Shown: in pieces, positions 1 through 64,000 of the stretch
Position numbering within the stretch: position 1 is the stretch's first letter
Layout: each line of letters opens with the position of its first letter
From: Candidatus Magasanikiibacteriota bacterium
GTDB taxonomy: Bacteria > Patescibacteriota > Patescibacteriia > Magasanikbacterales > UBA922
NCBI GenBank assembly: GCA_041674805.1
Contig: JBAYVA010000002.1
Coordinates: 83,234-147,233 of the forward strand
Reading direction: 5' to 3'
Length of the DNA stretch: 64,000 nt
Made by a program: the position numbers and the translations under genes
The notes under the pieces: generated by a model
Told to the model about the DNA's origin: nothing
Databases searched by the model: none
The model's input: the letters and a program-made list of their open reading frames with translations, nothing else

Positions 1-305
1 CTGAAAGTTCTGAAAAAATAAGAACACGTGTCGAACGTGCTCGTGAAATACAAAACAAAAGATTTGCTGATAGTTCTTATACCACAAACAGTGAAATGAA
101 AAATAAAGATATTAAAAATTTTTGTAAATTAAATGAAGCATCTATTGAATTACTCAGACAAGCAGTCAGCCATATGAATTTATCAGCCCGCAGTTATCAC
201 CGCATTTTAAAATTAGCCAGAACGATTGCTGATTTGGCAGGTGTAGAATATATCGCCACCGAGCATATTGCTGAGGCTTTGCAATATAGAGCGAAGGTAG
301 AGTGA
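1..305 (+). CDS. C-terminal fragment of a YifB/ComM-family Mg-chelatase-like AAA ATPase (5' truncated by the window edge)
   Basis: The translation ends in ...SARSYHRILKLARTIADLAGVEYIATEHIAEALQYR, which is the conserved C-terminal tail of ComM/YifB proteins. The reading frame runs open to the window start. Confidence 0.6.
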   Translation, partial: ESSEKIRTRVERAREIQNKRFADSSYTTNSEMKNKDIKNFCKLNEASIELLRQAVSHMNLSARSYHRILKLARTIADLAGVEYIATEHIAEALQYRAKVE

Positions 306-329
306 GAGATTTAACAAAAATTTTTATGT

Positions 330-1604
330 TTAAATTTTTTTAAAAAAATCTATAAAAATATACCAAGAATATTTCACCAAACTCGGTACATTGTGTAATT
401 TCAAAATCAAAGAGGATAGACCCTTTCCTTTTTCTTTACTATCACAAAATTGAAACAAAAAGCCTTCTTTTTCTTTGGCAATTATCTTATACATTTGTCT
501 AAAGGTACGATTTGTTTTCATTCTATCCCAAACAAATCTATAAAAAACTTGTTTTTTATAATAAGTAATTATATTATGATAATTATTCATATTTTTTAAA
601 AAACTAGCAAAAACTTTATCATCACTCTTATCAAAATAATCTACTAATAACTTAGCAGATTCAATACCTGAAATAATAGAACCTTTGATACCATCTGCAG
701 CAAAAGCTCCACAAAAACCAGCTGCATCACCTATCAATAAAATTTGTGATTTATAAATATTTTTAAGAGGTCCTCCAATTGGTATCTTACTACCATAAAC
801 ACCATAAGACGCATCAACAGAATTATCTATATTTATAATATTTTTTTTCAAAAGTACTTGTATAAATTTTTTTAACAATTCTTTGGCATTTTTATTCTCT
901 TTCATTTTTTTGGCAAGACCAATACGAAAAGCTTTTTTATCATCTATTATAGTAGAAGATAGCCAACCACCATAACCAAGTGAAAAATCACCAAACCAAA
1001 AATGATAAATTGTCTCTTCTGGATTTGGCCCTAATAAAATATTACCAAAATAAACTTCTTCTATACCAAATAGAAATTTTTTATTTTTTTCTAAAGAATT
1101 TTGTAAAGCAACCTTCGAGCTACCACCATCAGCTCCTATCAAAAATTTTGTTTTTACATTTATTTTATTACCTTTTTGCAAAAAATTGACTGTCATTTTT
1201 TTATTTTCTTCATCGATTTTACTATTATCTATATAAATAGTTTCTGTCCACAAAGTAACATTTTCTGATAAATTATTAGCCATTTCTTGTATCAATTTTT
1301 TTGTATCTGTTTGATAAATCCAAGGATCTTCCTTACTAGAAAAAAAATGTTCTTCAAAATCAGTAGTAACAACACCTATTGTTGTTATTTTATTAGTAAT
1401 ATAATTATCTATTTCAAAAAAACTATCAAATATTTGTCTAGTATGTTCTGTTATCAAACCTGTAGATTCTACAGTAAAACCAACTGATGGTTTAGCTTCT
1501 ACTATCAAAACTTTTATCTTAGAATCTTTAGGTAAATTACGAACAAAAGATAAACCAGAAAAGCTAGCTCCAACTACGACGATATCAAAATATAAATCAT
1601 TCAT
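330..1604 (-). CDS. FAD-dependent oxidoreductase of the geranylgeranyl-reductase family
   Basis: It has the N-terminal dinucleotide-binding motif DIVVVGASFSGLSF, a second GADGGSS motif and the LIGDAAG motif typical of FAD-dependent reductases. Length is 424 aa. Confidence 0.6.
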   Translation of the reverse strand: MNDLYFDIVVVGASFSGLSFVRNLPKDSKIKVLIVEAKPSVGFTVESTGLITEHTRQIFDSFFEIDNYITNKITTIGVVTTDFEEHFFSSKEDPWIYQTDTKKLIQEMANNLSENVTLWTETIYIDNSKIDEENKKMTVNFLQKGNKINVKTKFLIGADGGSSKVALQNSLEKNKKFLFGIEEVYFGNILLGPNPEETIYHFWFGDFSLGYGGWLSSTIIDDKKAFRIGLAKKMKENKNAKELLKKFIQVLLKKNIINIDNSVDASYGVYGSKIPIGGPLKNIYKSQILLIGDAAGFCGAFAADGIKGSIISGIESAKLLVDYFDKSDDKVFASFLKNMNNYHNIITYYKKQVFYRFVWDRMKTNRTFRQMYKIIAKEKEGFLFQFCDSKEKGKGLSSLILKLHNVPSLVKYSWYIFIDFFKKI

Positions 1605-1697
1605 AATTTTAATAATTATTTATATAACAACTAAATTACAGCCAACTAAGCATACCACATTACAAAAAAAAGAAAAGCATATTTATACTTTTCTTTG

Positions 1698-1771
1698 TCG
1701 GAGTGAAAGGACTTGAACCTTCGACCCTCTGGTCCCAAACCAGATGCTCTAGCCAACTGAGCTACACTCCG
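1698..1771 (-). tRNA. tRNA-Pro (anticodon TGG)
   Basis: Folded by hand as a cloverleaf. Acceptor CGGAGTG/CACTCCG, D-arm GCTC..GAGC, anticodon stem TCTGG/CCAGA around loop TTTGGGA, T-arm GGTTCAAGTCC. Confidence 0.8.
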
Positions 1772-1861
1772 TTATAAGTTAAAAGTTCATAAAGTTATAA
1801 AGTTTTTAAAGTTAAAAGTAACTTTTAACTTTATGAACTTTAAAAACTTTCAACTTCTCTG

Positions 1862-1933
1862 TGCCGAGGGGGAGAATTGAACTCCCGACACGAGGATTTT
1901 CAGTCCACTGCTCTACCACTGAGCTACCTCGGC
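1862..1933 (-). tRNA. tRNA-Phe (anticodon GAA)
   Basis: Cloverleaf with acceptor GCCGAGG/CCTCGGC, D-arm GCTCAGTGGTAGAGC, anticodon loop CTGAAAA, T-arm GGTTCAATTCC. Confidence 0.8.
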
Positions 1934-2027
1934 TTTAAAAAACAGTTGACACTTGACTGTTAACAATTAACTTTCAAAATTACATCAATGTTAAATGTCA
2001 CAAGTCAAATGTCAACTGTCGATAGTG

Positions 2028-2100
2028 GACCAGACAGGACTCGAACCTGCCACATCCGCCGTGCAAGGGCGGCGCTCTACCAGATGAGCTACTGGCCCAT
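2028..2100 (-). tRNA. tRNA-Ala (anticodon TGC)
   Basis: Acceptor GGGCCAG carries the G3:U70 alanine identity pair. Anticodon stem CCGCC/GGCGG around loop CTTGCAC; T-arm GGTTCGAGTCC. Confidence 0.8.
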
Positions 2101-2194
2101 TATAATACAGACTTTTATACAACATTTTTAGACGAGAAAATTATATCAATAATACGATTAAAAGTCAATACTTTTAAGACACCTTTCCACAATA

Positions 2195-3892
2195 CTACTT
2201 TAAAAAGCTAATTCCTGAGGTAAATCTTAGTTGCATTTCATCTTTTTGACTTTTACGAAGATCAAAAAATGTCTTATTTGTCAAAGGTTTATTTTGAATA
2301 ATATCAGAAATCCACTGTCCTCCCAACAAGTGTGTCATCATCACATAATTGGCTCCAGCTTCATATAAATCATCCAAATAAGTATTATGATAAAGATTAC
2401 CAATAATAATAACTTTTTTATTTATTTTTCTAATGTGTTTGAACAAAATGATTTGATCATCAGGATTAGGTATTGTACAAACTATCATTTCTGCTTTTTC
2501 CAAAGGCAAACTTTCCAAAAATTCTATATCACTAACATCCCCAAAAAATGCCGGAATATGTCTATTTTTCAAAACTTTTACTGCTTCAGGATTATAATCC
2601 ACTACCGCATATTTCATATTTTTTTCAGCAAAACCTTCACACACTTTCCAACCAATACGATGATAACCAAAAACCCAATTAGTAAAAATTTCTTCATTTT
2701 TTTCTATTTGTTTGTGCTTATCATGTCCGAACAAATTGAAGACTGGACGCAAAAATTCAAAAATCTTCTCACTATAAGTAATAAGATAAGAAGATACAAT
2801 AATAGTTGTCAAAGCGACAATAGTAAAAATTTCTAATTCTTTGCCAACCACATGTCCCAAATTTCTTCCAACAATCAAAAGCACAAAACCAAATTCACTG
2901 ACCTGAGCCGCTGTCACACCAGCCAAAAAACTATTTCTTCTTGTGAATTTTTGTGAACGAAAAGCCCAATACAAAACAAAAGGATTACCAATCAAAATAA
3001 ATAAAGATAAAATCAAACCATTTATCCAAATTCCATCCAAATTAGTAAGTGACATTTCACTACCCAAAATAATAAAAAATATCACAATAAAAAAATCACG
3101 CAAAGGTTTGATACGACTAGAAATTTCTGATTGAAAAGGCGAAGAACCAAGAGTAAGACCAGCTACTATAGCACCAATTTCCAAAGAAAAACCCAACCAA
3201 TATAACAAACTAGAAATACCAAAACACCAAGTCAAAGTAAAAATAAAAAGAAATTCACCAGACTTCGCCACACTTTGTAAAATTTTTGGAATAATATATC
3301 TCGCTGTCAGTCCAACAAATCCCAACAAAATAAATATCTTACCAACTAATTCTCCTACTTCTACCCAAATATTATTTCCTTGACCTAATGATGTCACCAT
3401 CATCATAATAAAAATAGCCACAATATCTTGTACTACCATGAGACCAATAGTATATCTACCATAAACACTTTCAGTGTCTTTTTTGTCTGCCAATAATTTT
3501 ACAATAATAATAGTACTAGAGAAAGTCAAAGCCAAAGCCAAATAAATAGCTGACGATGCTGAAAATTTCATGGCAAGAAGTATCAAAAAGCCAAGAGAAG
3601 CTGTAAATATTACTTGGGCCATACCTGTAATGACCGCAACTTTACCAATACTCTTGATATGTTGAATATTGAGACTTAAACCTACCACAAACAAAAGCAA
3701 CACAACACCAAATTCAGCCAAAGCATCAAAAGTATGTCCACCTTCTTGCAACAAATTCAAAAACATCGGACCAGCAATAATGCCAGCAATCAGATAAGAA
3801 ATTAAAAGTGGTTGTTTTAACAAACGCAATACAAAAGCTACAGAAACAGTAATACCAAGCAAAGCAGAAATTTGAAGAAAAATATTATCCAT
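2195..3892 (-). CDS. CPA2-family monovalent cation:proton antiporter (KefB-like) with a C-terminal RCK/TrkA-N domain
   Basis: 565 aa with about 12 predicted TM helices, consistent with a Na_H exchanger fold. The C-terminal part has a Rossmann-like RCK segment (KYAVVDYNPEAVKVL...IIIGNLY). Confidence 0.65.
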   Translation of the reverse strand: MDNIFLQISALLGITVSVAFVLRLLKQPLLISYLIAGIIAGPMFLNLLQEGGHTFDALAEFGVVLLLFVVGLSLNIQHIKSIGKVAVITGMAQVIFTASLGFLILLAMKFSASSAIYLALALTFSSTIIIVKLLADKKDTESVYGRYTIGLMVVQDIVAIFIMMMVTSLGQGNNIWVEVGELVGKIFILLGFVGLTARYIIPKILQSVAKSGEFLFIFTLTWCFGISSLLYWLGFSLEIGAIVAGLTLGSSPFQSEISSRIKPLRDFFIVIFFIILGSEMSLTNLDGIWINGLILSLFILIGNPFVLYWAFRSQKFTRRNSFLAGVTAAQVSEFGFVLLIVGRNLGHVVGKELEIFTIVALTTIIVSSYLITYSEKIFEFLRPVFNLFGHDKHKQIEKNEEIFTNWVFGYHRIGWKVCEGFAEKNMKYAVVDYNPEAVKVLKNRHIPAFFGDVSDIEFLESLPLEKAEMIVCTIPNPDDQIILFKHIRKINKKVIIIGNLYHNTYLDDLYEAGANYVMMTHLLGGQWISDIIQNKPLTNKTFFDLRKSQKDEMQLRFTSGISFLK

Positions 3893-3953
3893 GTTTTTTT
3901 ATTATTTGTTTATAAACATATTATAACAAATTTTTAATTTTTTTTCTACAATT

Positions 3954-6900
3954 TTATTTAGAAATAAATTTTTTAATCAATTTTTTTATTTTTGAAAAAA
4001 TATTTTCTCCATTACTTTTCAAAAAAAGTCCAAACAAAATAGCAGTAAAACCACCAGCTGTAGCTGTTAAATATTTTTCAACAATATCCGCGTTGTCTTG
4101 CTCTTTGGCTTTTTCTTTTTTTGTTACCAAATCTTCACTAACACCTGTTTTAATAATATCATTTTGATCACGTGGCAACAATTGATATTCTGTTTTTGTT
4201 TGATGAAGTAGTCCAGTAATACTTACTAAATTACCTTCTTCAAATATATCTTTTTTTATACCAGCTCCTCTCTTAAAATATACTTTTATTTCCTCAGTTC
4301 CATCGTCTACATACATATAAGAACTTTTTATTTCTGTAATTTCACCACTTACCAAAATAAGACTACCTTCATATTGTTCCCCCACATCTTCTAATTCCAA
4401 GACTCTACCAATTGGTAATTCACTATGTCCCAATTTTTTTATATCATTTTTTTCTTTTAATTTTATTCTAGTTTCACCAGAAGTTTCTGTAATTTCTCCC
4501 ATAACTTCTATTTTGTCTCCCCTTTTTAAATCTGGAAAATCTTTACTAAACATATAAATTTGTACACCAGCATTTTCAGAAACTATATAAAAAATTTGTG
4601 TACCCATTATACCTGGTTCTACTGCTACTGTACCTGTCACACTAATCATATCACCCAAATCTTCATCACGTATTTTTTCTAAACTAGTGTTTATAACTGC
4701 TTTCACTGAATTACTCTTACTTTTTACTATTTTAACGGATTTTACTTCTGTTATTTCTTCTACAAAATTTACCTCACCAGGGCTAATAATTTTATTCCAA
4801 ATCCAGTTACCTTCACTATTACGAACATAAGAGGCTCCTTCTATTACATCATCAAATCTTACTTCCATTATAATAGTTCCATCAGGATACAAAAGACGCA
4901 CAGAATCACTAGTGTTATTCAAAGCCAACTTTGTATCTTGGCGACCAAAGACTTTATATTCTTTAGCTTTTATCAAAGTATTAGCTCCTACAGTATAAGC
5001 TTTTGATCCACCTTCTTCATCATCAATTTTTAAACCCGAAATATCAACATCTTCTTCTGTAGGATTGTGAATTTCAATAAATTCAGTAGTATCTGAACCT
5101 ACTGGATTTGGCAAAATCTCTGAAATGTACAAAACAGATATATCACTTGTTCCAGCATAACCACCCACAAAATCTTGAGACAATTTTACACTTAAAACAA
5201 CATCCTTTTTACTTTCATTACTACCATCACTTACTGTCAAAGATACAGTATAAACTCCTTGTTGCAAAAATTTATGTTCTACACTCGCGCCATCTTCATC
5301 AGTCCCATCAGCAAAATCCCAATGAAATTTTAAATCTTTTCCTTCTGGACTAACAGTATCAGAAGCATCAAATTTCACCCATTCATTTACAGCTACTTCG
5401 GTATCTACATCAAGTGCAATAATTGGTGCTGCACTTTTACCTTCTACTATGTTTTTGCTTCCAGCAGTAATTTTACTACTCCATACCCAAGTAGCATCAT
5501 CTTGCCTCACATAACTAAAAGAATCACTAGCACTACCAGGATAACTTACACTATTTACGATTGCCCCATTTGGAGAAAATAATTTTACTTCATCTCCTCC
5601 TGTATTATTTAGAGCTATTTGTGTCATAGTTCTTTTGAAAACAATGAATTCATTTGCTTTCAATACACCTTGTTTTATTGTATATTTTTTCTTACTAGAA
5701 TCAGATAATTGCCAATCTTTCAAATCAATAGTTTCTGTACCTTTATTCCAAATTTCAATAAACTCATCATCACTATCACTACCTGGAGGATTTGGATAAA
5801 TTTCATTCAAAACTATGTTTGTTTGCAAAGAAAAAATTTCTTGTTTTTCCAAATCTTCAGCTTTTAAAGATAAAACATTTTTTTGTCCCCTAGTAATAGT
5901 ATCTGTAATTATAAAATCATAATAATCATTATCAGCATCTTGTCCATCTGTTTTTCTTATCAACGAATATGGATCACTTGCCACAGCAGCATTATCATAA
6001 GTATTACCATCATCCCAATTGCCATAAGTAACTTTATCTATTTCTTTTTTACTAGGATCTAATAATAACAAAATATCACCAGCATTATTGAGACTTCCTT
6101 TTGGTTCCTCAATTACAAAAAAACCTTTAGGCAAAATAGTCCCTGTCAAAATCGTAATTGTTTCACTACCATCTTCCAAAGACCAATCATTTAAATCAAT
6201 AATTTCTGAAGTGTTGTTATATATTTCTACGAATTCTTTTTCTCCATCACTAGGATCAGAAACCAACTCGTTTATGACCAAATCTCGTGCATTATAATTT
6301 TTTGTTGTTACTTCAGAACTAGAAGACGAACCTCCACCAGAACTAGAAACTGGAATATTTTTAATAATATTGACTTCACCTGGCGTTGGTTCTGTGGTAA
6401 TAGAAAAATCATTTTTATTATTTCCCGTGTTTTGACCATCCACGATTCTCGCCACAGAATAAGGATCACTGTGTGCAGGAGCGTTGTCTGAAATATCTTC
6501 ATCAAAAAAATCTATCCAATCACCAAAACGCACTGTGTCTATCAAATTACCAGAATTATCATACAAAAAAATACCATCACCATCATTGTTCAATTTACTA
6601 GACAAAATATTTACTCGCAAAAAACTTTTTGTTTCCAAAATATTATCCAAAACCAAAATTTTTTTTGTGCTACTACTACTTTTGTCACCTTCGTGCACTT
6701 CCCAATCTTTCAAATCAATAGTAGAGGTAGAATTATTATATATTTCTACCCATTCATTTTCACCAGCCACAGGATCACTTACAAATTCATTAATAACTAT
6801 TTCATAATTAGGAATAGTATTTGTCGTGGTAGTAGTACTTTCAAAATTTTCTACTATACTAAAGTTAAAAATGTCACTTGCAAAATCATTTTTATCATCT

Positions 6901-7697
6901 ATAACTTTTAATTCAAGACTAAAGTTGCCAATATCAGAAAAAATATATGAAAAAAAAGAACTAGTTGATAAAAGTATATTATCAAACAACCAATTATACT
7001 CTACTATTTGGCCATCACTATCACTAGAAGTACTACCATCAAAATCTACAGCTTTTGATTTTTGAAAAATGTTTCCACTTGTAACAATTTTGGCAACAGG
7101 TTTTTGATTTTGAATATCATTATTATCTAAAGACCAATAATTTTTTTGTCCTACCGAATTATTGTCTGGATGTTCTTGCCAATTATCAATATTATTTATT
7201 GGCTGAAATACATCCATTCTTTCCAAAGAATGATTATTTTGGATGGCTTTATAAACAAAATTTTCTATGAAACTATCATCTTTTTTTAAACCTATTTCTT
7301 CTCCACCCTTGTTCAAAGTTGTCCAAGAACTGTCCAAAATTAAAGAAGAAAAATTTGGATATCTCTCAAAAAAATTCAAATCATTTTGAGTAATTACAGC
7401 GTATCCTTTTGGAGCTAAAATAAAAGTTTGAAACAAACTTTTTTCACTAATATTTAAACTATGATTAGTATCTGCTTCCCAAAATTTCCAGCCAGTCAAA
7501 TCCATACTTTCATCACCTTTGTTATAAATTTCTATCCACTGAAAACCACTTTCAGCACAACCAGTAGGACAAATTTCTGTAATCACCACATCATTATCAG
7601 AACCAAAAACAAAATTTTTAAATAAAAAAACACTCAATATAAGTGCTAAAAAAAACAAACTAAATTTTCTTAATTTAATAAAAAAAATTTTAATCAT
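3954..7697 (-). CDS. Giant extracellular protein (1247 aa) with N-terminal signal/TM, about five lamin-tail-domain (LTD) repeats, a PKD domain, tandem C-terminal OB-fold-like domains, and a C-terminal TM anchor with a basic tail
   Basis: LTD-type repeats: NEFVSDPVAGENEWVEIYNNSTSTIDLKDW, VINELVSDPSDGEKEFVEIYN, LNEIYPNPPGSDSDDEFIEIWN, ISEILPNPVGSDTTEFIEIHN. A PKD-like segment: KFDASDTVSPEGKDLKFHWDFADGTDEDG...YTVSLTVSDGS. The C-terminus has an OB-like pair (VTGTVAVEPGIMGTQIFYIVSENAGVQIY and SLILVSGEITEIKSS) followed by FTAILFGLFL and KKLIKKFISK. Confidence 0.7.
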   Translation of the reverse strand: MIKIFFIKLRKFSLFFLALILSVFLFKNFVFGSDNDVVITEICPTGCAESGFQWIEIYNKGDESMDLTGWKFWEADTNHSLNISEKSLFQTFILAPKGYAVITQNDLNFFERYPNFSSLILDSSWTTLNKGGEEIGLKKDDSFIENFVYKAIQNNHSLERMDVFQPINNIDNWQEHPDNNSVGQKNYWSLDNNDIQNQKPVAKIVTSGNIFQKSKAVDFDGSTSSDSDGQIVEYNWLFDNILLSTSSFFSYIFSDIGNFSLELKVIDDKNDFASDIFNFSIVENFESTTTTTNTIPNYEIVINEFVSDPVAGENEWVEIYNNSTSTIDLKDWEVHEGDKSSSSTKKILVLDNILETKSFLRVNILSSKLNNDGDGIFLYDNSGNLIDTVRFGDWIDFFDEDISDNAPAHSDPYSVARIVDGQNTGNNKNDFSITTEPTPGEVNIIKNIPVSSSGGGSSSSSEVTTKNYNARDLVINELVSDPSDGEKEFVEIYNNTSEIIDLNDWSLEDGSETITILTGTILPKGFFVIEEPKGSLNNAGDILLLLDPSKKEIDKVTYGNWDDGNTYDNAAVASDPYSLIRKTDGQDADNDYYDFIITDTITRGQKNVLSLKAEDLEKQEIFSLQTNIVLNEIYPNPPGSDSDDEFIEIWNKGTETIDLKDWQLSDSSKKKYTIKQGVLKANEFIVFKRTMTQIALNNTGGDEVKLFSPNGAIVNSVSYPGSASDSFSYVRQDDATWVWSSKITAGSKNIVEGKSAAPIIALDVDTEVAVNEWVKFDASDTVSPEGKDLKFHWDFADGTDEDGASVEHKFLQQGVYTVSLTVSDGSNESKKDVVLSVKLSQDFVGGYAGTSDISVLYISEILPNPVGSDTTEFIEIHNPTEEDVDISGLKIDDEEGGSKAYTVGANTLIKAKEYKVFGRQDTKLALNNTSDSVRLLYPDGTIIMEVRFDDVIEGASYVRNSEGNWIWNKIISPGEVNFVEEITEVKSVKIVKSKSNSVKAVINTSLEKIRDEDLGDMISVTGTVAVEPGIMGTQIFYIVSENAGVQIYMFSKDFPDLKRGDKIEVMGEITETSGETRIKLKEKNDIKKLGHSELPIGRVLELEDVGEQYEGSLILVSGEITEIKSSYMYVDDGTEEIKVYFKRGAGIKKDIFEEGNLVSITGLLHQTKTEYQLLPRDQNDIIKTGVSEDLVTKKEKAKEQDNADIVEKYLTATAGGFTAILFGLFLKSNGENIFSKIKKLIKKFISK

Positions 7698-7823
7698 ATT
7701 CCCCCCTTAAAAGATTAGATTATAAAAACAAAAATATTATAACATAAAATTTTAAAAAATAAAAAGCCGTTTGACAACTTTGTGGACAAAGATCTATACT
7801 TACTAAAATAAAAAGAAAAAAAT

Positions 7824-8126
7824 ATGAAATACAATAAACTTATTCGTGATAAAATCCCAGAAAATTTAAATAAAAAAAACGTAAAATACAAAATTCATAT
7901 TGCCGACGAAAAAGAATATGAAGAAAAATTACGAGAAAAACTCGGTGAAGAAATGCAAGAATTTTTAAAAAATTCCAATGTAGAAGAATTAGCCGATATC
8001 TTGGAGGTAATATACGCTCTTTGCACTTTTTATAAGATAGACAGAAAAGACTTAGAAAAAACAAGAAAAGAAAAATTCGAAAAAAAGGGAGGTTTTAATG
8101 ATAAAATTATTTTAGAAGAAAGTTAA
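7824..8126 (+). CDS. Small MazG-like nucleoside-triphosphate pyrophosphohydrolase (house-cleaning NTP-PPase family)
   Basis: 100 aa. It has the KLIRDKIPE start and an EExxE/ELADILE acidic helix pair typical of stand-alone MazG/HisE-like pyrophosphohydrolases. A TTGACA-18-TATACT promoter lies upstream at about 7773-7802. Confidence 0.55.
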   Translation: MKYNKLIRDKIPENLNKKNVKYKIHIADEKEYEEKLREKLGEEMQEFLKNSNVEELADILEVIYALCTFYKIDRKDLEKTRKEKFEKKGGFNDKIILEES

Positions 8127-8129
8127 AAA

Positions 8130-8168
8130 AATAAAAATACTCTTAGTTTAACAAGAGTATTTTTATTT
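8130..8168. terminator. Bidirectional intrinsic terminator between convergent genes
   Basis: Hairpin AATACTCTT-(loop)-AAGAGTATT flanked by an A-run upstream and a T-run downstream. Confidence 0.6.
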
Positions 8169-8187
8169 AAATAACTAATAACTATAA

Positions 8188-9591
8188 TTATTTTCTAACG
8201 TAAGAAAGTGGATTAACAAATTTTCCATTTACACGAATTTCAAAGTGAGTGTGAGGTCCAGTAGAACGACCTGTAGATCCCATCAAGGCAATCGTTTGTC
8301 CTTGTGTCACATAGTCACCAACTTCTACAAATAATTTTGAGTTATGCCCATATAAAGATACTACACCATTACCATGATCAATTTTGATATAACAACCATA
8401 TCCACCATTATAACCACATTGTGAAGTAATTACAGTACCAGCTTTGGTTGCATAAATGGCTGTACCAATAGGGCCTGCAACATCCAAGCCAGTGTGTTTC
8501 AACCCATAATATTGGGTAACAATCTTAGCAGCAGTTGGCCACAAATAACCAGAACCAGCAGGAGCTTCTACTGAAGAAGGTAAAGCAACTACATTATTAT
8601 AAGAAGCAGGCCTTGTCGCTACATAAGTTGGTTTTTTAATTTCTTCCACTTTTTTGCCACCAGGAACGATAAGCAGTTCCCCTATCACAATATCAGCACC
8701 ACCCTCTTCCAATTTATTAAATTTTATAATTTCATCAGAATTCGCACCATAAACTTTGGCAATTTTGGAAATAGTATCATTTTTAACTACTTTGTGTGTC
8801 ACACCATCAGTTGGTAAAATAATCAAAGTTTGATTTGGTTTAATAGTAGACCTTGCAGTTAAATTGTTTGCCCATAAAATTGTATTTACACTAATACCAA
8901 AACGACTTGCTATTTCTCCTATTACATCCCCAGACTGTACAACATATTCCAAAATTTCACTTCTATTAGTTTTTACAATTTGTGAACCATTCGAATTTTG
9001 ATTTGCCAACTCTGAACCAGGAATAATTGTTGGTTTAGTTACTGCACTACCACCGACAGTGACACTTACCAAATCTTCTAATTTATTACTTTTATTTAAA
9101 ACTTCTTTGCTATTTTCTACAGAAATACTACCATCTTTCCAATTCAAATTACTTTTATCACTGTTATTTGTGTTTATATTGTTTACAAGTATTTCTTCTT
9201 CATAAAAGTCTTGATCACTAGTGTCGATAATTTTATATAGCAAAGAATTTCTACCAGAAATTTCACCAAATTCTTTGGTATATAATTTAGTATGGGGATA
9301 CATAATAACAAAAAATATTATAAACAAAAAAATCTGAAGAACACCTCTTCTACCAAAAATTTCTATTTTACTTTCTTGTCTAAATAATTTTAATTTATTT
9401 AAATTTTTTTTACTATAAAAAAGGGCTTTAAACAATACAAACCCCAAAGTTCTTTTATAAATATTATTAACAAATAACAAAAATTTCCAAAAAAAAGATA
9501 TCCCGAAAAAAGTAAACCTTTTTAAATATATCAAAGACTTAAGTAAATATAATATAAATTTGTAAAATTTTTGATTCATAGGTATGTCCAA
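8188..9591 (-). CDS. M23-family (LytM-type) peptidoglycan endopeptidase with two LysM domains and an N-terminal TM segment
   Basis: C-terminal HxxxD...HxH M23 signature (GLDVAGPIGTAIYA...GPHTHFEIRVNGKFVNP). Two LysM-like segments (YVVQSGDVIGEIASRFGISVNTILWANNL and HKVVKNDTISKIAKVYGANSDEII). The true start may be downstream of the first ATG. Confidence 0.75.
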   Translation of the reverse strand: MDIPMNQKFYKFILYLLKSLIYLKRFTFFGISFFWKFLLFVNNIYKRTLGFVLFKALFYSKKNLNKLKLFRQESKIEIFGRRGVLQIFLFIIFFVIMYPHTKLYTKEFGEISGRNSLLYKIIDTSDQDFYEEEILVNNINTNNSDKSNLNWKDGSISVENSKEVLNKSNKLEDLVSVTVGGSAVTKPTIIPGSELANQNSNGSQIVKTNRSEILEYVVQSGDVIGEIASRFGISVNTILWANNLTARSTIKPNQTLIILPTDGVTHKVVKNDTISKIAKVYGANSDEIIKFNKLEEGGADIVIGELLIVPGGKKVEEIKKPTYVATRPASYNNVVALPSSVEAPAGSGYLWPTAAKIVTQYYGLKHTGLDVAGPIGTAIYATKAGTVITSQCGYNGGYGCYIKIDHGNGVVSLYGHNSKLFVEVGDYVTQGQTIALMGSTGRSTGPHTHFEIRVNGKFVNPLSYVRK

Positions 9592-9701
9592 TTATAACTC
9601 AAAATAGACTTTTTTTCAATTCTAAACAATTTTTTAATCAAAAACAAAAAACTATTGAATTTTATAATAATCTATGCTATTATAATTTCACACAAAATAA
9701 T

Positions 9702-9776
9702 GGTACCGTAGCCAAGCGGTAAGGCAGGGGTCTGCAAAACCTCTATTCGTGAGTTCGATTCTCGCCGGTACCTCCA
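9702..9776 (+). tRNA. tRNA-Cys (anticodon GCA), with CCA encoded
   Basis: Acceptor GGTACCG/CGGTACC, anticodon loop CTGCAAA, T-arm GAGTTCGATTCTC, 3' TCCA. Confidence 0.8.
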
Positions 9777-9789
9777 TAATTATACAAAA

Positions 9790-9816
9790 AAACAGCTTAC
9801 CTAAGCTGTTTTTTAT
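9790..9816. terminator. Intrinsic terminator hairpin (usable on both strands)
   Basis: AACAGCTTACCTAAGCTGTTTTTT. Confidence 0.55.
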
Positions 9817-9824
9817 AATTTTTT

Positions 9825-10373
9825 TTATTTGTAAAAAATTTCCATTTTTACTCTTTTTACACCAAAATTTACAGCTTCATTTCTAGTTGGCATCCAAATA
9901 TCACCACGTCCGTAACCATATCTAGCATTCATTCTATCTCTTACTACGAAGATTTTGTCAACATAAAGATCTGGAAAACGTACTTTTGTTCCTAAAGGTA
10001 AAAAGTTAGCAGCAATTGTATTTTGTTCGCCAAACTTTTCATAGTTTTCACACAAATTATACTTATAATCTGCAGGAATACAAGGTGTGCTATCAGTTTG
10101 TCCAACATCACTTGAATAAGCTGTCATCACAGCCATTACAATTTTTCTAGGTTCAGCATCTTCAATATCAGGAAAAGAAGCTACTTCTTCCTCAGTTTCT
10201 TCTGCTTGAGCTACGTTATTTTTGAAAAAATCGCTAATTTTAGCAAAAAAGTCTCCTTTTGCTTCTACAACTTCTGGTTGTAAGGTATTAAACAAAACAG
10301 AGAAGACAACTATCAAAGATAAACTACCCTTAAAAAGGTGTTTATTTAGCTCTTTTTTTAATGTTTTTTTCAT
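9825..10373 (-). CDS. Secreted 3D-domain (RlpA/MltA-like double-psi beta-barrel) cell-wall protein
   Basis: N-terminal signal/TM. The C-terminal segment IFVVRDRMNARYGYGRGDIWMPTRNEAVNFGV resembles the 3D domain, with three conserved Asp. Confidence 0.5.
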   Translation of the reverse strand: MKKTLKKELNKHLFKGSLSLIVVFSVLFNTLQPEVVEAKGDFFAKISDFFKNNVAQAEETEEEVASFPDIEDAEPRKIVMAVMTAYSSDVGQTDSTPCIPADYKYNLCENYEKFGEQNTIAANFLPLGTKVRFPDLYVDKIFVVRDRMNARYGYGRGDIWMPTRNEAVNFGVKRVKMEIFYK

Positions 10374-10528
10374 ATTTGTGTTTGTTTTTGGCTTATTTAA
10401 GCCTTTTTTGTCAGTTAAATAAATTATAAATTAATTACGATTGTTTAATTTAACGACGGCTTATTGTACCATAAATTAGCCTTTTTGTCAATATTTTGAT
10501 AGAATAGAAATAACTAATTATTTCTTTT

Positions 10529-13363
10529 ATGCCGATACAAAAAAGGTCTTATGGTTACCTAAATAATCACAAAAAAAACAAAAATAACCCAAACTCCGAA
10601 CTAAAAAAGAAAATCAAAAAAATTATTTTATTAAGTACTTTGTTTTTATCTGTTTTCACGATACTTTTTGTGACAATTTTAACAGCTTGGATTAGTAAAG
10701 ACTTACCAGATCCAAACAAACTAACTGATAGAAAAATTGCCCAAAGTACCAAAATTTATGATAGAACAGGACAACACTTACTCTATGAAATTTTTGCTGA
10801 TGAAAAACGTACCCTTATTGAATTTGAACAACTACCAAAAGATTTGATAAATGGTGTAGTTGCTACTGAAGATACCAAATTTTATGAACACAGTGGTATT
10901 AGACCTTTATCTATCTTTCGTTCTATCATTGCAGGTATTTTTACCAAACAACGCATTGGCAGTGGTGCCTCTACTCTTACTCAACAACTAGTCAAAAATG
11001 CTATTTTAACTAATGAAAGATCTGTCTTACGTAAAATAAAAGAAGCAGTCATGACAATAAGATTGGAACAAAAATATACCAAAGAACAAATATTAAAAAT
11101 TTATTTCAATGAAATACCTTATGGCTCTACCAATTACGGTGTAGAATCAGCTGCCCAAAGTTATTTTGGTAAAAAAACTAGTGAATTAACACTGGCTGAA
11201 TCAGCTACTTTGGCAGGTATTCCCAAAGCCCCTTCCAAATATATAAATGACAATGAAGCTTTGAAACAAAGACGTGATTTCGTTTTACGCAGAATGTACG
11301 AAGAAGGATATATTACCGAAGAACAAAAAAATCAAGCTCAAGCTGAAGAACTAAAAATTAAAAAAACTTTTCATAAGATGGAAGCCCCTCATTTTGTTGA
11401 ATATGTACACGAGCAGTTGGCTGCCAAATATGGAGAAACAACTCTTGATACAGAAGGTCTAAAAGTCATAACTACTCTTGACTGGGACAAACAACAAATT
11501 GCTGAAAAAATAATGGAAGAAGAATCTGAACAAATATTAAAAGATGCTGGCGCCAACAACACATCTTTGGTAGCAATTGATCCCAAAACAGGACAACTGT
11601 TGGCTATGTTAGGTTCTCGTAATTATTATGATGACACTATAAAAGGTCAATTCAATGTAGCAACTTTGGGAACAAGACAGCCAGGTTCTTCTTTTAAACC
11701 TATTATTTATGCTGCCGCTTTTGAAAAAGGCTATACTCCCGATACTATTTTATTTGATACATTAACAAATTTTGCTGTTTCAGGACAACCTTATATTCCC
11801 AAAAATTATGATTTGAAAGAAAGAGGTCCTGTCACTATCAGACAAGCTCTGCAAGGATCTTTAAATATACCAGCTGTTAAAGCAATGTATCTTGTCGGTG
11901 AAAAAAATGCTGAAACATTCTCCAAAAAACTTGGTTACACTACTATTAAAGATGGACAAGCTGGTCTATCATTAGTCTTGGGTGGTGGAGCTGTAAAACT
12001 ATTGGAGCATACTAATACTTTTGCCACCTTTGCTAACAAAGGTTACAAAAATGAAATAGTTACTATTTTGAAAGTAGAAGATGCCAATGGCAAAATATTG
12101 GAAGAATGGAAAAACAAAAAAGGAGAAAAAGTAATAGAAGAAGATACCGCCAATAATATTTCTAATATTTTGAGTGATGACGCTGCTCGTGCTTATATGT
12201 TTGGGGCTGGAGGAATTTTGACTTTACCTGGTAGACCAGTAGCTGCCAAAACAGGTACTACCAACAACTACGTAGATTCTTGGACTATGGGCTATACACC
12301 TTCTTTGGCTACAGGTGTCTGGGCAGGAAACACTAATAATTCACCAATGAAAGCTGGTTATGGTGGTAGTATGGTAGCTGCCAAAATTTGGAACAGTTTT
12401 ATGAAACAGGCTTTACAAAACACTGCTGTAGAAAATTTTCCACCACTACCAAAAAATACAGCTGAAAAACCTGTGCTAAAAGGATCAGAAGGAGGAAAAG
12501 TTACTTTAAAAATAGACAAAGCCACAGGAAAATTAGCTTCTACTTCTACACCTGAATATTTGATTGAAGAAAAAACATATATACAAGCTCATTCCATATT
12601 ACATTATGTAAAAAAAGATGATCCACGCGGTGAAGCTCCAGAAAATCCTAGTGACGATCCACAATATCTTGGTTGGGAAAAAGGCATAGAAGATTGGATA
12701 AATAAAAATAAAGAAGCCAATCCTGAATGGAATTTTAGTTTTGAAGAACCACCAACAGAATATGATGATGCCCATAGTTTGGAATTATTACCAAGTATTG
12801 AAATTGTATATCCTGCAAATGACGGAAAAATAAATACCCGACAATTGGATACAGATATTCGTGTTAGTGCACCAAGAGGTATTGCCAAAGTAACTTATCA
12901 ATTAGATGGCGTTTATGTTGGTGTTGTAAATTTACATCCTTTCAATCTTCACTATTACATGGAAGAACAAGATTCTGGGGAACATACTCTAAAAATAACA
13001 GCTGAAGATGATATAGGAAACCGCATGGAAAAAGAAATAAAATTTATTTTGGAAACTTCCGAAGTAAAAGCTACTGTAACATTTTTAGAAAATTATAATA
13101 TCATTAAAAAAGAAAATTTTCCAAAAACAATTACTTTGAAACCTATCAAATTAAATGAAATAAAAAGTGTATCATTATATTATGAAAATAATGGACAAAA
13201 AAATTTGATAGAAACTATAAACACTTTTGATAATTTAATTAATAATCAAATATTTATTAGTTGGAAAAGTTCCCCACAAATTGGTAAATACAAATTATTA
13301 GCAGAAACAATTGATAATAATAATGAAAAATCAATTTCAACATTAGAAATAGAAATACAATAA
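10529..13363 (+). CDS. mrcA: Bifunctional class A penicillin-binding protein 1A (glycosyltransferase plus transpeptidase) with a long C-terminal extension
   Basis: GT51 motifs EDTKFYEHSGI and RIGSGASTLTQQ. Transpeptidase motifs SSFKP, SLN and KTGTT. N-terminal TM anchor. 944 aa. Confidence 0.85.
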   Translation: MPIQKRSYGYLNNHKKNKNNPNSELKKKIKKIILLSTLFLSVFTILFVTILTAWISKDLPDPNKLTDRKIAQSTKIYDRTGQHLLYEIFADEKRTLIEFEQLPKDLINGVVATEDTKFYEHSGIRPLSIFRSIIAGIFTKQRIGSGASTLTQQLVKNAILTNERSVLRKIKEAVMTIRLEQKYTKEQILKIYFNEIPYGSTNYGVESAAQSYFGKKTSELTLAESATLAGIPKAPSKYINDNEALKQRRDFVLRRMYEEGYITEEQKNQAQAEELKIKKTFHKMEAPHFVEYVHEQLAAKYGETTLDTEGLKVITTLDWDKQQIAEKIMEEESEQILKDAGANNTSLVAIDPKTGQLLAMLGSRNYYDDTIKGQFNVATLGTRQPGSSFKPIIYAAAFEKGYTPDTILFDTLTNFAVSGQPYIPKNYDLKERGPVTIRQALQGSLNIPAVKAMYLVGEKNAETFSKKLGYTTIKDGQAGLSLVLGGGAVKLLEHTNTFATFANKGYKNEIVTILKVEDANGKILEEWKNKKGEKVIEEDTANNISNILSDDAARAYMFGAGGILTLPGRPVAAKTGTTNNYVDSWTMGYTPSLATGVWAGNTNNSPMKAGYGGSMVAAKIWNSFMKQALQNTAVENFPPLPKNTAEKPVLKGSEGGKVTLKIDKATGKLASTSTPEYLIEEKTYIQAHSILHYVKKDDPRGEAPENPSDDPQYLGWEKGIEDWINKNKEANPEWNFSFEEPPTEYDDAHSLELLPSIEIVYPANDGKINTRQLDTDIRVSAPRGIAKVTYQLDGVYVGVVNLHPFNLHYYMEEQDSGEHTLKITAEDDIGNRMEKEIKFILETSEVKATVTFLENYNIIKKENFPKTITLKPIKLNEIKSVSLYYENNGQKNLIETINTFDNLINNQIFISWKSSPQIGKYKLLAETIDNNNEKSISTLEIEIQ

Positions 13364-13371
13364 AAAAATAA

Positions 13372-13395
13372 AATCACCTTTTAGGTGATTTTTTT
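13372..13395 (+). terminator. Intrinsic terminator after PBP1A
   Basis: AATCACC-TTTTA-GGTGATT followed by a T-run. Confidence 0.6.
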
Positions 13396-13468
13396 GTAGA
13401 AAAAATTATTTAGAATTTTAAAAACCAATAAATAATTAATTAAAATGAACAATAATAAAATAGTTTTA

Positions 13469-13909
13469 TTAGAATATAAGTTTGTAAGTAAAACCTTCAT
13501 TCCATTGAGGGTTATTCCATTTCATAAAACCTACTTTTTCACACAGTTTTTGCATAGGATAGTTTTCAAAAGATGTTTCAGTAACAATCCCTATAGCTCC
13601 TCTATTTTTTGAATGTTCAATACATTTATCAATCAAACATTGTCCCATTCCAAATTTTTGAAACATTGAATCAACTAGTATCTCGCGAATAAAAAAGAAA
13701 TTATCTTCCCACCAATCTCTATCAATAGAACAAAAAGCCACAAATTTATCATTTTTTTTAGCCAATAAATATAAACTATCTTTTAGAACAAAATTTTTCT
13801 TGAGTAATTTAATTGTGCTTTTATCAAATATATAATTAAAAGATTTTTTACCCTCTAAAAGTTCAATTTCTTTTTCATTCTTTATTTCAGAAATAATAAT
13901 ATCATCCAT
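13469..13909 (-). CDS. GNAT-family N-acetyltransferase
   Basis: 146 aa with a central acetyl-CoA-binding-like core (IREILVDSMFQKFGMGQCLIDKCIEHSK). Confidence 0.5.
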   Translation of the reverse strand: MDDIIISEIKNEKEIELLEGKKSFNYIFDKSTIKLLKKNFVLKDSLYLLAKKNDKFVAFCSIDRDWWEDNFFFIREILVDSMFQKFGMGQCLIDKCIEHSKNRGAIGIVTETSFENYPMQKLCEKVGFMKWNNPQWNEGFTYKLIF

Positions 13910-14122
13910 AAAATAAAAATAATTTTATTTAATTTTCAAATATAATATTGAATTTTAGATGATGTAATCTTTTTTATTACTTTGGAAAATAATTTTTTCT
14001 AGTTTTTAGCAAATTGAATTTAATTACAAGATAATTAATCATTTCAAATCTAAAAAAAATATCAACTAAATTATTATAAACAAAACAAAAAACAAATTAA
14101 TAATTTTATTTTATAAATAAAA

Positions 14123-15250
14123 TTATTTTTTAATAGGCATAACGATATACAAGTAATTGTCTTTTTCTTTTGGTCTAAAAATACAAGGAGCATCAGCACT
14201 ATTTACACCAAATTCAATGTTTTCACCTTCCATGTGTGCTAAACCATCCAACACATAGCTGTGGTTTAATAAAATGGAATTTTCTTCACCAATTACTTCA
14301 GCATCAACTTCAGAAGTATGTTCTCCAGCTTGAGTACTGGAAGAAGAAACTCCTACATTTTTTTTGCTTGGACTAAGCTCAAAAGAAACAGCATTGATAC
14401 CACCTGACGTAAACAAACTCGCTGCTTTGATTTTGTTGACCATAACACTTAGCGGAAAAGCAGCTGTTGTTTTAAAATTGTTTGGAATAATTTGTGTATA
14501 ATCTGGATAACGGCCTTCAATCAAACGACTAGTCATTTCAAAATTTCCATAACGAATAGCTATTTGATTATCACTTACCCAAACACGAACAATATCTTCA
14601 CCGCCATGACTTTTGGCAATTGTCAAAAGACGATTTATTTCATAAGCTACGCGTGCTGGTACAATACAGTGCACATTTTGAATTTCACCTTGTTTAATTT
14701 TTATTTTAGCTTCTGCCAAACGATAAGAATCTGTTGCTGCTAATACTAATCCATCATATTTTTCTGAAAAAAATGAAAAATAAATACCTGAAAATTCTGG
14801 TCTTACTTCGTTTTTGGAAACAGCTATAATAACTTTGCCAATAGCTTCTTTCAAATCATCAACTTGAACAACATAAGAATTTTTTTCTTCCACTTCTGGT
14901 AAAATTGGATAATCTTCATCTGTTGATCCTTTGATTTTAGTGCTAGAATTACCTGAAGTTATGATTAATTCATTGCCTTTTTGGTCTATTTCTACTTGTT
15001 CGCTTGTCAATAACTTAACATAATCTGCCAAAGTTTTTGCTGGAACTGTAAAATTTCCAGTAGTTTCTACTTTGGCTCTAATTTGTGTTTTTACTGCAAT
15101 TTCTAAGTTAGTACTGCTAATTTCAATACCTGAATCATTGGCTTTGATAAGTACGTTACTCAAAATTGGTAAGTTTGTATGTTTACTAGCTAAGGAACTC
15201 ACAAGACTCAAGGAATATTCTAAGTTTTCTTTTGTACATGTGAATTTCAT
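14123..15250 (-). CDS. dnaN: DNA polymerase III beta sliding clamp
   Basis: 375 aa. N-terminus MKFTCTKENL...LPILSNVLIKA is typical of DnaN, and the gene is immediately downstream of dnaA. Confidence 0.85.
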   Translation of the reverse strand: MKFTCTKENLEYSLSLVSSLASKHTNLPILSNVLIKANDSGIEISSTNLEIAVKTQIRAKVETTGNFTVPAKTLADYVKLLTSEQVEIDQKGNELIITSGNSSTKIKGSTDEDYPILPEVEEKNSYVVQVDDLKEAIGKVIIAVSKNEVRPEFSGIYFSFFSEKYDGLVLAATDSYRLAEAKIKIKQGEIQNVHCIVPARVAYEINRLLTIAKSHGGEDIVRVWVSDNQIAIRYGNFEMTSRLIEGRYPDYTQIIPNNFKTTAAFPLSVMVNKIKAASLFTSGGINAVSFELSPSKKNVGVSSSSTQAGEHTSEVDAEVIGEENSILLNHSYVLDGLAHMEGENIEFGVNSADAPCIFRPKEKDNYLYIVMPIKK

Positions 15251-15764
15251 ATGTTTGTTGTTTTATTAGTATATATATATTTATATAACTAGTAATATAT
15301 AATAAGGCCTGTGTGTAAAGTGCGAAAGTCGTTTTTTTGTTTTGGTTGACTTATTTTTTTGTGTGGACTTCTGCGCTTAAACTGTGTTTTTAAATGTGGT
15401 ATTTCTGGTGATAACTTTTTTTTAATTTTTTTCCTGTTGATGAACTGTTGATTTGTGGATAGATTATGAACAGTCTTTTTTTAGTTATCAACTTTTTTGT
15501 TATCGAGAATTTTTTTTGTGAATTGTTTGTTATTAACTTTTTTTAAATATTATTTTTAAAGGAATAATTTTTATTAGTTTTTGTTTGTCTTGTCAGAACT
15601 CTTAGTTTGGAGTTGATAGAATGAATCTAATAAAAATATAATTTTTTGTTTGCTAATAAAACTTCTCTGTTTTTTTGTTGAGAAATTTTTCAAAAATTAT
15701 AATGATTTACAATTTTTGAAAAATCCCTCATCTTTTTTTTAAAAAGATTTTTGGGATTATTTTT
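15251..15764. promoter_or_regulatory. dnaA-dnaN intergenic region, oriC part: DnaA-box-like sites plus an AT-rich unwinding element
   Basis: TGTGGATAG at 15454-15462 and TGTGGACTT near 15362. An extremely AT-rich tract runs 15530-15600. No ORFs. Confidence 0.5.
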
Positions 15765-17150
15765 TTAAACAGCGTTGGAATATAATCTTTGTTTTATCAT
15801 TTCCAAATCTTGTTTGAGCTTTAAGTCGTTGTCTATACTTTGTAATATTTTACTGTGTGCATGCATAGCTGTAGTATGATCTCTACCACCTAGTTCATCA
15901 CCTATATTTGGATAAGAAAGTTTCAACTCTTCTCTTAGCAAATACATGATAATTTGACGTGGAAAAGCTAATTTTTTTTCACGACTTTTGCCGAGTACAT
16001 CATCGATAGAGATATCAAAATAACCAGCTACGACATTTATTATTTCACGAGGAGTTAAAGAACGTTTCATACTTTGTTCTTCAAAACTAGATAATACTTG
16101 TTTAATAGTTTCTTCAGTTGCTTCAATATTTTTTAGTTCGTGATAAGCAATAATTTTGTTGAGAGCGCCTTCTAATTCACGAATATTATTTTTAACATTT
16201 GTCGCAATAAATTGGATAAGTTTTCCTTCAATTTTGAAATCTTTTTCCTGAGCTTTTCTTTGTAGAATAGCTAAACGAGTTTCTAAGTCAGGAGGAGAAA
16301 TATCAGCAATCATACCCCATTCAAATCTACTGCGTAAGCGATCTTCTAAAGCAGGTATGGCTTTTGGTGGTCTATCACTTGTTAAAACAACTTGTTTACC
16401 TTGTTGGTGTAATTCGTTGAAAGTGTGAAAAAATTCTTCTTGTGTTTGTTCTTTGCCACCAATAAATTGAATATCATCAATCAAAAGTAAATCAACATTT
16501 CTATATCTATCTTTGAATTCTTTGGCTCTACCTTCTTTTACAGAAGAAACAAATTCATTGGTAAATTTTTCAGAACTAACGTATAAAATTTTTGTTTGAG
16601 GATTGGCCTCAAGCATAGTATGGCCAATCGCTTGTATAAGATGAGTTTTTCCCAAACCTACTCCTCCATAAATGAATAAAGGGTTGTAAGAATCTCCAGG
16701 ACGACGAGCTACGGCTTGAGCTGCAGCATGAGCAAGTTCATTACCTTTACCTACGACAAAAGTATCAAAAGTATATTTTGGATTCAAACCAAATTGCTGA
16801 ACCAAAGTATTTTTTCTTTGGTTATTGTATAAAGGGTTTGTAATAGTAGAAATTTGTGGTAACTTCTCTGACATTTTACATTCAGATTCTTTGATATTTT
16901 TTATATTTTCTACTATATAATCTACTTTTTTGATAGGTTTGCCTGTCACTCTTTCTAAGATCTTGATTATTTGAGAGTGATGCTTCTTTTCTAACCAACT
17001 CTTTGTAAAGGAGTTAGGAACACAAATATTCACTAATCCTTCTTCATAATTTGCTATTCCTGTGTTTTTGAACCATGTCGTAAATTGAGCTTTGGATAAA
17101 CTTAGCTCAAATTCGGCCAAAACAGCTTGCCAGATTTCGTGAGTGGTCAT
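15765..17150 (-). CDS. dnaA: Chromosomal replication initiator protein DnaA
   Basis: 461 aa. Walker A GGVGLGKTHL, sensor and box VII motifs, and the C-terminal DNA-binding helix (LSYPNIGDELGGRDHTTAMHA). Confidence 0.9.
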   Translation of the reverse strand: MTTHEIWQAVLAEFELSLSKAQFTTWFKNTGIANYEEGLVNICVPNSFTKSWLEKKHHSQIIKILERVTGKPIKKVDYIVENIKNIKESECKMSEKLPQISTITNPLYNNQRKNTLVQQFGLNPKYTFDTFVVGKGNELAHAAAQAVARRPGDSYNPLFIYGGVGLGKTHLIQAIGHTMLEANPQTKILYVSSEKFTNEFVSSVKEGRAKEFKDRYRNVDLLLIDDIQFIGGKEQTQEEFFHTFNELHQQGKQVVLTSDRPPKAIPALEDRLRSRFEWGMIADISPPDLETRLAILQRKAQEKDFKIEGKLIQFIATNVKNNIRELEGALNKIIAYHELKNIEATEETIKQVLSSFEEQSMKRSLTPREIINVVAGYFDISIDDVLGKSREKKLAFPRQIIMYLLREELKLSYPNIGDELGGRDHTTAMHAHSKILQSIDNDLKLKQDLEMIKQRLYSNAV

Positions 17151-17733
17151 AGATAAAGTCTTTATTTTTATGTTTTTTCATTTTATCACAGTTTGCTAAT
17201 TTAAAAAATCCTCTAAATTAAGCTAAAAGTGCATAAAGTTGTGGACAACTTGTGGATTCTGTGGATAATTTGGCTAAAATACTTTATATTTTTTATTAAA
17301 AAATTATGAACAGTTTGGAGATTTTTACTTTTTTTATTTTAGAAAAATAGATTTTTTGTTAATAGCGTTTTTTTGCTAATTTTAGTAAAAAATGAATAAA
17401 AATAGTTGATTGCTTTATTATAATAACACATCCTTCACTCGTAGCAAAAACAAAGGTCAGAAATGTTTTTTTACCAATGTTTTTGTCTAAAGGTGGATAA
17501 TTACTACGAAATAATACAATTTATACCCTATTTTTGATTTTATTAGGATTTGTAGATTCATTAATTTTGATTAATGTGGTCAATTTATTAGATTTTTGTG
17601 TTTTTTGAAGTTGAAAATTTTTTTTATGTAAGTTAGTTTTTCTTATTATTGTCTAAGTTTTTATCAATACTTGACAAAACTTTAAATTTTTTGTATTATT
17701 TAGCTACATTATTTAGTTTTGAACTTATAAGTT
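17151..17733. promoter_or_regulatory. oriC / dnaA upstream region with clustered DnaA boxes
   Basis: TGTGGACAA at 17240-17248, TGTGGATTC at 17251-17259, a perfect TGTGGATAA at 17260-17268 and GGTGGATAA at 17492-17500. The region is flanked by divergent rpmH and dnaA. Confidence 0.7.
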
Positions 17734-17913
17734 ATGGCAACAAAAAGAACATATCAGCCAAAAAAACGTAAAAGAGCAAAGACCCATGGTTTTCTAGAAA
17801 GAATGAAAACAAAAGATGGTCGTAAAGTTCTTAAGGCACGTCGTGATAAAGGCAGAAAAAAACTTACAGTAAGTGAAGAAAGAACAGGTAAAAGAACAAG
17901 AAAAACACGTTAA
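17734..17913 (+). CDS. rpmH: Ribosomal protein L34, with a C-terminal extension. It is missing from the ORF track because it is under 60 aa.
   Basis: Translation is [59 protein letters not shown]. The L34 core TYQPKKRKR...HGF...G..VL.RR is conserved and rnpA follows directly. Confidence 0.85.
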
Positions 17914-17978
17914 TTTGTCTGTTTTTAATCTAATAACCATTACTACCTCGTTTTTACGAGGTTTTTGTGTTATAATAT

Positions 17979-18362
17979 TTGTATATGTTAGCCAAAGAAT
18001 TTAGATTAAGAGGTAAAAAAGAATGGGAAGTTTTGTTTGCAGAAGGTAACTTTGCTTCGGCAAATTTTTTGACGGTCAAATTTTGGAAGATAGAAGTAAA
18101 TAAATTTCCTCGTAGAAAGTTTCAAGTATCAGATCTTAAGATAGGCTTTAGTGTTGGTTTAAAAATAAGTAAAAGTGCTGTAAAACGTAATAGTGTTAAA
18201 AGAAAAATGAGTGAAGTTGTGAGATTGTTATTAAAAGACAATAAAATTAAATCAGGTTATTTGATTGGATTCTTGGCTAAAAATAATATTTTAGATGTTG
18301 ATTACTCACAAATAGAAGCAGATATTATTAATTGTCTGAAAAAATCTAAACTATTAATCTAA
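17979..18362 (+). CDS. rnpA: RNase P protein component
   Basis: 127 aa basic protein directly downstream of rpmH, with an RnpA-like fold (KEFRLR...FSVGLKISKSAVKRNSVKR). Confidence 0.75.
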   Translation: MYMLAKEFRLRGKKEWEVLFAEGNFASANFLTVKFWKIEVNKFPRRKFQVSDLKIGFSVGLKISKSAVKRNSVKRKMSEVVRLLLKDNKIKSGYLIGFLAKNNILDVDYSQIEADIINCLKKSKLLI

Positions 18363-18385
18363 AAATTTAGCTTAAAATAGATAAA

Positions 18386-18414
18386 AAATGAACTTACAAA
18401 GTTCATTTTTTTTG
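18386..18414 (+). terminator. Intrinsic terminator after rnpA
   Basis: ATGAAC-TTACAAA-GTTCAT followed by TTTTTTT. Confidence 0.65.
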
Positions 18415-18883
18415 TATTTGTTTGTTTCTTTTGAAAATATTCAAATTTTTTATAAATTTACGAAAAGTTTTGTTTTTTATTTTATTTTTTTATGAGAGAT
18501 AATTAATTTGTATTTGTTAATGTTACTTTTTGTCTTTAATTAGCCAAATATATTTATAGTTTTTTTGTTTTATTTTTTAGTAATTATAATTTTGTTATTT
18601 TTTGCTAAAAATTTGTCATAATTTGTTTTTTAAGAAAAAAATTTTGTAAAAAATTATATTATTTTTTATAGGAACTTAAAAATTTTGTTGTTAATTCAAA
18701 AAAATGGCTAAAATTAGCACAGTTTAAAAAGTAAAAATAATTTTATTTTTACATATTGTTTTAATTTGTTTTTTTTGTTACAGTTAGTTTAAAGTTAGAC
18801 ATATATATTTTGAAAAATATTTTACTAATTTTTAATAAAATATTGTCAAAATTTTACTTTTTATAATTCATAATTTTGGCTTT

Positions 18884-19141
18884 ATGAAGCACAAAATAAC
18901 ATATTTACCACGTATTCCAATTTTGTTTTTGATAAGTCTTTATCAAAAGACATTATCCCCTGATCATGGCTGGTTCAAGAAGTATCATCCTAATGGTTAT
19001 TGTCGTTTTTATCCTACTTGTAGTCAGTATGGTTATGAGGTGATAAAGAAAAAAGGTTTGATCAGAGGTATTCCTCAAACTGCTTGGCGTATTATGCGTT
19101 GCAACCCTTGGTCTAAGGGGGGTGTTGACTTGCCGAAGTAG
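18884..19141 (+). CDS. yidD: Membrane protein insertion efficiency factor YidD
   Basis: 85 aa containing the CRFYPTCSQYG...RCNPWSKGGVD hallmark. Confidence 0.85.
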   Translation: MKHKITYLPRIPILFLISLYQKTLSPDHGWFKKYHPNGYCRFYPTCSQYGYEVIKKKGLIRGIPQTAWRIMRCNPWSKGGVDLPK

Positions 19142-19183
19142 TTTTGTGTTATAATATAGTTATAATTTTTAATTTAAAATAAT

Positions 19184-19543
19184 ATGAATATGGAATCTGG
19201 AGCTAGAAGGAATAGTGATTTTAAATTTTCTAGAGAAGGTAGAAAAGATGATGAGGATCCTTTGGCTGAAATTTTACCTAAAGAAGATAAAACCACAGAT
19301 GTCTTTTTAGCAGGTATGAGCCCTGAGGAATCATCTTTTTTTAGAAATTCACAAATTAAGCAAGCTCATGAGGATGTCTATAAAGCCGCAGCTGTATCAG
19401 AAACAAACCCTAGTGATTCTTTTAACGAACAAGAAACAGAATGGTTTGCACAAGGTGAAAGGCAAGATTTTCAAGAAAAAGATATACCAAGAAAAGAGAA
19501 TCTTGTAAAAAGATTGTTTAAGAGAATGTTTGGTAGTAAATAA
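19184..19543 (+). CDS. Hypothetical acidic protein (119 aa)
   Basis: ORF with a terminator directly downstream (19553-19579). No recognisable motif. Confidence 0.35.
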   Translation: MNMESGARRNSDFKFSREGRKDDEDPLAEILPKEDKTTDVFLAGMSPEESSFFRNSQIKQAHEDVYKAAAVSETNPSDSFNEQETEWFAQGERQDFQEKDIPRKENLVKRLFKRMFGSK

Positions 19544-19592
19544 AAATAATTTAGCAGCCTTTATCTGAGGCTGCTTTTGATAAAATATAATT

Positions 19593-19814
19593 ATGCTTCT
19601 AAACATCAAAGTAATACCAAAATCATCTTTAAACAAGGTTATAAGGCTTTCTGAGAATGAATTGAAGGTGAAGTTGACTTCCCCACCTGTTGATGGCGAA
19701 GCAAATAAAAAATTGATAGAAATACTTAGTAAAGAATTTAATGTTGCTAAATCAAAGATTAGAATTGTGAAAGGTGAGACTGGAAAAAATAAGGTAGTTG
19801 ATATTGAATTTTAA
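19593..19814 (+). CDS. DUF167 / YggU-family (UPF0235) small protein
   Basis: 73 aa with the typical LKVKLTSPPVDGEANKKLIEILSKEFNVAKSKIRIVKGETGKNKVV pattern. Confidence 0.7.
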   Translation: MLLNIKVIPKSSLNKVIRLSENELKVKLTSPPVDGEANKKLIEILSKEFNVAKSKIRIVKGETGKNKVVDIEF

Positions 19815-19871
19815 ATTTAGCAATTTTAAATTTTAAATGGTGTCATTTCAAAATTTTAAAATTTCTAAATT

Positions 19872-19903
19872 AAAAACGTCCTTAGTGATAAGGACGTTTT
19901 TGT
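19872..19903. terminator. Bidirectional terminator between yggU and tig
   Basis: AACGTCCTTA-GTGA-TAAGGACGTT flanked by A and T runs. Confidence 0.65.
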
Positions 19904-19915
19904 TTATCTAAATTT

Positions 19916-21283
19916 TTAATGATTATGACCTGTATGATCTTCGTGATCTTCTTCTGCCATGGCATGTCCGTGAGAATGTTCTTCATGCTTATGTCTTTCA
20001 CCTTCTACTAATTTATCTGCCAAAAAGTTTACAACTTTTTTATTTAATAGCATGTTGTGAATAGAATCAAGTACTTCTGGTTTTTTCAAATTTTCTAGAT
20101 ACTCAGCAGTTTCTTTGTAGTATTCACGTAGATTTTTTACTTCAGCATCTAATTCATCTTTGGAAATAGTTAGACTGTGTGCTAGAGCTACTTCACGAGA
20201 AAGCAATGAAGCTTTGGCTCTATCAGTTGCTTTGTTTCTAAAATCTTCTTGTAATTCTTTTTCATTTTTTTTGATGTCTTGTAAATATTGTTCAATTGTT
20301 ACACCATGTTTTTCTAAATCATGTTGTAATTCATAAAACATTTTTTTGAGTTCAGCTTCTACTAACACTTCTGGAATTTCTTCAAATTTAGTTTCTTTGA
20401 TCAATGTTTCAAACATTTCTATTTCAGCTATTTCATCAGCTTTGTGTTCAGCTTCGTGAGTCAAATTTTCTTTGATTAGGTCTTTTAATTTGTCTAAACT
20501 TTCTTGTCCTAATACTTTGGCAAAAGCATCGTCTGCTTTTGGTATTTCTCTACCAAAAACTTCTTTTACTTTTACTTTGAATTTGCCAGTTTTACCAGCT
20601 AATTGTGCACTATAATAATTTTTTGGAAAAGGTAAATCAAATTCTTTTTCATCACCTTTTTCTAAACCAATCAAAGCATCATTGAAACCAGGGATATGTT
20701 GATGATCTTCTGATAAATAAACATTGTAATCAATAGCCTGTCCACCTTCTACTGGTACTCCATCCAAAAACAAATTCATATCTATAACGATCTTGTCTTC
20801 TTTTGTTGCTTTGCCTTTTTTGATTACTTCTTTTGCTTGCATTTTTAATAAATTATCAATAGTTTCATTTACTGATTGATCATTTACTTCTTTGACTGTT
20901 CTTTTTATTTTGATTGATTCTAATTTTGGTAATTCAACTTTTGGTAACAAAGCTACTTTGGCAGAATAAACTAAATCATTAGCAGGTGCCATTTTTTGAA
21001 TATTGATATCTGGCATGCCAATAGTATTTAATTTTTCAGCTGTTACAGTTTGATAAAAACTGTCTTGGATAATATCTTCCAAAGCTTCTTGCAAAAGTTT
21101 CATTTCACCTACTTCTTGTTTGACCATTTCAAAAGGAGCTTTGCCTTTGCGGAAACCTCTAATAGCTACACGATTTGAAATAGTAGTAGCTGCTTTTTCT
21201 AAATGTTTTTGATAATCTTTTGGACTAACTGTAATAGTAAGTTCAATTTGTGATTTTTCTAATTTTTCTATTTTGTGTTCCAT
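19916..21283 (-). CDS. tig: Trigger factor (ribosome-associated PPIase chaperone) with an unusual His-rich C-terminal tail
   Basis: N-terminal ribosome-binding motif GFRKGKAP and an FKBP-like middle domain. The C-terminus reads HKHEEHSHGHAMAEEDHEDHTGHNH. Confidence 0.85.
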   Translation of the reverse strand: MEHKIEKLEKSQIELTITVSPKDYQKHLEKAATTISNRVAIRGFRKGKAPFEMVKQEVGEMKLLQEALEDIIQDSFYQTVTAEKLNTIGMPDINIQKMAPANDLVYSAKVALLPKVELPKLESIKIKRTVKEVNDQSVNETIDNLLKMQAKEVIKKGKATKEDKIVIDMNLFLDGVPVEGGQAIDYNVYLSEDHQHIPGFNDALIGLEKGDEKEFDLPFPKNYYSAQLAGKTGKFKVKVKEVFGREIPKADDAFAKVLGQESLDKLKDLIKENLTHEAEHKADEIAEIEMFETLIKETKFEEIPEVLVEAELKKMFYELQHDLEKHGVTIEQYLQDIKKNEKELQEDFRNKATDRAKASLLSREVALAHSLTISKDELDAEVKNLREYYKETAEYLENLKKPEVLDSIHNMLLNKKVVNFLADKLVEGERHKHEEHSHGHAMAEEDHEDHTGHNH

Positions 21284-21298
21284 ACTTTATTTTTTAAA

Positions 21299-21337
21299 AC
21301 GCGGAATTACGCGGACTTTTACGCGGATAGACGCGGA
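21299..21337. promoter_or_regulatory. Four direct ACGCGGA repeats (spacings 10/12/10) in the tig leader, between the tig promoter and its start codon
   Basis: The sequence reads ACGCGGAATTACGCGGACTTTTACGCGGATAGACGCGGAAAG. The 20-mer TTACGCGGATAGACGCGGAA recurs at 43447-43466 upstream of thyA. Confidence 0.55.
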
Positions 21338-21381
21338 AAGTGACCAAAATAATGCGTTTATTTTTGATTAAAAAGTGGCTA

Positions 21382-21410
21382 TAATATAGCTTGTTTTGCT
21401 TGAAATGTCA
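21382..21410 (-). promoter_or_regulatory. Sigma70-like promoter for tig (minus strand)
   Basis: On the minus strand: TTGACA - 17 nt - TATATT. Confidence 0.6.
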
Positions 21411-21415
21411 ACTGT

Positions 21416-21459
21416 TGGCAAGCAGAGTAAGCAAAGTAAGCAGAATAGGCATAATAAGT
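21416..21459. repeat. Iteron block of four roughly 9-bp TNTGCYTAY units abutting the -35 of both the tig promoter and the divergent cassette promoter. A second copy lies at 24970-25012 upstream of polA.
   Basis: Read on the minus strand: AACTTATTATGCCTATTCTGCTTACTTTGCTTACTCTGCTTGCC. Compare AACTTATTCTGCCTATTTTGCTTACTTTGCTTATTTTGCTTGC at 24970. Confidence 0.6.
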
Positions 21460-21460
21460 T

Positions 21461-21490
21461 TTTGACGAGGATATTTTTTGGTGTTATTGT
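21461..21490 (+). promoter_or_regulatory. Sigma70-like promoter driving the GC-rich mini-cassette
   Basis: TTGACG - 17/18 nt - TATTGT. Confidence 0.5.
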
Positions 21491-21508
21491 TTGTTGCGGA
21501 GGTGAGAA

Positions 21509-21646
21509 ATGAAAGAATTTCTTGAGACCCTCATCGGCATTCTCGCTTCCCTTTTTTGGGGAGCGGTGTTCGCCGTTTTCCTCTTTGATGAGGAAGCGGC
21601 GGCGACCTTCCTGCGAGGGGAGGTCAAATATGTCACGGGGGTTTGA
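21509..21646 (+). CDS. Small hydrophobic single-TM peptide (45 aa) inside the GC-rich cassette. It is below the ORF-track size cutoff.
   Basis: A GGAGGTGA Shine-Dalgarno lies 6 nt before the ATG. Hand translation gives MKEFLETLIGILASLFWGAVFAVFLFDEEAAATFLRGEVKYVTGV. Local GC is far above the genome background. Confidence 0.45.
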   Translation: MKEFLETLIGILASLFWGAVFAVFLFDEEAAATFLRGEVKYVTGV

Positions 21647-21689
21647 AAAGGAGGGCGGTCCGGGCGTACGTGCGCGGACCAAACTCATA

Positions 21690-21727
21690 AATTAAGACCG
21701 TTTTTCTTTATTGAAAGACGGTTTTTT
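21690..21727 (+). terminator. Intrinsic terminator/attenuator inside the cassette
   Basis: AGACCGT-(loop)-ACGGTTT followed by TTTTTTTT. Confidence 0.5.
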
Positions 21728-21784
21728 TTGACAGTTCATTTTTTTGTAGTAGTTTTTAAATATCTTCCACGGAAGGAGGTGGTT

Positions 21785-21976
21785 GTGGGTGGTGAGAGCC
21801 CCTTTCATACGCTGATCCAGTGTCCAAACTGTAGGCGTTATACGGACTCAAGAGAGTTCGAAACGCTGACAAAAGATGGGGGAGAGTACAAAAAGTGCCC
21901 ATATTGTGGGTGGTCACATCTTGTGTCTATGCCCTCGGCGTACTTTAAGTATAGGAGGGACGATGGAATTAATTAG
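21785..21976 (+). CDS. Zinc-ribbon mini-protein (about 63 aa, GTG start) in the GC-rich cassette
   Basis: An AAGGAGGTG Shine-Dalgarno sits just upstream. The sequence contains CPNCRRY...CPYCGW (CxxC-x25-CxxC). It lies in the same frame as track ORF 21728..21976, whose AT-rich 5' part overlaps the terminator. Confidence 0.45.
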   Translation: MGGESPFHTLIQCPNCRRYTDSREFETLTKDGGEYKKCPYCGWSHLVSMPSAYFKYRRDDGIN

Positions 21977-22065
21977 GTAAGGGGTGGGGAAGGTGGATGC
22001 GCGCGACTTCTACGAAAGTGGTTGTCGTGCGCGTTCGTTCAAATAAAAAATAAAATTTTAAAATT

Positions 22066-22099
22066 AAAAAAACACTCTCAAATTGAGAGTGTTTTTTAT
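22066..22099. terminator. Bidirectional terminator (3' end of the H+-PPase gene and right edge of the cassette)
   Basis: ACACTCTCA-AAT-TGAGAGTGT with flanking A/T runs. Confidence 0.6.
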
Positions 22100-22119
22100 T
22101 TCAGTTTAAATCAATGCTT

Positions 22120-24108
22120 TTATTTTAACAAACCAATTATGAGCAAAGCCACAATGTTAGCCACTTTGATCATAGGATTGATTGCAGGGCCAGCTGTGTC
22201 CTTGTAAGGGTCACCTACAGTGTCACCAGTGACAGCAGCTTGATGTGCAAAACTTCCTTTACCACCGTGATTGCCTTCTTCAATATATTTTTTTGCATTG
22301 TCCCAAGCACCACCACCAGTAGTCATAGAAATTGCGACGAATAGACCGGTGATAATAGTACCAACAAGCAAACCACCAAGAGCAGCAGCACCCAAGAAAT
22401 AACCAACTAAGATTGGAGCTACAACAGGGATAACTGCTGGTAAAATCATTTGACCAATAGCACCTTTAGTTACTATATCTACTGTTTTGGCATAGTCAGG
22501 TTTGGCTTGACCTTCCATAATACCTTTGATTTCACGGAATTGTCTGCGAACTTCTTCTACTACACTACCAGCTACTTTACCTACTGATTGCATTAGTAAT
22601 GAACCAAATAAGTAAGGAAGCAAACCACCAATAAATAAACCTGTCAAAACTTTTGGATCATCAATTCTAAATACTGTACTGATACCTTCTGCATCAAGTT
22701 TGTGTGTGAAATCTGCAAATAATACTAGAGCAGCTAGAGCAGCTGAAGCGATAGCATAACCTTTGGTAACAGCTTTTGTGGTGTTGCCAACAGCATCTAG
22801 CGGATCTGTAACATTTCTAACATCTTCTCCAAGTTCTGCCATTTCGGCGATACCACCAGCATTGTCAGTGATAGGTCCATAAGCGTCGATTGCTACGACA
22901 ATACCAGTAAGAGAAAGCATAGACATAGCAGCGATAGCTACTCCGTAAAGTCCCATGAAGTGATAAGCTACAAGCATACCGGCGACAATAGCCAATACTG
23001 GCAAAGCAGTTGATTTCATGGATACTGCTAGACCTGTGATGACATTGGTACCATGACCTGTTTCACTAGATTTTGCAATTTGTTTTACAGGAGCATATTT
23101 GGTTGAAGTATAATATTCAGTAATCCAAACCATAGCACCAGTAAGTACGATACCAACTACAGTTGTCCAGAAAACATCAGCAGTAGTCGCATTTAAATCA
23201 GCAGCGTAGTGTCTACTCAAGAAAAAGAAACCAATTATTGAGAAAAGGCCAGACATTATTAGACCTTTGTACAAAGCTCCCATGATGTTGTTCTTTTTGC
23301 CAAGTCTGATGAAGAAACTTCCAAAGATTGAAGCAATAATAGAAATAGCTCCAAGCATAAGAGGAAACATAATACCTGCAGTAGTACCAACAAAAGTAAG
23401 TCCACCAAGTACCATCGCAGCGACAGCTGTTACTGCATAAGTTTCAAACAAGTCAGCAGCCATACCAGCACAGTCACCGACGTTGTCACCGACGTTGTCA
23501 GCAATTACAGCTGGATTACGAGGATCATCTTCTGGAATACCTTTTTCTACTTTTCCAACTAAATCAGCTCCGACGTCAGCAGCTTTGGTAAAAATACCAC
23601 CACCGATACGAGCGAATATTGAGATAAGACTACCACCGAAAGCTAATCCAATAAGAGCATCTAGGTCTTTGGTCAATAAATAAAAACCAGCAACTCCCAA
23701 AAGTCCAAGACCAACTACGAGTAAACCAGTAACAGTACCACCTTTGACAGCTACATCTAAAGCAGCTTTTAAACCTTTTTTGGCAGCTTCAGTAGTACGA
23801 ACATTGGCTTTGACAGATACATTCATACCTACAAAACCAGCAATTCCAGAGAAAAGAGCTCCAACTAGGAAACCTAGTCCAGTCATCCAGCCTAAAGTTA
23901 GTCCAAGAACCAAGAAAACAAGGATAGCTACATAAGAAATAGTCTTATATTGGCGAGCCAAATAAGCTTTGGCACCTTCTTGGATAGCGCGAGCAATATT
24001 TTGCATGCGTTCTGATCCTGTAGGCTGTTTGTTTATCCATTGAATTAAAAAGATACCGTAACCAATCGCCAAAACGGCTGGTCCGATAAGCAGTAGTGTT
24101 GTTAGCAT
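22120..24108 (-). CDS. hppA: Membrane-bound proton/sodium-translocating pyrophosphatase
   Basis: 662 aa with about 16 TM helices. Conserved motifs [19 protein letters not shown] and [21 protein letters not shown]. Confidence 0.9.
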
Positions 24109-24253
24109 ACTCTACTTTATAAATTAAAAATAAATGAATTAATAGGTAGATTATAGGGAAAAAGGGTTGAAAAGTCAAGGGAACTTAGTCAAAAGTCTAT
24201 AAAGTTCGTAAAGTTGAAAGTCGTTTAAAAAACAAAAAATAGTCTTTTTAGGA

Positions 24254-24898
24254 CTATTTTTTAATTTGGATAAGTTTGGCTAGTTGTTTTTGGCTTATTT
24301 TCAATAGATCTTCTAGTTTCGTTTCTTTATTTTTCTGTAAATAATTTTTTACCAGGAAATAGCCTATTACTCTACCTATATATGCAGGTTTGCTTTTGGG
24401 ATTATGAAACCATTTGGCAGGGTTGTAATCTTTTAGCTTAAAAAATCTTTTATTTTTGTTTATCAGGTCTTCAACTTCATTTTTGTTTAATTCAAAATTT
24501 TCGGTTAGGGCGAATTTGGTAATTGTTTTTTCAAAGTTTAGGGCCACGCCGTGCAGTAATATTTCTTCTAATAGTGTCTTAGGAAAGCCAAATTTCTGGT
24601 AAATACTGAGTAAATAAAGATCATTAGAAACAGGGCGTCTGACGTATTGTTTGAGATATTTTTTGAATTTTTTGTGTTTGGTGTCAAAAGTAACAGCTAG
24701 TACATTGTCGTTTATTATTCTGGTTTCCACAGCGCTACCAACACGAGTTCCGTCCTCCATAACTAAAATATCAACATTCTTAGTGTCAAGATATTTGGAA
24801 ATTTGTTTCAATACCAAATCAAACTCTTTTTTTAGTCGGGTGTTATAGGGTTTTAGCAGAGGGTTAGCTTGGAGAATGTGGAGGTGGATGTTTTTCAT
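24254..24898 (-). CDS. Hypothetical basic protein (214 aa)
   Basis: ORF only. No motif I can name. Confidence 0.3.
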   Translation of the reverse strand: MKNIHLHILQANPLLKPYNTRLKKEFDLVLKQISKYLDTKNVDILVMEDGTRVGSAVETRIINDNVLAVTFDTKHKKFKKYLKQYVRRPVSNDLYLLSIYQKFGFPKTLLEEILLHGVALNFEKTITKFALTENFELNKNEVEDLINKNKRFFKLKDYNPAKWFHNPKSKPAYIGRVIGYFLVKNYLQKNKETKLEDLLKISQKQLAKLIQIKK

Positions 24899-25042
24899 AA
24901 ATATATAGATAAAGTAATTAAAGTATATCTCTTTGTCTTTGTCTAGTCAAAAGCTAATAATTTTAAGGTAACTTATTCTGCCTATTTTGCTTACTTTGCT
25001 TATTTTGCTTGCTATGTTACAATATACTGGATAATAAAAATT

Positions 25043-27766
25043 ATGACAGAAACAAAAGAACAAAATTTTAAAAAACTAGTAATAATTGACGGTAACGCCA
25101 TTGTTCACCGTGCTTATCACGCCCTACCACCCATGCGAGTAAAAGATGGTAGTATGGTAAATGTAGTTTATGGTTTTGCGTCTATGTTGCTCAAGATTAT
25201 CAATGATGTGAAGCCAGAATATTTGGCTGTGAGTTTTGATGTGGCAGGTGGTACTTTTCGTGATGAAATTTTTGCTGATTATAAAGCCACACGTGTCAAA
25301 GCGGATCAAGATTTATATGATCAATTTCCTCTTGTTTATGATTTAGTTAATGCTTTCAATATTCCTATTTTTACCAAAGAAGGATTTGAAGCTGATGATG
25401 TTATTGGTACTTTGGCGTTCGATGTTGCAGGGATACGAAATACAAAAAATACAAAATTACGAAATGTAAAATCGTTAATTGTGACAGGAGATAAAGATTT
25501 ATTACAGTTAGTAGATGATAAACATAATATCGAAGTGATGTTGCTTAAAAAAGGCATGTCAGAGTTTGAAAGTTGTAATGAGCAAGGTGTAATAGATAAA
25601 TTTGGTTTTGGTCCAGACATGATAATTTCTTACAAATCTTTGTGTGGCGATGCTTCTGATAATATCCCGGGTGTCAAAGGTATTGGAGATAAAACAGCTA
25701 CAGGTTTGATAATTCAAATAGGTAGTATTGATAAAATTTATGAAGAATTAGAAAATAAGTCTTCTGATATTTATGAAGAATTTAGTTCTTCAGTAATAAA
25801 TAAATTAATTGAACAAAAAGAAAGTGCTTTGATGAGTAAAGACTTGGCTACTATTCGTACTGATGTAGAAGGAATTGATTTTGATTTGGAAAAAGCCAAG
25901 ACACAAGATTTTGATAGAGAAAAAATAGTATCTCTTTTTCAAAAATTTGAATTTTATTCTTTGATAAAAAGATTGCCAGGTTCAGAAAATGTTTTAATAC
26001 AAAAAAACAAAAAAACAAAAAATAAATTACAATTATCAAAAAAAATAATTAGAGTAGATGAAAAAAATGTTGAAGAATTAATAAAAAATATTTTGCAAGA
26101 GAAATATTTTGTAGCCAAAGAAATTATGTTAGATGATAATATTTTTGCTTCTAATAATTTTTCTCTTTTGATTTCTACTTTGAAAGAAAACTATTTTTTT
26201 GAAAATATAAATTCAAAAGTATTCAAAATTTTTGAAAATGAAAAAATATTTTTTGTAGGGCATGATTTGAAAAATCTTATCAAACTTATTCAATTACAAA
26301 AAATTGAAATAAAAAATAAGATTTTTGATACGATGATAGCTTCTTATATTTTGAATTCTAGTACGAGAGCTCATGATATCAAGTCAGTTTGTTTGCGTGA
26401 GCTTGGCAAAGAGATTTTGATTTTGGATGCACAAAAAAGTTTGTTTGGTATAGACCCTAAAAACACTTTGGAAGAAATACAAGCTACTTTGGAAGTATAT
26501 ACTATTTATCGAGAAAAATTGAAAATAGAAAAAAATGAAGATTTGTATTTTGATATAGAAATGCCATTATTGAAAGTACTGGCTGAAATGGAGTTAAATG
26601 GTATTGCGATAGATGTAGATATGTTGAATGATTTGTCACAACAAGTAAATAAGACTTTGGGAAAACTGGAAAAACAAATTTGGGAAGAAGCTGGTGAAGA
26701 ATTTAATGTAGCTTCATCTGTACAGTTGCGTGATATTTTGTTTGATAAAATGGATTTACCTACTCAAGGTATCAAAAAAGGTAAAACTGGTTATTCTACT
26801 GCTGCAGCTGAATTGGAAAAATTGCGAGATTTCCATCCGATTATTTCTTATATAGAGGAATTTCGTGAATTGGAAAAATTGCGTAATACGTATATAGATG
26901 TTTTACCAAATTTACGTAATCAATTGACTAATAGAATTCATACTACTTATAATCAAACAGTAGCTTCCACAGGACGTCTTTCTAGTTCTGATCCAAATCT
27001 GCAAAATATTCCGATTCGTACTGAACTTGGTAAAAAAGTTCGCGAAGTTTTTATAGCTGAAAAAGGTAATGCTTTGATTGCCGCAGATTATTCACAAATC
27101 GAATTGCGTGTGGTGGCTTCACTGGCAAAAGATGAAAGAATGATTGAAATTTTCAAAAATAAACAAGATATTCATACTGCTACAGCGGCTGCTATCAATG
27201 GTGTTGATCTAAAAGATGTAACTAAAGAAATGCGTCGGGCTGCCAAAGAAGTTAATTTTGGAGTTTTGTATGGTATGGGTGCTTTTGGTTTAGCTTCTCG
27301 TACTGGTATTAGTCGTTATGATGCTCAAGAATTTATAGATAAATATTTTGCAAATTTTTCTGGTGTAAAAAAGTATATGGAAAATATTTTGAAACAAGCA
27401 GAAGAAGATGGTTTTGTAGAAACATTGTTTGGGCGTCGTCGTTATATTCCAGAATTACACTCTAATAATTTTCAATTACGTTCTTCAGGTGAAAGAATGG
27501 CAGTAAATATGCCAGTTCAAGGTACTGCAGCAGATATTATGAAACTTGCTATGATTGCAGTTAGTAATAAAATAAATATCAAAAAATATGAAAACAAAGT
27601 AAGATTGTGTTTGCAAGTACACGATGAATTGGTATTAGAAGTTAGTGAAGATTTGAAAGATGAAATTGCTGAATTAGTAAAACACGAAATGGAAAATGTA
27701 ATGAAATTAGAAGTACCTCTTGATGTAGAAGTAAATGTTGGTTATAGTTGGGGACGTCTTAAGTAA
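25043..27766 (+). CDS. polA: DNA polymerase I with a 5'-3' nuclease domain. The 3'-5' exonuclease domain appears to lack catalytic residues.
   Basis: N-terminal FEN-like domain (IIDGNAIVHRAYHA, GVKGIGDKTA). Pol A motifs DYSQIELR, KEVNFGVLYGMG and VHDELVLEV. The Exo I position reads FVAKEIMLDD rather than DxE. Confidence 0.9.
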   Translation: MTETKEQNFKKLVIIDGNAIVHRAYHALPPMRVKDGSMVNVVYGFASMLLKIINDVKPEYLAVSFDVAGGTFRDEIFADYKATRVKADQDLYDQFPLVYDLVNAFNIPIFTKEGFEADDVIGTLAFDVAGIRNTKNTKLRNVKSLIVTGDKDLLQLVDDKHNIEVMLLKKGMSEFESCNEQGVIDKFGFGPDMIISYKSLCGDASDNIPGVKGIGDKTATGLIIQIGSIDKIYEELENKSSDIYEEFSSSVINKLIEQKESALMSKDLATIRTDVEGIDFDLEKAKTQDFDREKIVSLFQKFEFYSLIKRLPGSENVLIQKNKKTKNKLQLSKKIIRVDEKNVEELIKNILQEKYFVAKEIMLDDNIFASNNFSLLISTLKENYFFENINSKVFKIFENEKIFFVGHDLKNLIKLIQLQKIEIKNKIFDTMIASYILNSSTRAHDIKSVCLRELGKEILILDAQKSLFGIDPKNTLEEIQATLEVYTIYREKLKIEKNEDLYFDIEMPLLKVLAEMELNGIAIDVDMLNDLSQQVNKTLGKLEKQIWEEAGEEFNVASSVQLRDILFDKMDLPTQGIKKGKTGYSTAAAELEKLRDFHPIISYIEEFRELEKLRNTYIDVLPNLRNQLTNRIHTTYNQTVASTGRLSSSDPNLQNIPIRTELGKKVREVFIAEKGNALIAADYSQIELRVVASLAKDERMIEIFKNKQDIHTATAAAINGVDLKDVTKEMRRAAKEVNFGVLYGMGAFGLASRTGISRYDAQEFIDKYFANFSGVKKYMENILKQAEEDGFVETLFGRRRYIPELHSNNFQLRSSGERMAVNMPVQGTAADIMKLAMIAVSNKINIKKYENKVRLCLQVHDELVLEVSEDLKDEIAELVKHEMENVMKLEVPLDVEVNVGYSWGRLK

Positions 27767-27861
27767 GCACCTAATCACTTTATCACTTAAATACTTTTTT
27801 ATTTTTAAAATAACCAACCTACGGTCACATCCGGAACATCCGGATTATCTGTATATCAGGA

Positions 27862-28830
27862 TTGTTTATGATTATATTTCTATACGGCAAAGACACTTAC
27901 CGTAGTAAACAACAACTCAAAAAAATGGTTGAGAAGTTCAAAGTTGAACGTGACCCACAGGGCTACAATGTGGTTGATTTGGATTGTGAAAAAGAAGATA
28001 AAAATAATATTTTACAACAAATGCTCACCTCCCCTTTTTTGGCAGAAAAGAAAATGGTGATTTTGAAAAACTTATTGACAACGACAGAACACAAAGATTT
28101 TTTGAAAGAAATAAAAAAAAGAATAGAGGAAAATAATTTTCCAGAAAATAATATTATTGTTTTTTGGGAGAATACTGATATTTTCAAAAATAAAAATTCC
28201 AAAGAATTATCTGAAGTTTTGAAGACAGAAAAATTTGCACAATTTTTTGGAGAATTAAAAGGTTTGGATTTATCAAATTGGATTAAACAAGAAGTTTCTT
28301 TACGTGGTGGAAAAATTGAGGTACCTTCTTTGAATTATTTGTTACAAAACTTTTCTTTGGATATGTGGTCTTTATCAAATTTATTGGATCAATTGTTATC
28401 ATATAATACAGCAATTGATTTAGTGACTACTCAAAAATTTGTAGAAGAAAAAATTGATGATAATATTTTTAATCTCGTAGATGCTATTGTCGCTGGCCAA
28501 AAAAATAAAGCTTTCAAAATGATTCGCAAACAATATGAAAAAGGAGAAGATGCACAGTTTATTTTTGCCATGTTGTTGCGTCAGTTTAGAATTTTGCTTG
28601 AGATGCGTGAAATATATGAGAAACAAGATAGTATTCATAGTAATGATTTAGCAAAGATGCTCGGACTTCATCCTTTTGTAGTTACCAAATCACTCGTTTT
28701 TGTAAAAAGATATACTTTGTCTCATTTGAAAAATATTTATTTAAAATTATTGGAAATGGATACCAAAACAAAAACTGGTCAGGGAGACCAGTCTTTATTG
28801 ATTGATGTTTTGGTGGGAACAACAATGTAA
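27862..28830 (+). CDS. holA: DNA polymerase III delta subunit (clamp-loader subunit)
   Basis: 322 aa. Begins IIFLYGKDTYR... with a HolA-like helical layout. Located directly after polA. Confidence 0.55.
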   Translation: MFMIIFLYGKDTYRSKQQLKKMVEKFKVERDPQGYNVVDLDCEKEDKNNILQQMLTSPFLAEKKMVILKNLLTTTEHKDFLKEIKKRIEENNFPENNIIVFWENTDIFKNKNSKELSEVLKTEKFAQFFGELKGLDLSNWIKQEVSLRGGKIEVPSLNYLLQNFSLDMWSLSNLLDQLLSYNTAIDLVTTQKFVEEKIDDNIFNLVDAIVAGQKNKAFKMIRKQYEKGEDAQFIFAMLLRQFRILLEMREIYEKQDSIHSNDLAKMLGLHPFVVTKSLVFVKRYTLSHLKNIYLKLLEMDTKTKTGQGDQSLLIDVLVGTTM

Positions 28831-28857
28831 TCTTGATTAGAACTACATAAACTAACA

Positions 28858-28889
28858 AAATAAGGAAAAGGTAATTCCTTATTTTTTTT
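28858..28889. terminator. Bidirectional terminator between convergent holA and the GGDEF gene
   Basis: TAAGGAA-AAGGTAA-TTCCTTA followed by TTTTTTTT. Confidence 0.6.
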
Positions 28890-29883
28890 CTACTAATTTT
28901 TCATAACACTCTAGAGCATGTCCTACTATTTCTTTTTCTGATTTATCTTTTAGTACTTCTTGCATAGGACGCATGACCTGTCTTATGTAAGAAAGTTTTT
29001 CTTTTTCTCCTTCTTCAAAATAAGTTTCTGTTTCTTCTGATGAAATTATTCTATCAGCTGAAGATGTATCATCTTTATCTTCTAAAAGATTCTTTGTTCT
29101 GATTAGTTTAGAAATTTCTCCTGCTTTGTCAGCCTCTTCACGCTTGTTTTTGAACAAATCTTTTTCACTTACCATTTCTGGAGCAACTACAGTATAGCCA
29201 ACACTTATAGTTTGTTTGTTTCCATCAGGTCTTTCACTGTTTTGTTCAATATTGGTTACCATTCTGGCTAAAACATTTTTTACATCAGTAACTTTGTCTT
29301 GTGGCATTGTCAAAAACATACCATATTCATCTCCACTGAATCTGATCCCTACGTCTCCTTTGGCTAGTGAAAGAGTAGCTTCCAAATTTTTGGCAACTGT
29401 TTTAAGTAACTCGTCTCCTCTTTCGTGGGTGAATGAATCATTTATTTTTTTAAAATTATCCAAATCAAAAGTCACAAAGACAATAACATTGTTACTACCT
29501 TGTATTTCAGTCATTTTTCTTTTAAATTCCTGTTGGGCACCATATCGGCTAAATAACTCTGGAGTCAAATTTTCTTGACCTTCTTTTATGGTACTTTCTG
29601 TTAGTTTTTTTAATTCAGTTAAAGACGCTGTTAGAGCTTTGTCTTGAAATTCTGGAGAAATTTCTACAGTTTCACCCTTTTTAGATTTTCTTGTTTTTTC
29701 ACCAGCAATCAATCTTTTGTAGTTTTTGGCAAACCAGTTGCGTAATTCTTCTTGATTTTGTTTAGTAAGATCTTTTTCATCAATAGTGTTGAAGTAATTA
29801 TCTAAAGCTTCATTTATACCTTTATTTGTTATAGTTTCGTCACCAAACAATATCTCTCTAGATTGGGGTGTTGTTTCACTCAT
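28879..29883 (-). CDS. GGDEF-domain protein (diguanylate-cyclase fold) with a degenerate SGDEY active-site motif and an uncharacterised N-terminal domain
   Basis: The cyclase core reads IVFVTFDLDNFKKINDSFTHERGDELLKTVA...GDVGIRFSGDEYGMFL, where the canonical sequence is RxGGDEF. Confidence 0.7.
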   Translation of the reverse strand: MSETTPQSREILFGDETITNKGINEALDNYFNTIDEKDLTKQNQEELRNWFAKNYKRLIAGEKTRKSKKGETVEISPEFQDKALTASLTELKKLTESTIKEGQENLTPELFSRYGAQQEFKRKMTEIQGSNNVIVFVTFDLDNFKKINDSFTHERGDELLKTVAKNLEATLSLAKGDVGIRFSGDEYGMFLTMPQDKVTDVKNVLARMVTNIEQNSERPDGNKQTISVGYTVVAPEMVSEKDLFKNKREEADKAGEISKLIRTKNLLEDKDDTSSADRIISSEETETYFEEGEKEKLSYIRQVMRPMQEVLKDKSEKEIVGHALECYEKLVEKK

Positions 29884-29904
29884 ATAAGTATCTTTTAAAA
29901 AATA

Positions 29905-29940
29905 AAAATCCTGACTTATTATAGTCAGGATTTATTTTAT
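29905..29940. terminator. Intrinsic terminator hairpin
   Basis: AATCCTGACT-TATTATA-GTCAGGATT followed by a T-run. Confidence 0.6.
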
Positions 29941-29948
29941 ATGTTATT

Positions 29949-30287
29949 TTATTTTTTTGCAACTTTTTTTGTGATTTTCTTTTTAGTCGCAGGTTTTTTT
30001 GCTTTAGCTTTTGCTGGAACTACAGTTTTTTGGTCAATTTTCAATTTTGAAGCAAGTCTAGATAAGTAACGAGAAGCTGTATTTGCTTTCAAAACACCTT
30101 TTTTTACAGCTTTGTCTAGTGTTTTTTGAGCTAAGCGAATTTTTTCACTTACTTCTTTTTCACCAGATAAAACGGCTTTGCGAGCTGTTTTCAAAGCATC
30201 TTTGTAAGCTTTTTTGAAAACTTTGTTTTCTACTTCACGTTTTTTTGCTTGACGCAATGCTTTTTTAGCATTTTCTAGTATAGGCAT
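29949..30287 (-). CDS. rpsT: Ribosomal protein S20 with a Lys/Ala-rich C-terminal tail
   Basis: MPILENAKKALRQAKKR...NKVFKKAYKDALK core, followed by AKAKAKKPATKKKITKKVAKK. Confidence 0.75.
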   Translation of the reverse strand: MPILENAKKALRQAKKREVENKVFKKAYKDALKTARKAVLSGEKEVSEKIRLAQKTLDKAVKKGVLKANTASRYLSRLASKLKIDQKTVVPAKAKAKKPATKKKITKKVAKK

Positions 30288-30438
30288 AATTTTTTGTAAA
30301 TTTTTTTAGTTAAAATTATATTGTTTGATACATTTTTAGGGAGAACTTTCCTAAATATTGTTTGTATCATTGAGAGCGTGATTAGTATATGTTATTTGTC
30401 TGTTTTTGTCAAGAGTTAGCTCAAAAGTAGACTAACTA

Positions 30439-31917
30439 CTAAATAGTTTTACTGATATAATAGTCTACTGGTGCAAAGTCATCTGTTAAAACTGGCATAG
30501 ATTCTTCTATTTTGCCAATCCATAAGTGTGTTAGATATTTTTGAATTTCTTCATCAGTAGACTCTAGTTTTATTTTTTTGTCGGACTTTAGAGCTACTAG
30601 AATTATATTTTGAACTTCTTTGTCATTGTGTGAATTTCTTACAGGAAATAGATAGACTTGAGGAAAAACATTTTGGTAAGTAGCATATTCTGCACGTAGA
30701 AATTTACCTTGTTCGCCGTTTATAGAAGAAATGATATTCAAAATTACAATACCTTCATCATTTAAAATATTATATTTTTTTTGTACAGCTTCTTTGGTGG
30801 TCAATTGGTAAGGAATAGAAAAATGTGAACTAAAAGCATCTCCAAAAATAACATCGTATTTTTTGTTTGTTTTATTTAAATAAACGCGTCCATCTTCATG
30901 ATAAATTTTCAAATTTGGATTTTCTTTTAAATTGAAATATTGTTTGGCAAGTTCTGTGACTTGTGGATCTATTTCAACTACGTCTATTTTAGCTTCTGGA
31001 TATTTTGATAAAAAATCTTTTGGATAAGAGTAACCAGCACCTCCGAGCATTAGTGTTTCTTTGAAATCGGGCTTGAAGTGTCTTGCTAAGTGATAATACT
31101 TAGTATATTCATAAACTAGTTCCTCACTGTTTAAAAACATTGCGGAACTATGTTCATTGTTGATAGAGAGTGTCCGTTTATTTCCAGCTTGATTATCAGA
31201 AATCCAAACGCGGTTGTAAGAGGTATCTGTATCTAAGAAGAGTCTTTTTTGATTGTTGTTATTAGAAGTGAGAGACAAAGTAGACAGATTCAAAAATATA
31301 ATTATAAAAATTGTTAATTTTGTTTTTATTAAATTTTTTGATGAAAGTATAATAGAGATTATGATAAGAGATAAAGACAAAATCATTAATAATTTATTAG
31401 TACCAAAATGTGGAATCAAATAAAATCCTGAAAAAAATGTTCCAAAAATACTACCAGCTGTTGAAATAGCATATAAATTTCCTATGGTGACTCCAGAACT
31501 ATTTAAATTATTAAGTTTTAGTTTGGCTGCATAGGGAGAAACAATACCGAGTAACAGACTTGGAGGTAAAAACAGAATCAAAGAAGCAATTACGGCTGAA
31601 GTTTTGACATCTTTTATATTATTTTGTAAAAAAATTAAGAGAATATCTTTTTGAAAAATAGTTAGACCTATAAAAAGAGCTGCTAATAAAATAATTATGG
31701 ATAAAGTATTTATATTTGGTTTTTTGTCAGCTAGTTTGCCTCCAAGATAATAGCCAAGACTAAGACTTCCTAGTATGATGCCGATGAGACTTGTCCAAAC
31801 AAAAATTGAGGTACCAAAATATGGTCCTAATATTCTAGAGCCAACAAGTTCAAAAATCATAACAATTGCACCACATGCAAAGATAGCAATTTCCAAATTA
31901 TATTTAGTTAGTTTCAT
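30439..31917 (-). CDS. Fused multi-TM domain plus spermidine-synthase-like aminopropyltransferase
   Basis: The N-terminal half has about 7 TM helices. The C-terminal half has LMLGGAGYSYPKDF...IDVVEIDPQVTELAKQYF...VIFGDAFS, the spermidine synthase motifs. Confidence 0.7.
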   Translation of the reverse strand: MKLTKYNLEIAIFACGAIVMIFELVGSRILGPYFGTSIFVWTSLIGIILGSLSLGYYLGGKLADKKPNINTLSIIILLAALFIGLTIFQKDILLIFLQNNIKDVKTSAVIASLILFLPPSLLLGIVSPYAAKLKLNNLNSSGVTIGNLYAISTAGSIFGTFFSGFYLIPHFGTNKLLMILSLSLIIISIILSSKNLIKTKLTIFIIIFLNLSTLSLTSNNNNQKRLFLDTDTSYNRVWISDNQAGNKRTLSINNEHSSAMFLNSEELVYEYTKYYHLARHFKPDFKETLMLGGAGYSYPKDFLSKYPEAKIDVVEIDPQVTELAKQYFNLKENPNLKIYHEDGRVYLNKTNKKYDVIFGDAFSSHFSIPYQLTTKEAVQKKYNILNDEGIVILNIISSINGEQGKFLRAEYATYQNVFPQVYLFPVRNSHNDKEVQNIILVALKSDKKIKLESTDEEIQKYLTHLWIGKIEESMPVLTDDFAPVDYYISKTI

Positions 31918-32738
31918 TTTGGTTTAATTAGGTTTTTAATAACTTCAAATAAATCCAAGTATTTTTTAATTTCTCCTGTCCAATCATAGTTATTTTCAGG
32001 ATGGATTTGAAATTCAATATAAGTACAAGTACGAAAAACTAATGCTCGTAAAAGTAGTTGATCAAATTCTTTTATGTTTTTACCTAGATTAATTATTGAT
32101 ACATCTAAATTATCATTTGCTAACGCACTAATTAACATATCAGCAATGGGATAATTGGCTGGTCTAAAATATGGTGTCATATCAAGTATAGTAGGAGGAA
32201 GTGTATCAGAAAATAATATTTGACCAGGTCCCCAATCACCATGAACAAGTTGGTTAGGAAGATTATTTTCTTTTAGTAATTCAAAAATATTTTCAAGTTG
32301 TTTTTTTGCTGGTTCAAAATTTGGTAGTGGCAATTCTCCCCAAGCAATTTTGTCAGCAATAGCGAACACGTCTGTTTTTTTATCAAACCAGTCTGGTTTT
32401 TTGATATCTTTTAATTCATTGTGAAATATTTTACTGAGTTCAATAGCTTTTGTATAGTTATCTTTTTTATGTGCACCTTCCAAAAATTCACTAGCAGTCC
32501 AACCTTCAAAAACAAAACAATCATTATTGACTTTTTTATATTTTGGCACGCGGAATTCACTACTTTGGAGATTATTATTTATTTCTGCTAGCCAAGTTGT
32601 TTCGATTGGATTGTCTGTTGGTTTTAGTACAATATTCCCAACACGAAAGCATGTTCCTTGCCCACCATCAAGTAGTTCTGGTTTACCAGAAGTATTAAAA
32701 GCTTGTAGAATATCTTGGGTAGGAACTTTTTCTGGCAT
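31914..32738 (-). CDS. APH/CotS-like phosphotransferase (kinase-fold) protein
   Basis: LVHGDWGPGQILF, the Brenner HGD motif, plus a downstream D. Its start overlaps the downstream gene by 4 nt, an ATGA overlap. Confidence 0.5.
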   Translation of the reverse strand: MPEKVPTQDILQAFNTSGKPELLDGGQGTCFRVGNIVLKPTDNPIETTWLAEINNNLQSSEFRVPKYKKVNNDCFVFEGWTASEFLEGAHKKDNYTKAIELSKIFHNELKDIKKPDWFDKKTDVFAIADKIAWGELPLPNFEPAKKQLENIFELLKENNLPNQLVHGDWGPGQILFSDTLPPTILDMTPYFRPANYPIADMLISALANDNLDVSIINLGKNIKEFDQLLLRALVFRTCTYIEFQIHPENNYDWTGEIKKYLDLFEVIKNLIKPK

Positions 32739-32750
32739 ATTTTAAATTTG

Positions 32751-33683
32751 CTATGTTGTCCAATCTTTACTCTTAATCTTTATTTTTTTCCGTTCAGCTA
32801 ATTTTTTAATTAAAGTGAGTTTTGATATTAGTTCATCAAAATTTTTTGATTGTAACACGGACAATATTATGTCTTTTTTATTTACCTCTAATTCATCGGT
32901 GCCGACAAGATAGATTAATTCCATACATAAATCAAAAAGTATCACATTGTATTCATCAAGTTTTTTTAAACTTTCTGGTTCATCTTTTTGTAATTTTTCT
33001 CTTTCGGTCGGGTTTATTCTTATGTGGTCATATCCGCCGATTATTCCATTACTTGATAATCTAGCTAAAAGTTCTTCACGGTAGAGACTGAAACCTTTTG
33101 CAATGTGTTCATTTTTTTCATCGGTAAAAGTATGTCCATCAAGTTGTGCAAACAATCCTATCAAGTGATTTATTTCGTGAGGTATATTTTCTGATAGATA
33201 TGATTGATTAGTAGTATCTTTAATTATTATGAATGATACAGATTCCGAATCTCTTATTTTTGCAGTTTTTGCTTGGGTCCTCCCATTTTCATTTGGAAAT
33301 AAAATTTGGTAGGCAGTATCTGTCATTACGATAGTATAAATACCAGTACTTAATCTTTTTAATTGGTAACCATTTTCAGGGATTCTTTCTATAACATCTT
33401 GTGGAAATGCTTGTTTTAAAAAGTCTAAGGCCACTAGTTTTCCCTCAACAACACGTTTTTCATATTTTTCTTTATACTTTTCTGTACTTTGTAGATAGAT
33501 TCTTAACATTTTTTTTATATCTTCAGGAAATTCATCTACACTTTTTTCTTCAAAATTTGATCCACCAGACAATTGGTTTATAAAAGATATGTAGGCTTCT
33601 CCTACTTTTCTAGACAACCTTAAATATTCGTCCTCTTTAGAATAATCTCTATGTTCTGAATTAAATTTTATTTGTTCAGACAT
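32751..33683 (-). CDS. Hypothetical protein with an HExxH zinc-metallopeptidase-like motif
   Basis: IPHEINHLIGLFAQLDGH. 310 aa. Same operon orientation as its neighbours. Confidence 0.35.
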   Translation of the reverse strand: MSEQIKFNSEHRDYSKEDEYLRLSRKVGEAYISFINQLSGGSNFEEKSVDEFPEDIKKMLRIYLQSTEKYKEKYEKRVVEGKLVALDFLKQAFPQDVIERIPENGYQLKRLSTGIYTIVMTDTAYQILFPNENGRTQAKTAKIRDSESVSFIIIKDTTNQSYLSENIPHEINHLIGLFAQLDGHTFTDEKNEHIAKGFSLYREELLARLSSNGIIGGYDHIRINPTEREKLQKDEPESLKKLDEYNVILFDLCMELIYLVGTDELEVNKKDIILSVLQSKNFDELISKLTLIKKLAERKKIKIKSKDWTT

Positions 33684-33690
33684 ATTTATT

Positions 33691-34812
33691 TTACTCTATT
33701 TCCATTTTCGGCTTATCCAACAACTCTGGTTCAACACTTTTTTCTCCGCCAGTAATACGAACGACGTCTTTGTCTATTTTGCCAAGCTCTTTGTAAGCGG
33801 TGTTGTAATGATTGACTGTAGTAGTCATGCTAATACCAAGTTTTTTCATGAAGTCTTCATAAGCATTGAGATGTTTGCTAAGTTGCTCAACATTCTTGCG
33901 AATTTCTTTGGCGCCATCTTCTATCTTCATCGCGCGTAAACCTTGCAAAACAGTTTGCAAATAGGCTGCAAAAGTTGTTGGTGAAACGATGACAACTTTT
34001 TTTTCATTGAAAGCATAATCAATAAGATTTCTGGTATTTACTTTAACAGCTCCGACTTCGTTGACTAGCAAATCATAATAAATAGCTTCGGAAGGGATGA
34101 ACATGAAAGCGAATTCAAGCGTCCCCTCTTTTGTTTTGATATATTTACTTGTTTCATCAATTCTTTTTTTCAAATCATTTTTGAAATCTACTTCCAATTT
34201 TTTACGAACGTCTTCATTTTCTTCGTGCAAAAGTCTTTGATAATTATCTAGAGAAAATTTGGCGTCCACAGGGATAGTACCTTCTTTGGTGATGATAAGG
34301 GCGTCCACAATATCACCATCATCGAATTTGTGTTGAAATTCAAAAGAGCCAGGTGGCAACATGTTTTCCATGACAAGTTGCAAACCAGCTTCACCTAAGT
34401 TGCCACGTTGTTTTTGGTGCTTCAAAACTTTTTCCAAATTTGAAAGTTGTTCAGAAAAGCCAATAACTTGTTGATTGGTTTTGTCTAAACTTGTTAGTTT
34501 CTCTGTGATGTCGGCAATCATCTTATTGCTTTGGGTAGATATGCCTTGAATAATTTTGGCATTTTGTCCAAATTGATCTTGAATAGTTCTATTTATATTG
34601 AATTGAGTGTCATTCATGGACTTGTGTGTCTCAGACATTTTTTGATCTAGAGTTTTGTTTAGGTCTTGCATTTGTTGTTGCAAAAGCATAAACATGTTTT
34701 GTTCGCCTTCTTTTGGTTTTTTCAAATCTTGTACTTTTTGATAAAGAAAAAAAATGCCGGCAAGAGTGGCTAAGAGTAATAAAGTTAATATAATAAGAAT
34801 TGCGGTTTGCAT
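33691..34812 (-). CDS. rmuC: DNA recombination protein RmuC. The likely start is at MQTAILII..., 17 codons inside the track ORF 33691..34863.
   Basis: N-terminal TM, coiled-coil, and a C-terminal RmuC core (FAFMFIPSEAIYYDLL, VVIVSPTTFAAYLQTV). Confidence 0.75.
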   Translation of the reverse strand: MQTAILIILTLLLLATLAGIFFLYQKVQDLKKPKEGEQNMFMLLQQQMQDLNKTLDQKMSETHKSMNDTQFNINRTIQDQFGQNAKIIQGISTQSNKMIADITEKLTSLDKTNQQVIGFSEQLSNLEKVLKHQKQRGNLGEAGLQLVMENMLPPGSFEFQHKFDDGDIVDALIITKEGTIPVDAKFSLDNYQRLLHEENEDVRKKLEVDFKNDLKKRIDETSKYIKTKEGTLEFAFMFIPSEAIYYDLLVNEVGAVKVNTRNLIDYAFNEKKVVIVSPTTFAAYLQTVLQGLRAMKIEDGAKEIRKNVEQLSKHLNAYEDFMKKLGISMTTTVNHYNTAYKELGKIDKDVVRITGGEKSVEPELLDKPKMEIE

Positions 34813-35006
34813 AAATAAAGTATTATTGAGGTATATTATTTGCGAAGTAAATAGACAACACACAATAGTAAACAGATTTTGTTATATTCTATTTACTCTG
34901 GTCTTTTTACTATTTACAGCAGTTGTTTACTTGCTTTTACTAAAAAAAAAGGTTACAATGGCTAACGCAATTATACCAAAGATACCAATAATAACAGATA
35001 ACATAT

Positions 35007-35243
35007 TTAAAATAGTTTAACTATTGCTAAAGTAGCAATTAATGCCCAAAAAACGTTTAATACTGTTGTTGGATAATCTTTTTTTGTACTAGAGTAGTAA
35101 ACTAAAGCTAAGGCACCAGTAACATTCATCGATTGGTATAAAAAAGAATTAGAATTGGTAATTTCAAAACTGGTCAAAGCAAAAGCTACAAGGATTATAA
35201 TGGCACCGTACCATCCAATTAGGTTGTGTAAAAGTCTGTGCAT
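35007..35243 (-). CDS. Small two-TM membrane protein (78 aa)
   Basis: ORF with two hydrophobic helices. Similar in feel to the CBU_0592 small-membrane-protein family. Confidence 0.35.
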   Translation of the reverse strand: MHRLLHNLIGWYGAIIILVAFALTSFEITNSNSFLYQSMNVTGALALVYYSSTKKDYPTTVLNVFWALIATLAIVKLF

Positions 35244-35335
35244 AAGTTGATTTATTCACAGCTATTATAACATTTTTGTTTTTAATTGTATAGAATACTC
35301 TACTATTTTATAAAAAATATACACAGATTCTCATT

Positions 35336-35349
35336 TAGTTCAGTGGATA
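35336..35349 (+). repeat. 14-nt direct duplicate of the tRNA-Arg D-arm (TAGTTCAGTGGATA), 27 nt upstream of tRNA-Arg. Possible tRNA remnant or att-associated duplication.
   Basis: Exact match to positions 35376-35389 inside the tRNA. Confidence 0.5.
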
Positions 35350-35368
35350 CCTGCCCGCCCTTACTTAT

Positions 35369-35440
35369 GCCCCTGTAGTTCAGTGGATAGAACAAGACAC
35401 TCCTAACGTCTAGACACATGTTCGATTCATGTCAGGGGCA
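35369..35440 (+). tRNA. tRNA-Arg (anticodon CCT)
   Basis: Acceptor GCCCCTG/CAGGGGC, D-arm GTTC..GAAC, anticodon loop CTCCTAA, T-arm ACATGTTCGATTCATGT. Confidence 0.75.
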
Positions 35441-35982
35441 CAGGCAATGGCAGACGAGAAACAATACACTGCTAACGTTTAGGTATATATTGTGTTTATA
35501 TAGTTTATAATATGTATATTTGTATACATTTGTGTATACAAATATAAACAATTGTAACTATTTTTTTTAGTAAAACATAATGTTTGCAATAATATTGTAA
35601 ATGAAATTCTTCCACAGATGGCTGTGGATTATTTTTTTAATTTGGATTTCTCCTTTAGTTTTCATTTTTATCTTTCTTATAAAATAGATTAAGCTTTTTA
35701 TGTAAGCAAAGTGAATAAGTTTAAATTTTTTTTATTAGTCTGAATTAGCGATCCAACTGTTGCCTCTTTTCCGATTTCAGTGTAACTTCAGAGTAGCTTA
35801 TTATAAAATATAAAAAAATAGAAATTTGATCTATAAATTCATTAGGACTATCTATAATTTGTATAAAGATGCGAAAAAAATAAAACGAACTATTAGATGA
35901 ATCTTTTAAGAATTTTGAAAGTTTATATATAATATGTATATACAAATTATGGATGTATACAATATACTATACAAACGCAAAC

Positions 35983-36008
35983 AAAAAACGCCAGTAAAAG
36001 GCGTTTTT
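35983..36008. terminator. Terminator hairpin at the 3' end of the integrase gene
   Basis: AAACGCC-AGTAAAA-GGCGTTT with flanking A/T runs. Confidence 0.6.
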
Positions 36009-36043
36009 TGTTATGTTTCACGTGTAACATTATATATTTTGTT

Positions 36044-36889
36044 TCATGTTTCACATGAAACTTGATCCAAATGGCTGAAAATATTGAGTGTTTGTACAGG
36101 CTTACTTGTTTTGTATTTTTTGGTAGTACGAATATTTTTATGGCCAAGTATTTTTTGAAGTTGTTTTTCATCGATTCCCCTTTCAAGCATTTCTTTACTA
36201 AAGCTGTGTCGTAAAGATTGAAAAGTTATTTTTTTAGTTATTTTGGCACGTTTTAGGGCTTCTGTGAAAGCTTTTTCAACAGATCTGATACTTAGTTGTT
36301 TATTTTGTGGGTTTATAAAAACAAAATCATTCATTTTTTTGAAAGCGACAAATCTTTTCAATTCATTTTTTATTGTCTGAGGTAATATAGTTTCTCTATT
36401 TTCTTTAGTTGATTTGTTGTTTAGGGTAATAATGTTGTTTTCAAATTGTAAATTTTTGACTTTTATATCTATAATCTCACTTATTTTTAATCCTGAACCA
36501 TAAGATAATAAAAAAATGAGACAATGTTTTTGATTTTTGGTATTTTCTATTATTTTCTCAAATTGTTTTTTGTTCAAAGTATTTATCTTGTTTGTATTTG
36601 TTTTAAAAAAAATTATAGACACTGTTTGTTTTTTGAAATTTTTGTAATAAAATGACAAAATGTTTAAAATTAAATTTTTTGTTTGATTTGATTTTTTTTG
36701 TTGAGTTTTCAAAAATAGTTTTATTGATGTATTTTCGTCAGATATTTTTTTTTTATTTAAAAAAAATAAATATTTTTCTAAATAAAAAAGGTAGGATTTA
36801 ATAGTTGTTGGCTTATAGTTTTTTTGTAGTAAATCAGTTTTTATTTTTGATAAAATATTTTTTTCTGAAATTTTTTTTTGTTTTTTCAT
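36044..36889 (-). CDS. Tyrosine site-specific recombinase/integrase (XerC/D-like phage-integrase family)
   Basis: C-terminal catalytic region FQSLRHSFSKEMLERGIDEKQLQKILGHKNIRTTKKY, following the R...H-x-x-R...H...Y pattern. It is adjacent to a tRNA gene. Confidence 0.75.
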   Translation of the reverse strand: MKKQKKISEKNILSKIKTDLLQKNYKPTTIKSYLFYLEKYLFFLNKKKISDENTSIKLFLKTQQKKSNQTKNLILNILSFYYKNFKKQTVSIIFFKTNTNKINTLNKKQFEKIIENTKNQKHCLIFLLSYGSGLKISEIIDIKVKNLQFENNIITLNNKSTKENRETILPQTIKNELKRFVAFKKMNDFVFINPQNKQLSIRSVEKAFTEALKRAKITKKITFQSLRHSFSKEMLERGIDEKQLQKILGHKNIRTTKKYKTSKPVQTLNIFSHLDQVSCET

Positions 36890-37034
36890 ATAAATTTATT
36901 ATAACATAAGTTCGTATAATATACAATATATAGTTATTAACAATAACTATATTGCTATTTCTATAAGATATGGTACGAAAAGCTTTTGTGGTGTATAATA
37001 TTAGTACTTATGAAAAATTATATACAAAAGCGTT

Positions 37035-37862
37035 ATGCAAAAACAATTGAAATCTTTTGATGGTACTCAAATAAATTATGATATTGTAAGAGTGAAGAAT
37101 TCAGAAAAGTTTTTAATTTTTTTACACGGCGTCGGTAGTGATCTTACCTCTTGGCACAAAGAAACAGTACCTTTCCATAAAAAAGGCTATTCAACTTTGG
37201 TGTTAGACATGAGGGGGCATGGTAAGTCTGATAGACCAGAGACACCACAAGATTATGATTTGAACAATTTTGCCAAAGACGTTTTTCTTATTATTAAACA
37301 TGAGAATATTGAAAAATTTGTTTTTGTAGGGCATTGTTTTGGGGCAATGGTATCTATGATGTTCCATAAAATGTATCCCAAATTGGCAAAATCTTATATT
37401 TTAGTTGATTCTACTTACAAAGCACCAAGATCACTCAGGCTTATTTTTCATAAAAATTTGTTTTTTGTAAAATTACTTAATTATTTTTTGATTAGAAGTG
37501 TTGATAATAAGAAAATTTTTGGTCACAATAATTTTGATAAATACGTGGGAACAGGGGACTGGAACATACAAAGAATTTTTGCTGATATTACTCATACCAG
37601 TTTCAAATCTTGGATTTTTACTTATCAAAATGTCGCAAAGTTTGATGCTATAGACATAATGAAAAAAATAAAACAAAGAGTATTGATTGTAGAGGGTGGC
37701 AGAGATAGTGTAATAAGTGTTTTGCAGGCCAAAAAAATGCATAGTTTAATCCAAAATTCTGAATTGTCAATTGTACCTGAGGCTAATCATATTATTATTC
37801 TCAATAATCCAAAAGAACTTGAAGTGGAAATTTATAAATTTTTGAAATCATTGAATTTTTAG
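37035..37862 (+). CDS. Alpha/beta-fold hydrolase whose nucleophile elbow reads GHCFG (Cys in place of Ser)
   Basis: IFLHGVGSD...VFVGHCFGAMV...ANH. 275 aa. Confidence 0.6.
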   Translation: MQKQLKSFDGTQINYDIVRVKNSEKFLIFLHGVGSDLTSWHKETVPFHKKGYSTLVLDMRGHGKSDRPETPQDYDLNNFAKDVFLIIKHENIEKFVFVGHCFGAMVSMMFHKMYPKLAKSYILVDSTYKAPRSLRLIFHKNLFFVKLLNYFLIRSVDNKKIFGHNNFDKYVGTGDWNIQRIFADITHTSFKSWIFTYQNVAKFDAIDIMKKIKQRVLIVEGGRDSVISVLQAKKMHSLIQNSELSIVPEANHIIILNNPKELEVEIYKFLKSLNF

Positions 37863-37888
37863 ATTTATAATATTATATAAAATAGTTT

Positions 37889-38455
37889 ATGAACAAAAAA
37901 ATAAAATCCTTACTTATTGGTGGTAATTTGTGGTATTTAGGTGAGGGCATGTTTGGTCCTTTGTTAGCTGTTTTTACTGAAAAAATTGGTGGTGATGTTC
38001 TTGATATAAGTTATGCTTGGTCGATTTATCTTTTAGTTATGGGTTTGCTAACAATGTTTGTTGGTAAGTTTTCTGATAAATCTGATAAAGCAAAAATAAT
38101 GGTATTTGGTTATGCTTTGAATGCTTTTTTTACCTTTGCTTATTTGTTTGTAGATTCATCTTTGAAACTTTTCGTTGTGCAGGCTGGTTTGGGTATATCA
38201 GCTTCTTTGGCTGCTCCAACTTGGTATTCATTGTATGCTAAGTATGAAGATAAAAATAAAGATGGTATGGAATGGGGTTTGGCAAGTGGTAGTTCGAATA
38301 TTATTACAGGTATTGCAATTTTAATTGGAGGTATTATTTTGAAATTTTATTCTTTTAATATTTTATTTTGTGTAATGGGTACTTTGCAGGTTGTGGCTAC
38401 TATTTATCAATTCCAAATTTTGAAAAAAAAGAAATTATTATTTTTTAAAAGATAG
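37889..38455 (+). CDS. Six-TM membrane protein resembling half of an MFS transporter, possibly a gene fragment
   Basis: 188 aa with about 6 TM helices and no partner half nearby. Confidence 0.35.
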   Translation: MNKKIKSLLIGGNLWYLGEGMFGPLLAVFTEKIGGDVLDISYAWSIYLLVMGLLTMFVGKFSDKSDKAKIMVFGYALNAFFTFAYLFVDSSLKLFVVQAGLGISASLAAPTWYSLYAKYEDKNKDGMEWGLASGSSNIITGIAILIGGIILKFYSFNILFCVMGTLQVVATIYQFQILKKKKLLFFKR

Positions 38456-38458
38456 TTT

Positions 38459-38815
38459 ATGTTTAAGAAATTGACTCCTGAAGAAGAACAAATAATTTTG
38501 AACAAAGGCACTGAGGCTCCTTTTTCGGGTGAATATTATTTGAATAATGATAAAGGTGTTTATACTTGTAAACGTTGTGGTACTAAACTTTATAAATCAG
38601 AGGACAAATTTGATTCTGGTTGTGGTTGGCCGAGTTTTGATGATGAAATTGAAGGTAGTATAAAAAGATTGGTGGATAGTGATGGTTTGCGTACAGAAAT
38701 TCAATGTGCTAATTGCGGGGCACATCTTGGTCATGTTTTTGCTGGTGAAGGTATGACTCCAAAAAATATTAGGCATTGTGTAAATTCTTTGTCTTTGTTA
38801 TTTGAAAAGGACTAG
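38459..38815 (+). CDS. msrB: Peptide-methionine (R)-S-oxide reductase
   Basis: CKRCGTKLY...CGWPSF...RTEIQCANCGAHLGHVF, the SelR/MsrB zinc and catalytic Cys motifs. Confidence 0.85.
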   Translation: MFKKLTPEEEQIILNKGTEAPFSGEYYLNNDKGVYTCKRCGTKLYKSEDKFDSGCGWPSFDDEIEGSIKRLVDSDGLRTEIQCANCGAHLGHVFAGEGMTPKNIRHCVNSLSLLFEKD

Positions 38816-38978
38816 TAATCTAGATGGTCATTTTATTATTTCAATTTTATCTCTTCGTTATTGTAAAATAAGATAGATATAAGGAGATAAAATGGAGATG
38901 ATTAAATTATCTCTATCTTATATCTGTTTTATCTCAATTTTTTGCTCGAGTCTTTAGTAAATAAAACACAAATTATAT

Positions 38979-39476
38979 ATGAACATTCTAAAAAAAATGA
39001 ACAAGGCATATTTCGCTGGTGGTTGTTTTTGGGGAGTGCAATATTATTTTGATAAGCTCCCGGGCGTTGTCAAAACAACAGTTGGTTATATGGGTGGAGA
39101 AAAACAAGAACCAACTTACCAAGAAGTTTGTGCTCATACGACTGGTCATTTGGAAGCTTTGGAAGTTGTATTTGATTCTGACAAAATAGATTTTGAAAAA
39201 GTATGTAAATATTTTTTTGAAATTCATGATCCAACTCAAAAAAATGGACAAGGACCTGATATTGGAGAACAATATTTGTCAGCTGTATTTTGTGTAGATG
39301 ATGAACAAAGAAATATTACAAAAAAATTGATTCTTATTTTGAAAGAAAAGGGGCTTGATATTTTTACTAAAATTTTACCAGCTGGAGAATTTTGGGAAGC
39401 AGAAAATTATCACCAAAAGTATTATGAAAAAAATGGACATGAACCTTATTGTCATTTTTATACTAAGCGTTTTTAG
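38979..39476 (+). CDS. msrA: Peptide-methionine (S)-S-oxide reductase
   Basis: The AYFAGGCFWGVQ active-site motif near the N-terminus. Confidence 0.85.
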   Translation: MNILKKMNKAYFAGGCFWGVQYYFDKLPGVVKTTVGYMGGEKQEPTYQEVCAHTTGHLEALEVVFDSDKIDFEKVCKYFFEIHDPTQKNGQGPDIGEQYLSAVFCVDDEQRNITKKLILILKEKGLDIFTKILPAGEFWEAENYHQKYYEKNGHEPYCHFYTKRF

Positions 39477-39539
39477 AGGATTGATTCAAATATTCGGATA
39501 ATTCAAATAACAGATATAATAAATTATTAATTTTAACTT

Positions 39540-40022
39540 ATGAAAATAGATTTCAAAAAACTAACAATATCTATTGTTGGTACACAACTTGCAGGTGTCT
39601 TAGGTTCGGTTTTTAATTTTGTTTCTATACCTACTTGGTATACAACTTTGAATAAACCAAGTTTCAATCCACCAAATTGGGTATTTGGACCTGTTTGGAC
39701 AATTTTGTTTTTGATGATGGGAGTTGCTGTTTATTTGGTCTGGACCAAAAAGACAATTTTTCATCAAAAAAAGAAAAAAGAAGCTTTGCAAATTTATTTA
39801 TTGCAACTTTTGTTAAATGTTTTGTGGAGTGCTTTGTTTTTTGGAATTTTGAATCCAGGTTTGGCTTTTGCTGAAATAATTGTTTTGTGGTTAGCTATTG
39901 TAATAACTATTTTCAAATTTAATAAATTTTCTACATTGGCTGCATGGTTGTTGGTACCTTATTTATTGTGGGTGAGTTTTGCTAGTATTCTGAATTTTTC
40001 GATTTGGATTTTGAATTTTTGA
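39540..40022 (+). CDS. tspO: TspO/MBR-family tryptophan-rich sensory protein
   Basis: Five-TM protein with WYTTLNKPSFNPPNWVFGPVWTILFLMMGVA. Confidence 0.8.
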   Translation: MKIDFKKLTISIVGTQLAGVLGSVFNFVSIPTWYTTLNKPSFNPPNWVFGPVWTILFLMMGVAVYLVWTKKTIFHQKKKKEALQIYLLQLLLNVLWSALFFGILNPGLAFAEIIVLWLAIVITIFKFNKFSTLAAWLLVPYLLWVSFASILNFSIWILNF

Positions 40023-40079
40023 TTTTTGACAAAATCATATTTTGTTGATAATATGTTTTTACTTTATTTGAAGTAAAAA

Positions 40080-40153
40080 GGGCCTTTAGCTCAGCTGGCT
40101 AGAGCGCTTCCATGGCATGGAAGAGGTCATGGGTTCAAGTCCCATAAGGTCCA
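40080..40153 (+). tRNA. tRNA-Ala (anticodon GGC)
   Basis: Acceptor GGGCCTT with the G3:U70 pair, D-arm GCTCAGCTGGCTAGAGC, anticodon stem CTTCC/GGAAG around loop ATGGCAT, T-arm GGGTTCAAGTCCC. Confidence 0.75.
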
Positions 40154-40170
40154 CAATTAAATAAAGCAAA

Positions 40171-40244
40171 GGGCCGTTTCCCGATTCATCGGGAGGCTAG
40201 AGTGCCCGGACGGGAGGTCGCTGGTTCGAATCCAGTAAGGTCCA
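40171..40244 (+). other. Aberrant tRNA-like element. It shares the acceptor 5' end (GGGCCGT) and the T-arm/3' end (GGTTCGAATCCAGTAAGGTCCA) with the adjacent tRNA-Ala, but the core does not fold into a canonical D/anticodon cloverleaf. It may be a pseudo-tRNA or an att remnant.
   Basis: Hand folding fails to produce a 7-nt anticodon loop. The 3' 24 nt are nearly identical to those of tRNA-Ala(GGC). Confidence 0.45.
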
Positions 40245-40318
40245 CAAAAAAACTTTCTATTTTATAGAGAGTTTTTTGTTTTTTGATTACATGTTATACT
40301 ATAAAAATAATATAATAA

Positions 40319-41185
40319 TTGAAATATATGCGACCACAAAATTTTAAAACAAAAATATTTCTTGATAGTGGTAATCCAGTTGAAACCAGAGAAGCAATTA
40401 AACTTCTTGGTTTTCTTGATGGACAAACTACCAATCCAAGTCTTATTGCCAAAAATCCAGAATTGCAAGCCAAAATTTTTGCAGGAGAAAAATTAACTTC
40501 TGAAGAAGTAAATGCTTTTTATAAAAGTGTAATAGAAGAAATTCGTGCTTTGATTCCAGAAGGTTCTATTTCTATAGAAGTCTATGCAGACAAAGAAACC
40601 AGTTTAGAAAAAATTTTGATACAAGCAAGAGAAATGAATAGTTGGATAAAAAATGCTCATATTAAGTTGCCTATTACAAAAACAGGTTTGGAAGCTGAAA
40701 AAATTTTAGTTGAAGAAAATATCAAAGTGAATATGACTCTTTGTTTTTCACAAGAGCAAGCAGCGGCTGTATATAATATGAGTAATGGCGCAAAAAAAGG
40801 GGATGTATTTGTTTCTCCTTTTATTGGTAGACTTGATGATAAGGGACAAAATGGTATGAGTTTGATTGCTAATATCCAAAAAATGTACGAAAAAGGGGAT
40901 GGACATGTTGAATTGTTGGCGGCTAGTGTCAGAACTTATGAACATTTTATGGCGTGTTTGGCTTTGAAAGTAGATATTATTACAGCTCCTTTAAAAATTT
41001 TGGAAGAATGGTGGAAAAGAGATTTGGAGTTACCTCAAACAGATTTTGTGTATAACAAAAAAGATTTAGTAAATTTGGATTTTGAGAATGTAGATTTATC
41101 AAAAGCTGAATATAATATTCAACATGAATTGACAAATATTGGTTTGGAAAAATTTGTAAGTGATTGGAAGACATTGATTACATAG
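40319..41185 (+). CDS. tal: Transaldolase / fructose-6-phosphate-aldolase family (class I aldolase TIM barrel)
   Basis: DSGNPVETREA...GQTTNPSLIAK, a TalB/Fsa-type motif. 288 aa. Confidence 0.7.
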   Translation: MKYMRPQNFKTKIFLDSGNPVETREAIKLLGFLDGQTTNPSLIAKNPELQAKIFAGEKLTSEEVNAFYKSVIEEIRALIPEGSISIEVYADKETSLEKILIQAREMNSWIKNAHIKLPITKTGLEAEKILVEENIKVNMTLCFSQEQAAAVYNMSNGAKKGDVFVSPFIGRLDDKGQNGMSLIANIQKMYEKGDGHVELLAASVRTYEHFMACLALKVDIITAPLKILEEWWKRDLELPQTDFVYNKKDLVNLDFENVDLSKAEYNIQHELTNIGLEKFVSDWKTLIT

Positions 41186-41288
41186 ATTCAAAAAATATTA
41201 AACTAATAAAAAAACAGGTTTTGAAACCTGTTTTTTGTTTAAAACATTGACAAAAAAATCCTTTTCATATATAATCTTAACCATCAAT

Positions 41289-41361
41289 GCGGATGTCGTA
41301 TAATGGCTTATTATCTCGGCCTTCCAAGCCGATGACGCCGGTTCGATTCCGGTCATCCGCT
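41289..41361 (+). tRNA. tRNA-Gly (anticodon TCC)
   Basis: Acceptor GCGGATG/CATCCGC, anticodon stem TCGGC/GCCGA around loop CTTCCAA, T-arm CCGGTTCGATTCCGG. Confidence 0.75.
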
Positions 41362-41449
41362 CTAAAGGCTTTGACCTTAAAATTTACACAGTGTGGTTAG
41401 TTAAAACGTTTAGTAGGAAGAATAAATATATCGTAGTATTCAAACATAT

Positions 41450-41523
41450 CGCGGGATAGAGCAGTCAGGCAGCTCGTCGGGCTCATAACCCGAAGGTCGT
41501 CGGTTCAAATCCGACTCCCGCAA
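41450..41523 (+). tRNA. Initiator tRNA-fMet (anticodon CAT)
   Basis: C1:A72 mismatch at the acceptor end and three G-C pairs in the anticodon stem (TCGGG/CCCGA), with loop CTCATAA. Both are bacterial initiator hallmarks. Confidence 0.75.
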
Positions 41524-41574
41524 CAAAGGTATTTACATTTTTTGTAAATATGTTAAAATGAATTTCGCAAAAAT

Positions 41575-41647
41575 GCGGTAGTAGTTCAGTTGGTAGAACG
41601 CTTCCTTGCCAAGGAAGAGGTCGCCGGTTCGAATCCGGTCTGCCGCT
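41575..41647 (+). tRNA. tRNA-Gly (anticodon GCC)
   Basis: Acceptor GCGGTAG/CTGCCGC, D-arm GTTCAGTTGGTAGAAC, anticodon stem CTTCC/GGAAG around loop TTGCCAA. Confidence 0.8.
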
Positions 41648-41652
41648 CTTAT

Positions 41653-41680
41653 AGACACCAATTATATTGGTGTTTTTTTA
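41653..41680 (+). terminator. Terminator after the tRNA cluster
   Basis: ACACCAAT-TATA-TTGGTGT followed by TTTTTTT. Confidence 0.6.
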
Positions 41681-41955
41681 TCTTTAAAATGTTCAAAATA
41701 AAAATATACACAGGTTTTGGGGATAACAATAGACTTTTTTTGTTTTTTTGTGTATAATAGTTTTATTGTTGAGTTGAATACAATTTAACAATATTGAAGT
41801 AGCAATACTTCAAACAAGGGTTATAATTTATTTTAGCCCTCACTGTATGGCCACAGAAACTCCTCTTTTTTCGGGGGGTTTTTGTTTTGCTCAAGTTCAC
41901 TTGCGATAGTCTTTTAATTCTGTTAAAATTCAATTATATATTTTAACTTTTTATT

Positions 41956-42438
41956 ATGCCTATTGAATCACGTAAAGATTTTATTTCTTGGGATGAGTGT
42001 TTTATGCGCATTGCTCACGTTATTGCTTTGCGTTCTAAGGATCCTTCTACGCAGGTGGGTGCTGTAATTGCTGATAGGGATAATGTGGTTATTGGTCTTG
42101 GTTATAATGGTTTTCCAAGGGGTATTGAAAGTGATAAATTACCTTGGGATAGAGAAGGTGAAAAATTATCTGATACCAAGTATGCCTATGTTTGTCATGC
42201 TGAAGAAAATGCAATATATAATTCAAGTAAACAGCCAAAAGATTGTAAAATTTATTGCTCTCTTTTCCCTTGTAATGAATGTGCTAAGACAATTGTCCAA
42301 AATGGAATTACAGAAATAGTTTATGAGAGTGACAAATATCATGATGATGATATTTTTGTAGCCTCACGTCGTATCTTGGATGCGGCTGGTGTAGTTTGTC
42401 GACAATTTATTTCAGAAGAAACAAAAAATAAAGAATAA
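41956..42438 (+). CDS. dCMP deaminase (ComEB-type cytidine/deoxycytidylate deaminase)
   Basis: CHAEENAI...PCNECAKTI zinc-binding motifs. 160 aa. Confidence 0.8.
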   Translation: MPIESRKDFISWDECFMRIAHVIALRSKDPSTQVGAVIADRDNVVIGLGYNGFPRGIESDKLPWDREGEKLSDTKYAYVCHAEENAIYNSSKQPKDCKIYCSLFPCNECAKTIVQNGITEIVYESDKYHDDDIFVASRRILDAAGVVCRQFISEETKNKE

Positions 42439-42443
42439 AAAAT

Positions 42444-43007
42444 ATGTCAAATAAAATAATTTTAGGTTTTGTTGGTGATTTGGCTTCTGGTAAGGGAACC
42501 TTGGCTAAATATTTACAAGAAAAGTATAATTGTAATACTTACAGATTTTCTAATATGCTTCGTGATGTTTTAGATAGAATCTATGTAGAAAAAAATCGTG
42601 AAAATATGCAACTCGTTTCAAAAGTATTGCGCGAAAATTTTGGGCAAGATGTGATGAGCAATGTCATTGCCAAAGATGTGGTTGGTGACAAAAATGAACT
42701 TGTTGTGGTAGATGGTATTAGACGTCCAACTGACATCACTTATTTACAAAATTTAGAAGGTTTTCATCTAATATATATTACAGCTGACGTCAAAACTCGT
42801 TGGCAAAGAATGGTGAATCGTCAAGAAAATCCTGATGAAAAAGACAAAACGTTTGAACAATTTTTACTTGATGAACAAGCAGAAGCAGATATGCTGATAA
42901 AAGAGCTTGGTAGTAAAGCTGAAAAAACAATAAATAATGATGGTACAATCGAAGAACTTTATAACAAAATAGAAAATATTTTAGAAAGTTATGGACATAA
43001 AAATTAA
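42444..43007 (+). CDS. P-loop nucleotide kinase (dNMP-kinase-like)
   Basis: Walker A GDLASGKGT and a DGIRRP NMP-kinase-like motif. It sits between the dCMP deaminase and dUTPase genes and overlaps dut by 17 nt. Confidence 0.5.
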   Translation: MSNKIILGFVGDLASGKGTLAKYLQEKYNCNTYRFSNMLRDVLDRIYVEKNRENMQLVSKVLRENFGQDVMSNVIAKDVVGDKNELVVVDGIRRPTDITYLQNLEGFHLIYITADVKTRWQRMVNRQENPDEKDKTFEQFLLDEQAEADMLIKELGSKAEKTINNDGTIEELYNKIENILESYGHKN

Positions 43008-43425
43008 ACGCATAGACAAAAGTTTACCTTTACCAGAATACAAAACACAAGGCTCTATTGCTTTTGATATGTATTCTCGCGAAGAAATGAAAATTGCGCC
43101 AAAATCTTTGGCACTTTTACCAAGTAATTTCATTATCAAAACTCCAGAAAGTCACGGACTTATTTTGTCAGCTAGATCTAGTCTTGCTAAGAAAAAAGGT
43201 TTGATGCTCGCCAATGGTGTTGGTACAATTGATAGGGATTATTGTGGTGAAAATGATGAAATATTATTGTCAGTTTATAATTTTACAGATGCAGAAGTAA
43301 TTGTAGAAAAAGGTGAGCGTATCGCCCAAGGTATGTTTATGCGTATTGATAGTGGTAATTTTGTAGAAGTAGAAAAAATGGAAGAAAATGATAGGGGGGG
43401 GTTTGGGAGTACAGGTTCGTTTTAA
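42991..43425 (+). CDS. dut: dUTP diphosphatase
   Basis: GSIAFDMYS, ARSSLAKKKG, GTIDRDYCGE and the C-terminal GGFGSTG are the dUTPase motifs. Confidence 0.8.
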   Translation: MDIKIKRIDKSLPLPEYKTQGSIAFDMYSREEMKIAPKSLALLPSNFIIKTPESHGLILSARSSLAKKKGLMLANGVGTIDRDYCGENDEILLSVYNFTDAEVIVEKGERIAQGMFMRIDSGNFVEVEKMEENDRGGFGSTGSF

Positions 43426-43446
43426 TGCAGATTAGTATTGATATTT

Positions 43447-43466
43447 ACGCGGATAGACGCGGAATT
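43447..43466. promoter_or_regulatory. TTACGCGGATAGACGCGGAA operator-like element in the thyA promoter, the second copy of the tig-leader motif
   Basis: Exact 20-nt identity with 21319-21338. It overlaps the TTGATA -35-like hexamer at 43440-43445. Confidence 0.5.
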
Positions 43467-43479
43467 AATTTTATAAAAT

Positions 43480-44352
43480 ATGAAAGCATACTTGGATATT
43501 GTTAAAAAAATATTAGATAGTGGAATAGAAAAAACAGATAGAACAGGTACTGGTACTATTTCTATACCTGGCATCATGTTTGAACATGAAATGAGCAAAG
43601 GTTTTCCATTACTTACCACAAAAAAAATGCCTTTCAAAATTTTGGCTGTGGAGTTGGAATTTTTTATCAAAGGTCTTACTGACAAACAATGGTTGATTGA
43701 TAGAAACTGTCATATTTGGGATGAATGGGCAAATCCTGAAAAAGCTCCTTATGGACATGACGAAGCTAGCAAAAAAAGAATGGCAGAAGAAAGAGATTTG
43801 GGGCCAGTTTATGGTTTCCAATGGCGTCATTTTGGTGCACCTTATTATAATTATGATAGTGATTATACAGAACAAGGTTTTGATCAGCTGAAATATGTAG
43901 TTGATAATTTGAAAAATAAACCAGACGATAGAAGAATGGTTGTAAGCGCCTGGAATCCTGCAATGGCTTCTAAAATGGCTCTCCCTCCATGTCACTATGC
44001 TTTTCAAGTTACGGTTACTGATGGTAAATTAAATCTTATGTGGAACCAAAGATCTGTGGACACTATGCTAGGGCTTCCTTTTAATATCGCTAGTTATGCT
44101 TTGTTATTACATCTTTTGGCAAAAGAATCCAATTTGGGTGAGGGTAAGCTCGTTGGTTTCCTTGGTGACACTCATATTTACAAAAATCATATAGAAGGTG
44201 CAGAAGAACAACTTAGTCGTGATTCAAATAAATATCAATTACCAAAATTGGAAACAGAAAATTTCACTTCTATTTTTGACTGGAAAGCTGAAGATACCAA
44301 AGTCGTTGGTTACGAAAGTTTTGATAGAATAAAATTTGATATTGCTGTTTAA
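43480..44352 (+). CDS. thyA: Thymidylate synthase (ThyA type)
   Basis: TDRTGTGT and LPPCH (the active-site Cys) plus WNQRS-type motifs. 290 aa. Confidence 0.9.
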   Translation: MKAYLDIVKKILDSGIEKTDRTGTGTISIPGIMFEHEMSKGFPLLTTKKMPFKILAVELEFFIKGLTDKQWLIDRNCHIWDEWANPEKAPYGHDEASKKRMAEERDLGPVYGFQWRHFGAPYYNYDSDYTEQGFDQLKYVVDNLKNKPDDRRMVVSAWNPAMASKMALPPCHYAFQVTVTDGKLNLMWNQRSVDTMLGLPFNIASYALLLHLLAKESNLGEGKLVGFLGDTHIYKNHIEGAEEQLSRDSNKYQLPKLETENFTSIFDWKAEDTKVVGYESFDRIKFDIAV

Positions 44353-44363
44353 TTTAAAAATAT

Positions 44364-44834
44364 ATGCTTTCACTTATCGCCGCTATTTCAGAAAATAATT
44401 GCATTGGAAAAAACAATGCTTTGCCTTGGAATATCAAAGAAGACATGAAACATTTCAAAGAAATTACTAGTGGAAATATTGTTCTTATGGGACGTAATAC
44501 TTGGGAATCAATTCCCGAAAGATTTCGTCCACTGCCAAATAGAAAAAATATTGTGATTACTCGCGATGAAAATTATTTGTTGCCAGAAAATGTAGAAAAA
44601 TATTTTAGTATTGAAGAAGCTCTTGAAAAATACAAAAATGAAAATGTTTTTATCATTGGTGGAGCAAGTATTTATAAACAAACAATTGATATTGCTGATA
44701 AACTATATATTACCGAAGTTCACAAGACATTTGATGGAGATGTTTTTTTCCCAGAAATAAATAAAAATATTTGGAAAGAAGTTGGGCGTGAAGATTTTGG
44801 TGAATTTAGTTTTGTTGAGTACTCTCATAAATAA
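44364..44834 (+). CDS. folA: Dihydrofolate reductase
   Basis: IAAISENNCIGKNNALPW...LMGRNTWESIP...IIGGASIY. Confidence 0.85.
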   Translation: MLSLIAAISENNCIGKNNALPWNIKEDMKHFKEITSGNIVLMGRNTWESIPERFRPLPNRKNIVITRDENYLLPENVEKYFSIEEALEKYKNENVFIIGGASIYKQTIDIADKLYITEVHKTFDGDVFFPEINKNIWKEVGREDFGEFSFVEYSHK

Positions 44835-44887
44835 ATTGAGATAAAATAGAGATACAATTGAGATAATTTTTTTAAATAAAATAATTT

Positions 44888-45475
44888 ATGAAAAATGGAT
44901 TATTCATAGTTTTACACGGAATAAATAATTTGGGCAAAACTACTCAAGCCAAAATGTTGGTTGAAAAATTGCAAGCAGAAGGACATAAAGCAGAATATAT
45001 GAAATATCCTGTTTATGATTTGGAACCATCTGGTGTAATTTTGAATAATTATTTACGTGAGGGAAACAAATTTAGTCTGACTCCTCGTGAAATTCAAACA
45101 ATTTACGCTCTCAATCGTACACAATATGAATCAACTTTGAAAGAAAAGTTAGAAAGTGGTATAAATATTATTGCCGAAGATTACACTGGCACGGGAATTT
45201 GTTGGGGGATTGGTGCTGGAGTGGATGAAGAATATTTGAAATTAATAAATTCACATTTATTAAAAGAAGATTTAGATTTTCTTTTTGATGGTAAACGTTT
45301 TACAGAAAGTACAGAAAAAAATCATAAGCATGAAACAGATGAAGAACTTTTGGAAAAAGTGAGACAAACACATTTGAGAATAGGTGAAGAATTTGGTTGG
45401 AAAAAAATAAATGCTAATTTAACAATTCTAGAAATTCATGCTATACTATGGGAAGAAATAAAAAAATTAATTTAA
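44888..45475 (+). CDS. tmk: Thymidylate kinase
   Basis: FIVLHGINNLGKTTQ P-loop. The DYTGTGI region replaces the usual DRY motif. Confidence 0.7.
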   Translation: MKNGLFIVLHGINNLGKTTQAKMLVEKLQAEGHKAEYMKYPVYDLEPSGVILNNYLREGNKFSLTPREIQTIYALNRTQYESTLKEKLESGINIIAEDYTGTGICWGIGAGVDEEYLKLINSHLLKEDLDFLFDGKRFTESTEKNHKHETDEELLEKVRQTHLRIGEEFGWKKINANLTILEIHAILWEEIKKLI

Positions 45476-45484
45476 AATAATTTT

Positions 45485-46264
45485 ATGTTGCCTTCCATTA
45501 GTAAATTTTTTGTGAAATCTAGCAAAATTTATTTGTCTGTTTTTACAAAAATGTGGCCATATTTTATAATTTTGGCTGTTTTTTCATTTGTTATTTTATT
45601 GAAAGATATATCAAATGTTGTTTTAGTTGATTTAATAAAAAATGTATATTTGAGAACTTCATTGATAGGTCTCGCTGCTTTTATTTTTTCTTTGTTAAGT
45701 TTTTCTTTGTCTATTTCTATAGTACGTTTTTTTTCAGCTTTTGTTACAAACAGTATTTTGCCAAAATTTTTTTCTAATTTAAAAGAATCTTTTTTTATAG
45801 CTTGGAAACATGTGGGGTTAGTTTTGATTTTTATGATACCTACAATTTTGATTTATTCTATTTTCATAGCTAGTTTAGCAGGAGTATTGTCTTTTGGGCA
45901 GATGATTATCTCTAATTTTGTTTTGTTGTTTTTATTACTCTTAGTTGTTTTGTGGTTTGTAGTATTAGGACAAGCTGTTGCTTTGGAAAATGCTGGAAGT
46001 TTTGCTTCAATAAAAAATTCTATTTTTTTGGTAAAAGGTAGAGTGTTTGAATCTTTTTTATTGACTGCTCTTCCTTTACTTTTGGTAAGTATTGTTTTCA
46101 ATTTAATATTTGATAGTATATTAACTATATTTTTATCTACAGATAGTTGGTTTTATTCATTATTGCTTCTTTTTGCTGTTATTTGTATTTTTTCTTTTAG
46201 TTTATTATTGACTACTTTGTTATATTTTGAACTAAAAAATAATAAAAATATTGAAAATGTTTAG
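45485..46264 (+). CDS. Hypothetical polytopic membrane protein (259 aa)
   Basis: ORF with about 6 hydrophobic helices. A terminator follows at 46284-46316. Confidence 0.4.
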   Translation: MLPSISKFFVKSSKIYLSVFTKMWPYFIILAVFSFVILLKDISNVVLVDLIKNVYLRTSLIGLAAFIFSLLSFSLSISIVRFFSAFVTNSILPKFFSNLKESFFIAWKHVGLVLIFMIPTILIYSIFIASLAGVLSFGQMIISNFVLLFLLLLVVLWFVVLGQAVALENAGSFASIKNSIFLVKGRVFESFLLTALPLLLVSIVFNLIFDSILTIFLSTDSWFYSLLLLFAVICIFSFSLLLTTLLYFELKNNKNIENV

Positions 46265-46460
46265 ATTTATTTTTTATTTTCAAGAGACCTCCAAAATTTG
46301 GGGGTCTTTTCTTTTGTCTTTTCTCGTGTTACAATCAAGTTATGGATGTCTAACTTTGACTTTTTTTAGAGTCATCCTATAGACGTGCTATTAAGTTATT
46401 TTAAAAAAGATCCCTCTCCTTCGACTCCTTCGTCGCTCAGGATCGGGATGACAAAAACAT

Positions 46461-48002
46461 ATGAAACAATACGTCCCAATTATTGGCATGGAAGTGCATG
46501 TTGAATTAAAAACAAAGTCAAAAATGTTTTGTTCTTGCTCAAACAATCCTAATATTGATACACCAAATAAAAACATTTGTGAAATTTGTCTTGCTCATCC
46601 AGGAACTTTGCCAGTTCCAAACAAAAAAGCGATAGAATGGACTGTTTTAGTTGGAAAAGCGCTAAATTGTCATATTTTGGAATTTTCCAAGTTTGATCGT
46701 AAGCATTATTTTTATCCAGATTTACCAAAGGGTTACCAGATTTCTCAGTATGAAGAGCCTATTGCTGAACATGGATTTGTTGATTTGGATTTTATAGGAG
46801 AAAATCCTATTCGTGATACTGCTAAGATTGGTATTACTCGTGCTCATCTTGAAGAAGATACTGCTAGACTAAATCATGGTGAAGATGGAAGTACTCTTGT
46901 CGATTTCAATCGTTCTGGGGTGCCTTTAGTTGAAATTGTGACTGATCCAGATTTCAAGTCAGCTCTTGAAGCTAAGACTTATTGTCAAGAATTACGCAAC
47001 ATTGTGCGTTATTTGGGGGTGAGTGACGCTGATATGGAAAAAGGTCAAATGCGTTGTGAAGCCAATATTTCTGTCCAAGAAGTTGGTAGTTTTGAAATAG
47101 TTGACGGTGTGGTAAAACCTTTGAACGGTACAAAATTAAATAACAAAGTAGAGTTGAAAAACCTGAATTCTTTCAAAGCTGTTGAGCGTGGTATTGATTT
47201 TGAAATCAAAAGGCAAACAGCCATGATAGAAAAAGGTGAAACTTGGGTACAGCAGACTCGTGGTTGGGATGACAGCAAACAAGAAACTGTGATGCAACGT
47301 ACCAAAGAAAATGCAGCAGATTATCGTTATTTTCCAGATCCAGATATTCCACCTTTTCATCCTCTCAAAATTGCCGGAAATATTTCTTTGCCAGAGTTAC
47401 CAGCTCAAAAGAGATTGCGTTTTCGTGAAGAATATTTTCTTTCTTTTTCTGATGCTAAGATTTTAACAGACAGCAAAGAACTATCTTATTTTACTGAAGC
47501 TGTGATGAGTGACCTTGTTGAGTGGTTGGATTCTATGCCAGAATCAGAGAACAAAGCCGAAAATGTTCCACAAAAAATTAGTCGTTTAGCTGGCAGTTGG
47601 ATTACTACCAAACTTTTGGGAATTCTCAAAGAAAAAAATATGGATATCACTGATGTCAAATTTTCTCCTGAGAATTTTGCTGAACTTATTGCCCTTATTT
47701 ATAATAACAAAGTAAACGCTACCAATGCTTACAAAATTTTGCTTATTATGGTTGGTCTTGGTGTAGACAAAGATCCAACACATATTTTGGAAGAAAAAGG
47801 TTGGGGACAGGTTTCTGACAGTGGTCAAATTGAAAGTCTTGTTGATGATGTGATTGCTAATTATCCAGACCAAGTTGCTCAAGTCAAAGCCGGCAAAGAA
47901 ACTGTTATCAAATTTTTGATTGGTATGGTGATGAAAGCAAGTGAAGGAAGTGCTGATGTGAAAGTGGTGGAGGAAATTTTGAAAAACAAATTGTCATCAT
48001 AA
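46461..48002 (+). CDS. gatB: Asp/Glu-tRNA amidotransferase subunit B
   Basis: IGMEVHVELKTKSKMFCSC N-terminal motif and a C-terminal GatB/YqeY domain. 513 aa. Confidence 0.85.
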   Translation: MKQYVPIIGMEVHVELKTKSKMFCSCSNNPNIDTPNKNICEICLAHPGTLPVPNKKAIEWTVLVGKALNCHILEFSKFDRKHYFYPDLPKGYQISQYEEPIAEHGFVDLDFIGENPIRDTAKIGITRAHLEEDTARLNHGEDGSTLVDFNRSGVPLVEIVTDPDFKSALEAKTYCQELRNIVRYLGVSDADMEKGQMRCEANISVQEVGSFEIVDGVVKPLNGTKLNNKVELKNLNSFKAVERGIDFEIKRQTAMIEKGETWVQQTRGWDDSKQETVMQRTKENAADYRYFPDPDIPPFHPLKIAGNISLPELPAQKRLRFREEYFLSFSDAKILTDSKELSYFTEAVMSDLVEWLDSMPESENKAENVPQKISRLAGSWITTKLLGILKEKNMDITDVKFSPENFAELIALIYNNKVNATNAYKILLIMVGLGVDKDPTHILEEKGWGQVSDSGQIESLVDDVIANYPDQVAQVKAGKETVIKFLIGMVMKASEGSADVKVVEEILKNKLSS

Positions 48003-48020
48003 TTTTTTGATTTTAAAAAA

Positions 48021-48047
48021 AGCTATCAATATTTGATAGCTTTTTTA
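48021..48047. terminator. Bidirectional terminator between convergent gatB and the PRTase-deaminase gene
   Basis: AGCTATCAA-TAT-TTGATAGCT followed by TTTTTT. Confidence 0.65.
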
Positions 48048-48065
48048 TTTTATTATTATCAATTT

Positions 48066-49232
48066 TTAGGCAAAAGAAAGTCCTGGTTCCAACATCATTT
48101 CTTCATTTTCTATTTTTGTTTTTTGAAAAATATTTTGGTTGGCATAAAATTTTTCATTGGTTGCCATTAGTCTAATGTTTTTACCATTTTCTACTAAATA
48201 CTGAATACCGTTACCACAAATTTTGTTGTCAGCTACATCTTTTTGACCAATGATAACCCATTTTAGTTGTGGCATATCAGATATAAGATGTGAGCATGGT
48301 GTATATTTGCCATTACGATAGGTGCATGGTTCCATTGTACAATAAAGCATGTATTCGTGTTCTTCCCAATCAGGAGTATTATTTTTTAGCATAGACAAAG
48401 CATCTTGTTCAGCATGAACATGTCCACGTCTGTATCCCCAAGCAGAAATTTCGAAAGTTTCAGAATCTACCAATGTGGCTCCTACGCCATAGCCGTGTCT
48501 AGATTTATTTGAAACATCTTCAGCTAATCGTTCAGTGATAGTATAAAATCTACGGTTTACGTCAGCCCAAAAAACATCTTTGAAACGACTAGACATACTA
48601 CAAATTACTTTATTATTTTCTATATAAGTATCAAAAAGGTAGGAATAATCATATTTTTCAAAAATATCATTTTTTTGTCTATAATTACTTTTATCATTTA
48701 CACAATAAATGCCTGTAATTTTTGTATCTGAGCTTATTGACTCAACTGCTTTTACCATATTTACAATAGTTCCTCCAGTTGAAGCCATACAGTCTACAAT
48801 AGCAATTTTTTTATTTTTTAGAGCTTTACTCATATACATTGTACGTTCGTAATAGCCTGTTTGTTGTGAAAAATCAACACATTCTATATCATAATGAAAT
48901 GTTTTGGCAATAATCAAAGGAAGTCGTAATTGTGCAGCGATCAAAGTAGCAATGCCTATACCATCAGATTCTATAGACAGTATAACTTCGGTATCTTTTG
49001 GTATCATTTCTGCTAAATATTTTGCCAAAGTGTTATAAATTCCTTGATTAGCTAGAGTAAAACCTTTGAAAGGATATATAAAATATTGATAATTAGAAAC
49101 AGTACCACCTTTACTATCAGTTGTACGTATTTGTGCTTCACGAAATAAATTCATAGCATCACCTACATCTTTTTTTATGGCTATTATTTCTTGATATGTT
49201 TGTTGAAGTTCTTTTTCAAGAAGATTTAACAT
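48066..49232 (-). CDS. Two-domain fusion: N-terminal type-I phosphoribosyltransferase domain plus C-terminal RibD-type (riboflavin-pathway-like) cytidine-deaminase-fold domain
   Basis: PRPP-binding loop KIAIVDCMASTGGTIV. Deaminase zinc motifs HVHAEQDAL and TMEPCTYRNGKYTPC. The long spacer between the two Cys matches the RibD pattern EPC-x8/9-PC, not the PCxxC of dCMP deaminase or TadA. Confidence 0.6.
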   Translation of the reverse strand: MLNLLEKELQQTYQEIIAIKKDVGDAMNLFREAQIRTTDSKGGTVSNYQYFIYPFKGFTLANQGIYNTLAKYLAEMIPKDTEVILSIESDGIGIATLIAAQLRLPLIIAKTFHYDIECVDFSQQTGYYERTMYMSKALKNKKIAIVDCMASTGGTIVNMVKAVESISSDTKITGIYCVNDKSNYRQKNDIFEKYDYSYLFDTYIENNKVICSMSSRFKDVFWADVNRRFYTITERLAEDVSNKSRHGYGVGATLVDSETFEISAWGYRRGHVHAEQDALSMLKNNTPDWEEHEYMLYCTMEPCTYRNGKYTPCSHLISDMPQLKWVIIGQKDVADNKICGNGIQYLVENGKNIRLMATNEKFYANQNIFQKTKIENEEMMLEPGLSFA

Positions 49233-49276
49233 ATTATATAAAATTAGTCACACCAAAGTGGTATGTAGTAAATAAA

Positions 49277-49300
49277 AAATCATCCGTATTAGGATGATTT
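49277..49300 (-). terminator. Terminator of the SanA-like gene
   Basis: ATCATCC-GTATTA-GGATGAT with a T-run on the minus strand. Confidence 0.55.
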
Positions 49301-49438
49301 TATTGTATATATAAAGAAATGAACACTAGCGGATAGCTGGATTTGACTGTTTCTAAATTGTTGTATTGAAGTTATATTCATACCTTACTAATAATAGCAT
49401 GTTTTGAAATAAACAACAATCATAAATTGTGTATATTT

Positions 49439-50089
49439 TTATTCTATATTTATTTTATCTCCCAAAAACTTTGGTTGAATATCAAATAATAAATCAAGCA
49501 TCATTTTGAGTCGTGCGAAGCTTTCCCTGATTTGTATTTTTGTATTAGCATAAGATTTTACATTACGAGCATTGTATCCTATAGCGTCTATACCTTTTTT
49601 GTTGGCAATATATATGGCACGTTCATTGTGGAATTTTTGTGAGATGATAGTAATATTCTCTTGTCCAAATATTTCTTTGCTTCGGACGACTGAGTCTAGA
49701 GTTCGAAAGCCAGCATAATCGAGGAAGATGCTCGAAGTCGGCACGCCAGCTTCTATCAAATCATTTTGAATAGTTGTTGGTTCATTGTATTTCTTTGTGC
49801 TGTTGTCTCCACTTACTAAAATAAAATCAATTTTGTTAGCTTCAAAAAGTTTTTTGGCAGCTGTAATTCTATAAGCATAATAAGCATTTATTCTGCCATC
49901 TTTCAAATATTTACTTGTGCCGAGTAATAATCCGACTTTGTTGTGAGGAATATTTTCTATTGAATCATAAATTTTTTCGTCAGTGTTTTTTTCTATTATT
50001 TTGTTGGTGATAATAATAGATGAAGAAAGAAAAATAAAACTCAAGAAAAAAATTAGTAAAAGTTTTAAGAATATTTTTTTCATAATCAA
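49439..50089 (-). CDS. DUF218 (SanA/YdcF/ElyC-family) envelope protein
   Basis: N-terminal TM, then DFILVSGDNSTKKYNEPTTIQNDL...ITIISQKFHNERAIYIANK, the DUF218 core. Confidence 0.65.
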   Translation of the reverse strand: MIMKKIFLKLLLIFFLSFIFLSSSIIITNKIIEKNTDEKIYDSIENIPHNKVGLLLGTSKYLKDGRINAYYAYRITAAKKLFEANKIDFILVSGDNSTKKYNEPTTIQNDLIEAGVPTSSIFLDYAGFRTLDSVVRSKEIFGQENITIISQKFHNERAIYIANKKGIDAIGYNARNVKSYANTKIQIRESFARLKMMLDLLFDIQPKFLGDKINIE

Positions 50090-50643
50090 AACTTCTCCGT
50101 AATATGCAAATGTTTTCTAATTTTATTTTTCCAAGTTTCAAAACTTTCTACCAAAGTTATCAATCCCAACATCACCATGATGAATACTACTGGCTGAGTA
50201 GAATATTGAGGCAGATTAAAAATGCTAAAATTTTGTAAAAATAATTTTAATAATTGCCAGATAATCATTGAGACTAGAGTTGCTAACAAAAATTTAATTA
50301 CGAAAAAATCAAAGTTGAGAAAATTCTGTATGAACTTGCCATCCATTTTTTTTAACCAATTAATATATTTTTGGGAGACAGGATGTTTTTTTGTGTATAG
50401 TAAAAATAATTTGATTATGAAAATAATGATTCCAGAAATAAGAATAGTCAACATAATATCGAAGACTACATGCCACCAAGTAGGGTATTCTTTTCTGATA
50501 GTATTAACCAAAGGTGTGTCCATTAGTTTTAAGCCCGCTGGCAAGGTGAGGGTGGCATAGAGGAAGACAATAGCCGTGACTCTCTGTATCCAGAGCAATA
50601 TTTTGCTGTGTGTTTTTTGGTTTGGATAGTATGTTTTGTTCAT
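50086..50643 (-). CDS. Hypothetical 5-TM membrane protein, translationally coupled to the DUF218 gene by an ATGA overlap
   Basis: ORF with hydrophobic helices and a 4-nt overlap with the downstream gene. Confidence 0.4.
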   Translation of the reverse strand: MNKTYYPNQKTHSKILLWIQRVTAIVFLYATLTLPAGLKLMDTPLVNTIRKEYPTWWHVVFDIMLTILISGIIIFIIKLFLLYTKKHPVSQKYINWLKKMDGKFIQNFLNFDFFVIKFLLATLVSMIIWQLLKLFLQNFSIFNLPQYSTQPVVFIMVMLGLITLVESFETWKNKIRKHLHITEKF

Positions 50644-50866
50644 AGTTTATAGACTTTACAAAGGTTCAATGTTATGTTATTTTAACATATGCGGAAGATA
50701 TTGACAAAAGTAGCAAAATGTGCTACACTACTCCGTTTATTACACATATATAAAAAGGCTTTATTTAGCCGATTAATTCATAATTTACAAATGGTTGTGA
50801 TTTCCATAAACCATTATAATGTGTAGTCATTTTAATTTATACATATTAAGTCTAATATATTCGTCT

Positions 50867-53788
50867 ATGAAAAAGAACTTTTTCGCTAAACTAGGCCATT
50901 TTTTCCTGGTTTCAGCTGTTTTATTCAATGGTTTTGGTGTAGCCTTTGTGAAGGCTGATGTTGTAGAAGTTTTGGGTATGTCTCCAAATACAGCAACTTT
51001 GTCTGAGGGTGACATTAACCCTATTTCTTTAGTAACAATTTCTAATTCATCTACTAGTACTATAAATCTAACATTTACTATGTCAGGTGAAGCTGTTAGA
51101 AGTATAGATGGTAGTGGTGATTATGAATTGTTTGTTGGGGAAGGTTCTCCATTTGTAGTTGTTGATACAAACTTAATAAGTGTGCCTGCAAATGATTCTG
51201 TCATCTTTCCTATAAATATTATAAATGACACAGTATCAGAAAATGCAGAATCTTTTGGTTTGACATTTGAAACAGCTAGTTATGATGATGAAAATAGAAC
51301 ACCTGTAGAAGGTTTTAGTTCTCGTGGTGCTATAAATTTTACTATCAATGATAATGATATTACACCTCCTACTTTTGATACTATTGTCCCTAGTCCATTT
51401 TCAAGAAATGAAAGTGATAATTTTGGTGGTATTGCTACTTTTATAAATAATGCTAGTACAACTTTAGATTTTCATTTTGAAATTAGTGGAACAGCTTCTA
51501 CATCTGATTATATAATTGAAACAACTAGTCGTAGTATAAATGAAAATGGAGATGTTATGGCGGTGCCTAATAGTGTGGATTTAGAAAATGGTATAATTAG
51601 TGGGGTTACAGGAAATGAAAAAAGAAGATTTAATTTTAAACCAGTAGAGGACACAGAAGTAGAAATTGATGAAACAGTTATTATTACATTGAAATATGCT
51701 ACTGATATTGAACAAAGAGTTTATGATTTTGCAGATATTTCTTACACTACTATTATTAAAGATAATGATACTGCATCCACTACTACCACAGCTAACGTCA
51801 CATTTTCTTTTTCAACTTCTACTATTAATGAAAATTCTGGTAATGTAAATGTTGCTAATGTTATTAATAATGAAAATCAAGATGTATCTGTGAAATTTAC
51901 ATTTTCTGGCACAGCAGTATATGGCACAGACTATACTTTGAGATCAGGAACTGGTACTTCTATTTTTGGTAATGGTACAGAAGCAGTACTTTTGATAGGT
52001 ATTAATAGTAGTAGTAGTTTTCCTTTGACTCTGAATACAGTTGATAGTGATAAAACTGTTGAAATTACTCTTACACAAGTAAATTTTGCGGATAATTCAA
52101 CAACAACATCTTTCACTGCAGGAAATGTTACAACACATACACTTACTATCAAAAATGTTCCTACATCAGGTGAAAATAATATTCCAACAATAAAAACACC
52201 GATAGCCACACAATATATAGATCTTTATGTTACTTCTACATTAACTATTAATAATGAAATATTAAAGAATTTATTTTTTGATTTAGATACTAATGATAGA
52301 GTTGGTATTAGTTTGACTAATAATACAGATGCTACTGTTGTAACAACAACATCAGACATAGAATTTTCTAGTTTAGTATTAACAGGTTTAAAAGTTGGAA
52401 CAAGTACTATTGAACTTACTGGTGATGATCATCGTGGTGGTATTGTTACCTCAACTTTCGATGTAATCGTTACTGATTCTACTCCTGTTGAGGGAAATAA
52501 TGCTCCAACATCAACTGTAATAGATGATAAAACATTGGAGGTTGGTCAGACTTTTGATATTATTCCTAGTGTTATTTTTGAAGATGTAGAAGATAGTGAT
52601 GATAAGTTAACTTATGGTGTAGAAATTAGTGCTGGTTCTGTTGTTTCTGTAACAACAACAAATTTTACAAATTCTTGGGCATATACTTTTACTGCTGAAA
52701 GTGTAGGTACTTCTACAATTACTCTTAGTGCAACTGATTTGGGTGGTCTTAGTACAAGTACATCATTTAAGGTAACTGTCACAGAAGATGTAACACCTAT
52801 ATTAATAAAAGAAATAGTTAATCAAACTTTAAAAGTAGGTGAAAGTGTAGTTTTGAACTTAAATGATTATTTTTCAGATCCAAACGAAGATGTCTTGTCT
52901 TTTTTAACAAGTATTAACGTTCCAAATTTAATTACTACAACACTTAATACTGAAACAAATAAATTAACAATTACTGGTGTAGCTATAGGTACAACTCTTA
53001 TGAGTGTTACTGCCTCTGATAGTCAACATAGTGTTTATGATATATTTAATGTCACAGTAAAAGAAAATAATGAAGGTAATACTGATAACAATACCGGTTC
53101 AAGTAACGGCGGTGGTAGTTTATTACCAAACACAGCTCCTCAAGCTTCTATGGTTGTTGGTCAAGAAGTAACTATCGAAGTAAACAAAGAAATTACTTTT
53201 GATGCTAGTAGTAGTGTAGATAAAGAAGGAAACATTAGATTTTATTTCTGGAACTTTGGTGACGGAAGTGATGAAGTATATTACACTGTCCCAACAGTCA
53301 AATATACTTATACTAAAATAGGTAATTACACTTTGAATATCAAAGTAAAAGATGCTTACGGTGCTGAGAGTAGTGCGCAAGTAAAGGTAAAAGTTGTAGC
53401 TGGCAAAGCTTCTACAAATACGGGAACTCCAAATACTAATACTGAAAGTGGAACTAAAACTGAAACTGAAACTACAACTTCTACTTCAACAACTGATACC
53501 CCAACTCCTGTAGAAGAAACTGGAAGTACTGGTAGTACAAATAATAATACTAACAATAACACTTCTGCTAATAATACTGAAGAAGAAGCAATAACAACTG
53601 AGGAAGAAAATACTTCTATAGAAGAAGAGACTACTTCTGAAAATACTGAAGAAGAAATTACTGAAGAAGTACCTGCTGAAACAACAGAAGAATTACCAAC
53701 TTGGATCAAGATCATCTTTGGCAGTGGTGCTCTAGCTGCTATTGCTGGCGCTGGACTTGCTATCAATAGAGTGAGAAAAAATGTGTAA
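50867..53788 (+). CDS. Giant surface protein A (about 973 aa from the MKKNFF start): signal peptide, Ig/cadherin-like beta-sandwich repeats, PKD domain, Thr/Glu-rich acidic stalk, and a C-terminal ELPTW plus TM plus RVRKN anchor
   Basis: Signal peptide MKKNFFAKLGHFFLVSAVLFNGFGVAFVKA. PKD segment ITFDASSSVDKEGNIRFYFWNFGDGSDEVYYTVPTVKYTYTKIGNYTLNIKVKDAYGAES. C-terminus EELPTWIKIIFGSGALAAIAGAGLAINRVRKNV. The track ORF starts 16 codons earlier at a non-conserved ATG. Confidence 0.7.
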   Translation: MKKNFFAKLGHFFLVSAVLFNGFGVAFVKADVVEVLGMSPNTATLSEGDINPISLVTISNSSTSTINLTFTMSGEAVRSIDGSGDYELFVGEGSPFVVVDTNLISVPANDSVIFPINIINDTVSENAESFGLTFETASYDDENRTPVEGFSSRGAINFTINDNDITPPTFDTIVPSPFSRNESDNFGGIATFINNASTTLDFHFEISGTASTSDYIIETTSRSINENGDVMAVPNSVDLENGIISGVTGNEKRRFNFKPVEDTEVEIDETVIITLKYATDIEQRVYDFADISYTTIIKDNDTASTTTTANVTFSFSTSTINENSGNVNVANVINNENQDVSVKFTFSGTAVYGTDYTLRSGTGTSIFGNGTEAVLLIGINSSSSFPLTLNTVDSDKTVEITLTQVNFADNSTTTSFTAGNVTTHTLTIKNVPTSGENNIPTIKTPIATQYIDLYVTSTLTINNEILKNLFFDLDTNDRVGISLTNNTDATVVTTTSDIEFSSLVLTGLKVGTSTIELTGDDHRGGIVTSTFDVIVTDSTPVEGNNAPTSTVIDDKTLEVGQTFDIIPSVIFEDVEDSDDKLTYGVEISAGSVVSVTTTNFTNSWAYTFTAESVGTSTITLSATDLGGLSTSTSFKVTVTEDVTPILIKEIVNQTLKVGESVVLNLNDYFSDPNEDVLSFLTSINVPNLITTTLNTETNKLTITGVAIGTTLMSVTASDSQHSVYDIFNVTVKENNEGNTDNNTGSSNGGGSLLPNTAPQASMVVGQEVTIEVNKEITFDASSSVDKEGNIRFYFWNFGDGSDEVYYTVPTVKYTYTKIGNYTLNIKVKDAYGAESSAQVKVKVVAGKASTNTGTPNTNTESGTKTETETTTSTSTTDTPTPVEETGSTGSTNNNTNNNTSANNTEEEAITTEEENTSIEEETTSENTEEEITEEVPAETTEELPTWIKIIFGSGALAAIAGAGLAINRVRKNV

Positions 53789-54158
53789 GATTGTTTGATA
53801 ATATAAAAAATAAAGAAGCTATTCATATATATTGAGTAGCTTCTTTTTTTATGAAGTTTTGATTGTTCACACATAGACTTTACAAGATATAAAGATTATG
53901 TTAATTTAATATATGTAGGATGTTGACAAAAATAGTATGGTATGTTGTTAATTTCTCTCATATTTAGATACATTCAAAGGCTTTATTTGGCCAATTAGTA
54001 ATTCAAAATGGTCGTGACCATTCACATAAACCATTGTAATATATAGTCAGTTTACTCATACTTAAAAAGTATGATAAATTTATCTATTAATTCATACTAA
54101 TTGAGTATGATATATTTAACTTATTAATTCAAAATTACCAAGTTTAATATATTTACTT

Positions 54159-57100
54159 ATGAAAAATAATTTTTTTGCTAAACTGGGAAACTTTTTTCTG
54201 GTTTCGGCTGTATTGTTCAATGGTTTTGGGGTAGGTTTGGTAAGTGCAGAATATGCAGAAGTTGTCTCTCCCACATTCTCTTTACTTGTTGATAATGTAA
54301 AAGAAGGAAATTTAGGAGAAACAACTACTTATAATGTTGGTGTAAAATATAATGGTCCAGTTTTGGTCTCTGATTATACTGTGGAAGTAATATTTTATAG
54401 TGTTTTAAATGATACTTTTGCTGAATATGGTGTTGATTATGAGGTACCTAATTCTGTGCCTAATTTGGAAGATTCTTCGTATTTTCTTACTTTTACGCCA
54501 GCAACACAAAATGATGAATTGTTTGTTCCTGTAACTGTTATGGGTAACGATACTATTAATAGTTTTAATGTTTTATTCAAATACATTATTTTTACTATAA
54601 AAGGTATTAATATCGACCAACCTGACCAGCTGTTTGGTTTGAGTATTGAAGATGATGATGTTCCTACTATTATTGAACCAATATTTACTCCCGCTACTTC
54701 TGTTGTCTATGAAGGTGTTGCTACAGGAGCTAATGTTACTAAGTTGGTAAACAATAATAATACTGATTTAATTTATACTATTGAACTTACTGGTGATGCT
54801 TTACTCGAACAAGAATTTGGATTGTCTGTTATTGATGAACAAAATATCTCTACACCAATCATGAGTAATTTTTTCAATCTTTCTGTACCAAGAAATTCTA
54901 GTTCTACTTTTTCTGTTCGTACAAATGGTATTTATGATAATTCGTCTTTTGATAATGTTGCAAAACAGACAATTTGGACTGTAACAAATGCGTTTGATGA
55001 GAGTATCTTTATTGATTATGATTTATCTTTAAGTAATATCAACTTTACTTTGGATATAAAAGATGAGGAAAATGATGTAGGTTTTATAAATCCAGCTTCA
55101 TCTGTTGCAGAAGGAATTTCATTGAATGACTCTAATTCATCACTTGTATACAACAATGGTACTGACAATGATGTGTCTTTGACATTTGAACTTTCGGGTA
55201 CGGCATCTTCTTTAACGGATTATACTGTAAGAACAAATGAATTGAGTTCAGGTTCTACTTGGGTAGTACCAAAAAATTCTATTAAATCTTTTCCTGTAGA
55301 TATCTTGAATGTAACTGGTGAAAAAAATTTAGTGTTTACAATTACAAAAATAGATTTATTAAATGACAATGGTACCATTAAAAATGGAAATATTACACCT
55401 ATTTTACCGAATGCACAGACACACACTTTGACAATTCTGGATAATGTTGTACCGCCTGTAAATCATGCACCTGTTGCAATTATGCAACCAATACTTTTGG
55501 GTAATGTTAATGTTGGTTCAAACTCAACCCCTGTTTCATTTTCAACCACTTTTTCAGATCCTGATTCAGATGTACTTACATATAGTGTAGAACTTTCAAA
55601 TCCTGTAATTGCAACATCTCAAATAACAGCAGGTGAGTTGGTACTTACAGGAACAAGTGTCGGTACAACAACAGTAACAATGATGGCTACAGATCCTGAT
55701 GGCTTGAGTGCTAGTACCACGTTTAGTTTGACTGTCGTAGAAAATAATAATGGTGGTGGAAATAATTCTCCAACAGTAAATATTCCAATAGCCACACAAT
55801 ATATTGATCTCTATACTACTTCCACATTAACTATTAATAATGCAATATTGCAGAATTTATTTTCTGATGCTGATGTTAATGACATAGTTGGTATTAGTTT
55901 GACTAATAATACAGATGCTACTGTTGTGACAACAACACCAGGCATAGAATTTTCTAGTTTAATGTTGACAGGTTTGAAAGTCGGTGCAAGTGTTATTGAA
56001 CTTACGGGAGATGATACACATGGTGGTATTGTTACCTCTACTTTTGCGGTAATCGTTAGTGACTCTACTCCTATAGAAGGAAATAATGCTCCTACATTAT
56101 CAACTACAACAGTATTTGTAGATAACGAAATTTCTTTGCAAGAAACATTTGGATCAAATCTTCATCTTTATTTCGAAGATGTTGATGCGGGTGATACATT
56201 AACTTTTTCAGCTACTACAACTGATGCTTCTATAGTGACAAGTGGAATTGACGCATTGGGTCAAATAACACTGACACCACATAATTATGGTACAGTTCAA
56301 GTAATTGTTACTGCCACAGATAATCAAGGTGCTAGTGTCTCTGATGCATTTTCTTTGAAAGTAAATACTCCACCAGAATTAACAGTAAATACTTTAGGAA
56401 ATAAACAAATTGATTTGAAAGTATCATCTAGTTTGTTAATAGATAGTAATACAATTCGTGGTGTTTTTACAGATAGAGATGGAGAAATACTTACTATTTC
56501 TGTAAGTGATAATAGTGATAATACTGTTGTAACAACTACTCTTGGAGAAGATGATTCTCTCACTTTACTTGGTTTAAAAGTGGGAACAAGTACGATTGAA
56601 ATCACTGCTGACGATGGTTATGAAATTACCTCTACTACATTTCTTGTTACGGTTGTAAATTCTACATCTGAAGAAACAGGGAATAATGGTGGCAACTCTG
56701 GCAGTTCAAGTGGATCTAGTGGCGGTGGTGGTTCTGCTCTTCTTTCTAATACAGCTCCTCAAGCTGCTATAACTAATGGTCAAGAAGTAACTGTGGAAGT
56801 AAACAAAGAAATTACTTTTGATGCTAGTCAAAGTACTGACAAAGAAAATAATATTAGATTTTACTTCTGGAACTTTGGTGATGATAGTGATGAAGTATAT
56901 TACACGGTACCAACAGTCAAACATACTTATACTAAAATAAGTAATTACACTTTGATAAGCAAAGTACGTGATGCTTACGGTGCTGAGAGTATTGCTGAAG
57001 TAAAAGTAAAAGTTGTAGCTGCTAAAGGTTCTACAAATACGGGAACTACAAATAATACTTCAAATACTAATACAGAAAGTGAAACTAAAAATGAAACTAC

Positions 57101-57431
57101 AATTCCAAAAACTGATACAACTACATCTGTAAAAGAAACTGGAAGTACTGGTACTACTACAAATACTAATAACAATAATTCTTCTAACAATACTGAAGAA
57201 GAAACAGTTATTGAAGAAGAAATTATAGAAGAAAGTACAATTGAGGAAGAAGATACTTCTTCTGAAGAAGAGTTTATTTTTGAAAATATCAAAGAAGAAA
57301 GTATTAAAGAAACACCAGTTGGAGAAGTAGAAGAACTACCAACTTGGATAAAAATCATCTTTGGTAGTGGTGCTTTAGCTGCTGTAGCTGGCGCTGGTCT
57401 TGCTATTAATAAAGTGAGAAAGAATATATAA
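54159..57431 (+). CDS. Giant surface protein B (1090 aa), tandem paralog of protein A with the same signal peptide, repeat modules, PKD domain, acidic stalk and ELPTW-TM-basic C-terminus
   Basis: MKNNFFAKLGNFFLVSAVLFNGFGVGLVSA. A repeated module is nearly identical to one in protein A (NIPIATQYIDLYTTSTLTINNAILQNLF...GISLTNNTDATVVTTT...LTGLKVG..IELTGDD). C-terminus EELPTWIKIIFGSGALAAVAGAGLAINKVRKNI. Confidence 0.7.
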   Translation: MKNNFFAKLGNFFLVSAVLFNGFGVGLVSAEYAEVVSPTFSLLVDNVKEGNLGETTTYNVGVKYNGPVLVSDYTVEVIFYSVLNDTFAEYGVDYEVPNSVPNLEDSSYFLTFTPATQNDELFVPVTVMGNDTINSFNVLFKYIIFTIKGINIDQPDQLFGLSIEDDDVPTIIEPIFTPATSVVYEGVATGANVTKLVNNNNTDLIYTIELTGDALLEQEFGLSVIDEQNISTPIMSNFFNLSVPRNSSSTFSVRTNGIYDNSSFDNVAKQTIWTVTNAFDESIFIDYDLSLSNINFTLDIKDEENDVGFINPASSVAEGISLNDSNSSLVYNNGTDNDVSLTFELSGTASSLTDYTVRTNELSSGSTWVVPKNSIKSFPVDILNVTGEKNLVFTITKIDLLNDNGTIKNGNITPILPNAQTHTLTILDNVVPPVNHAPVAIMQPILLGNVNVGSNSTPVSFSTTFSDPDSDVLTYSVELSNPVIATSQITAGELVLTGTSVGTTTVTMMATDPDGLSASTTFSLTVVENNNGGGNNSPTVNIPIATQYIDLYTTSTLTINNAILQNLFSDADVNDIVGISLTNNTDATVVTTTPGIEFSSLMLTGLKVGASVIELTGDDTHGGIVTSTFAVIVSDSTPIEGNNAPTLSTTTVFVDNEISLQETFGSNLHLYFEDVDAGDTLTFSATTTDASIVTSGIDALGQITLTPHNYGTVQVIVTATDNQGASVSDAFSLKVNTPPELTVNTLGNKQIDLKVSSSLLIDSNTIRGVFTDRDGEILTISVSDNSDNTVVTTTLGEDDSLTLLGLKVGTSTIEITADDGYEITSTTFLVTVVNSTSEETGNNGGNSGSSSGSSGGGGSALLSNTAPQAAITNGQEVTVEVNKEITFDASQSTDKENNIRFYFWNFGDDSDEVYYTVPTVKHTYTKISNYTLISKVRDAYGAESIAEVKVKVVAAKGSTNTGTTNNTSNTNTESETKNETTIPKTDTTTSVKETGSTGTTTNTNNNNSSNNTEEETVIEEEIIEESTIEEEDTSSEEEFIFENIKEESIKETPVGEVEELPTWIKIIFGSGALAAVAGAGLAINKVRKNI

Positions 57432-57452
57432 TTTCTTAATTGTGAAATTAAA

Positions 57453-57485
57453 AAACACTGTCCGTGATAGGACAGTGTTTTTGTT
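57453..57485. terminator. Bidirectional terminator between surface protein B and miaA
   Basis: ACACTGTCC-GTGATA-GGACAGTGT followed by TTTTT. Confidence 0.65.
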
Positions 57486-57494
57486 TTCTTAATT

Positions 57495-58445
57495 TTAATC
57501 TTTTAAAAATTTTGCTATCAATTTTTCTGCTTCATCTCTATTTTCTAGCCAGTTGATTCTTTGGTCACGCTTGAACCAAGTCATTTGTTTTTTGGCAAAA
57601 TGTTTGGTCTCTCTTTTCAGTTTTTTGATAGCATCTTCCAGGCTTTCTTTTCCTTCTAAATGATCACGAAATTGACGATAACCAATACCACTCATACTTG
57701 GTAAGTCCCAGCTGTATTTTTGTTTTTGTAGTTTTTTTATTTCTTCCAAAATTCCTTCTTGTATCATTTTGTCAACGCGATCCTCTATTCTTTGGTGAAT
57801 AATTTCTTTTTCTGCTTTGAGGCCAATTTGTAAAATATCAAAAAGTTGTTCGCCCATTTTTTGTTGAGTAGAAAATGGTTCACCGCTGAGGATACTGACT
57901 TCTAGAGCTCGGATAATTCTTCTTTTGTTGTTGATATCAATTATTTCGGCAGAAATAGGATCTACTTGTTTTAACCATTCGACTAGATCTTCAATACTTT
58001 TTTCTTCGAAACTTCTTCTTAGTTTTTTGTTGGGAGCAATTCTTGGCATCTTATAATTATCAACTAGTGATTGTATATACATACCAGTACCACCGACCAC
58101 AAAAGGAATTTTATTTTTCATGTGGATCATCTTGGCATACTTGATGGCTTGGTCGTGAAATTCGGCGGCAGTGAAATATTTGCCAGGATCAAGGAAATCT
58201 ACCAAATAATGTGGAACATCATCAACATAATAATTTTTTTTGAAACCCTCGCGTTTCCATTGACCGAGAGGTTTGGCTGTGCCTATGTCCATTTTTTTAT
58301 AAAGTTGTCTTGAATCTGCTGAAATTATTTCTCCTCCAAATTTTTTGGCCAAATGCAAACTCCAATCAGTTTTGCCACTGGCGGTAGGTCCCAAGATGAC
58401 AATTAGTTTGGGAAGTTGTGTGTTTTCTGTATGTTTGTTGGACAC
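57495..58445 (-). CDS. miaA: tRNA dimethylallyltransferase
   Basis: P-loop ILGPTASGKT and ISADSRQLYKKMDIGTAKP. Confidence 0.85.
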   Translation of the reverse strand: MSNKHTENTQLPKLIVILGPTASGKTDWSLHLAKKFGGEIISADSRQLYKKMDIGTAKPLGQWKREGFKKNYYVDDVPHYLVDFLDPGKYFTAAEFHDQAIKYAKMIHMKNKIPFVVGGTGMYIQSLVDNYKMPRIAPNKKLRRSFEEKSIEDLVEWLKQVDPISAEIIDINNKRRIIRALEVSILSGEPFSTQQKMGEQLFDILQIGLKAEKEIIHQRIEDRVDKMIQEGILEEIKKLQKQKYSWDLPSMSGIGYRQFRDHLEGKESLEDAIKKLKRETKHFAKKQMTWFKRDQRINWLENRDEAEKLIAKFLKD

Positions 58446-58473
58446 AAGATTGTAAGTTATTTATATATTGTTA

Positions 58474-59814
58474 TTATAGCATTTTCCCCCATAAAATCCA
58501 GTGTCCTGCTTCGGTGATGATTACTTTTACTATTTTACCAATCAAAGATTTGTCTCCTGGAAAATTGATGCGTTTCATTTCGCGAGAGTTGCCACCGCAC
58601 ATTCCGTTTTTGAAAGTGTCCACCAAGACAGATACTTCTTTGTTTAAGTATAATTGATTTTTGCGTAAAACGATATCTTCCATCAAATGTTGTAATTTAA
58701 ACCAACGTTTTTTCTTTTCATCTTGAGTAATATTGTCTGTGAAAGCTTTGTCAGCTGTCGTGCCAGAACGAGTAGAATATTTGGCAGTATAAGATATATC
58801 AAAATCACATTCTTGATAAAGTGAAATAGTTTCAGCAAAATCTTCGTCTGTCTCATCACAAAAACCAACAATAATATCTGTACCAATTGCAATGTCTGGT
58901 TTTTTTTCTCTGATTTTCTTTATTTTTTCTAAATACAATTCACGAGTGTGCTTGCGATTCATTTTTTTCAAAATCTTGCTACTGCCAGATTGCACTGGTA
59001 AATGTATAAAATTCAATTGTTTTGGCAGTGTCAAAGCATCAATTACTTCATCGTCCATGTGAATCGGATGTGGTGCTGTCCAGTGAATACGTTCTAGCCC
59101 CTCAATTTGATTTAGTTCCCATAGCAATTTGGCAAAATCATTTTGTGTATAAGGATTATTTGAACTGAATTTGTCGTCTTCTTTGGCAAGCCAATGATTG
59201 ACTATTTGTCCCAAGAGTGTGATTTCTAGACAGCCATAGTTTACTAGAGATTTTACTTCATCAAGAATATCTTTGAGTGGTCTGTTTACTTCCATACCTC
59301 GAGCATAAGGTACGACACAATAGGTACAGAACTGGTTACAACCTGTCTGAATGGTCACAAAAGCCTGGAATTTACTTTTGACGTGTGGTTTGACACTTAG
59401 ATAATCAAGTTCTAAATCTATTGGTCTAAGCTCTGGATTGAGTTCTGAGAGCCACTTTGGCATCATAATCACATCTTTAGTCGGGAAAAATAGATCTACG
59501 CCTTTCAATCTTTTGCGTAATGTGCCATCTTTGTCACGTCCTGGCATACAGCCTGTCACTGCGACGATTAAGTTTGGTTTAGTTTCTTTTAACTTTGCAA
59601 ATTCATGAGAAAAACTATAGATACGATCTTCAGCCGATTCGCGAATAGAGCAACTGTTCATGAGTATCACGTCAGCTTCTTCTGGCTTATCTGTTGATAT
59701 CATATTCATGGACTCAAAAATAGATTCAATACGCTCTGAATCATTTTTGTTCATTTGGCAACCGAATGTTATAATATGATAGTGGAATTTTTTGTTTTCT
59801 TGATGGTCTTTCAT
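58474..59814 (-). CDS. miaB: tRNA-i6A37 methylthiotransferase (radical-SAM MTTase)
   Basis: N-terminal MTTase Cys triad (FGCQMN...NSC...TGC) and the radical-SAM CNQFCTYC motif, plus a TRAM domain. Located adjacent to miaA. Confidence 0.8.
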   Translation of the reverse strand: MKDHQENKKFHYHIITFGCQMNKNDSERIESIFESMNMISTDKPEEADVILMNSCSIRESAEDRIYSFSHEFAKLKETKPNLIVAVTGCMPGRDKDGTLRKRLKGVDLFFPTKDVIMMPKWLSELNPELRPIDLELDYLSVKPHVKSKFQAFVTIQTGCNQFCTYCVVPYARGMEVNRPLKDILDEVKSLVNYGCLEITLLGQIVNHWLAKEDDKFSSNNPYTQNDFAKLLWELNQIEGLERIHWTAPHPIHMDDEVIDALTLPKQLNFIHLPVQSGSSKILKKMNRKHTRELYLEKIKKIREKKPDIAIGTDIIVGFCDETDEDFAETISLYQECDFDISYTAKYSTRSGTTADKAFTDNITQDEKKKRWFKLQHLMEDIVLRKNQLYLNKEVSVLVDTFKNGMCGGNSREMKRINFPGDKSLIGKIVKVIITEAGHWILWGKML

Positions 59815-59962
59815 AAAATTTTAACATTTATAACTTACAATAAGGAATGGGGAACGGGGAATGAGGAATGTTTATTAAAAAAATGATTAGTATAAATTCT
59901 TGTTAAGATTAGTGTTACAATTATAATGATTTTTTCAAAAAATGCAAGAGTTAGCAAAAAAT

Positions 59963-59995
59963 TGACATTGACAAAACGCGTTTTTTGTGCTATAA
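59963..59995 (+). promoter_or_regulatory. Near-consensus sigma70 promoter
   Basis: TTGACA - 17 nt - TATAAT upstream of the 60030 ORF. Confidence 0.55.
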
Positions 59996-60029
59996 TAAGT
60001 ACATAAATTAATATTTTTAATATAAAAAT

Positions 60030-60329
60030 ATGGAATCAGAAAGAAAAATACCTTTAGGTCATTCTGAATATAACATGCCTGCTGTTGGAATTTCTATGGG
60101 TAACTCAAGTAAAAAACCTGAATTTGTTAATACTAAAGTTGCAAGATCTTACGCTGAAAAAGTTCCTTCTCGTGATATACAAAAATCTCCATTAGAATCA
60201 TTAGAAACACAAACTATAAAACAAAAATCAGAAACACAAACTACAAAACAAAGAATTGAGGATCTTCGTAGTAGAATTTTGAAAACAAGAAGAGATTCAA
60301 ATACTCCCTCATCACTTTCAAAAGATTAA
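60030..60329 (+). CDS. Hypothetical charged protein (99 aa)
   Basis: ORF downstream of a strong promoter. Confidence 0.35.
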   Translation: MESERKIPLGHSEYNMPAVGISMGNSSKKPEFVNTKVARSYAEKVPSRDIQKSPLESLETQTIKQKSETQTTKQRIEDLRSRILKTRRDSNTPSSLSKD

Positions 60330-60365
60330 AAACAATATTTATCATCTTTATTTAATTCAAAATAT

Positions 60366-61412
60366 ATGAATTCAAGATCTCCAGAAGAGCGACATCCTCA
60401 AAAGGGTATAGAGGATTTTACAGGTTCTGGTTCTAATGTGAAAAAAGAATCTAACGTTGTGTCTGTTACTGAACAATTAGCTCAAAAGAAACGTGAAAAA
60501 TTTCTTGCAGGTTTTGCAGTTGGAAACAAGAGACAGATAAAAGATATGATAGCAAATAGAAAATCTGCTCCGGATAATGGTGGGTTGTCTGTTACTGAAC
60601 AATTAGCTCAAAAGAAAGGTGAAATTATTGAATCTAAAAAAGAATCAGAATTAAAATCAGATATTGATACTACAAAACCTATGAGAGATCGTAGTTTTTT
60701 GGCTGAAGCTAGATCAGCTGAAAGAAGAAGAGAAGAATATGTGGCTACAGGCAAAAGAAAACAACAAGAACAAGAAGAGGAAAAACTTGATTTAGAAGTT
60801 GCTTATAAAAATTTGGCTTCTGCTGTTGTTAAAGATGCTACAAAATTAGAGGAATATTTGGATAATGATGTTTTGAATAGACAATATTTTGCTAAAGATG
60901 GAGATATTCGTAGTGATAAAATTGCAGAAGTAAGATCTGGTTTTGTGGATAATGGAAAAGTTTCTGGAGATAAAATAGTTGTAAGAAATATAGATGAAGA
61001 AGCATTTTTGAGAGATTATAAAGAAACTGGAGTAATAAAACATTTTGAAGAAGAAAAAACACACACACCAGAAGAAACTGGAGTAATAAAACATTTTGAA
61101 GAAGAAAAAATAAAAACACCAGAAGAATTAAAAAGTGAATGTATCGTTATTATCAAAGAATTAAAAACTAATTATGGTGTAAATGTAAATGAAGATGGTA
61201 CTATTCCTGCTGGTTTCTTAGGAATGAATAGAAAAAAAGTTTTGAAGCTTGAAGAAACAGTTCCTATTTTTTCTGCAACAACTAAAGAGCTCGTTGATTT
61301 GAATACACAAATATATGCTGCATCTCACAATACTAATAATGTGCGTGTAAGTAGTAATGTTAAAAGAAATAATACTCCAAGAACAGGAGGCAATGTCTTG
61401 ACAGGTAATTAA
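60366..61412 (+). CDS. Hypothetical K/E-rich protein (348 aa) with two sets of internal tandem repeats
   Basis: LSVTEQLAQKK(R/G)E appears twice, and ETGVIKHFEEEK(T/I)(H/K)TPEE appears twice. These correspond to approximately 40-bp DNA direct repeats at about 60461/60585 and 61021/61076. Confidence 0.45.
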   Translation: MNSRSPEERHPQKGIEDFTGSGSNVKKESNVVSVTEQLAQKKREKFLAGFAVGNKRQIKDMIANRKSAPDNGGLSVTEQLAQKKGEIIESKKESELKSDIDTTKPMRDRSFLAEARSAERRREEYVATGKRKQQEQEEEKLDLEVAYKNLASAVVKDATKLEEYLDNDVLNRQYFAKDGDIRSDKIAEVRSGFVDNGKVSGDKIVVRNIDEEAFLRDYKETGVIKHFEEEKTHTPEETGVIKHFEEEKIKTPEELKSECIVIIKELKTNYGVNVNEDGTIPAGFLGMNRKKVLKLEETVPIFSATTKELVDLNTQIYAASHNTNNVRVSSNVKRNNTPRTGGNVLTGN

Positions 61413-61423
61413 TAATATTTTTT

Positions 61424-61630
61424 ATGGAAGATAACACACAAAAAACAAATCCAATTCCTGATTATACAAACATGACAGAACAAGAAAGAATGGACGCCGC
61501 TATGAAACAAGCTGGTATGGCTCCAGGTGATATTGGTAAGATGGTTGCCAAAAATATGGCTACCAATATGGCCAAGAGTACTGCTAAGAATTGGATTAGA
61601 ACTTTGCTTCATAGTATTTTTAAGTTTTAA
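61424..61630 (+). CDS. Hypothetical small protein (68 aa)
   Basis: ORF followed by a terminator at 61648-61679. Confidence 0.3.
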   Translation: MEDNTQKTNPIPDYTNMTEQERMDAAMKQAGMAPGDIGKMVAKNMATNMAKSTAKNWIRTLLHSIFKF

Positions 61631-61863
61631 ACATTTTTTTGTTGAAAGTGCTCCTTAGTTTTTAAGGAGTATTTTTTTGACATTGCAATAACACAAATAC
61701 TCACGAATATTCACAAATATTTTTTTTGGTTAGTTCTATTATCTCCATTTTATCTCTATTTATTATTAGATTTTATTAAAATATAAAAATATTCCGCCCA
61801 AGGCTGATCAGTCTTCGCTGAAAAAGTATTAAAACACTCTCGTTAAGTAAGTATTTCAAAATT

Positions 61864-62622
61864 ATGCTCGTTCGTCTCCAAAAACACATCGCAGATTTAG
61901 GAATTTGTTCTCGTCGTAAGGCTGAAGAACTTATTTTGGCTAAAAAAGTAAAAGTAAATGGAAAATTAATTACAGAAATGGGTGTAAAAGTGGATCCAGA
62001 AAAAGATAAAGTTGAAATCATAACAGACAAAAAAACAAAAACATTTGTAAAAAGAACTTTTGATAGTCCTGTTAATAATAATGGCAAAGTTTATATTATT
62101 TTGAACAAACCTGTTGGTTACATTACAAGTGCTTCTAGTGAACAAGGTGAATCAGTGTTGGATCTTTTGACTTCACAAAACTGTGTAATGAAAGGTGGAG
62201 AAGTGAAGGCTAGAGTTTATCCTGTTGGTCGTTTAGACAAAGATTCTGAAGGATTAGTACTTTTGACTAACGATGGTGATTTGACGAATGAACTTACTCA
62301 TCCTCGTTATGAACACGAAAAAGAATATGAAATTACTATTGATGGTTTTCTTACCAAAGATGCTGTGAAGATATTGACCAAGGGTATGCAAATAGGTGAT
62401 GATTATGTAAATGGTATACAGCTTGTGAAAGAATTCAAAAAAGGACGTACTTCTATTATTACAGCAATTTTAACAGAAGGTAAAAACAGACAAATTAGAA
62501 AGATGTTTGGTAGTATTGGTTACCGTGTAATGACCTTACGTCGTAGCCGTATAAATAAATTGAAATTGGGTGTATTGCCTGTGGGAAAGTGGAAATATAT
62601 AACTAAAGATAAAATTGTTTAA
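61864..62622 (+). CDS. rluB: rRNA pseudouridine synthase (RsuA/RluB family) with an N-terminal S4 domain
   Basis: S4 region GICSRRKAEELILAKKVKVNGK and catalytic VGRLDKDSEGLVLLTNDGDL. Confidence 0.8.
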   Translation: MLVRLQKHIADLGICSRRKAEELILAKKVKVNGKLITEMGVKVDPEKDKVEIITDKKTKTFVKRTFDSPVNNNGKVYIILNKPVGYITSASSEQGESVLDLLTSQNCVMKGGEVKARVYPVGRLDKDSEGLVLLTNDGDLTNELTHPRYEHEKEYEITIDGFLTKDAVKILTKGMQIGDDYVNGIQLVKEFKKGRTSIITAILTEGKNRQIRKMFGSIGYRVMTLRRSRINKLKLGVLPVGKWKYITKDKIV

Positions 62623-62694
62623 ATCATTTTTACTGGAGTATTTTAGATTTTGGTTTAGTATGATATACTAAAAGTATAATATTAATTTTTTTAT

Positions 62695-63756
62695 ATGATA
62701 AAAGGTACAGCAAATTTTAGTAAAATGAGATCAATATTTTTTTTCGGTCTTATTGGTATTTTGACTTTAGGAGTATTATATCTTTTTGCTCCATTTTTTT
62801 ATCCTATATTTTGGGCAGCCGTGCTCGCAGTAATTTTTTATCCACTTTATAAATGGTTTTTAAAATTATTTAAAAAAGAAGGAATAAGTGCTGGTGTTTC
62901 GGCAAGTATTGTTTTTTTGATGTTGATTTCGGTAGTTAGTATTTTATCTTTTTTATTGGTTAACCAATCAATATCTCTATATAATGATGTCTCAAGTAGT
63001 GGTGTGTTCCAAAATTCAACTAATAATTTTTCTTCTTGGCTAGAAAAAACTCCTTTGTCACCATATTTTACAGAACTAAAAAATAATTGGACTTCATATA
63101 TTAATGATTTCACTAAGAATCTTAGTGTTTGGATTGTTAATTTTGTAAAGGATGGTACTACTGTTTCTATAATATTTGTATTCAAAATTTTTATAATGTT
63201 TTATACTTTATATTATTTTTTTAAAGATGGTAAAAGATTATTGATTTGGTTAGAAAAAATATCACCTTTGGGGAATAAATATGAAGTAAGTCTTTATGAT
63301 AGATTCACTTCTACGGTGAGGGCTACTTTAAAAAGTACTTTATTTGTCGGTACTATACAAGGTACTTTGGGTGGTTTTATATTTTGGTTGACAGGTATAA
63401 AAGGAGCTTTTGTTTGGGGTGTAATCATGGTTATTATTGCTATTATACCTGCTGTGGGACCTTCTCTTGTCCTTGGAATTGCTGCTATTATAATGCTTGT
63501 GGTTGGAAATATTTGGCAAGCTATAGTTTTGGCTATTGCTACTGTAGTTATTAGTTTTGTTGATAATCTTATTCGTCCTGCTTTTATTGGCAAAGATATT
63601 CAAATGCATCCTTTATTAGTTTTCTTTAGTATTTTGGGTGGTTTGGCTTTGTTTGGGGCTTCTGGTTTTGTTATAGGTCCTGTGATTGCAGCTCTTTATC
63701 TTTCTGTTATTGCTATTTATGAAAGTTATTATAAGAAAGAGTTGAAAGATAATTAG
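62695..63756 (+). CDS. AI-2E-family (PerM/YdiK-like) transporter
   Basis: 8-TM protein with the typical AI-2E layout (FYPIFWAAVLAVIFYPLY...). 353 aa. Confidence 0.7.
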   Translation: MIKGTANFSKMRSIFFFGLIGILTLGVLYLFAPFFYPIFWAAVLAVIFYPLYKWFLKLFKKEGISAGVSASIVFLMLISVVSILSFLLVNQSISLYNDVSSSGVFQNSTNNFSSWLEKTPLSPYFTELKNNWTSYINDFTKNLSVWIVNFVKDGTTVSIIFVFKIFIMFYTLYYFFKDGKRLLIWLEKISPLGNKYEVSLYDRFTSTVRATLKSTLFVGTIQGTLGGFIFWLTGIKGAFVWGVIMVIIAIIPAVGPSLVLGIAAIIMLVVGNIWQAIVLAIATVVISFVDNLIRPAFIGKDIQMHPLLVFFSILGGLALFGASGFVIGPVIAALYLSVIAIYESYYKKELKDN

Positions 63757-63952
63757 TAAAGTAAAAAATAATAATATAAATAAAACGTTTTATTAAATAA
63801 TAGAACGTTTTTAATTACAAATTTCTAATGTCAAAACTTTTTGTAATTAATAATTTGAAATTGATTTGATATTTGGATTTTTTAATTTGAAGTTTGTTTC
63901 TTAGTAAGAAAATTTATATATTAAAAAATAGACTTAGTAGTCTATTTTTTGT

Positions 63953-64000
63953 ACCGCGGGCGGGACTTGAACCCGCACGACATTGCTGCCAAGGGATTTT
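63953..64000 (-). tRNA. Partial tRNA (3' portion; T-arm and acceptor 3' strand), truncated by the window end. Identity undetermined.
   Basis: Minus strand reads ...GCGGGTTCAAGTCCCGCCCGCGGTACA, a T-stem/loop with an acceptor arm. Confidence 0.5.

Follow-up and report, generated by a model that had tools for sequence, protein, structure and literature searches.

The locus described here raises the question of whether a GGDEF-fold protein whose signature reads SGDEY is still a working diguanylate cyclase, or whether it has become a degenerate c-di-GMP receptor or effector, as a preliminary description of the same DNA had proposed. The gene lies in a 64,000-nucleotide stretch, hereafter the window, of 29-31 % G+C, which carries housekeeping genes including dnaA, dnaN, rnpA, polA, holA and rpsT.

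A GGDEF protein with a helical module at either end

The open reading frame is complete (28879..29883, minus strand), encoding 334 amino acids and a stop from an ATG start, and the start methionine is kept in close relatives. Its product, the window protein, is identical to a protein (P0001) recorded by NCBI, JGI and ENA, which NCBI titles 'GGDEF domain-containing protein [Candidatus Magasanikbacteria bacterium]' and which is encoded on a contig of 317 kb. The preliminary description had taken this DNA to come from a CPR genome and was right, because the exact protein is a Candidatus Magasanikbacteria entry in NCBI. The protein already carries a GGDEF annotation, and both the enzyme class and its SGDEF variants were known before.

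Consistent with that annotation, the protein matches the Pfam GGDEF model PF00990 over residues 109-249 (75.5 bits, cut-off 23.8) and the NCBIfam model TIGR00254 (72.9 bits, cut-off 37.4), and with both scores above the curated cut-offs the GGDEF fold claimed earlier holds; none of the equivalog-level cyclase models of NCBIfam matched the window protein. The strings quoted in the preliminary description were likewise found in the translation, with DLDNFKKINDSFTHERGDELL at residues 140-160 and RFSGDEY at 181-187. We place the GGDEF (diguanylate cyclase) domain at residues 105-282 (29038..29571, minus strand); within it, an insert of ~16 aa that is specific to the family separates the ADxAxxxSK helix from the SxxR(I/V)(I/V) strand. 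The region ahead of the domain is shorter than the 140-aa N-terminal domain first described, amounting to ~104 aa, because the Pfam match and the predicted alpha0 helix begin at ~109-113, and a C-terminal extension of ~52 aa (residues 283-334) had been overlooked.

We used an AlphaFold2 monomer model, built on the family alignment, to view these regions (pLDDT 93.5, pTM 0.86, no disordered segment). The core of the model is a canonical GGDEF domain, whose fold superposes at 2.0 A on ordinary cyclases, and among structural matches the catalytic GGDEF domains share 22-26 % identity with it, compared with 12-13 % for the receptor GGDEF domains of LapD and FimX. The N-terminal module (residues 1-104; 29572..29883, minus strand; pLDDT 87-94) is modelled as a short beta-hairpin (11-18) followed by helices at 20-32, 41-68 and 77-104. 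It matches no Pfam family in any of 43 family members and has no counterpart among the PDB matches, and it is probably a dimerising stalk or a regulatory module. The C-terminal extension (28882..29037, minus strand; pLDDT 95-98) is modelled as a two-helix hairpin, with helices at 291-310 and 316-333, and holds an arginine, Arg305 (in …SYIRQVMRPMQEVL…), that is invariant in all 47 family representatives. Of all blocks, its tail, LSYIRQVMRPMQEVL…, is conserved best when the window protein is compared with its four nearest full-length relatives (P0001-5). Searching with a profile of the N- and C-terminal modules stripped of the GGDEF core, a search of low sensitivity, found only a fragment of a family member.

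Metal- and guanine-binding residues are retained around an altered signature

The preliminary description had noted that the signature departs from GG(D/E)EF at both ends, and so it does. The active-site hairpin, read directly from the sequence as R181-F-S183-G184-D185-E186-Y187 (29323..29343, minus strand), breaks strict GG(D/E)EF at positions 1 and 5 and leaves positions 2-4, G-D-E, intact. Alignment to DgcR of Leptospira biflexa sets R-F-S-G-D-E-Y opposite R-F-G-G-E-E-F, and sets the substrate and metal block D140-L-D142-N-F-K145-K-I-N148-D149-S-F-T-H153-E-R-G-D157 (29413..29466, minus strand) residue for residue against DiDkFKniNDtyGHeiGD. Residues D140, D142, K145, N148, D157, D185, E186 and K259, at positions that contact metal, base or phosphate, are retained. 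At the active-site and I-site positions compared, the window protein deviates in only three places: the first glycine of the signature is serine, its last phenylalanine is tyrosine, and the arginine of the I-site is alanine.

The same residues are held across the family. In an alignment of 47 full-length representatives, on which all family conservation counts given here are based, D140, N148, G184 and D185 are present in 100 %, D142, K145, E186 and K259 in 98 %, H153 in 96 % and D157 in 91 %. The metal-binding acids D140 and D185 are thus invariant, as is the guanine-recognising N148, which with D157 aligns to the N and D of NDtyGHeiGD in DgcR, while the phosphate-binding pair K145 and K259 stands at 98 %. 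In PleD the matching residues are the metal ligands D327 and E370 (the first Asp of DxD and the third signature residue), N335 and D344, which recognise guanine, and K332 and K442, which bind phosphate together with R446. The arginine of the GRN motif is replaced by the arginine of SxxR278(I/V)(I/V), which follows the 16-aa insert, is present in 96 % of representatives and by alignment is its putative equivalent.

The signature itself is serine at position 1 in 44/47 representatives, followed by glycine (47/47), aspartate (47/47), glutamate (46/47) and phenylalanine (44/47). Tyrosine at position 5 is restricted to P0001-3, a group made up of the window protein and the two relatives closest to it. 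Two residues before the signature stands histidine in 39 of the 47 and arginine in eight, including the window protein. Since Ser-1 is conserved in 44/47 representatives, we conclude from the sequences that it is the conserved signature of a catalytically intact-looking subfamily and not a product of decay.

Activity has been documented for enzymes of the SGDEF type. The naturally SGDEF protein ECA3270 of Pectobacterium atrosepticum is an active cyclase that makes c-di-GMP (PMC3974145), and the SGDEF domain of MbaA from Vibrio cholerae synthesises c-di-GMP in vivo, its isolated cytoplasmic domain having no cyclase activity in vitro (PMC8079147). VCA0965, an AGDEF protein, is active, and changing its alanine to serine abolished activity (PMC3974145), so the tolerance of serine at position 1 depends on context. 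Our literature search returned no paper on GGDEY or SGDEY motifs, and no characterised cyclase with tyrosine at position 5 was found in it.

The inhibitory site has lost its arginine in the window clade

An allosteric I-site, RxxD, lying five residues before the signature is common in diguanylate cyclases and not obligatory. The preliminary description had called for this site to be checked against characterised GGDEF proteins, and in the alignment to DgcR the window protein reads A174-K-G-D177 (29353..29364, minus strand) opposite RKSD, so the arginine is missing; an I-site mutant of DgcR (6zxb) has AKSA at the same place. The arginine is present in 43/47 family members and is alanine in P0001-3. 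Because the I-site arginine is gone, product inhibition has, to judge from the sequence, probably been lost in the clade to which the window protein belongs.

A conserved subfamily under purifying selection

The extent of the family was followed by several searches. A word-indexed search gave four other full-length relatives at 43-90 % identity, followed by generic GGDEF matches, and these five proteins share the motif RFSGDE[Y/F]. A profile search of 1.84 billion cluster representatives gave 23 hits below 1e-30, and ~45 representatives of 320-440 aa (clusters at 50 % identity) match the profile over nearly all of its length. The relatives have in common the architecture of an N-terminal helical module, a GGDEF domain and a C-terminal helical hairpin, and among 43 members no Pfam family besides GGDEF was matched. 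A search of the word-indexed protein database with the family profile recovered few members. A scan of species-representative genomes returned only ordinary proteobacterial and actinobacterial GGDEF genes, its full-length alignment being dominated by the generic DxDxFKxxND pattern and uninformative on the SGDEF family.

Only a handful of members carry source names, either Magasanikbacteria or 'Patescibacteria group', and the taxonomic range of the wider family is for that reason drawn from the similarity of neighbouring genes. On this basis the proteins most likely form a small, previously undescribed GGDEF subfamily, with the signature [H/R]-[F/Y]-S-G-D-E-F, confined to Magasanikbacteria-like Patescibacteria. 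Literature searches returned no study that deals with GGDEF proteins of CPR/Patescibacteria.

Purifying selection acts on the gene. Compared with its 90 %-identical relative in locus L003, dN/dS is 0.11 overall; the N-terminal module has the higher value of 0.25, while the GGDEF core and the C-terminal extension each stand at 0.08.

A fixed place between rpsT and holA

We examined 32 related loci, gathered by look-ups of exact proteins and by a metagenome scan with the family pattern H[FY]SGDEFG. In the window the gene lies downstream of rpsT, encoding ribosomal protein S20 (29949..30287, minus strand; Pfam PF01649), and converges on holA, encoding the delta subunit of DNA polymerase III (27862..28830, plus strand; PF06144 and PF21694). 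The order rpsT -> SGDEF gene <- holA recurs in 25 of the 27 loci for which sequence upstream is available, the exceptions being L088/L089 and L099; holA converges on the SGDEF gene in almost every related locus, and polA and rmuC are usually near it. Where identity to the window's proteins is ~47 % for HolA and ~55 % for PolA, it is only ~30 % for the SGDEF protein, so the gene evolves comparatively fast, yet it is persistently retained and passed on vertically within one lineage. A functional link with S20 or with holA was considered and not adopted: rmuC, rpsT, holA and polA are all syntenic and the gene has an apparent promoter of its own, and since the whole neighbourhood is syntenic in the lineage the adjacency mainly reflects vertical inheritance.

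The rate of change is uneven between individual loci. Between L003 and the window, identity is higher for the SGDEF protein (91 %) than for HolA (76 %), S20 (76 %) and PolA (83 %), while in L001, the next relative, the SGDEF protein falls to 49 % and HolA still stands at 72 %. This could reflect a burst of divergence or an exchange of alleles.

Several other features of the surroundings were recorded. The genes dnaN (14123-15250), dnaA (15765-17150) and rnpA (17979-18362) coincide with a minimum in cumulative GC skew at ~12-16 kb, so that the replication origin probably lies within the window, ~12 kb separating dnaA from the cyclase gene. Three very large predicted proteins of 989-1247 aa are encoded at 3954-7697 (minus strand), 50819-53788 (plus) and 54159-57431 (plus); the first combines five lamin-tail domains with PKD repeats and a C-terminus resembling an OB fold, and the other two have PKD repeats, the protein at 50819-53788 with a weak Calx-beta match as well. 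These three may be surface or adhesion proteins of an episymbiont. A 388-aa protein with phosphoribosyltransferase and cytidine/dCMP-deaminase-like domains (48066-49232, minus strand) is found just upstream of the rpsT-SGDEF pair in L085, L087 and L090. A tyrosine recombinase (36044-36889, minus strand; Phage_integrase with a SAM-like N domain) lies by a tRNA gene at 35369-35440, and because the same gene occupies the same place in L002 and L003 it is more likely a chromosomal Xer-type recombinase than the integrase of a mobile element. An ORF of 188 aa at 37889-38455 (plus strand) matches the MFS_1 profile at positions 2-166 of 347 only and may be a truncated gene or a pseudogene. In the flank, ~5 kb past the left edge of the window, a 792-aa gene (L118 15864-18242) has G6PD_N/C together with NAD_binding_2 and 6PGD domains, an apparent fusion of glucose-6-phosphate dehydrogenase and 6-phosphogluconate dehydrogenase, enzymes of the oxidative pentose-phosphate pathway.

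We also considered, and rejected, the reading that the gene belongs to a defence system. PADLOC defence models gave no match to the window protein, its surroundings are housekeeping genes, and neither a GGDD-type palm, as in the Cas10/mCpol palm cyclases, nor a defence island was found.

A predicted promoter set against the probable rpsT terminator

The short spacer between rpsT and the SGDEF gene follows one design in 26 loci (the window, L001, L003, L085, L087, L090-L098, L100, L101, L104-L108, L110-L113 and L116), with a median length of 61 nt. In the window, a promoter scan gave a -35-like box, TTGCAA, within the last codons of rpsT (29957..29962, minus strand) and a -10-like box, TAAAAT (29934..29939, minus strand), directly against a hairpin. 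A terminator scan gave that hairpin as an 11-bp stem-loop (29933-29906) with a T-run, together spanning 29896..29933 (minus strand), which probably serves rpsT as its intrinsic terminator. None of the loci has a Shine-Dalgarno-like sequence ahead of the ATG.

The arrangement is conserved in its boxes and free in its stem sequence. TTG(C/A)xA stands at a constant distance in the examined loci, and its TTG is kept though the encoded residues vary (V/L, A/E); TA(T/C/A)AAT follows ~17-18 nt downstream of the -35 box in 24/26. The -10 box abuts the stem, at distance 0, in 17 loci and overlaps its 5' arm by 3-5 nt in seven. A hairpin of 9-16 bp with a T-rich tail occupies the same place in 26/26, the 5' arms comprising 20 different 8-nt sequences, all of them paired, so that the boxes are fixed while the stems covary. 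RNAalifold applied to the MAFFT-aligned spacers gave no pairs, the 3' arms being out of register, and the hairpins were scored by a hairpin-anchored analysis instead.

This pattern suggests a compact unit of terminator and promoter, with a predicted transcription start inside the 5' arm. The hairpin would terminate rpsT transcripts, while a sigma70-type promoter of the SGDEF gene's own would place its -35 box in the last rpsT codons and its -10 box against the terminator stem. Transcripts of the SGDEF gene would then start inside the 5' arm of the terminator and would escape termination because they lack a complete 5' arm. Such a promoter would be an example of regulatory compaction in a small genome.

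The search for c-di-GMP partners

The preliminary description had seen no EAL, HD-GYP or PilZ partner in the window, and Pfam scans bear this out: among 48 window ORFs of at least 90 aa there is no EAL, HD/HD-GYP, PilZ or T2SSE_N (MshEN) domain. A six-frame search of the window and 10 kb past each edge gave no second GGDEF gene, and precomputed annotations of the 10-kb flanks hold none of the partner domains. The partner search thus covers ~84 kb of a genome in which the contig alone measures 317 kb. Additionally, Rfam models matched nothing but tRNAs across the window and a further 148 kb of related and flanking loci, and thus no c-di-GMP riboswitch there.

Comparison with characterised GGDEF proteins

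The best sequence match among solved structures is DgcR (PDB 6zxm, 6zxb, 6zxc; E 1.3e-10). The two proteins share a helical linker before the GGDEF domain, and their substrate, metal and hairpin residues align by position. DgcR, however, has an N-terminal receiver domain, GGEEF and RKSD, whereas the window protein has no receiver, SGDEY and AKGD, and an additional C-terminal helical hairpin. Good structural matches are also given by WspR, by DgcB of Caulobacter and by SiaD (the last also an NCBIfam match to the window protein), which have long helices just before the GGDEF domain that dimerise in those proteins. The match extends over only ~160-190 of the 334 residues, and dimerisation of the window protein is a prediction; WspR, DgcB and SiaD have nothing equivalent to its N-terminal beta-hairpin and first helices or to its C-terminal hairpin.

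ECA3270 and MbaA resemble the window protein in having serine for the first glycine of the signature with G-D-E kept. Both are proteobacterial, and MbaA is membrane-bound and has both a periplasmic and an EAL-type (EVL) domain, whereas the window protein is soluble, has 334 aa and unrelated N- and C-terminal helical modules, and differs further in its tyrosine at position 5 and its missing I-site arginine.

The proteins PelD, PopA, LapD and FimX share with the window protein a GGDEF fold and a non-canonical signature, but they have lost catalytic residues that the window protein keeps, and the latter is without the I-site arginine. PelD- and PopA-type receptors bind c-di-GMP at the RxxD I-site (PMC3974145). 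Of the marks of such a degenerate receptor, the window protein shows neither loss of catalytic residues nor an I-site arginine, and it has no EAL domain. The degenerate GGDEF domain of GdpP/YybT-type proteins is accompanied by PAS and DHH/DHHA1 domains, while GGDEF is the only domain in 43/43 members here. Hypr GGDEF enzymes, which produce cGAMP, have serine in place of the guanine-specifying aspartate (the PleD D344 position). In the window protein this residue is aspartate, D157, and across the 47 representatives the position holds D in 43, N in four and S in none.

What the SGDEF protein is likely to do

Taken together, we predict that the window protein is a functional, soluble diguanylate cyclase of a lineage-specific SGDEF subfamily, a reading that we regard as reasonably likely. 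Two subunits would pair through the N-terminal helical hairpin, like other stalk-type cyclases; each would bind GTP and Mg2+, and the pair would make c-di-GMP. Most members of the family would be feedback-inhibited through the RxxD I-site, whereas the window protein and its two closest relatives, with AKGD, would be free of product inhibition. The C-terminal helical hairpin with Arg305 may be a partner-binding or autoregulatory element. Against the cyclase reading stand the context dependence of serine at position 1, seen in VCA0965 and in the MbaA cytoplasmic domain, the lack of a characterised cyclase with tyrosine at position 5 in the literature search, and the negative result for phosphodiesterases, receptor domains and riboswitches in ~84 kb of this genome and ~148 kb of related loci.

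Another way to view the protein is as a degenerate, non-catalytic GGDEF domain that acts as a c-di-GMP receptor or effector, as first proposed, and we now judge this to be very unlikely. It would account for the deviations at signature positions 1 and 5, some SGDEF contexts are inactive in vitro, and most members of the family retain an RxxD I-site, which could bind c-di-GMP. The window protein itself, however, has AKGD without the I-site arginine, and its A-site keeps the catalytic and substrate residues under purifying selection, a pattern that PelD-, LapD- and FimX-type receptors do not show. The receptor reading is disfavoured because of these two observations, that catalytic residues are conserved under selection (Ser-1 in 44/47, contact residues kept, omega 0.11) and that the receptor-type I-site is absent. 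Structure points the same way, in the identity of 22-26 % to catalytic domains against 12-13 % to LapD and FimX, and so do the natural SGDEF proteins ECA3270 and MbaA, which make c-di-GMP (PMC3974145, PMC8079147). Additionally, a receptor would need its ligand, and no source of one is in view because the 84 kb searched yielded no GGDEF gene besides this one.

That the protein is a GGDEF-fold enzyme whose chemistry has changed, or whose role lies outside signalling, is in our estimation unlikely. Its active site would have been remodelled by the H/R-x-S-G-D-E-F hairpin and the C-terminal Arg305 helix, and it might make another (cyclic) dinucleotide or a linear pppGpG-type product, or bind or hydrolyse GTP as a sensor of growth state. 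The substitutions in and beside the catalytic hairpin (His for the usual Arg in 39/47, Ser for Gly in 44/47), the conserved and unmatched C-terminal module with its invariant Arg305, and the absence of canonical c-di-GMP partners from the window and its 10-kb flanks are all in keeping with such an enzyme, and there is precedent in degenerate GGDEF domains with ATPase activity, as in YybT (cited in PMC3974145). Against this, the residues that specify guanine, Asn148 and Asp157, are canonical, as is Arg181 in the window protein, and the model superposes at 2.0 A on ordinary cyclases. That the gene is instead a decaying or non-functional remnant in a reduced genome is extremely improbable: the motif is non-canonical and the gene diverges faster than its neighbours (~30 % identity against 47 % for holA and 55 % for polA), but the ORF is intact in all loci with an omega of 0.11, its catalytic residues do not vary even across deep divergence, and the promoter predicted for it is conserved.

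Beyond the cyclase prediction lies a broader proposal, which we consider distinctly unlikely, that a CPR lineage with a reduced genome and a probable dependence on hosts has in the SGDEF family its sole synthase of the c-di-GMP type and manages with neither canonical EAL/HD-GYP turnover nor PilZ-type receptors, the N-terminal module and the C-terminal hairpin with Arg305 serving as a built-in effector or partner-binding device. If true, a nucleotide-signalling circuit of a minimal or unconventional kind, or else a GTP-dependent function outside signalling, would be hard-wired beside rpsT and holA near the replication origin.

The findings do not overturn current understanding, and the window protein is most likely an enzyme of an ordinary kind, though its host lineage is unusual. 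The family provides a natural test of how far the signature can be altered, with serine at position 1 family-wide, tyrosine at position 5 in one clade and histidine for arginine in most members. Second-messenger signalling in CPR/Patescibacteria is almost unexplored, and because their structure is modelled with high confidence and their place on the chromosome is fixed, these compact, soluble, single-copy SGDEF proteins offer a tractable way to ask if ultra-small bacteria use c-di-GMP and by what means.

Follow-up and report, generated by a model that had tools for sequence, protein, structure and literature searches.

Does a tyrosine recombinase gene beside a tRNA gene, together with accessory genes and tRNA-derived fragments, mark a mobile island, or can it be an old part of the chromosome? 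We addressed this for a locus within a 64,000-nucleotide stretch (hereafter, the window) of a Candidatus Magasanikbacteria (CPR) chromosome. The window contains dnaA, dnaN, and the skew minimum, with the terminus outside it, and the recombinase locus lies ~19 kb from dnaA. Between tRNA-Arg(CCT) and tRNA-Ala(GGC) is a ~4-kb block that combines a recombinase gene with oxidative-stress genes; its products are a XerA-like recombinase, an alpha/beta hydrolase, a half-size MFS protein, MsrB, MsrA, and TspO (Table 1). An initial annotation had interpreted this arrangement as a ~4.7-kb genomic islet integrated at a tRNA gene. All of the features it listed, including the AT-rich tract with palindromes after tRNA-Arg, are present in the sequence (ARAGORN, Rfam, and Pfam). 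On balance, however, we favor a different history: the block is probably an ancient insertion, now fixed and vertically inherited, with no sign of excision ability, and the tRNA-like element X is a decayed tRNA-Ala duplicate, not an att site.

Table 1. Features of the locus, with positions counted from the first nucleotide of the window.
Feature	Position	Strand	Basis or remark
14-nt exact copy of tRNA-Arg D-arm, TAGTTCAGTGGATA	35336..35349	+	20 nt upstream of tRNA-Arg
tRNA-Arg(CCT)	35369..35441	+	ARAGORN; Rfam 65.1 bits
Weak copy (20/23) of tRNA-Arg anticodon arm	35460..35482	+	18 nt downstream of tRNA-Arg
Site A inverted repeat, TTTGTATA-N8-TATACAAA	35519..35542	.	
AT-rich non-coding spacer	35543..35951	.	
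Site B, degenerate second site A motif	35952..35975	.	
Terminator-type hairpin ACGCC-AGTAAAA-GGCGT, flanking A-run and T-run	35983..36009	.	Read from sequence
Palindrome 1, TGTTTCACGTGTAACA (consensus TGTTTCACGTGAAACA)	36014..36029	.	
XerA-like tyrosine recombinase, 281 aa	36044..36889	-	Pfam Phage_integrase 1.4e-32 + SAM_4
Palindrome 2, TGTTTCACATGAAACT	36047..36062	.	
Alpha/beta hydrolase	37035..37862	+	Pfam
Half-size (six-TM-type) MFS, 188 aa, MFS_1 N-half	37889..38455	+	Pfam
MsrB	38459..38815	+	Pfam
MsrA	38979..39476	+	Pfam
TspO/MBR	39540..40022	+	Pfam
Promoter-like site TTGACA-17-TAATAT, with TG, before tRNA-Ala	40026..40054	+	
tRNA-Ala(GGC), allele type A	40080..40154	+	ARAGORN, Rfam
X, tRNA-Ala-derived pseudo-tRNA, type-B backbone	40171..40244	+	
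Hairpin and T-run, CTTTCTAT-TTT-ATAGAGAG-TTTTTT	40253..40277	+	

The locus is conserved among related genomes. The order tRNA-Arg, recombinase, hydrolase, (half-size MFS), MsrB, (MsrA), TspO, tRNA-Ala is kept in nine related Candidatus Magasanikbacteria lineages, at a divergence where synonymous sites have reached saturation. The whole segment, recombinase included, is thus syntenic in nine lineages without flanking repeats, an outcome that refutes the islet as initially proposed. We also find no direct repeat between 35.3-35.5 kb and 40.1-40.3 kb, where att sites had been suggested, beyond generic T-arm similarity.

The cargo genes have a native composition. In both GC and GC3 they stay inside 1 sd of the genes of the window, without the deviation that an islet had led one to expect. 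The MFS gene had been described as truncated; it is instead a conserved ORF of ~180 aa, with same-length orthologues in L010, L011, and L014 that share ~72% identity and are under purifying selection (dN/dS 0.09-0.16). The synonymous divergence of CBU_0592, Int, and ABhyd between the window and L003 is 1.4-1.9, compared with 0.2-0.55 for the flanks. Between L003 and L012/L013, these three genes are less diverged than the flanks, which shows allelic exchange.

The block is absent from a more distant relative. In L030/L031 (identity to the window: RmuC 80%, PolA 58%), only ~750 nt separate tRNA-Arg(CCT) from tRNA-Ala(GGC), and the interval holds neither a recombinase, hydrolase, Msr, or TspO gene nor any recombinase remnant. 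This comparison involves one strictly comparable outgroup lineage, as L032 has tRNA-Ala(CGC) rather than tRNA-Ala(GGC). Since the two tRNA genes are adjacent in this block-free relative, the ~4 kb at 36.04-40.03 kb represents an ancient indel between them. The left edge of the indel is palindrome 2, not the tRNA. L030/L031 keep the terminator and both palindromes. Palindrome 2 and a promoter-region motif there resemble the two sides of the recombinase gene, which means that a clean deletion of a native gene fits too. The islet proposal therefore survives only in part: the block is accessory on a deep timescale, while its synteny, native cargo, and lack of att repeats speak against a recent arrival.

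The recombinase is XerA-like. Initially described as a XerC/D-like tyrosine integrase, it is a tyrosine recombinase by Pfam, and NCBIfam and PDB matches point to XerA and not to a phage or island integrase. Its best NCBIfam match is XerA (NF040815), at 147.4 bits, below the cut-off of 220, and P. abyssi XerA (4A8E) is the top hit in the PDB. In the alignment to 4A8E, the window protein has GSGLK for GAGLR and FQSLRH for PHQLRH. Arg-I is thus replaced by Lys and His-II by Gln, leaving the canonical R-K-H-R-H/W-Y set incomplete, while Arg-II, His-III, and Tyr are retained. Among nine aligned recombinases, the Lys is found in three and the Gln in all. The ORF is nevertheless intact and under purifying selection (dN/dS 0.16-0.25), and it evolves rapidly, with 45-74% identity between genomes whose neighboring genes are 80-97% identical. 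It is also the only compositionally odd gene of the block (GC 0.225, z -2.7, 19% Lys, normal GC3), its low GC stemming from amino-acid content. The ORF ends 602 nt from tRNA-Arg. CPR homologues in other genomes have housekeeping neighbors, e.g., UvrC, TrmD/FtsK, and glycosyltransferases.

Assignment as an integron integrase was rejected. With the IntI family model (TIGR02249), the protein scores 122 bits where the cut-off is 265. Its alignment to PRK15417 does not resume until profile position 256, and residues 186-245 of IntI4 (2A3V) are unmatched. No integron cassette array was seen in the window.

The tRNA-Arg side carries partial tRNA copies and conserved inverted repeats. The D-arm duplicate reported upstream of tRNA-Arg is real and exact (whole-window E-value 0.022). 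However, an equally good 14-nt match lies within an ORF at 7530-7543, so its statistical support is modest and mainly positional. This copy is specific to the window, and was not found upstream of tRNA-Arg in relatives. The anticodon-arm copy (E=1.4 for its 19-nt core) may be a chance match. Site A is conserved 3' of tRNA-Arg in every block-bearing relative. Five sequence-distinct lineages, represented by six loci (L003, L010, L012, L013, L014, and L020), share the spacer GAGTAGTA; L004 has its exact reverse complement, and the window has CATTTGTG. Relatives L010, L014, and L020 have a promoter and ORF-X (227-256 aa, no function assigned) at the position of the window's AT-rich spacer, and the site B position in relatives reads TTGTATACAA. 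The position of the terminator-type hairpin is kept in all relatives and in L030.

Palindrome 2 adjoins the 3' end of the recombinase ORF or overlaps with it, and the C-terminus of the window protein reads through the palindrome. The palindrome pair has no other position in 222 kb of related DNA. Judged from sequence, the likeliest DNA partners of the recombinase would be these 3'-end palindromes and the TTTGTATA-N8-TATACAAA site, although the palindromes persist in L030/L031, where the recombinase gene is absent.

X is a genuine tRNA-like element, as initially reported. It has in common with tRNA-Ala the acceptor ends, GGCTAGAG, AGGTC, and a T-arm, but it receives no ARAGORN call and no Rfam tRNA (RF00005) match, even at E<=10. 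GC-rich hairpins stand in for two arms: CCCGATTCATCGGG takes the place of the 5' part of the D-arm, and CCCGGACGGG that of the anticodon arm. The latter forms a 10-nt mini-hairpin, and a cloverleaf with a 7-nt anticodon loop is absent. A tmRNA tRNA-like domain was also rejected, given the absence of any ARAGORN or Rfam tmRNA match and the length of only 74 nt.

The distribution of X does not follow that of the block. X is full-length in the window, L003, and L011, and absent from L004, L006, L010, L012, L013, and L014. In the shortened form (X') of L021/L023/L024, the acceptor stem is intact, but the T-stem is broken and the core deleted; the partial copy in L030 is without the 5' acceptor strand. 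All three full-length copies are of the backbone type opposite to that of their intact tRNA-Ala neighbor, with a single acceptor pair mismatched in each (6:67, G/A, in the window; 1:72 in L003). The intact tRNA-Ala of L023 is of hybrid type. In relatives without X, the hairpin that follows it in the window lies directly 3' of tRNA-Ala. Insertions at the tRNA-Ala site of relatives include restriction-modification islands, an IS200-type transposase, and GIY-YIG genes. Palindromic hairpins (TCCCGA-N4-6-TCGGGA) recur as arm replacements in Ala-, Gly-, and Met-derived fragments, and X-like fragments also occur beside unrelated tRNA genes. Because an X-like copy is present in block-free L030, X is missing from several block-bearing genomes, and fragments occur at unrelated tRNAs, the tRNA-derived pieces are not the att sites of the block, contrary to their initial reading as islet ends. 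We read X as a tRNA-Ala copy that is the scar of recombination at a hot spot for insertions. The appropriate annotation for it is pseudogene rather than tRNA.

How, then, did the block originate? In the history we favor, it would have entered as an ancient insertion between tRNA-Arg(CCT) and tRNA-Ala(GGC) and then become fixed. It would since have been inherited vertically and reshuffled via homologous exchange among related lineages, with X as a decayed, co-transcribed tRNA-Ala duplicate, left by recombination between tRNA-Ala alleles at the insertion site. A less probable but credible alternative is that the region was never an islet: the recombinase would be a resident Xer-type enzyme, the cargo ordinary, and L030/L031 a case of secondary loss by inter-tRNA deletion. 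The housekeeping neighbors of CPR homologues, the XerA family match, the native composition, and the gene order conserved in nine lineages all fit this, and L030 keeps palindrome 2 and a recombinase-promoter-like motif as if the ORF had been cut out. Yet the XerA score falls short of the family cut-off, the substitutions at Arg-I and His-II recur among the aligned recombinases, and divergence so far in excess of the neighboring genes is unusual for a housekeeping Xer. Furthermore, a gene so close to dnaA has adjacent palindromes that cannot be the terminus dif site. We consider it very improbable that the block is a discrete ~4.7-kb islet, with its own integrase, a tRNA target, and tRNA-derived att repeats, that might still be mobile. 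The integrase gene adjoining a tRNA gene, the tRNA-derived fragments at both ends, and block-free L030/L031 suggested as much. However, the two ends have no repeat in common, X and the block occur independently of each other, and the indel begins at palindrome 2. With the block fixed across lineages at synonymous saturation, a native cargo, and a recombinase missing its first catalytic Arg, recent mobility is already contradicted.

Two further readings concern X and the recombination sites. X could have a function as a tRNA-like RNA without an anticodon: transcribed together with tRNA-Ala and processed by RNase P, it would receive alanine from AlaRS via G3:U70 and might, for instance, donate it to a non-ribosomal acceptor. 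It is tRNA-sized, sits between the tRNA-Ala promoter and terminator, and keeps G3:U70, A73, and a well-paired T-arm, and differences between copies are compensatory. Its T-arm is also identical in the window and distant L030 despite saturated divergence elsewhere, which could mean selection on X rather than decay. Nonetheless, we regard such a function as quite improbable: every full-length copy has a mismatched acceptor pair (1:72 in L003), the L021-type copy has a broken T-stem and no core, the L030 copy has no 5' acceptor strand, and most relatives have no X. Gene conversion can explain the T-arm conservation, as both T-arm types exist as intact tRNA-Ala alleles. A different and speculative reading, which we think unlikely, is that the XerA-like recombinase, the two CACGTG palindromes, and the site A repeat form a lineage-specific site-specific recombination module that could drive turnover at both tRNA genes. 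The TCCCGA-N4-6-TCGGGA hairpins would then be footprints of this module or of a Y1/GIY-YIG element. The turnover meant here is that of the ORF-X cassette, the cargo block, and defence islands. If this were true, the hairpin-replaced pseudo-tRNA arms would be an undescribed type of tRNA-gene-editing scar.

These results show that a tRNA, an integrase, and cargo found together need not form an active island but can belong to a CPR chromosome as an old, fixed component. The results also show that presence/absence has to be compared at several depths of the phylogeny: here, the islet was refuted by close relatives and revived, as an ancient event, by a distant one. tRNA genes emerge as hot spots, for allele exchange and for insertion alike, in the tiny genomes of Patescibacteria, and a fast-evolving Xer-like recombinase family with conserved adjacent palindromes in this group provides a lead for further work.

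The locus overlaps partially with several known systems. P. abyssi XerA (PDB 4A8E) is the single Xer recombinase of Archaea (Cortez et al. 2010, PMC2958812). Like it, the window recombinase, for which it is the best sequence- and structure-database match, has ~280 aa, a SAM-like N-domain, and a catalytic domain, and is chromosomal and single-gene in the loci seen. Unlike it, the window recombinase scores under the family cut-off, has Lys and Gln at Arg-I and His-II, evolves much faster than its neighbors, has no assigned dif site, and has a bacterial (CPR) host. In XerS/difSL and XerH/difH, a single Xer recombinase is genetically linked to its own site (PMC2731167), and here too conserved palindromic sites lie directly beside the recombinase gene. 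The window locus is, however, near the origin, not the terminus; its palindromes are 7-2-7 with a CACGTG centre, unlike the 11-6-11 architecture of dif; and such palindromes persist in L030 without a recombinase gene. Integrating elements are known to leave non-canonical tRNA gene fragments (van der Gulik et al. 2023, PMC9897764), and X and the small tRNA-Arg pieces are likewise incomplete or aberrant copies of tRNAs that lie next to intact genes where elements insert. X differs from these in retaining both acceptor strands, and its two GC-rich palindromic hairpin arms, also seen in Gly- and Met-derived fragments, are no described feature of att remnants. Finally, tRNA-gene-associated genomic islands with tyrosine integrases are catalogued in Islander (PMC4383910). 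Compared with these, the window block ends without the pair of regenerated target and displaced fragment, its recombinase is Xer-like without an arm-binding domain, and it is fixed, of native composition, and syntenic in nine lineages, with a palindrome as its indel edge. What it shares with Islander-type islands is a recombinase gene adjoining a tRNA, an inter-tRNA accessory block absent in one relative, and tRNA fragments nearby.

We read the locus as an old accessory block, now fixed, followed by a tRNA pseudogene where insertions are frequent. All features named in the initial annotation are present (ARAGORN, Rfam, and Pfam): tRNA-Arg, tRNA-Ala, the recombinase, the cargo genes, the tRNA-like element X, and a D-arm copy. 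That annotation had proposed a ~4.7-kb islet integrated at a tRNA gene. This reading is partly supported: the more distant relatives L030 and L031 are without the block, but close relatives have it, no repeats join its ends, its cargo composition is not deviant, and the supposed gene fragment is not truncated.

Features of the window that bear on the block, its boundaries, and the nearby origin
Feature	Position	Strand	Evidence or sequence
dnaN	14123-15250	-	
dnaA	15765-17150	-	
rnpA	17979-18362	+	
Exact 14-nt copy of tRNA-Arg D-arm	35336-35349		
tRNA-Arg(CCT)	35369-35441		ARAGORN + Rfam
Site A	35519-35542		TTTGTATA-N8-TATACAAA
Second motif	35952-35975		variant of TTGTATACAA
Palindromes 1 and 2	36014-36029 and 36047-36062		two copies of TGTTTCACGTGAAACA
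Tyrosine recombinase	36044-36889	-	Pfam Phage_integrase + SAM_4
Cargo between recombinase and tRNA-Ala: alpha/beta hydrolase, 188-aa MFS_1 N-terminal-half protein, MsrB, MsrA, TspO			Pfam
tRNA-Ala(GGC)	40080-40154		ARAGORN + Rfam
Element X (74 nt, starting sixteen bases past tRNA-Ala)	40171-40244		

Close relatives share the block. We retrieved their loci (L numbers) via the flanking transaldolase and via TspO homologues, and found a single gene order across nine distinct lineages (the window, L003, L004, L005/L022, L010, L011, L012/L013, L014, and L020): RmuC, CBU_0592-like, tRNA-Arg, recombinase, hydrolase, (half-MFS), MsrB, (MsrA), TspO, tRNA-Ala. Thus, the whole segment, including the recombinase, is syntenic, the very observation that the initial annotation had said would speak against its islet. 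Distant TspO homologues, with archaeal and unrelated contexts, were set aside as uninformative on synteny. The two next-best homologues outside the Magasanikbacteria clade (63-65% identity; L027-L029; contexts looked up) adjoin the archaeal-type genes TrmB and TFIIE-alpha, and several other matches (55-60%) are named as DPANN-type archaea (Woesearchaeota, Altiarchaeota) or as other CPR members, which hints that tspO was transferred across domains.

Alleles or genes have often been replaced in these genomes. The AAA_17 kinase-like gene (42444-43007) and ThyA (43480-44352) of the window are only 47% and 34% identical, respectively, to those of L003, with neighbors at 90-97%. The tRNA-Gly/Met/Gly cluster downstream of transaldolase is inverted in L003 (11265-11741), L010 (11268-11341), and L011 (8092-8165) relative to the window, L004, L005, L006, and L014. 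Upstream of transaldolase, GC-rich hairpin-containing sequence (e.g., CAAACAGCTTCCCCCTCAAACTCCCC; TCCCGATTCATCAGGA in L010), which could represent a short repeat element or leader RNA, occurs in L010 (9840-9900), L011 (6000-6090), L012 (4520-4580), and L013 (9830-9900), and is missing from the window.

The block lacks marks of recent integration. A repeat finder and blastn-short, with both tRNAs and X searched against the whole window, returned no att repeats; between 35.3-35.5 kb and 40.1-40.3 kb there was nothing beyond generic T-arm similarity. The statistics of the D-arm copy upstream of tRNA-Arg are weakened by a second exact 14-nt match to the D-arm region, TTCAGTGGATAGAA, at 7530-7543 (minus strand) within a 1247-aa ORF, which is probably due to chance. 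Compared with the window's 46 ORFs, the five cargo genes fall within one standard deviation; the recombinase gene alone is deviant (GC 0.225, z -2.7, 19% lysine), with ordinary GC3. The supposedly truncated MFS gene has same-length orthologues in L010, L011, and L014 (dN/dS 0.09-0.16). A 25-nt inverted repeat (34935-34959 / 35551-35575), considered as a pair of recombination sites, was rejected since it resembles two similar divergent promoters. At 63950-64000 (minus strand), a T-arm and 3' acceptor (GCGGGTTCAAGTCCCGC CCGCGGTA) without an ARAGORN call are probably a tRNA gene cut by the window end.

The block is absent from more distant relatives. RmuC, PolA, and HolA of L030/L031 are 80%, 58%, and 57% identical to those of the window, and the distance from tRNA-Arg(CCT) to tRNA-Ala(GGC) is only ~750 nt. 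Between these tRNAs there is no recombinase, hydrolase, Msr, or TspO gene, nor did permissive tblastn find a recombinase remnant; a small GIY-YIG ORF lies ahead of tRNA-Ala. Therefore, the window differs from these relatives by an indel between the two tRNA genes, at ~36.04-40.03 kb, with palindrome 2, not the tRNA, as its left edge. After tRNA-Arg, L030/L031 retain the TATACAAA motif, the terminator hairpin, and two palindromes (TTGTTTAACGTGAAACAA and TTGTTTCACGAGAAACA). We somewhat favor an old insertion of the block over a native region with later loss in L030/L031. Such a loss is less likely, but it would agree with a motif retained in L030 that is similar to the promoter region of the recombinase, as might be left by a clean deletion. 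In a further relative, L032 (RmuC 71%), tRNA-Arg also stands beside tRNA-Ala, whose anticodon is CGC, making this locus only loosely comparable. The 190-nt spacer between the two (8580-8771, minus strand) is strongly GC-rich in an AT-rich genome and apparently structured.

The recombinase is XerA-like, with a non-canonical active site. An identical protein is named by its source as from Candidatus Magasanikbacteria (CPR), the group to which the organism would thus belong. Among NCBIfam models, archaeal XerA scores highest with 147 bits, short of its 220-bit cut-off; integron integrase (122 bits vs a 265 cut-off, without the IntI insertion) and then XerC/XerD come next. Among solved structures, the top matches are P. 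abyssi XerA (4A8E), IntI4, and Thermoplasma XerA. In the 4A8E alignment, the first catalytic Arg is Lys in the window, as in L010 and L011, and the HxxR His is Gln across the whole clade, while Arg-II, His-III, and Tyr are kept. With dN/dS of 0.16-0.25, the protein is probably still working. Orthologues are 45-74% identical to each other, whereas the relatives' RmuC is 80-97% identical to the window's. Synonymous divergence between the window and L003 is 1.4-1.9 for CBU_0592, recombinase, and hydrolase vs 0.2-0.55 for the flanks, and between L003 and L012/L013 these three genes are less diverged than the flanks. Thus, lineages exchange alleles of the CBU_0592-recombinase-hydrolase sub-block. 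In other Patescibacteria, related recombinases have housekeeping genes as neighbors (e.g., UvrC, TrmD/FtsK, glycosyltransferases). Two distant CPR genomes, L025 (5900-5950) and L026 (880-925), have a common motif, AACTAGTGT[AT]TATGCGAA[GA]TGTTTT, a short distance upstream of their homologous recombinase genes. The L026 copy belongs to a ~19-2-19 palindrome; the motif may be the cognate site of the recombinase family.

Three conserved motifs lie beside the recombinase gene. Across 222 kb of related DNA, they occur essentially only in the tRNA-Arg-to-recombinase interval; the few others are relaxed-pattern matches at unrelated positions. Site A is an inverted repeat. Six loci (L003, L010, L012, L013, L014, and L020), representing five lineages of distinct sequence, have GAGTAGTA as its spacer; L004 has the exact reverse complement, and the window has CATTTGTG. 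Palindrome 2 is directly adjacent to the stop codon of the recombinase. In L010, L014, and L020, the stretch from site A to the second motif contains a promoter together with a 227-256-aa ORF without Pfam or PHROG match; the window's counterpart is decayed AT-rich DNA. Site A, the second motif, and the palindromes would be the obvious candidate recombinase-binding sites. In L030, the palindromes remain without the recombinase gene. In L003, GC-rich hairpins between tRNA-Arg and site A (5588-5690) are followed by GATTCATGTCAGGGGCAC. This displaced fragment represents the 3' end of the alternative tRNA-Arg allele (window/L014 type).

Given dnaA, dnaN, rnpA, and a cumulative GC-skew minimum at ~14-16 kb, the origin lies ~19 kb from the recombinase. 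A terminus dif site was accordingly rejected for the palindromes. We also rejected the AT-rich spacer as oriC: its DnaA-box-like TTCCACAG/CTGTGGATTAT lie within a terminator-like hairpin, relatives carry an ORF there, and the three origin-associated genes are at 14-18 kb.

Element X is a non-canonical tRNA-Ala derivative, as first annotated; neither ARAGORN nor Rfam recognizes it, even at E<=10. It shares with tRNA-Ala the acceptor ends, GGCTAGAG, AGGTC, and a T-arm, with CCCGATTCATCGGG replacing the 5' part of the D-arm and CCCGGACGGG the anticodon arm; the remainder is a tRNA-Ala copy. X lies between a tRNA-Ala promoter-like site and a hairpin with T-run, which directly follows tRNA-Ala in genomes without X. 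The window, L003, and L011 carry X, and L021/L023/L024 a shortened form; L030 has a partial copy, without the 5' acceptor strand and with the perfect palindrome TCCCGATGTACATCGGGA in place of the anticodon arm. L004, L006, L010, L012, L013, and L014 have none. As X occurs without the block and many block-bearing genomes are without X, it is not the block's att site.

We read X as a scar, with signs of decay in its copies. Read directly from the sequences, its acceptor stem has mismatches in the window (G6/A67), L011 (A6/A67), and L003 (U1/C72); in the L021 form, this stem is intact and the T-stem broken. A functional anticodon-less tRNA-like RNA, for which the T-arm identity between window and L030 is the main point, is very improbable. 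In all three full-length copies, the X backbone is of the opposite allele type to the adjacent intact tRNA-Ala: in the window, the intact gene is of type A (ATGGGTTCAAGTCCCAT) and the X backbone of type B (GCTGGTTCGAATCCAGT), and L003 and L011 are reversed. Together with a hybrid intact tRNA-Ala gene in L023, this points to probable recombination between tRNA-Ala alleles. A phage attP was rejected, as the three matches from scanning viral contigs for the pattern were all chance occurrences in GC-rich DNA without tRNA context. So was a mini-tmRNA: GAUUCAUCGGGA is similar to the D-loop analogue of tmRNA, but the loops of other copies vary and do not keep this likeness, and ARAGORN and Rfam were negative.

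The junction after tRNA-Ala is a hot spot: L005 and L021-L023 carry restriction-modification islands at this point, and L011 and L014 have other ORFs. The restriction-modification/defense sets just downstream of tRNA-Ala(GGC) differ (L005 3340-8025; L021 1817-7081; L022 3195-7874; L023 2715-4569), include HTH protein, Dam-type methylases, MutH-like or AlwI-type nucleases, and AAA ATPase, and contain no integrase of their own. In L019 (545-1160), TspO is followed not by tRNA-Ala, which is missing, but by a GC-rich hairpin and a Y1 transposase of the IS200 type (Pfam 1.1e-33). The hairpins of X also replace arms in relatives' tRNA-Gly- and tRNA-Met-derived fragments. Further hairpin-bearing pseudo-tRNA pieces (L003 11360-11640, minus strand; L006 2100-2160 and 630-665; L011 5680-5715) include two tRNA-Met 5' fragments with TCCCGATCAATCGGGA replacing the D-arm, a second tRNA-Gly-like copy, and 5' halves of X upstream of tRNA-Ala. 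ORFs of 88-aa GIY-YIG type directly adjoin tRNA genes in L003 (10925-11260, minus strand), with tRNA-Gly(GCC) on one side and an incomplete tRNA-Gly copy with anticodon arm CCCGTCCGGG on the other, and in L030 (4010-4276, minus strand).

With tRNA-associated islands (PMC4383910), the block shares only a recombinase beside a tRNA gene and, perhaps, a deep presence/absence difference; it departs from them in repeats and composition. Its recombinase is most similar to XerA (PMC2958812) and may work likewise, although it falls below that family's cut-off and differs at the active site. X fits the non-canonical tRNA gene fragments (PMC9897764), among which its hairpin substitutions are unusual.

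What the first reader, a model, noticed from the sequence alone, without database searches (positions are those of the whole stretch)
40171..40244. tRNA-like element with tRNA-Ala ends but a non-cloverleaf core
The 74-nt element begins GGGCCGT (6/7 match to the tRNA-Ala acceptor, with G3:U70 preserved) and ends GCTGGTTCGAATCCAGTAAGGTCCA (T-arm and acceptor 3' strand almost identical to the neighbouring tRNA-Ala). The central part (TTCCCGATTCATCGGGAGGCTAGAGTGCCCGGACGGGAGGTC) cannot be folded by hand into standard D and anticodon arms. It could be a pseudogene or an unusual or intron-bearing tRNA. It could also be an integrase att remnant, or a tRNA-like regulatory or priming RNA.
Basis: seen in the sequence. 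Interest (0 to 1): 0.5.

Follow-up and report, generated by a model that had tools for sequence, protein, structure and literature searches.

The report
Conserved anticodon-less tRNA-Ala look-alike gene
Next to a normal alanine tRNA gene, this groundwater bacterium (Candidatus Magasanikbacteria) keeps a second copy that retains the amino-acid-accepting half of a tRNA but has two small GC hairpins where the codon-reading parts should be; a related species preserves it, so it is probably a working non-decoding tRNA mimic, not junk.

Summary
Window 40171-40244 is a 74-nt tRNA-Ala(GGC)-derived element. It lies 17 nt downstream of a normal tRNA-Ala(GGC), between one promoter and one terminator. It keeps the acceptor stem with G3:U70, A73, U8, the D-loop GG and a canonical T arm. 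The 5' half of the D arm is replaced by CCCGA-N4-TCGGG, and the whole anticodon stem-loop by CCCGGACGGG.

ARAGORN (default, relaxed, intron, mitochondrial and tmRNA modes) and Rfam (E<=10) give no credible tRNA or tmRNA call.

It does not look like a freely decaying pseudogene. A full-length orthologue sits at the same position in another Magasanikbacteria contig (L040). It is 82% identical, against 51% at four-fold sites of the adjacent gene. All 13 differences are loop, unpaired, wobble or compensatory, and GC is 62% in a 31% GC genome.

The same CCCGnnCGGG module replaces nt 27-43 in tandem copies of tRNA-Gly(GCC) in three other relatives. So this looks like a small class.

Against function: several sister species lack the element or hold only fragments, and the window copy has a G6.A67 mismatch.

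Best reading: a co-transcribed, non-decoding, probably alanine-accepting tRNA mimic whose role is unknown. Main rival: a recombination relic linked to mobile DNA.

The parts
40026..40054 (+). Sigma-70-type promoter (TTGACA, 17 nt, TAATAT, with TG) for the tRNA-Ala plus element transcript
   Evidence: 10 of 12 matches. The same promoter layout is seen in L020, L040, L007 and L001.
40080..40153 (+). Normal tRNA-Ala(GGC), 'A-type' arms, no encoded CCA
   Evidence: ARAGORN. Rfam tRNA 64.3 bits.
40154..40170 (+). 17-nt AT-rich spacer CAATTAAATAAAGCAAA between the tRNA and the element
   Evidence: The L040 spacer is 16 nt, CAATTAACAAAACAAA.
40171..40244 (+). The tRNA-Ala-like element (74 nt), taken as a whole
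40171..40177 (+). 5' acceptor strand GGGCCGT. G3 pairs with U70. G6 faces A67 (a mismatch) but can pair with C27 in the alternative fold.
40180..40193 (+). Hairpin 1, CCCGA-TTCA-TCGGG. It replaces tRNA positions about 9-17 (5' D stem and most of the D loop).
   Evidence: Kept in L040 and in the L001-type fragment with loop CTCG.
40195..40204 (+). Retained D-loop and 3' D-stem remnant GGCTAGAGTG (equivalents of G18, G19, A21, G26)
   Evidence: Comparison with the tRNA-Ala genes.
40205..40214 (+). Hairpin 2, CCCGGACGGG. It replaces the whole anticodon stem-loop (tRNA nt 27-43).
   Evidence: The same module is found in tRNA-Gly-derived elements in L021, L014/L015 and L040.
40215..40219 (+). Variable-loop remnant AGGTC
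40220..40236 (+). Canonical T arm GCTGG-TTCGAAT-CCAGT ('B-type', 17/17 identical to the tRNA-Ala of L001)
   Evidence: Two compensatory pair changes relative to L040.
40237..40244 (+). 3' acceptor strand AAGGTCC plus discriminator A73. CCA is not encoded.
40247..40285 (+). Intrinsic terminator: arms 40247-40260 and 40264-40277, then a T run. It closes the tRNA-Ala plus element operon.
   Evidence: I8. The same terminator is conserved in L001, L007, L020, L040, L041, L005 and L008. The consensus terminator scan did not flag it, because the stem has few G-C pairs.

Best explanation
What it is: a tandem paralogue of tRNA-Ala(GGC) that has been remodelled into a non-decoding tRNA-like RNA gene.

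What it keeps (the acceptor/T-arm half of a tRNA):
- G1-C72, G2-C71 and G3.U70, plus A73;
- U8 and the GG of the D loop;
- a canonical T stem-loop.

What has changed: the 5' half of the D arm and the entire anticodon stem-loop are replaced by two compact GC hairpins, CCCGA-N4-UCGGG and CCC-GNNC-GGG.

Shown here:
- It lies in one promoter-terminator unit with the functional tRNA-Ala.
- It cannot present an anticodon.
- It is conserved in a second species far above the neutral level.
- The same mini-hairpin replaces the anticodon arm in tRNA-Gly(GCC) tandem copies of related genomes.

Inferred:
- The primary transcript is cut by RNase P (rnpA is in the window) and trimmed at the 3' end.
- CCA is added, and AlaRS charges the RNA with alanine. 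AlaRS needs only the acceptor helix with G3:U70.
- The product is an alanyl- (in relatives, glycyl-) tRNA mimic that the ribosome cannot use for decoding.
- It would act outside decoding, as an aminoacyl donor for a tRNA-dependent transferase, or as a decoy or titrator for proteins that bind the acceptor/T-arm half.

Which of these downstream roles applies is unknown.
For: Layout: promoter, tRNA-Ala, 17-nt spacer, element, terminator.

Not a decoder: no tRNA or tmRNA call.

Orthologue: L040 396-469 has the same layout.
- It is 61/74 identical, against 34/67 (51%) at four-fold sites of the adjacent transaldolase gene. That gives binomial P about 2e-8, and about 3e-6 for the element-specific core (nt 8-49) alone.
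- All 13 differences fall in loops, unpaired positions or G-C/G-U switches, or are compensatory (T-stem pairs 51:65 and 52:64). 97.5% of cells are paired, against 27-55% when the 3' partners are slid.
- The L040 copy has a perfect 7-bp acceptor with G3:U70.

Composition: 62% GC in a 31% GC genome, where four-fold sites are 83% A+T. This is not what decay would produce.

Arms kept without a local donor: the window element's T arm is 17/17 identical to the functional tRNA-Ala of L001, although four-fold sites between those genomes are at random level (40%). No gene in the window could supply it by conversion.

A class: CCCGnnCGGG replaces nt 27-43 in tRNA-Gly(GCC) copies in L021 (two copies), L014/L015 and L040. 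The stem letters never vary and the central two bases do.

Processing: rnpA is at 17985-18362.

From established knowledge, not tested here: AlaRS charges minihelices through G3:U70, and Fem-type transferases and alanyl-phosphatidylglycerol synthase accept acceptor-arm substrates.
Against: Patchy distribution:
- The element is absent from sister species with the same locus (L006/L007, L020, L041).
- It is cut down to a 30-nt 5' piece in the L001-type species.
- The whole tRNA-Ala locus is missing in L005, L008, L018 and L021.

Signs of decay or neutrality:
- The window copy has a G6.A67 mismatch in the acceptor stem.
- Two of the Gly-type elements are clearly degenerate on one side.

Weak comparative base:
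- Only two full-length Ala-type copies are known, so covariation statistics are weak: 132 of 500 shuffles reach the observed value.
- The compensatory T-stem changes may be inherited from two pre-existing tRNA arm types rather than selected in the element.

Structure: the minimum-energy fold prefers an extended hairpin 1 that steals G6 and U7 from the acceptor (-33.2 against -25.7 kcal/mol for the tRNA-like fold).

Not shown: no expression, processing or charging data, and no candidate partner gene in the window.
Confidence: 0.5

Rival explanations
1. Non-functional relic. A tandem duplicate of tRNA-Ala was disabled by short GC palindromes during recombination or repair linked to mobile DNA, for example free-standing GIY-YIG homing endonucleases that sit in tRNA clusters. 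It persists by hitch-hiking inside the tRNA operon and by exchange of modules between tandem copies. It may be transcribed but does nothing.
For: - The distribution is patchy and includes fragments: an L001-type 5' piece, an L014 copy with a broken T arm, and an L040 Gly-type copy with a decayed 5' half.
- Two of the three Gly-type loci lie next to GIY-YIG genes or pseudogenes.
- The arms are swapped between tRNA and element in the window compared with L040, which shows frequent recombination among the copies.
- The TspO-transaldolase intergenic region is a rearrangement hot spot.
- The window copy has a G6.A67 mismatch.
Against: - 82% identity against 51% at neutral sites, with substitutions avoiding the stems.
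- GC-rich hairpins kept in an AT-rich genome.
- No conversion donor in the window for the element's T arm.
- No GIY-YIG gene next to either Ala-type copy.
- The palindromes are not a dispersed repeat: only two CCCG..CGGG in 64 kb, both inside the element.
Confidence: 0.3
2. The conserved parts act as DNA. TCCCGAY-TC-RTCGGGA and CCCGnnCGGG would be dyad-symmetric binding sites for a regulator or recombinase in the tRNA-Ala/transaldolase control region. The tRNA-like context would be incidental.
For: - Hairpin 1 is a 7-2-7 palindrome.
- Its positions 15 and 18 change together, T..A to C..G. That keeps the dyad symmetry but would give an impossible 2-nt RNA loop.
- A similar palindrome lies outside any tRNA context, downstream of the terminator and upstream of the transaldolase gene, in L020 and L040.
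- The stem letters are invariant rather than covarying.
Against: - In both full-length copies the palindromes sit exactly at arm boundaries of an otherwise intact tRNA scaffold, and the acceptor and T arms are conserved as well.
- The L040 downstream hairpin carries a C-to-T change that keeps a G.U pair only in the + strand RNA.
- Hairpin 2 in the window is not a perfect palindrome.
- The two modules have different half-site spacing.
Confidence: 0.08
3. Attachment-site remnant of an integrative element that targeted tRNA-Ala.
For: - Partial tRNA duplicates next to a tRNA gene are typical of att sites.
- A tyrosine recombinase gene lies 3.3 kb upstream.
Against: - The copies are 17 nt apart with no island between them.
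- The duplicate spans the whole tRNA length rather than only a 3' segment.
- The integrase gene is also present in L006/L007, which lack the element.
- No matches in viral contigs or phage genomes beyond generic T arms or chance hits.
Confidence: 0.03
4. An unusual but decoding tRNA (intron-bearing or armless), or a miniature tmRNA-like rescue RNA.
For: - G3:U70 and an anticodon-less body recall the tRNA-like domain of tmRNA.
- At 74 nt, the length equals that of a tRNA.
Against: - No 7-nt anticodon loop can be drawn.
- ARAGORN's intron, mitochondrial and tmRNA modes give no call, and Rfam gives no tRNA or tmRNA match.
- There is no mRNA-like reading frame and no pseudoknots.
Confidence: 0.02

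Closest known systems
tRNA pseudogenes and degenerate tandem tRNA duplicates
   Same: It derives from a neighbouring tRNA gene by duplication, has lost its anticodon, and is not called by tRNA finders.
   Different: - It is conserved at 82% where neutral sites are at 51%.
- It is GC-rich in an AT-rich genome.
- The changes are two precise arm replacements rather than scattered mutations.
- The same replacement recurs in another tRNA family.
Non-proteinogenic tRNA-Gly isoacceptors of Staphylococcus that feed FemXAB peptidoglycan bridge synthesis (PMC7826273)
   Same: They are extra tRNA paralogues encoded beside normal ones. They are charged by the normal synthetase and kept away from translation. 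The amino acids are Gly and Ala, the classical bridge residues.
   Different: The staphylococcal species keep a full cloverleaf and anticodon, and escape EF-Tu through T-arm changes. Here the T arm is normal and the anticodon arm is gone. No Fem-type gene was seen in the window, and charging is untested.
tRNA-like domain of tmRNA (PMC3985003)
   Same: It has an alanine identity (G3:U70), an acceptor plus T arm, and no anticodon.
   Different: There is no mRNA-like domain, no pseudoknots and no long helix in place of the anticodon stem. It is 74 nt rather than about 350 nt. Neither Rfam nor ARAGORN gives a tmRNA match.
Bacterial Y RNA YrlA (PMC4201824) and eukaryotic mascRNA, both tRNA mimics
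   Same: They are small RNAs with a tRNA-like fold that are not used in decoding. mascRNA also has a shortened anticodon arm and is cut out by RNase P.
   Different: YrlA has closed ends, binds Ro and is encoded next to rsr. No Ro (TROVE) domain was found among the 39 largest window ORFs scanned against Pfam, and Rfam gives no match. mascRNA is eukaryotic and unrelated in sequence.
[quoted passage not shown]
   Same: They are non-canonical tRNA-like genes in tandem with tRNAs, with a suspected link to mobile DNA.
   Different: Allo-tRNAs have 8/4 or 9/3 acceptor/T geometry and keep anticodon arms. This element has the standard 7/5 geometry and no anticodon arm.

Membership tests
tRNA (Rfam RF00005; a decoding cloverleaf) | D arm and a 5-bp anticodon stem with a 7-nt loop; a score above the family threshold | tested here: not met
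   No RF00005 match on 40171-40244 even at E<=10. ARAGORN gives nothing at the default or 80% thresholds. Hairpin 2 is 10 nt long.
tRNA (Rfam RF00005; a decoding cloverleaf) | 7-bp acceptor stem, 5-bp T stem and a TTCRANY T loop | tested here: met
   The window copy has one G6.A67 mismatch; the L040 copy is perfect.
Intron-bearing tRNA | Removing an insert restores a canonical cloverleaf | tested here: not met
   ARAGORN -i gives no call for the window copy. Deleting hairpin 1 or hairpin 2 leaves no 5' D-stem strand and no anticodon arm.
tmRNA (standard or permuted) | A tRNA-like domain plus a tag reading frame and pseudoknots | tested here: not met
   ARAGORN tmRNA mode finds nothing. The only Rfam signal is a noise hit to permuted tmRNA at E=6.4 that spans the tRNA-element junction.
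Alanine-accepting RNA (AlaRS substrate) | G3:U70 in an acceptor helix, with A73 | tested here: met
   Sequence features are present in both the window and L040 copies.
Alanine-accepting RNA (AlaRS substrate) | Actual 3' CCA addition and aminoacylation | not testable with these tools
   This needs RNA-seq of 3' ends or biochemical assays.
Integrase att remnant | A partial tRNA repeat bounding an integrated island that carries an integrase | tested here: not met
   The copies are 17 nt apart. The integrase gene 3.3 kb upstream is also present in relatives without the element.
Dispersed palindromic repeat (REP or MITE-like; IS200/RAYT-associated) | Many copies per genome; similarity to transposase-flanking hairpins | tested here: not met
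   Only the two copies inside the element are found in 64 kb. The IS200-like gene in L001-L003 is flanked by unrelated hairpins. Only 64 kb of the genome could be examined.
Bacterial Y RNA (YrlA) | A Ro-binding stem formed by paired 5' and 3' ends; an adjacent rsr gene | tested here: not met
   No Rfam match. No Ro/TROVE gene was found among the 39 window ORFs scanned against Pfam.

The most novel reading that the evidence does not exclude
Magasanikbacteria (candidate phyla radiation) would encode a dedicated class of chargeable but anticodon-less tRNA mimics for alanine and glycine. They would be made by swapping the anticodon arm for a fixed CCCGnnCGGG hairpin. They would carry Ala or Gly for a non-ribosomal reaction, such as peptidoglycan cross-bridge or lipid aminoacylation. 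Alternatively they would act as decoys against factors that target tRNA. The fixed hairpin would be the recognition handle for the partner protein.
Probability: 0.12. Interest if true: 0.85.

Novelty: new variant of a known kind. Interest (0 to 1): 0.58.

Why it matters
If the element is functional, it would be a natural case of a bacterium keeping only the acceptor half of tRNA function in a separate gene. That would separate aminoacylation from decoding more radically than the staphylococcal cell-wall tRNAs do. It would also be a new small-RNA family in the poorly understood candidate phyla radiation.

The recurrence of one fixed mini-hairpin in place of the anticodon arm in two tRNA families points to a specific partner or a specific DNA process, and either can be tested.

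There is a practical consequence too. tRNA finders skip the Ala-type elements. Depending on filter settings, Infernal either misses the Gly-type elements or scores them above the tRNA threshold (40 bits). This can distort tRNA gene counts in such genomes.

If it is only a relic, it is still a clear example of module swapping between tandem tRNA genes.

Tried and rejected
- Dispersed repeat or MITE: the hairpin motif occurs once in the window. All CCCG..CGGG palindromes in the window lie inside the element.
- IS200/RAYT link: the Y1 transposase gene in L001-L003 is flanked by unrelated hairpins (CCCTGTGATGTCC...), and the window has no such gene.
- An inverted, decayed copy of the element in L020: rejected once L040 showed both the element and the same downstream hairpin region. 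That region is therefore a separate conserved segment.
- Phage or viral origin: five viral-contig scans gave only chance hits in GC-rich contigs, or none. BLAST against phage genomes hit only generic tRNA T arms.
- Genome-collection and metagenome scans found only the L001-type locus. Both patterns required GGCTAG and would miss L040-like GGTTAG copies. The metagenome scan also did not return the window's own contig, although the element matches that pattern, so the collection does not hold every contig.
- Partner genes: Pfam and NCBIfam scans of 39 window ORFs (the largest ones; shorter ORFs were not scanned) found no Fem-type transferase, aminoacyl-lipid synthase, reverse transcriptase, Ro or SmpB gene. 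They show ordinary housekeeping genes near dnaA.
- Literature searches found no description of such elements in Patescibacteria.

Full report
**1. What is at the coordinates**

The window comes from a Candidatus Magasanikbacteria genome (candidate phyla radiation). Overall GC is 31%. The transaldolase gene at 40328-41185 is 100% identical to an NCBI protein from that group.

The region between the TspO gene (39540-40022) and the transaldolase gene contains, in order:
- a good sigma-70 promoter (40026-40054);
- a normal tRNA-Ala(GGC) (40080-40153; ARAGORN, and Rfam at 64 bits);
- a 17-nt AT-rich spacer;
- the 74-nt element (40171-40244);
- an intrinsic terminator three bases later (arms 40247-40260 and 40264-40277, then a T run).

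So the element lies inside the tRNA-Ala transcription unit. It is identical in two other assemblies of the same organism.

**2. Anatomy of the element**

Aligned to the tRNA-Ala(GGC) genes of this clade, the element reads:

| Part | Sequence |
|---|---|
| Acceptor 5' strand | GGGCCGT |
| Positions 8-9 | TT |
| Hairpin 1 | CCCGA-TTCA-TCGGG |
| Linker | A |
| D-loop GG and 3' D-stem remnant | GGCTAGAGTG |
| Hairpin 2 | CCCGGACGGG |
| Variable loop | AGGTC |
| T arm | GCTGG-TTCGAAT-CCAGT |
| Acceptor 3' strand | AAGGTCC |
| Discriminator | A |

Hairpin 1 replaces tRNA positions about 9-17. Hairpin 2 replaces exactly the anticodon stem-loop (positions 27-43). The total length stays at 74 nt.

G3:U70, A73, U8 and the T loop are all tRNA-Ala-like. 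G6 faces A67, so the window copy has one acceptor mismatch.

The T arm is not nearly identical to the neighbour's: it matches only 10/17.

**3. It is not a decoding tRNA or a tmRNA**

- ARAGORN does not call it at the default or the 80% threshold, nor with introns allowed, nor in mitochondrial (armless) or tmRNA modes.
- At 60-70% thresholds, ARAGORN gives only a reverse-strand pseudogene call for the window copy, and 'tRNA-???' calls with a two-base 'anticodon' for the relatives' copies.
- Rfam gives no tRNA or tmRNA match on it, even at E<=10 in a 331-nt search.
- Deleting either hairpin does not restore an arm, so these are not introns.

**4. Relatives**

I used the adjacent transaldolase protein to fetch syntenic contigs. 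The TspO-transaldolase spacer is a rearrangement hot spot:

| Locus | What sits in the spacer |
|---|---|
| L006/L007, L041 | Only the tRNA-Ala (identical to the window's), then the same terminator |
| L020 | The same, plus an extra segment after the terminator (see section 10) |
| L005, L008-L011, L018, L021 | No tRNA-Ala at this site |
| L001-L004, L016, L017 | A 30-nt 5' piece of the element (GGGCCTTTTCCCGACTCGTCGGGAGGCTAG), 10 nt, then an intact tRNA-Ala(GGC) |
| L040 (transaldolase 77% identical) | The full window layout: promoter, tRNA-Ala(GGC), 16-nt spacer, a full-length 74-nt element at 396-469, and the same terminator |

**5. Evidence for constraint**

The two full-length elements are 61/74 identical.
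- Four-fold degenerate sites of the adjacent transaldolase genes are 34/67 (51%) identical. Random expectation is 36%, and those sites are 83% A+T.
- That gives P about 2e-8 for the whole element. For the element-specific core (nt 8-49, which cannot be refreshed from a tRNA gene) P is about 3e-6.
- The 5' leader between promoter and tRNA has diverged beyond easy alignment between the window and L040.

All 13 differences fit an RNA structure:
- three lie in the hairpin loops (positions 15, 18, 39);
- three lie at unpaired or wobble positions (27, 33, 49);
- two lie in the T loop;
- four form two compensatory T-stem pairs (C-G to U-A, and U-A to G-C);
- one is acceptor position 6.

The L040 copy has a perfect 7-bp acceptor stem.

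The element is 62% GC in a 31% GC genome. The only two CCCG..CGGG palindromes in 64 kb both lie inside it.

Caveat: with two sequences the shuffle control is uninformative (132/500). The T-stem 'covariation' could also be inherited from two older arm types (section 6).

**6. Module swapping**

The tRNA-Ala(GGC) genes of this clade come in two arm types:
- 'A': ATGGG-TTCAAGT-CCCAT, acceptor GGGCCTT/AAGGTCC;
- 'B': GCTGG-TTCRAAT-CCAGT, acceptor GGGCCGT/ACGGTCC.

In the window, the tRNA is A-type. The element's T arm is B-type: 17/17 identical to the L001 tRNA and only 10/17 to its own neighbour.

In L040 the reverse holds. The tRNA is B-type, and the element's T arm is 16/17 identical to the window's tRNA.

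So the element-type core occurs on both arm backgrounds, which implies recombination between tandem copies.

The window holds no possible conversion donor for the element's B-type arm, because the tRNA-Ala(UGC) at 2026-2098 differs. Four-fold sites between the window and L001 are at random level (40%). The intact T arm of the window element is therefore best explained by selection or by recent transfer, not by local homogenisation.

**7. A wider class**

A covariance model built from the two elements also picked up sequences that ARAGORN had not called as tRNAs.
- L021: two tandem copies of GCGGTAGTAGTTCAGTTGGCTAGAAACG-CCCGGCCGGG-AGGTT-GCCAGTTTGAATCTGGT-CTGCCGC-T precede the real tRNA-Gly(GCC).
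- L014/L015: a copy with CCCGGCCGGG and a broken T arm precedes the real tRNA-Gly(GCC).
- L040: a copy with CCCGTCCGGG, an intact T arm and 3' acceptor, but a decayed 5' half. It follows a GIY-YIG gene, which itself follows the 3' end of a tRNA-Gly.

In every case, exactly nt 27-43 are replaced by CCCG-nn-CGGG. The eight stem letters never vary. The central two bases do (GA, TA, GC, TC).

In permissive mode the L021 copies score 40 bits on the Rfam tRNA model, because their D arm is intact.

The window element is therefore one member of a set of tandem tRNA paralogues (Ala-GGC and Gly-GCC) that share one mini-hairpin in place of the anticodon arm. They are spread over Magasanikbacteria whose transaldolases are only 61-77% identical to the window's.

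tRNA-Ala (B-type) and tRNA-Gly(GCC) share TCAGTTGGCTAGA on the left of the anticodon arm, and AGGTCGC and GGTTCGAATCC on the right. The module could therefore have moved between them by gene conversion (my inference).

**8. How it most likely works**

Shown:
- co-location with tRNA-Ala in one promoter-terminator unit;
- loss of any anticodon;
- retention of the acceptor and T-arm features;
- conservation above the neutral level;
- recurrence of hairpin 2 in a second tRNA family.

Inferred from established knowledge:
- RNase P (rnpA is at 17985-18362), the 3' processing enzymes and the CCA-adding enzyme all recognise the acceptor/T-arm half.
- AlaRS needs only G3:U70 in an acceptor helix.

So the element should be matured and alanylated, yet be useless for decoding.

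Ala and Gly are classical cases in which RNA helices without an anticodon can be charged. They are also the usual residues transferred from tRNA to peptidoglycan bridges. That makes a role as a non-ribosomal aminoacyl donor, or as a decoy, mechanistically coherent. It remains unproven.

I found no Fem-type, aminoacyl-lipid synthase, reverse transcriptase, Ro or SmpB gene among the 39 largest window ORFs scanned.

Folding gives a caution. The minimum-energy fold extends hairpin 1 to 8-9 bp by taking G6 and U7 from the acceptor. In the window G6 pairs with C27; in L040 both positions are U. That fold scores -33.2 kcal/mol, against -25.7 for the tRNA-like fold.

**9. Rivals**

The main rival is a relic of duplication and recombination around mobile DNA.
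- For it: fragments and losses in sister species, decayed halves in two Gly-type copies, GIY-YIG genes next to two of three Gly-type loci, and the acceptor mismatch in the window copy.
- Against it: the conservation statistics, the GC-rich hairpins, and the lack of a local donor for the arms.

A DNA-level reading treats the hairpins as dyad-symmetric protein-binding sites.
- For it: the paired T..A to C..G change at hairpin 1 positions 15 and 18, and a similar palindrome outside any tRNA context in L020 and L040.
- Against it: it does not explain why the whole tRNA scaffold is kept.

The att-remnant, intron-bearing tRNA, priming RNA, tmRNA and Y RNA readings fail specific tests (see the membership table).

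**10. Limits**

- Only two full-length Ala-type copies are known.
Those patterns miss L040-like copies.
- The metagenome scan also did not return the window's own contig, although the element matches its pattern. Absence from these collections is therefore weak evidence.
- No expression data could be consulted.

**11. Verdict**

The element is a conserved, non-decoding paralogue of tRNA-Ala(GGC), and part of a small recurring class that I could not find described in the searched literature or in Rfam. Its function is open. Interest is moderate to fairly high.

Noticed in passing
L021 1833-1900 and 1936-2003; L014 (and L015) about 2604-2664, minus strand; L040 1617-1676, minus strand: These are tRNA-Gly(GCC)-derived tandem copies in which exactly the anticodon stem-loop is replaced by CCCGnnCGGG. 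ARAGORN does not call them as tRNAs. The L021 copies score 40 bits on the Rfam tRNA model, but only in permissive mode. Two of the copies are half-decayed.
   Followed up: partly
L040 1673-1936 (minus strand); L021 about 1516-1740: Small GIY-YIG nuclease genes lie directly beside the Gly-type elements. The L040 gene is intact, and the L021 gene looks frameshifted. In L040 the order on the minus strand is tRNA-Gly 3' end, GIY-YIG gene, Gly-type element, terminator. This may indicate a homing-endonuclease cassette in the tRNA cluster.
   Followed up: partly
L020 about 800-860; L040 about 520-580: A homologous segment lies after the tRNA operon terminator and contains a hairpin very like hairpin 1 of the element: AATCCCGATTTATCGGGACAAACA in L020 and AATCCTGACTAGTCGGGGCAAACA in L040. 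The window lacks this segment. Loop positions 1 and 4 follow the same T..A versus C..G split as in the element.
   Followed up: partly
L008-L011 about 1090-1400; L018 about 1100-1450: In place of the tRNA-Ala locus, these relatives have 300-400 nt of GC-rich, inverted-repeat-rich non-coding sequence upstream of the transaldolase gene. Rfam gives no match, even at E<=0.5. This could be an undescribed structured RNA or a remnant of a mobile element.
   Followed up: no
L001 113-565; L002 and L003 1819-2175: An IS200-like Y1 transposase gene is inserted between the PMSR and TspO genes. It is flanked by near-identical hairpins (CCCTGTGATGTCC..GGACTCACAGGG). The window has no such gene at this position.
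   Followed up: partly
L006 and L007 2284-2763: The TspO gene is split into 52-aa and 100-aa ORFs in these relatives. This is probably a frameshift or a pseudogene.
   Followed up: no
window 63950-64000, minus strand: The 3' part of a tRNA (T arm GCGGG-TTCAAGT-CCCGC) is cut off by the window end, so it was not called.
   Followed up: no
window 40080-40153 compared with L001 1219-1292 and L040 307-379: Two distinct arm types of tRNA-Ala(GGC) circulate in this clade. They differ at 6-7 positions of the T arm and at acceptor pair 6:67. Positional orthologues carry different types.
   Followed up: yes
window 13469-18362: This is the replication-origin neighbourhood: dnaN at 14123-15250, dnaA at 15765-17150, and rnpA at 17985-18362. 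A small GNAT acetyltransferase gene lies at 13469-13909.
   Followed up: no
window 3954-7697, minus strand: A 1247-aa protein has five lamin-tail domains, PKD domains and a C-terminal OB-fold nucleic-acid-binding domain. It is probably a surface DNA- or RNA-binding protein or nuclease typical of these bacteria.
   Followed up: no
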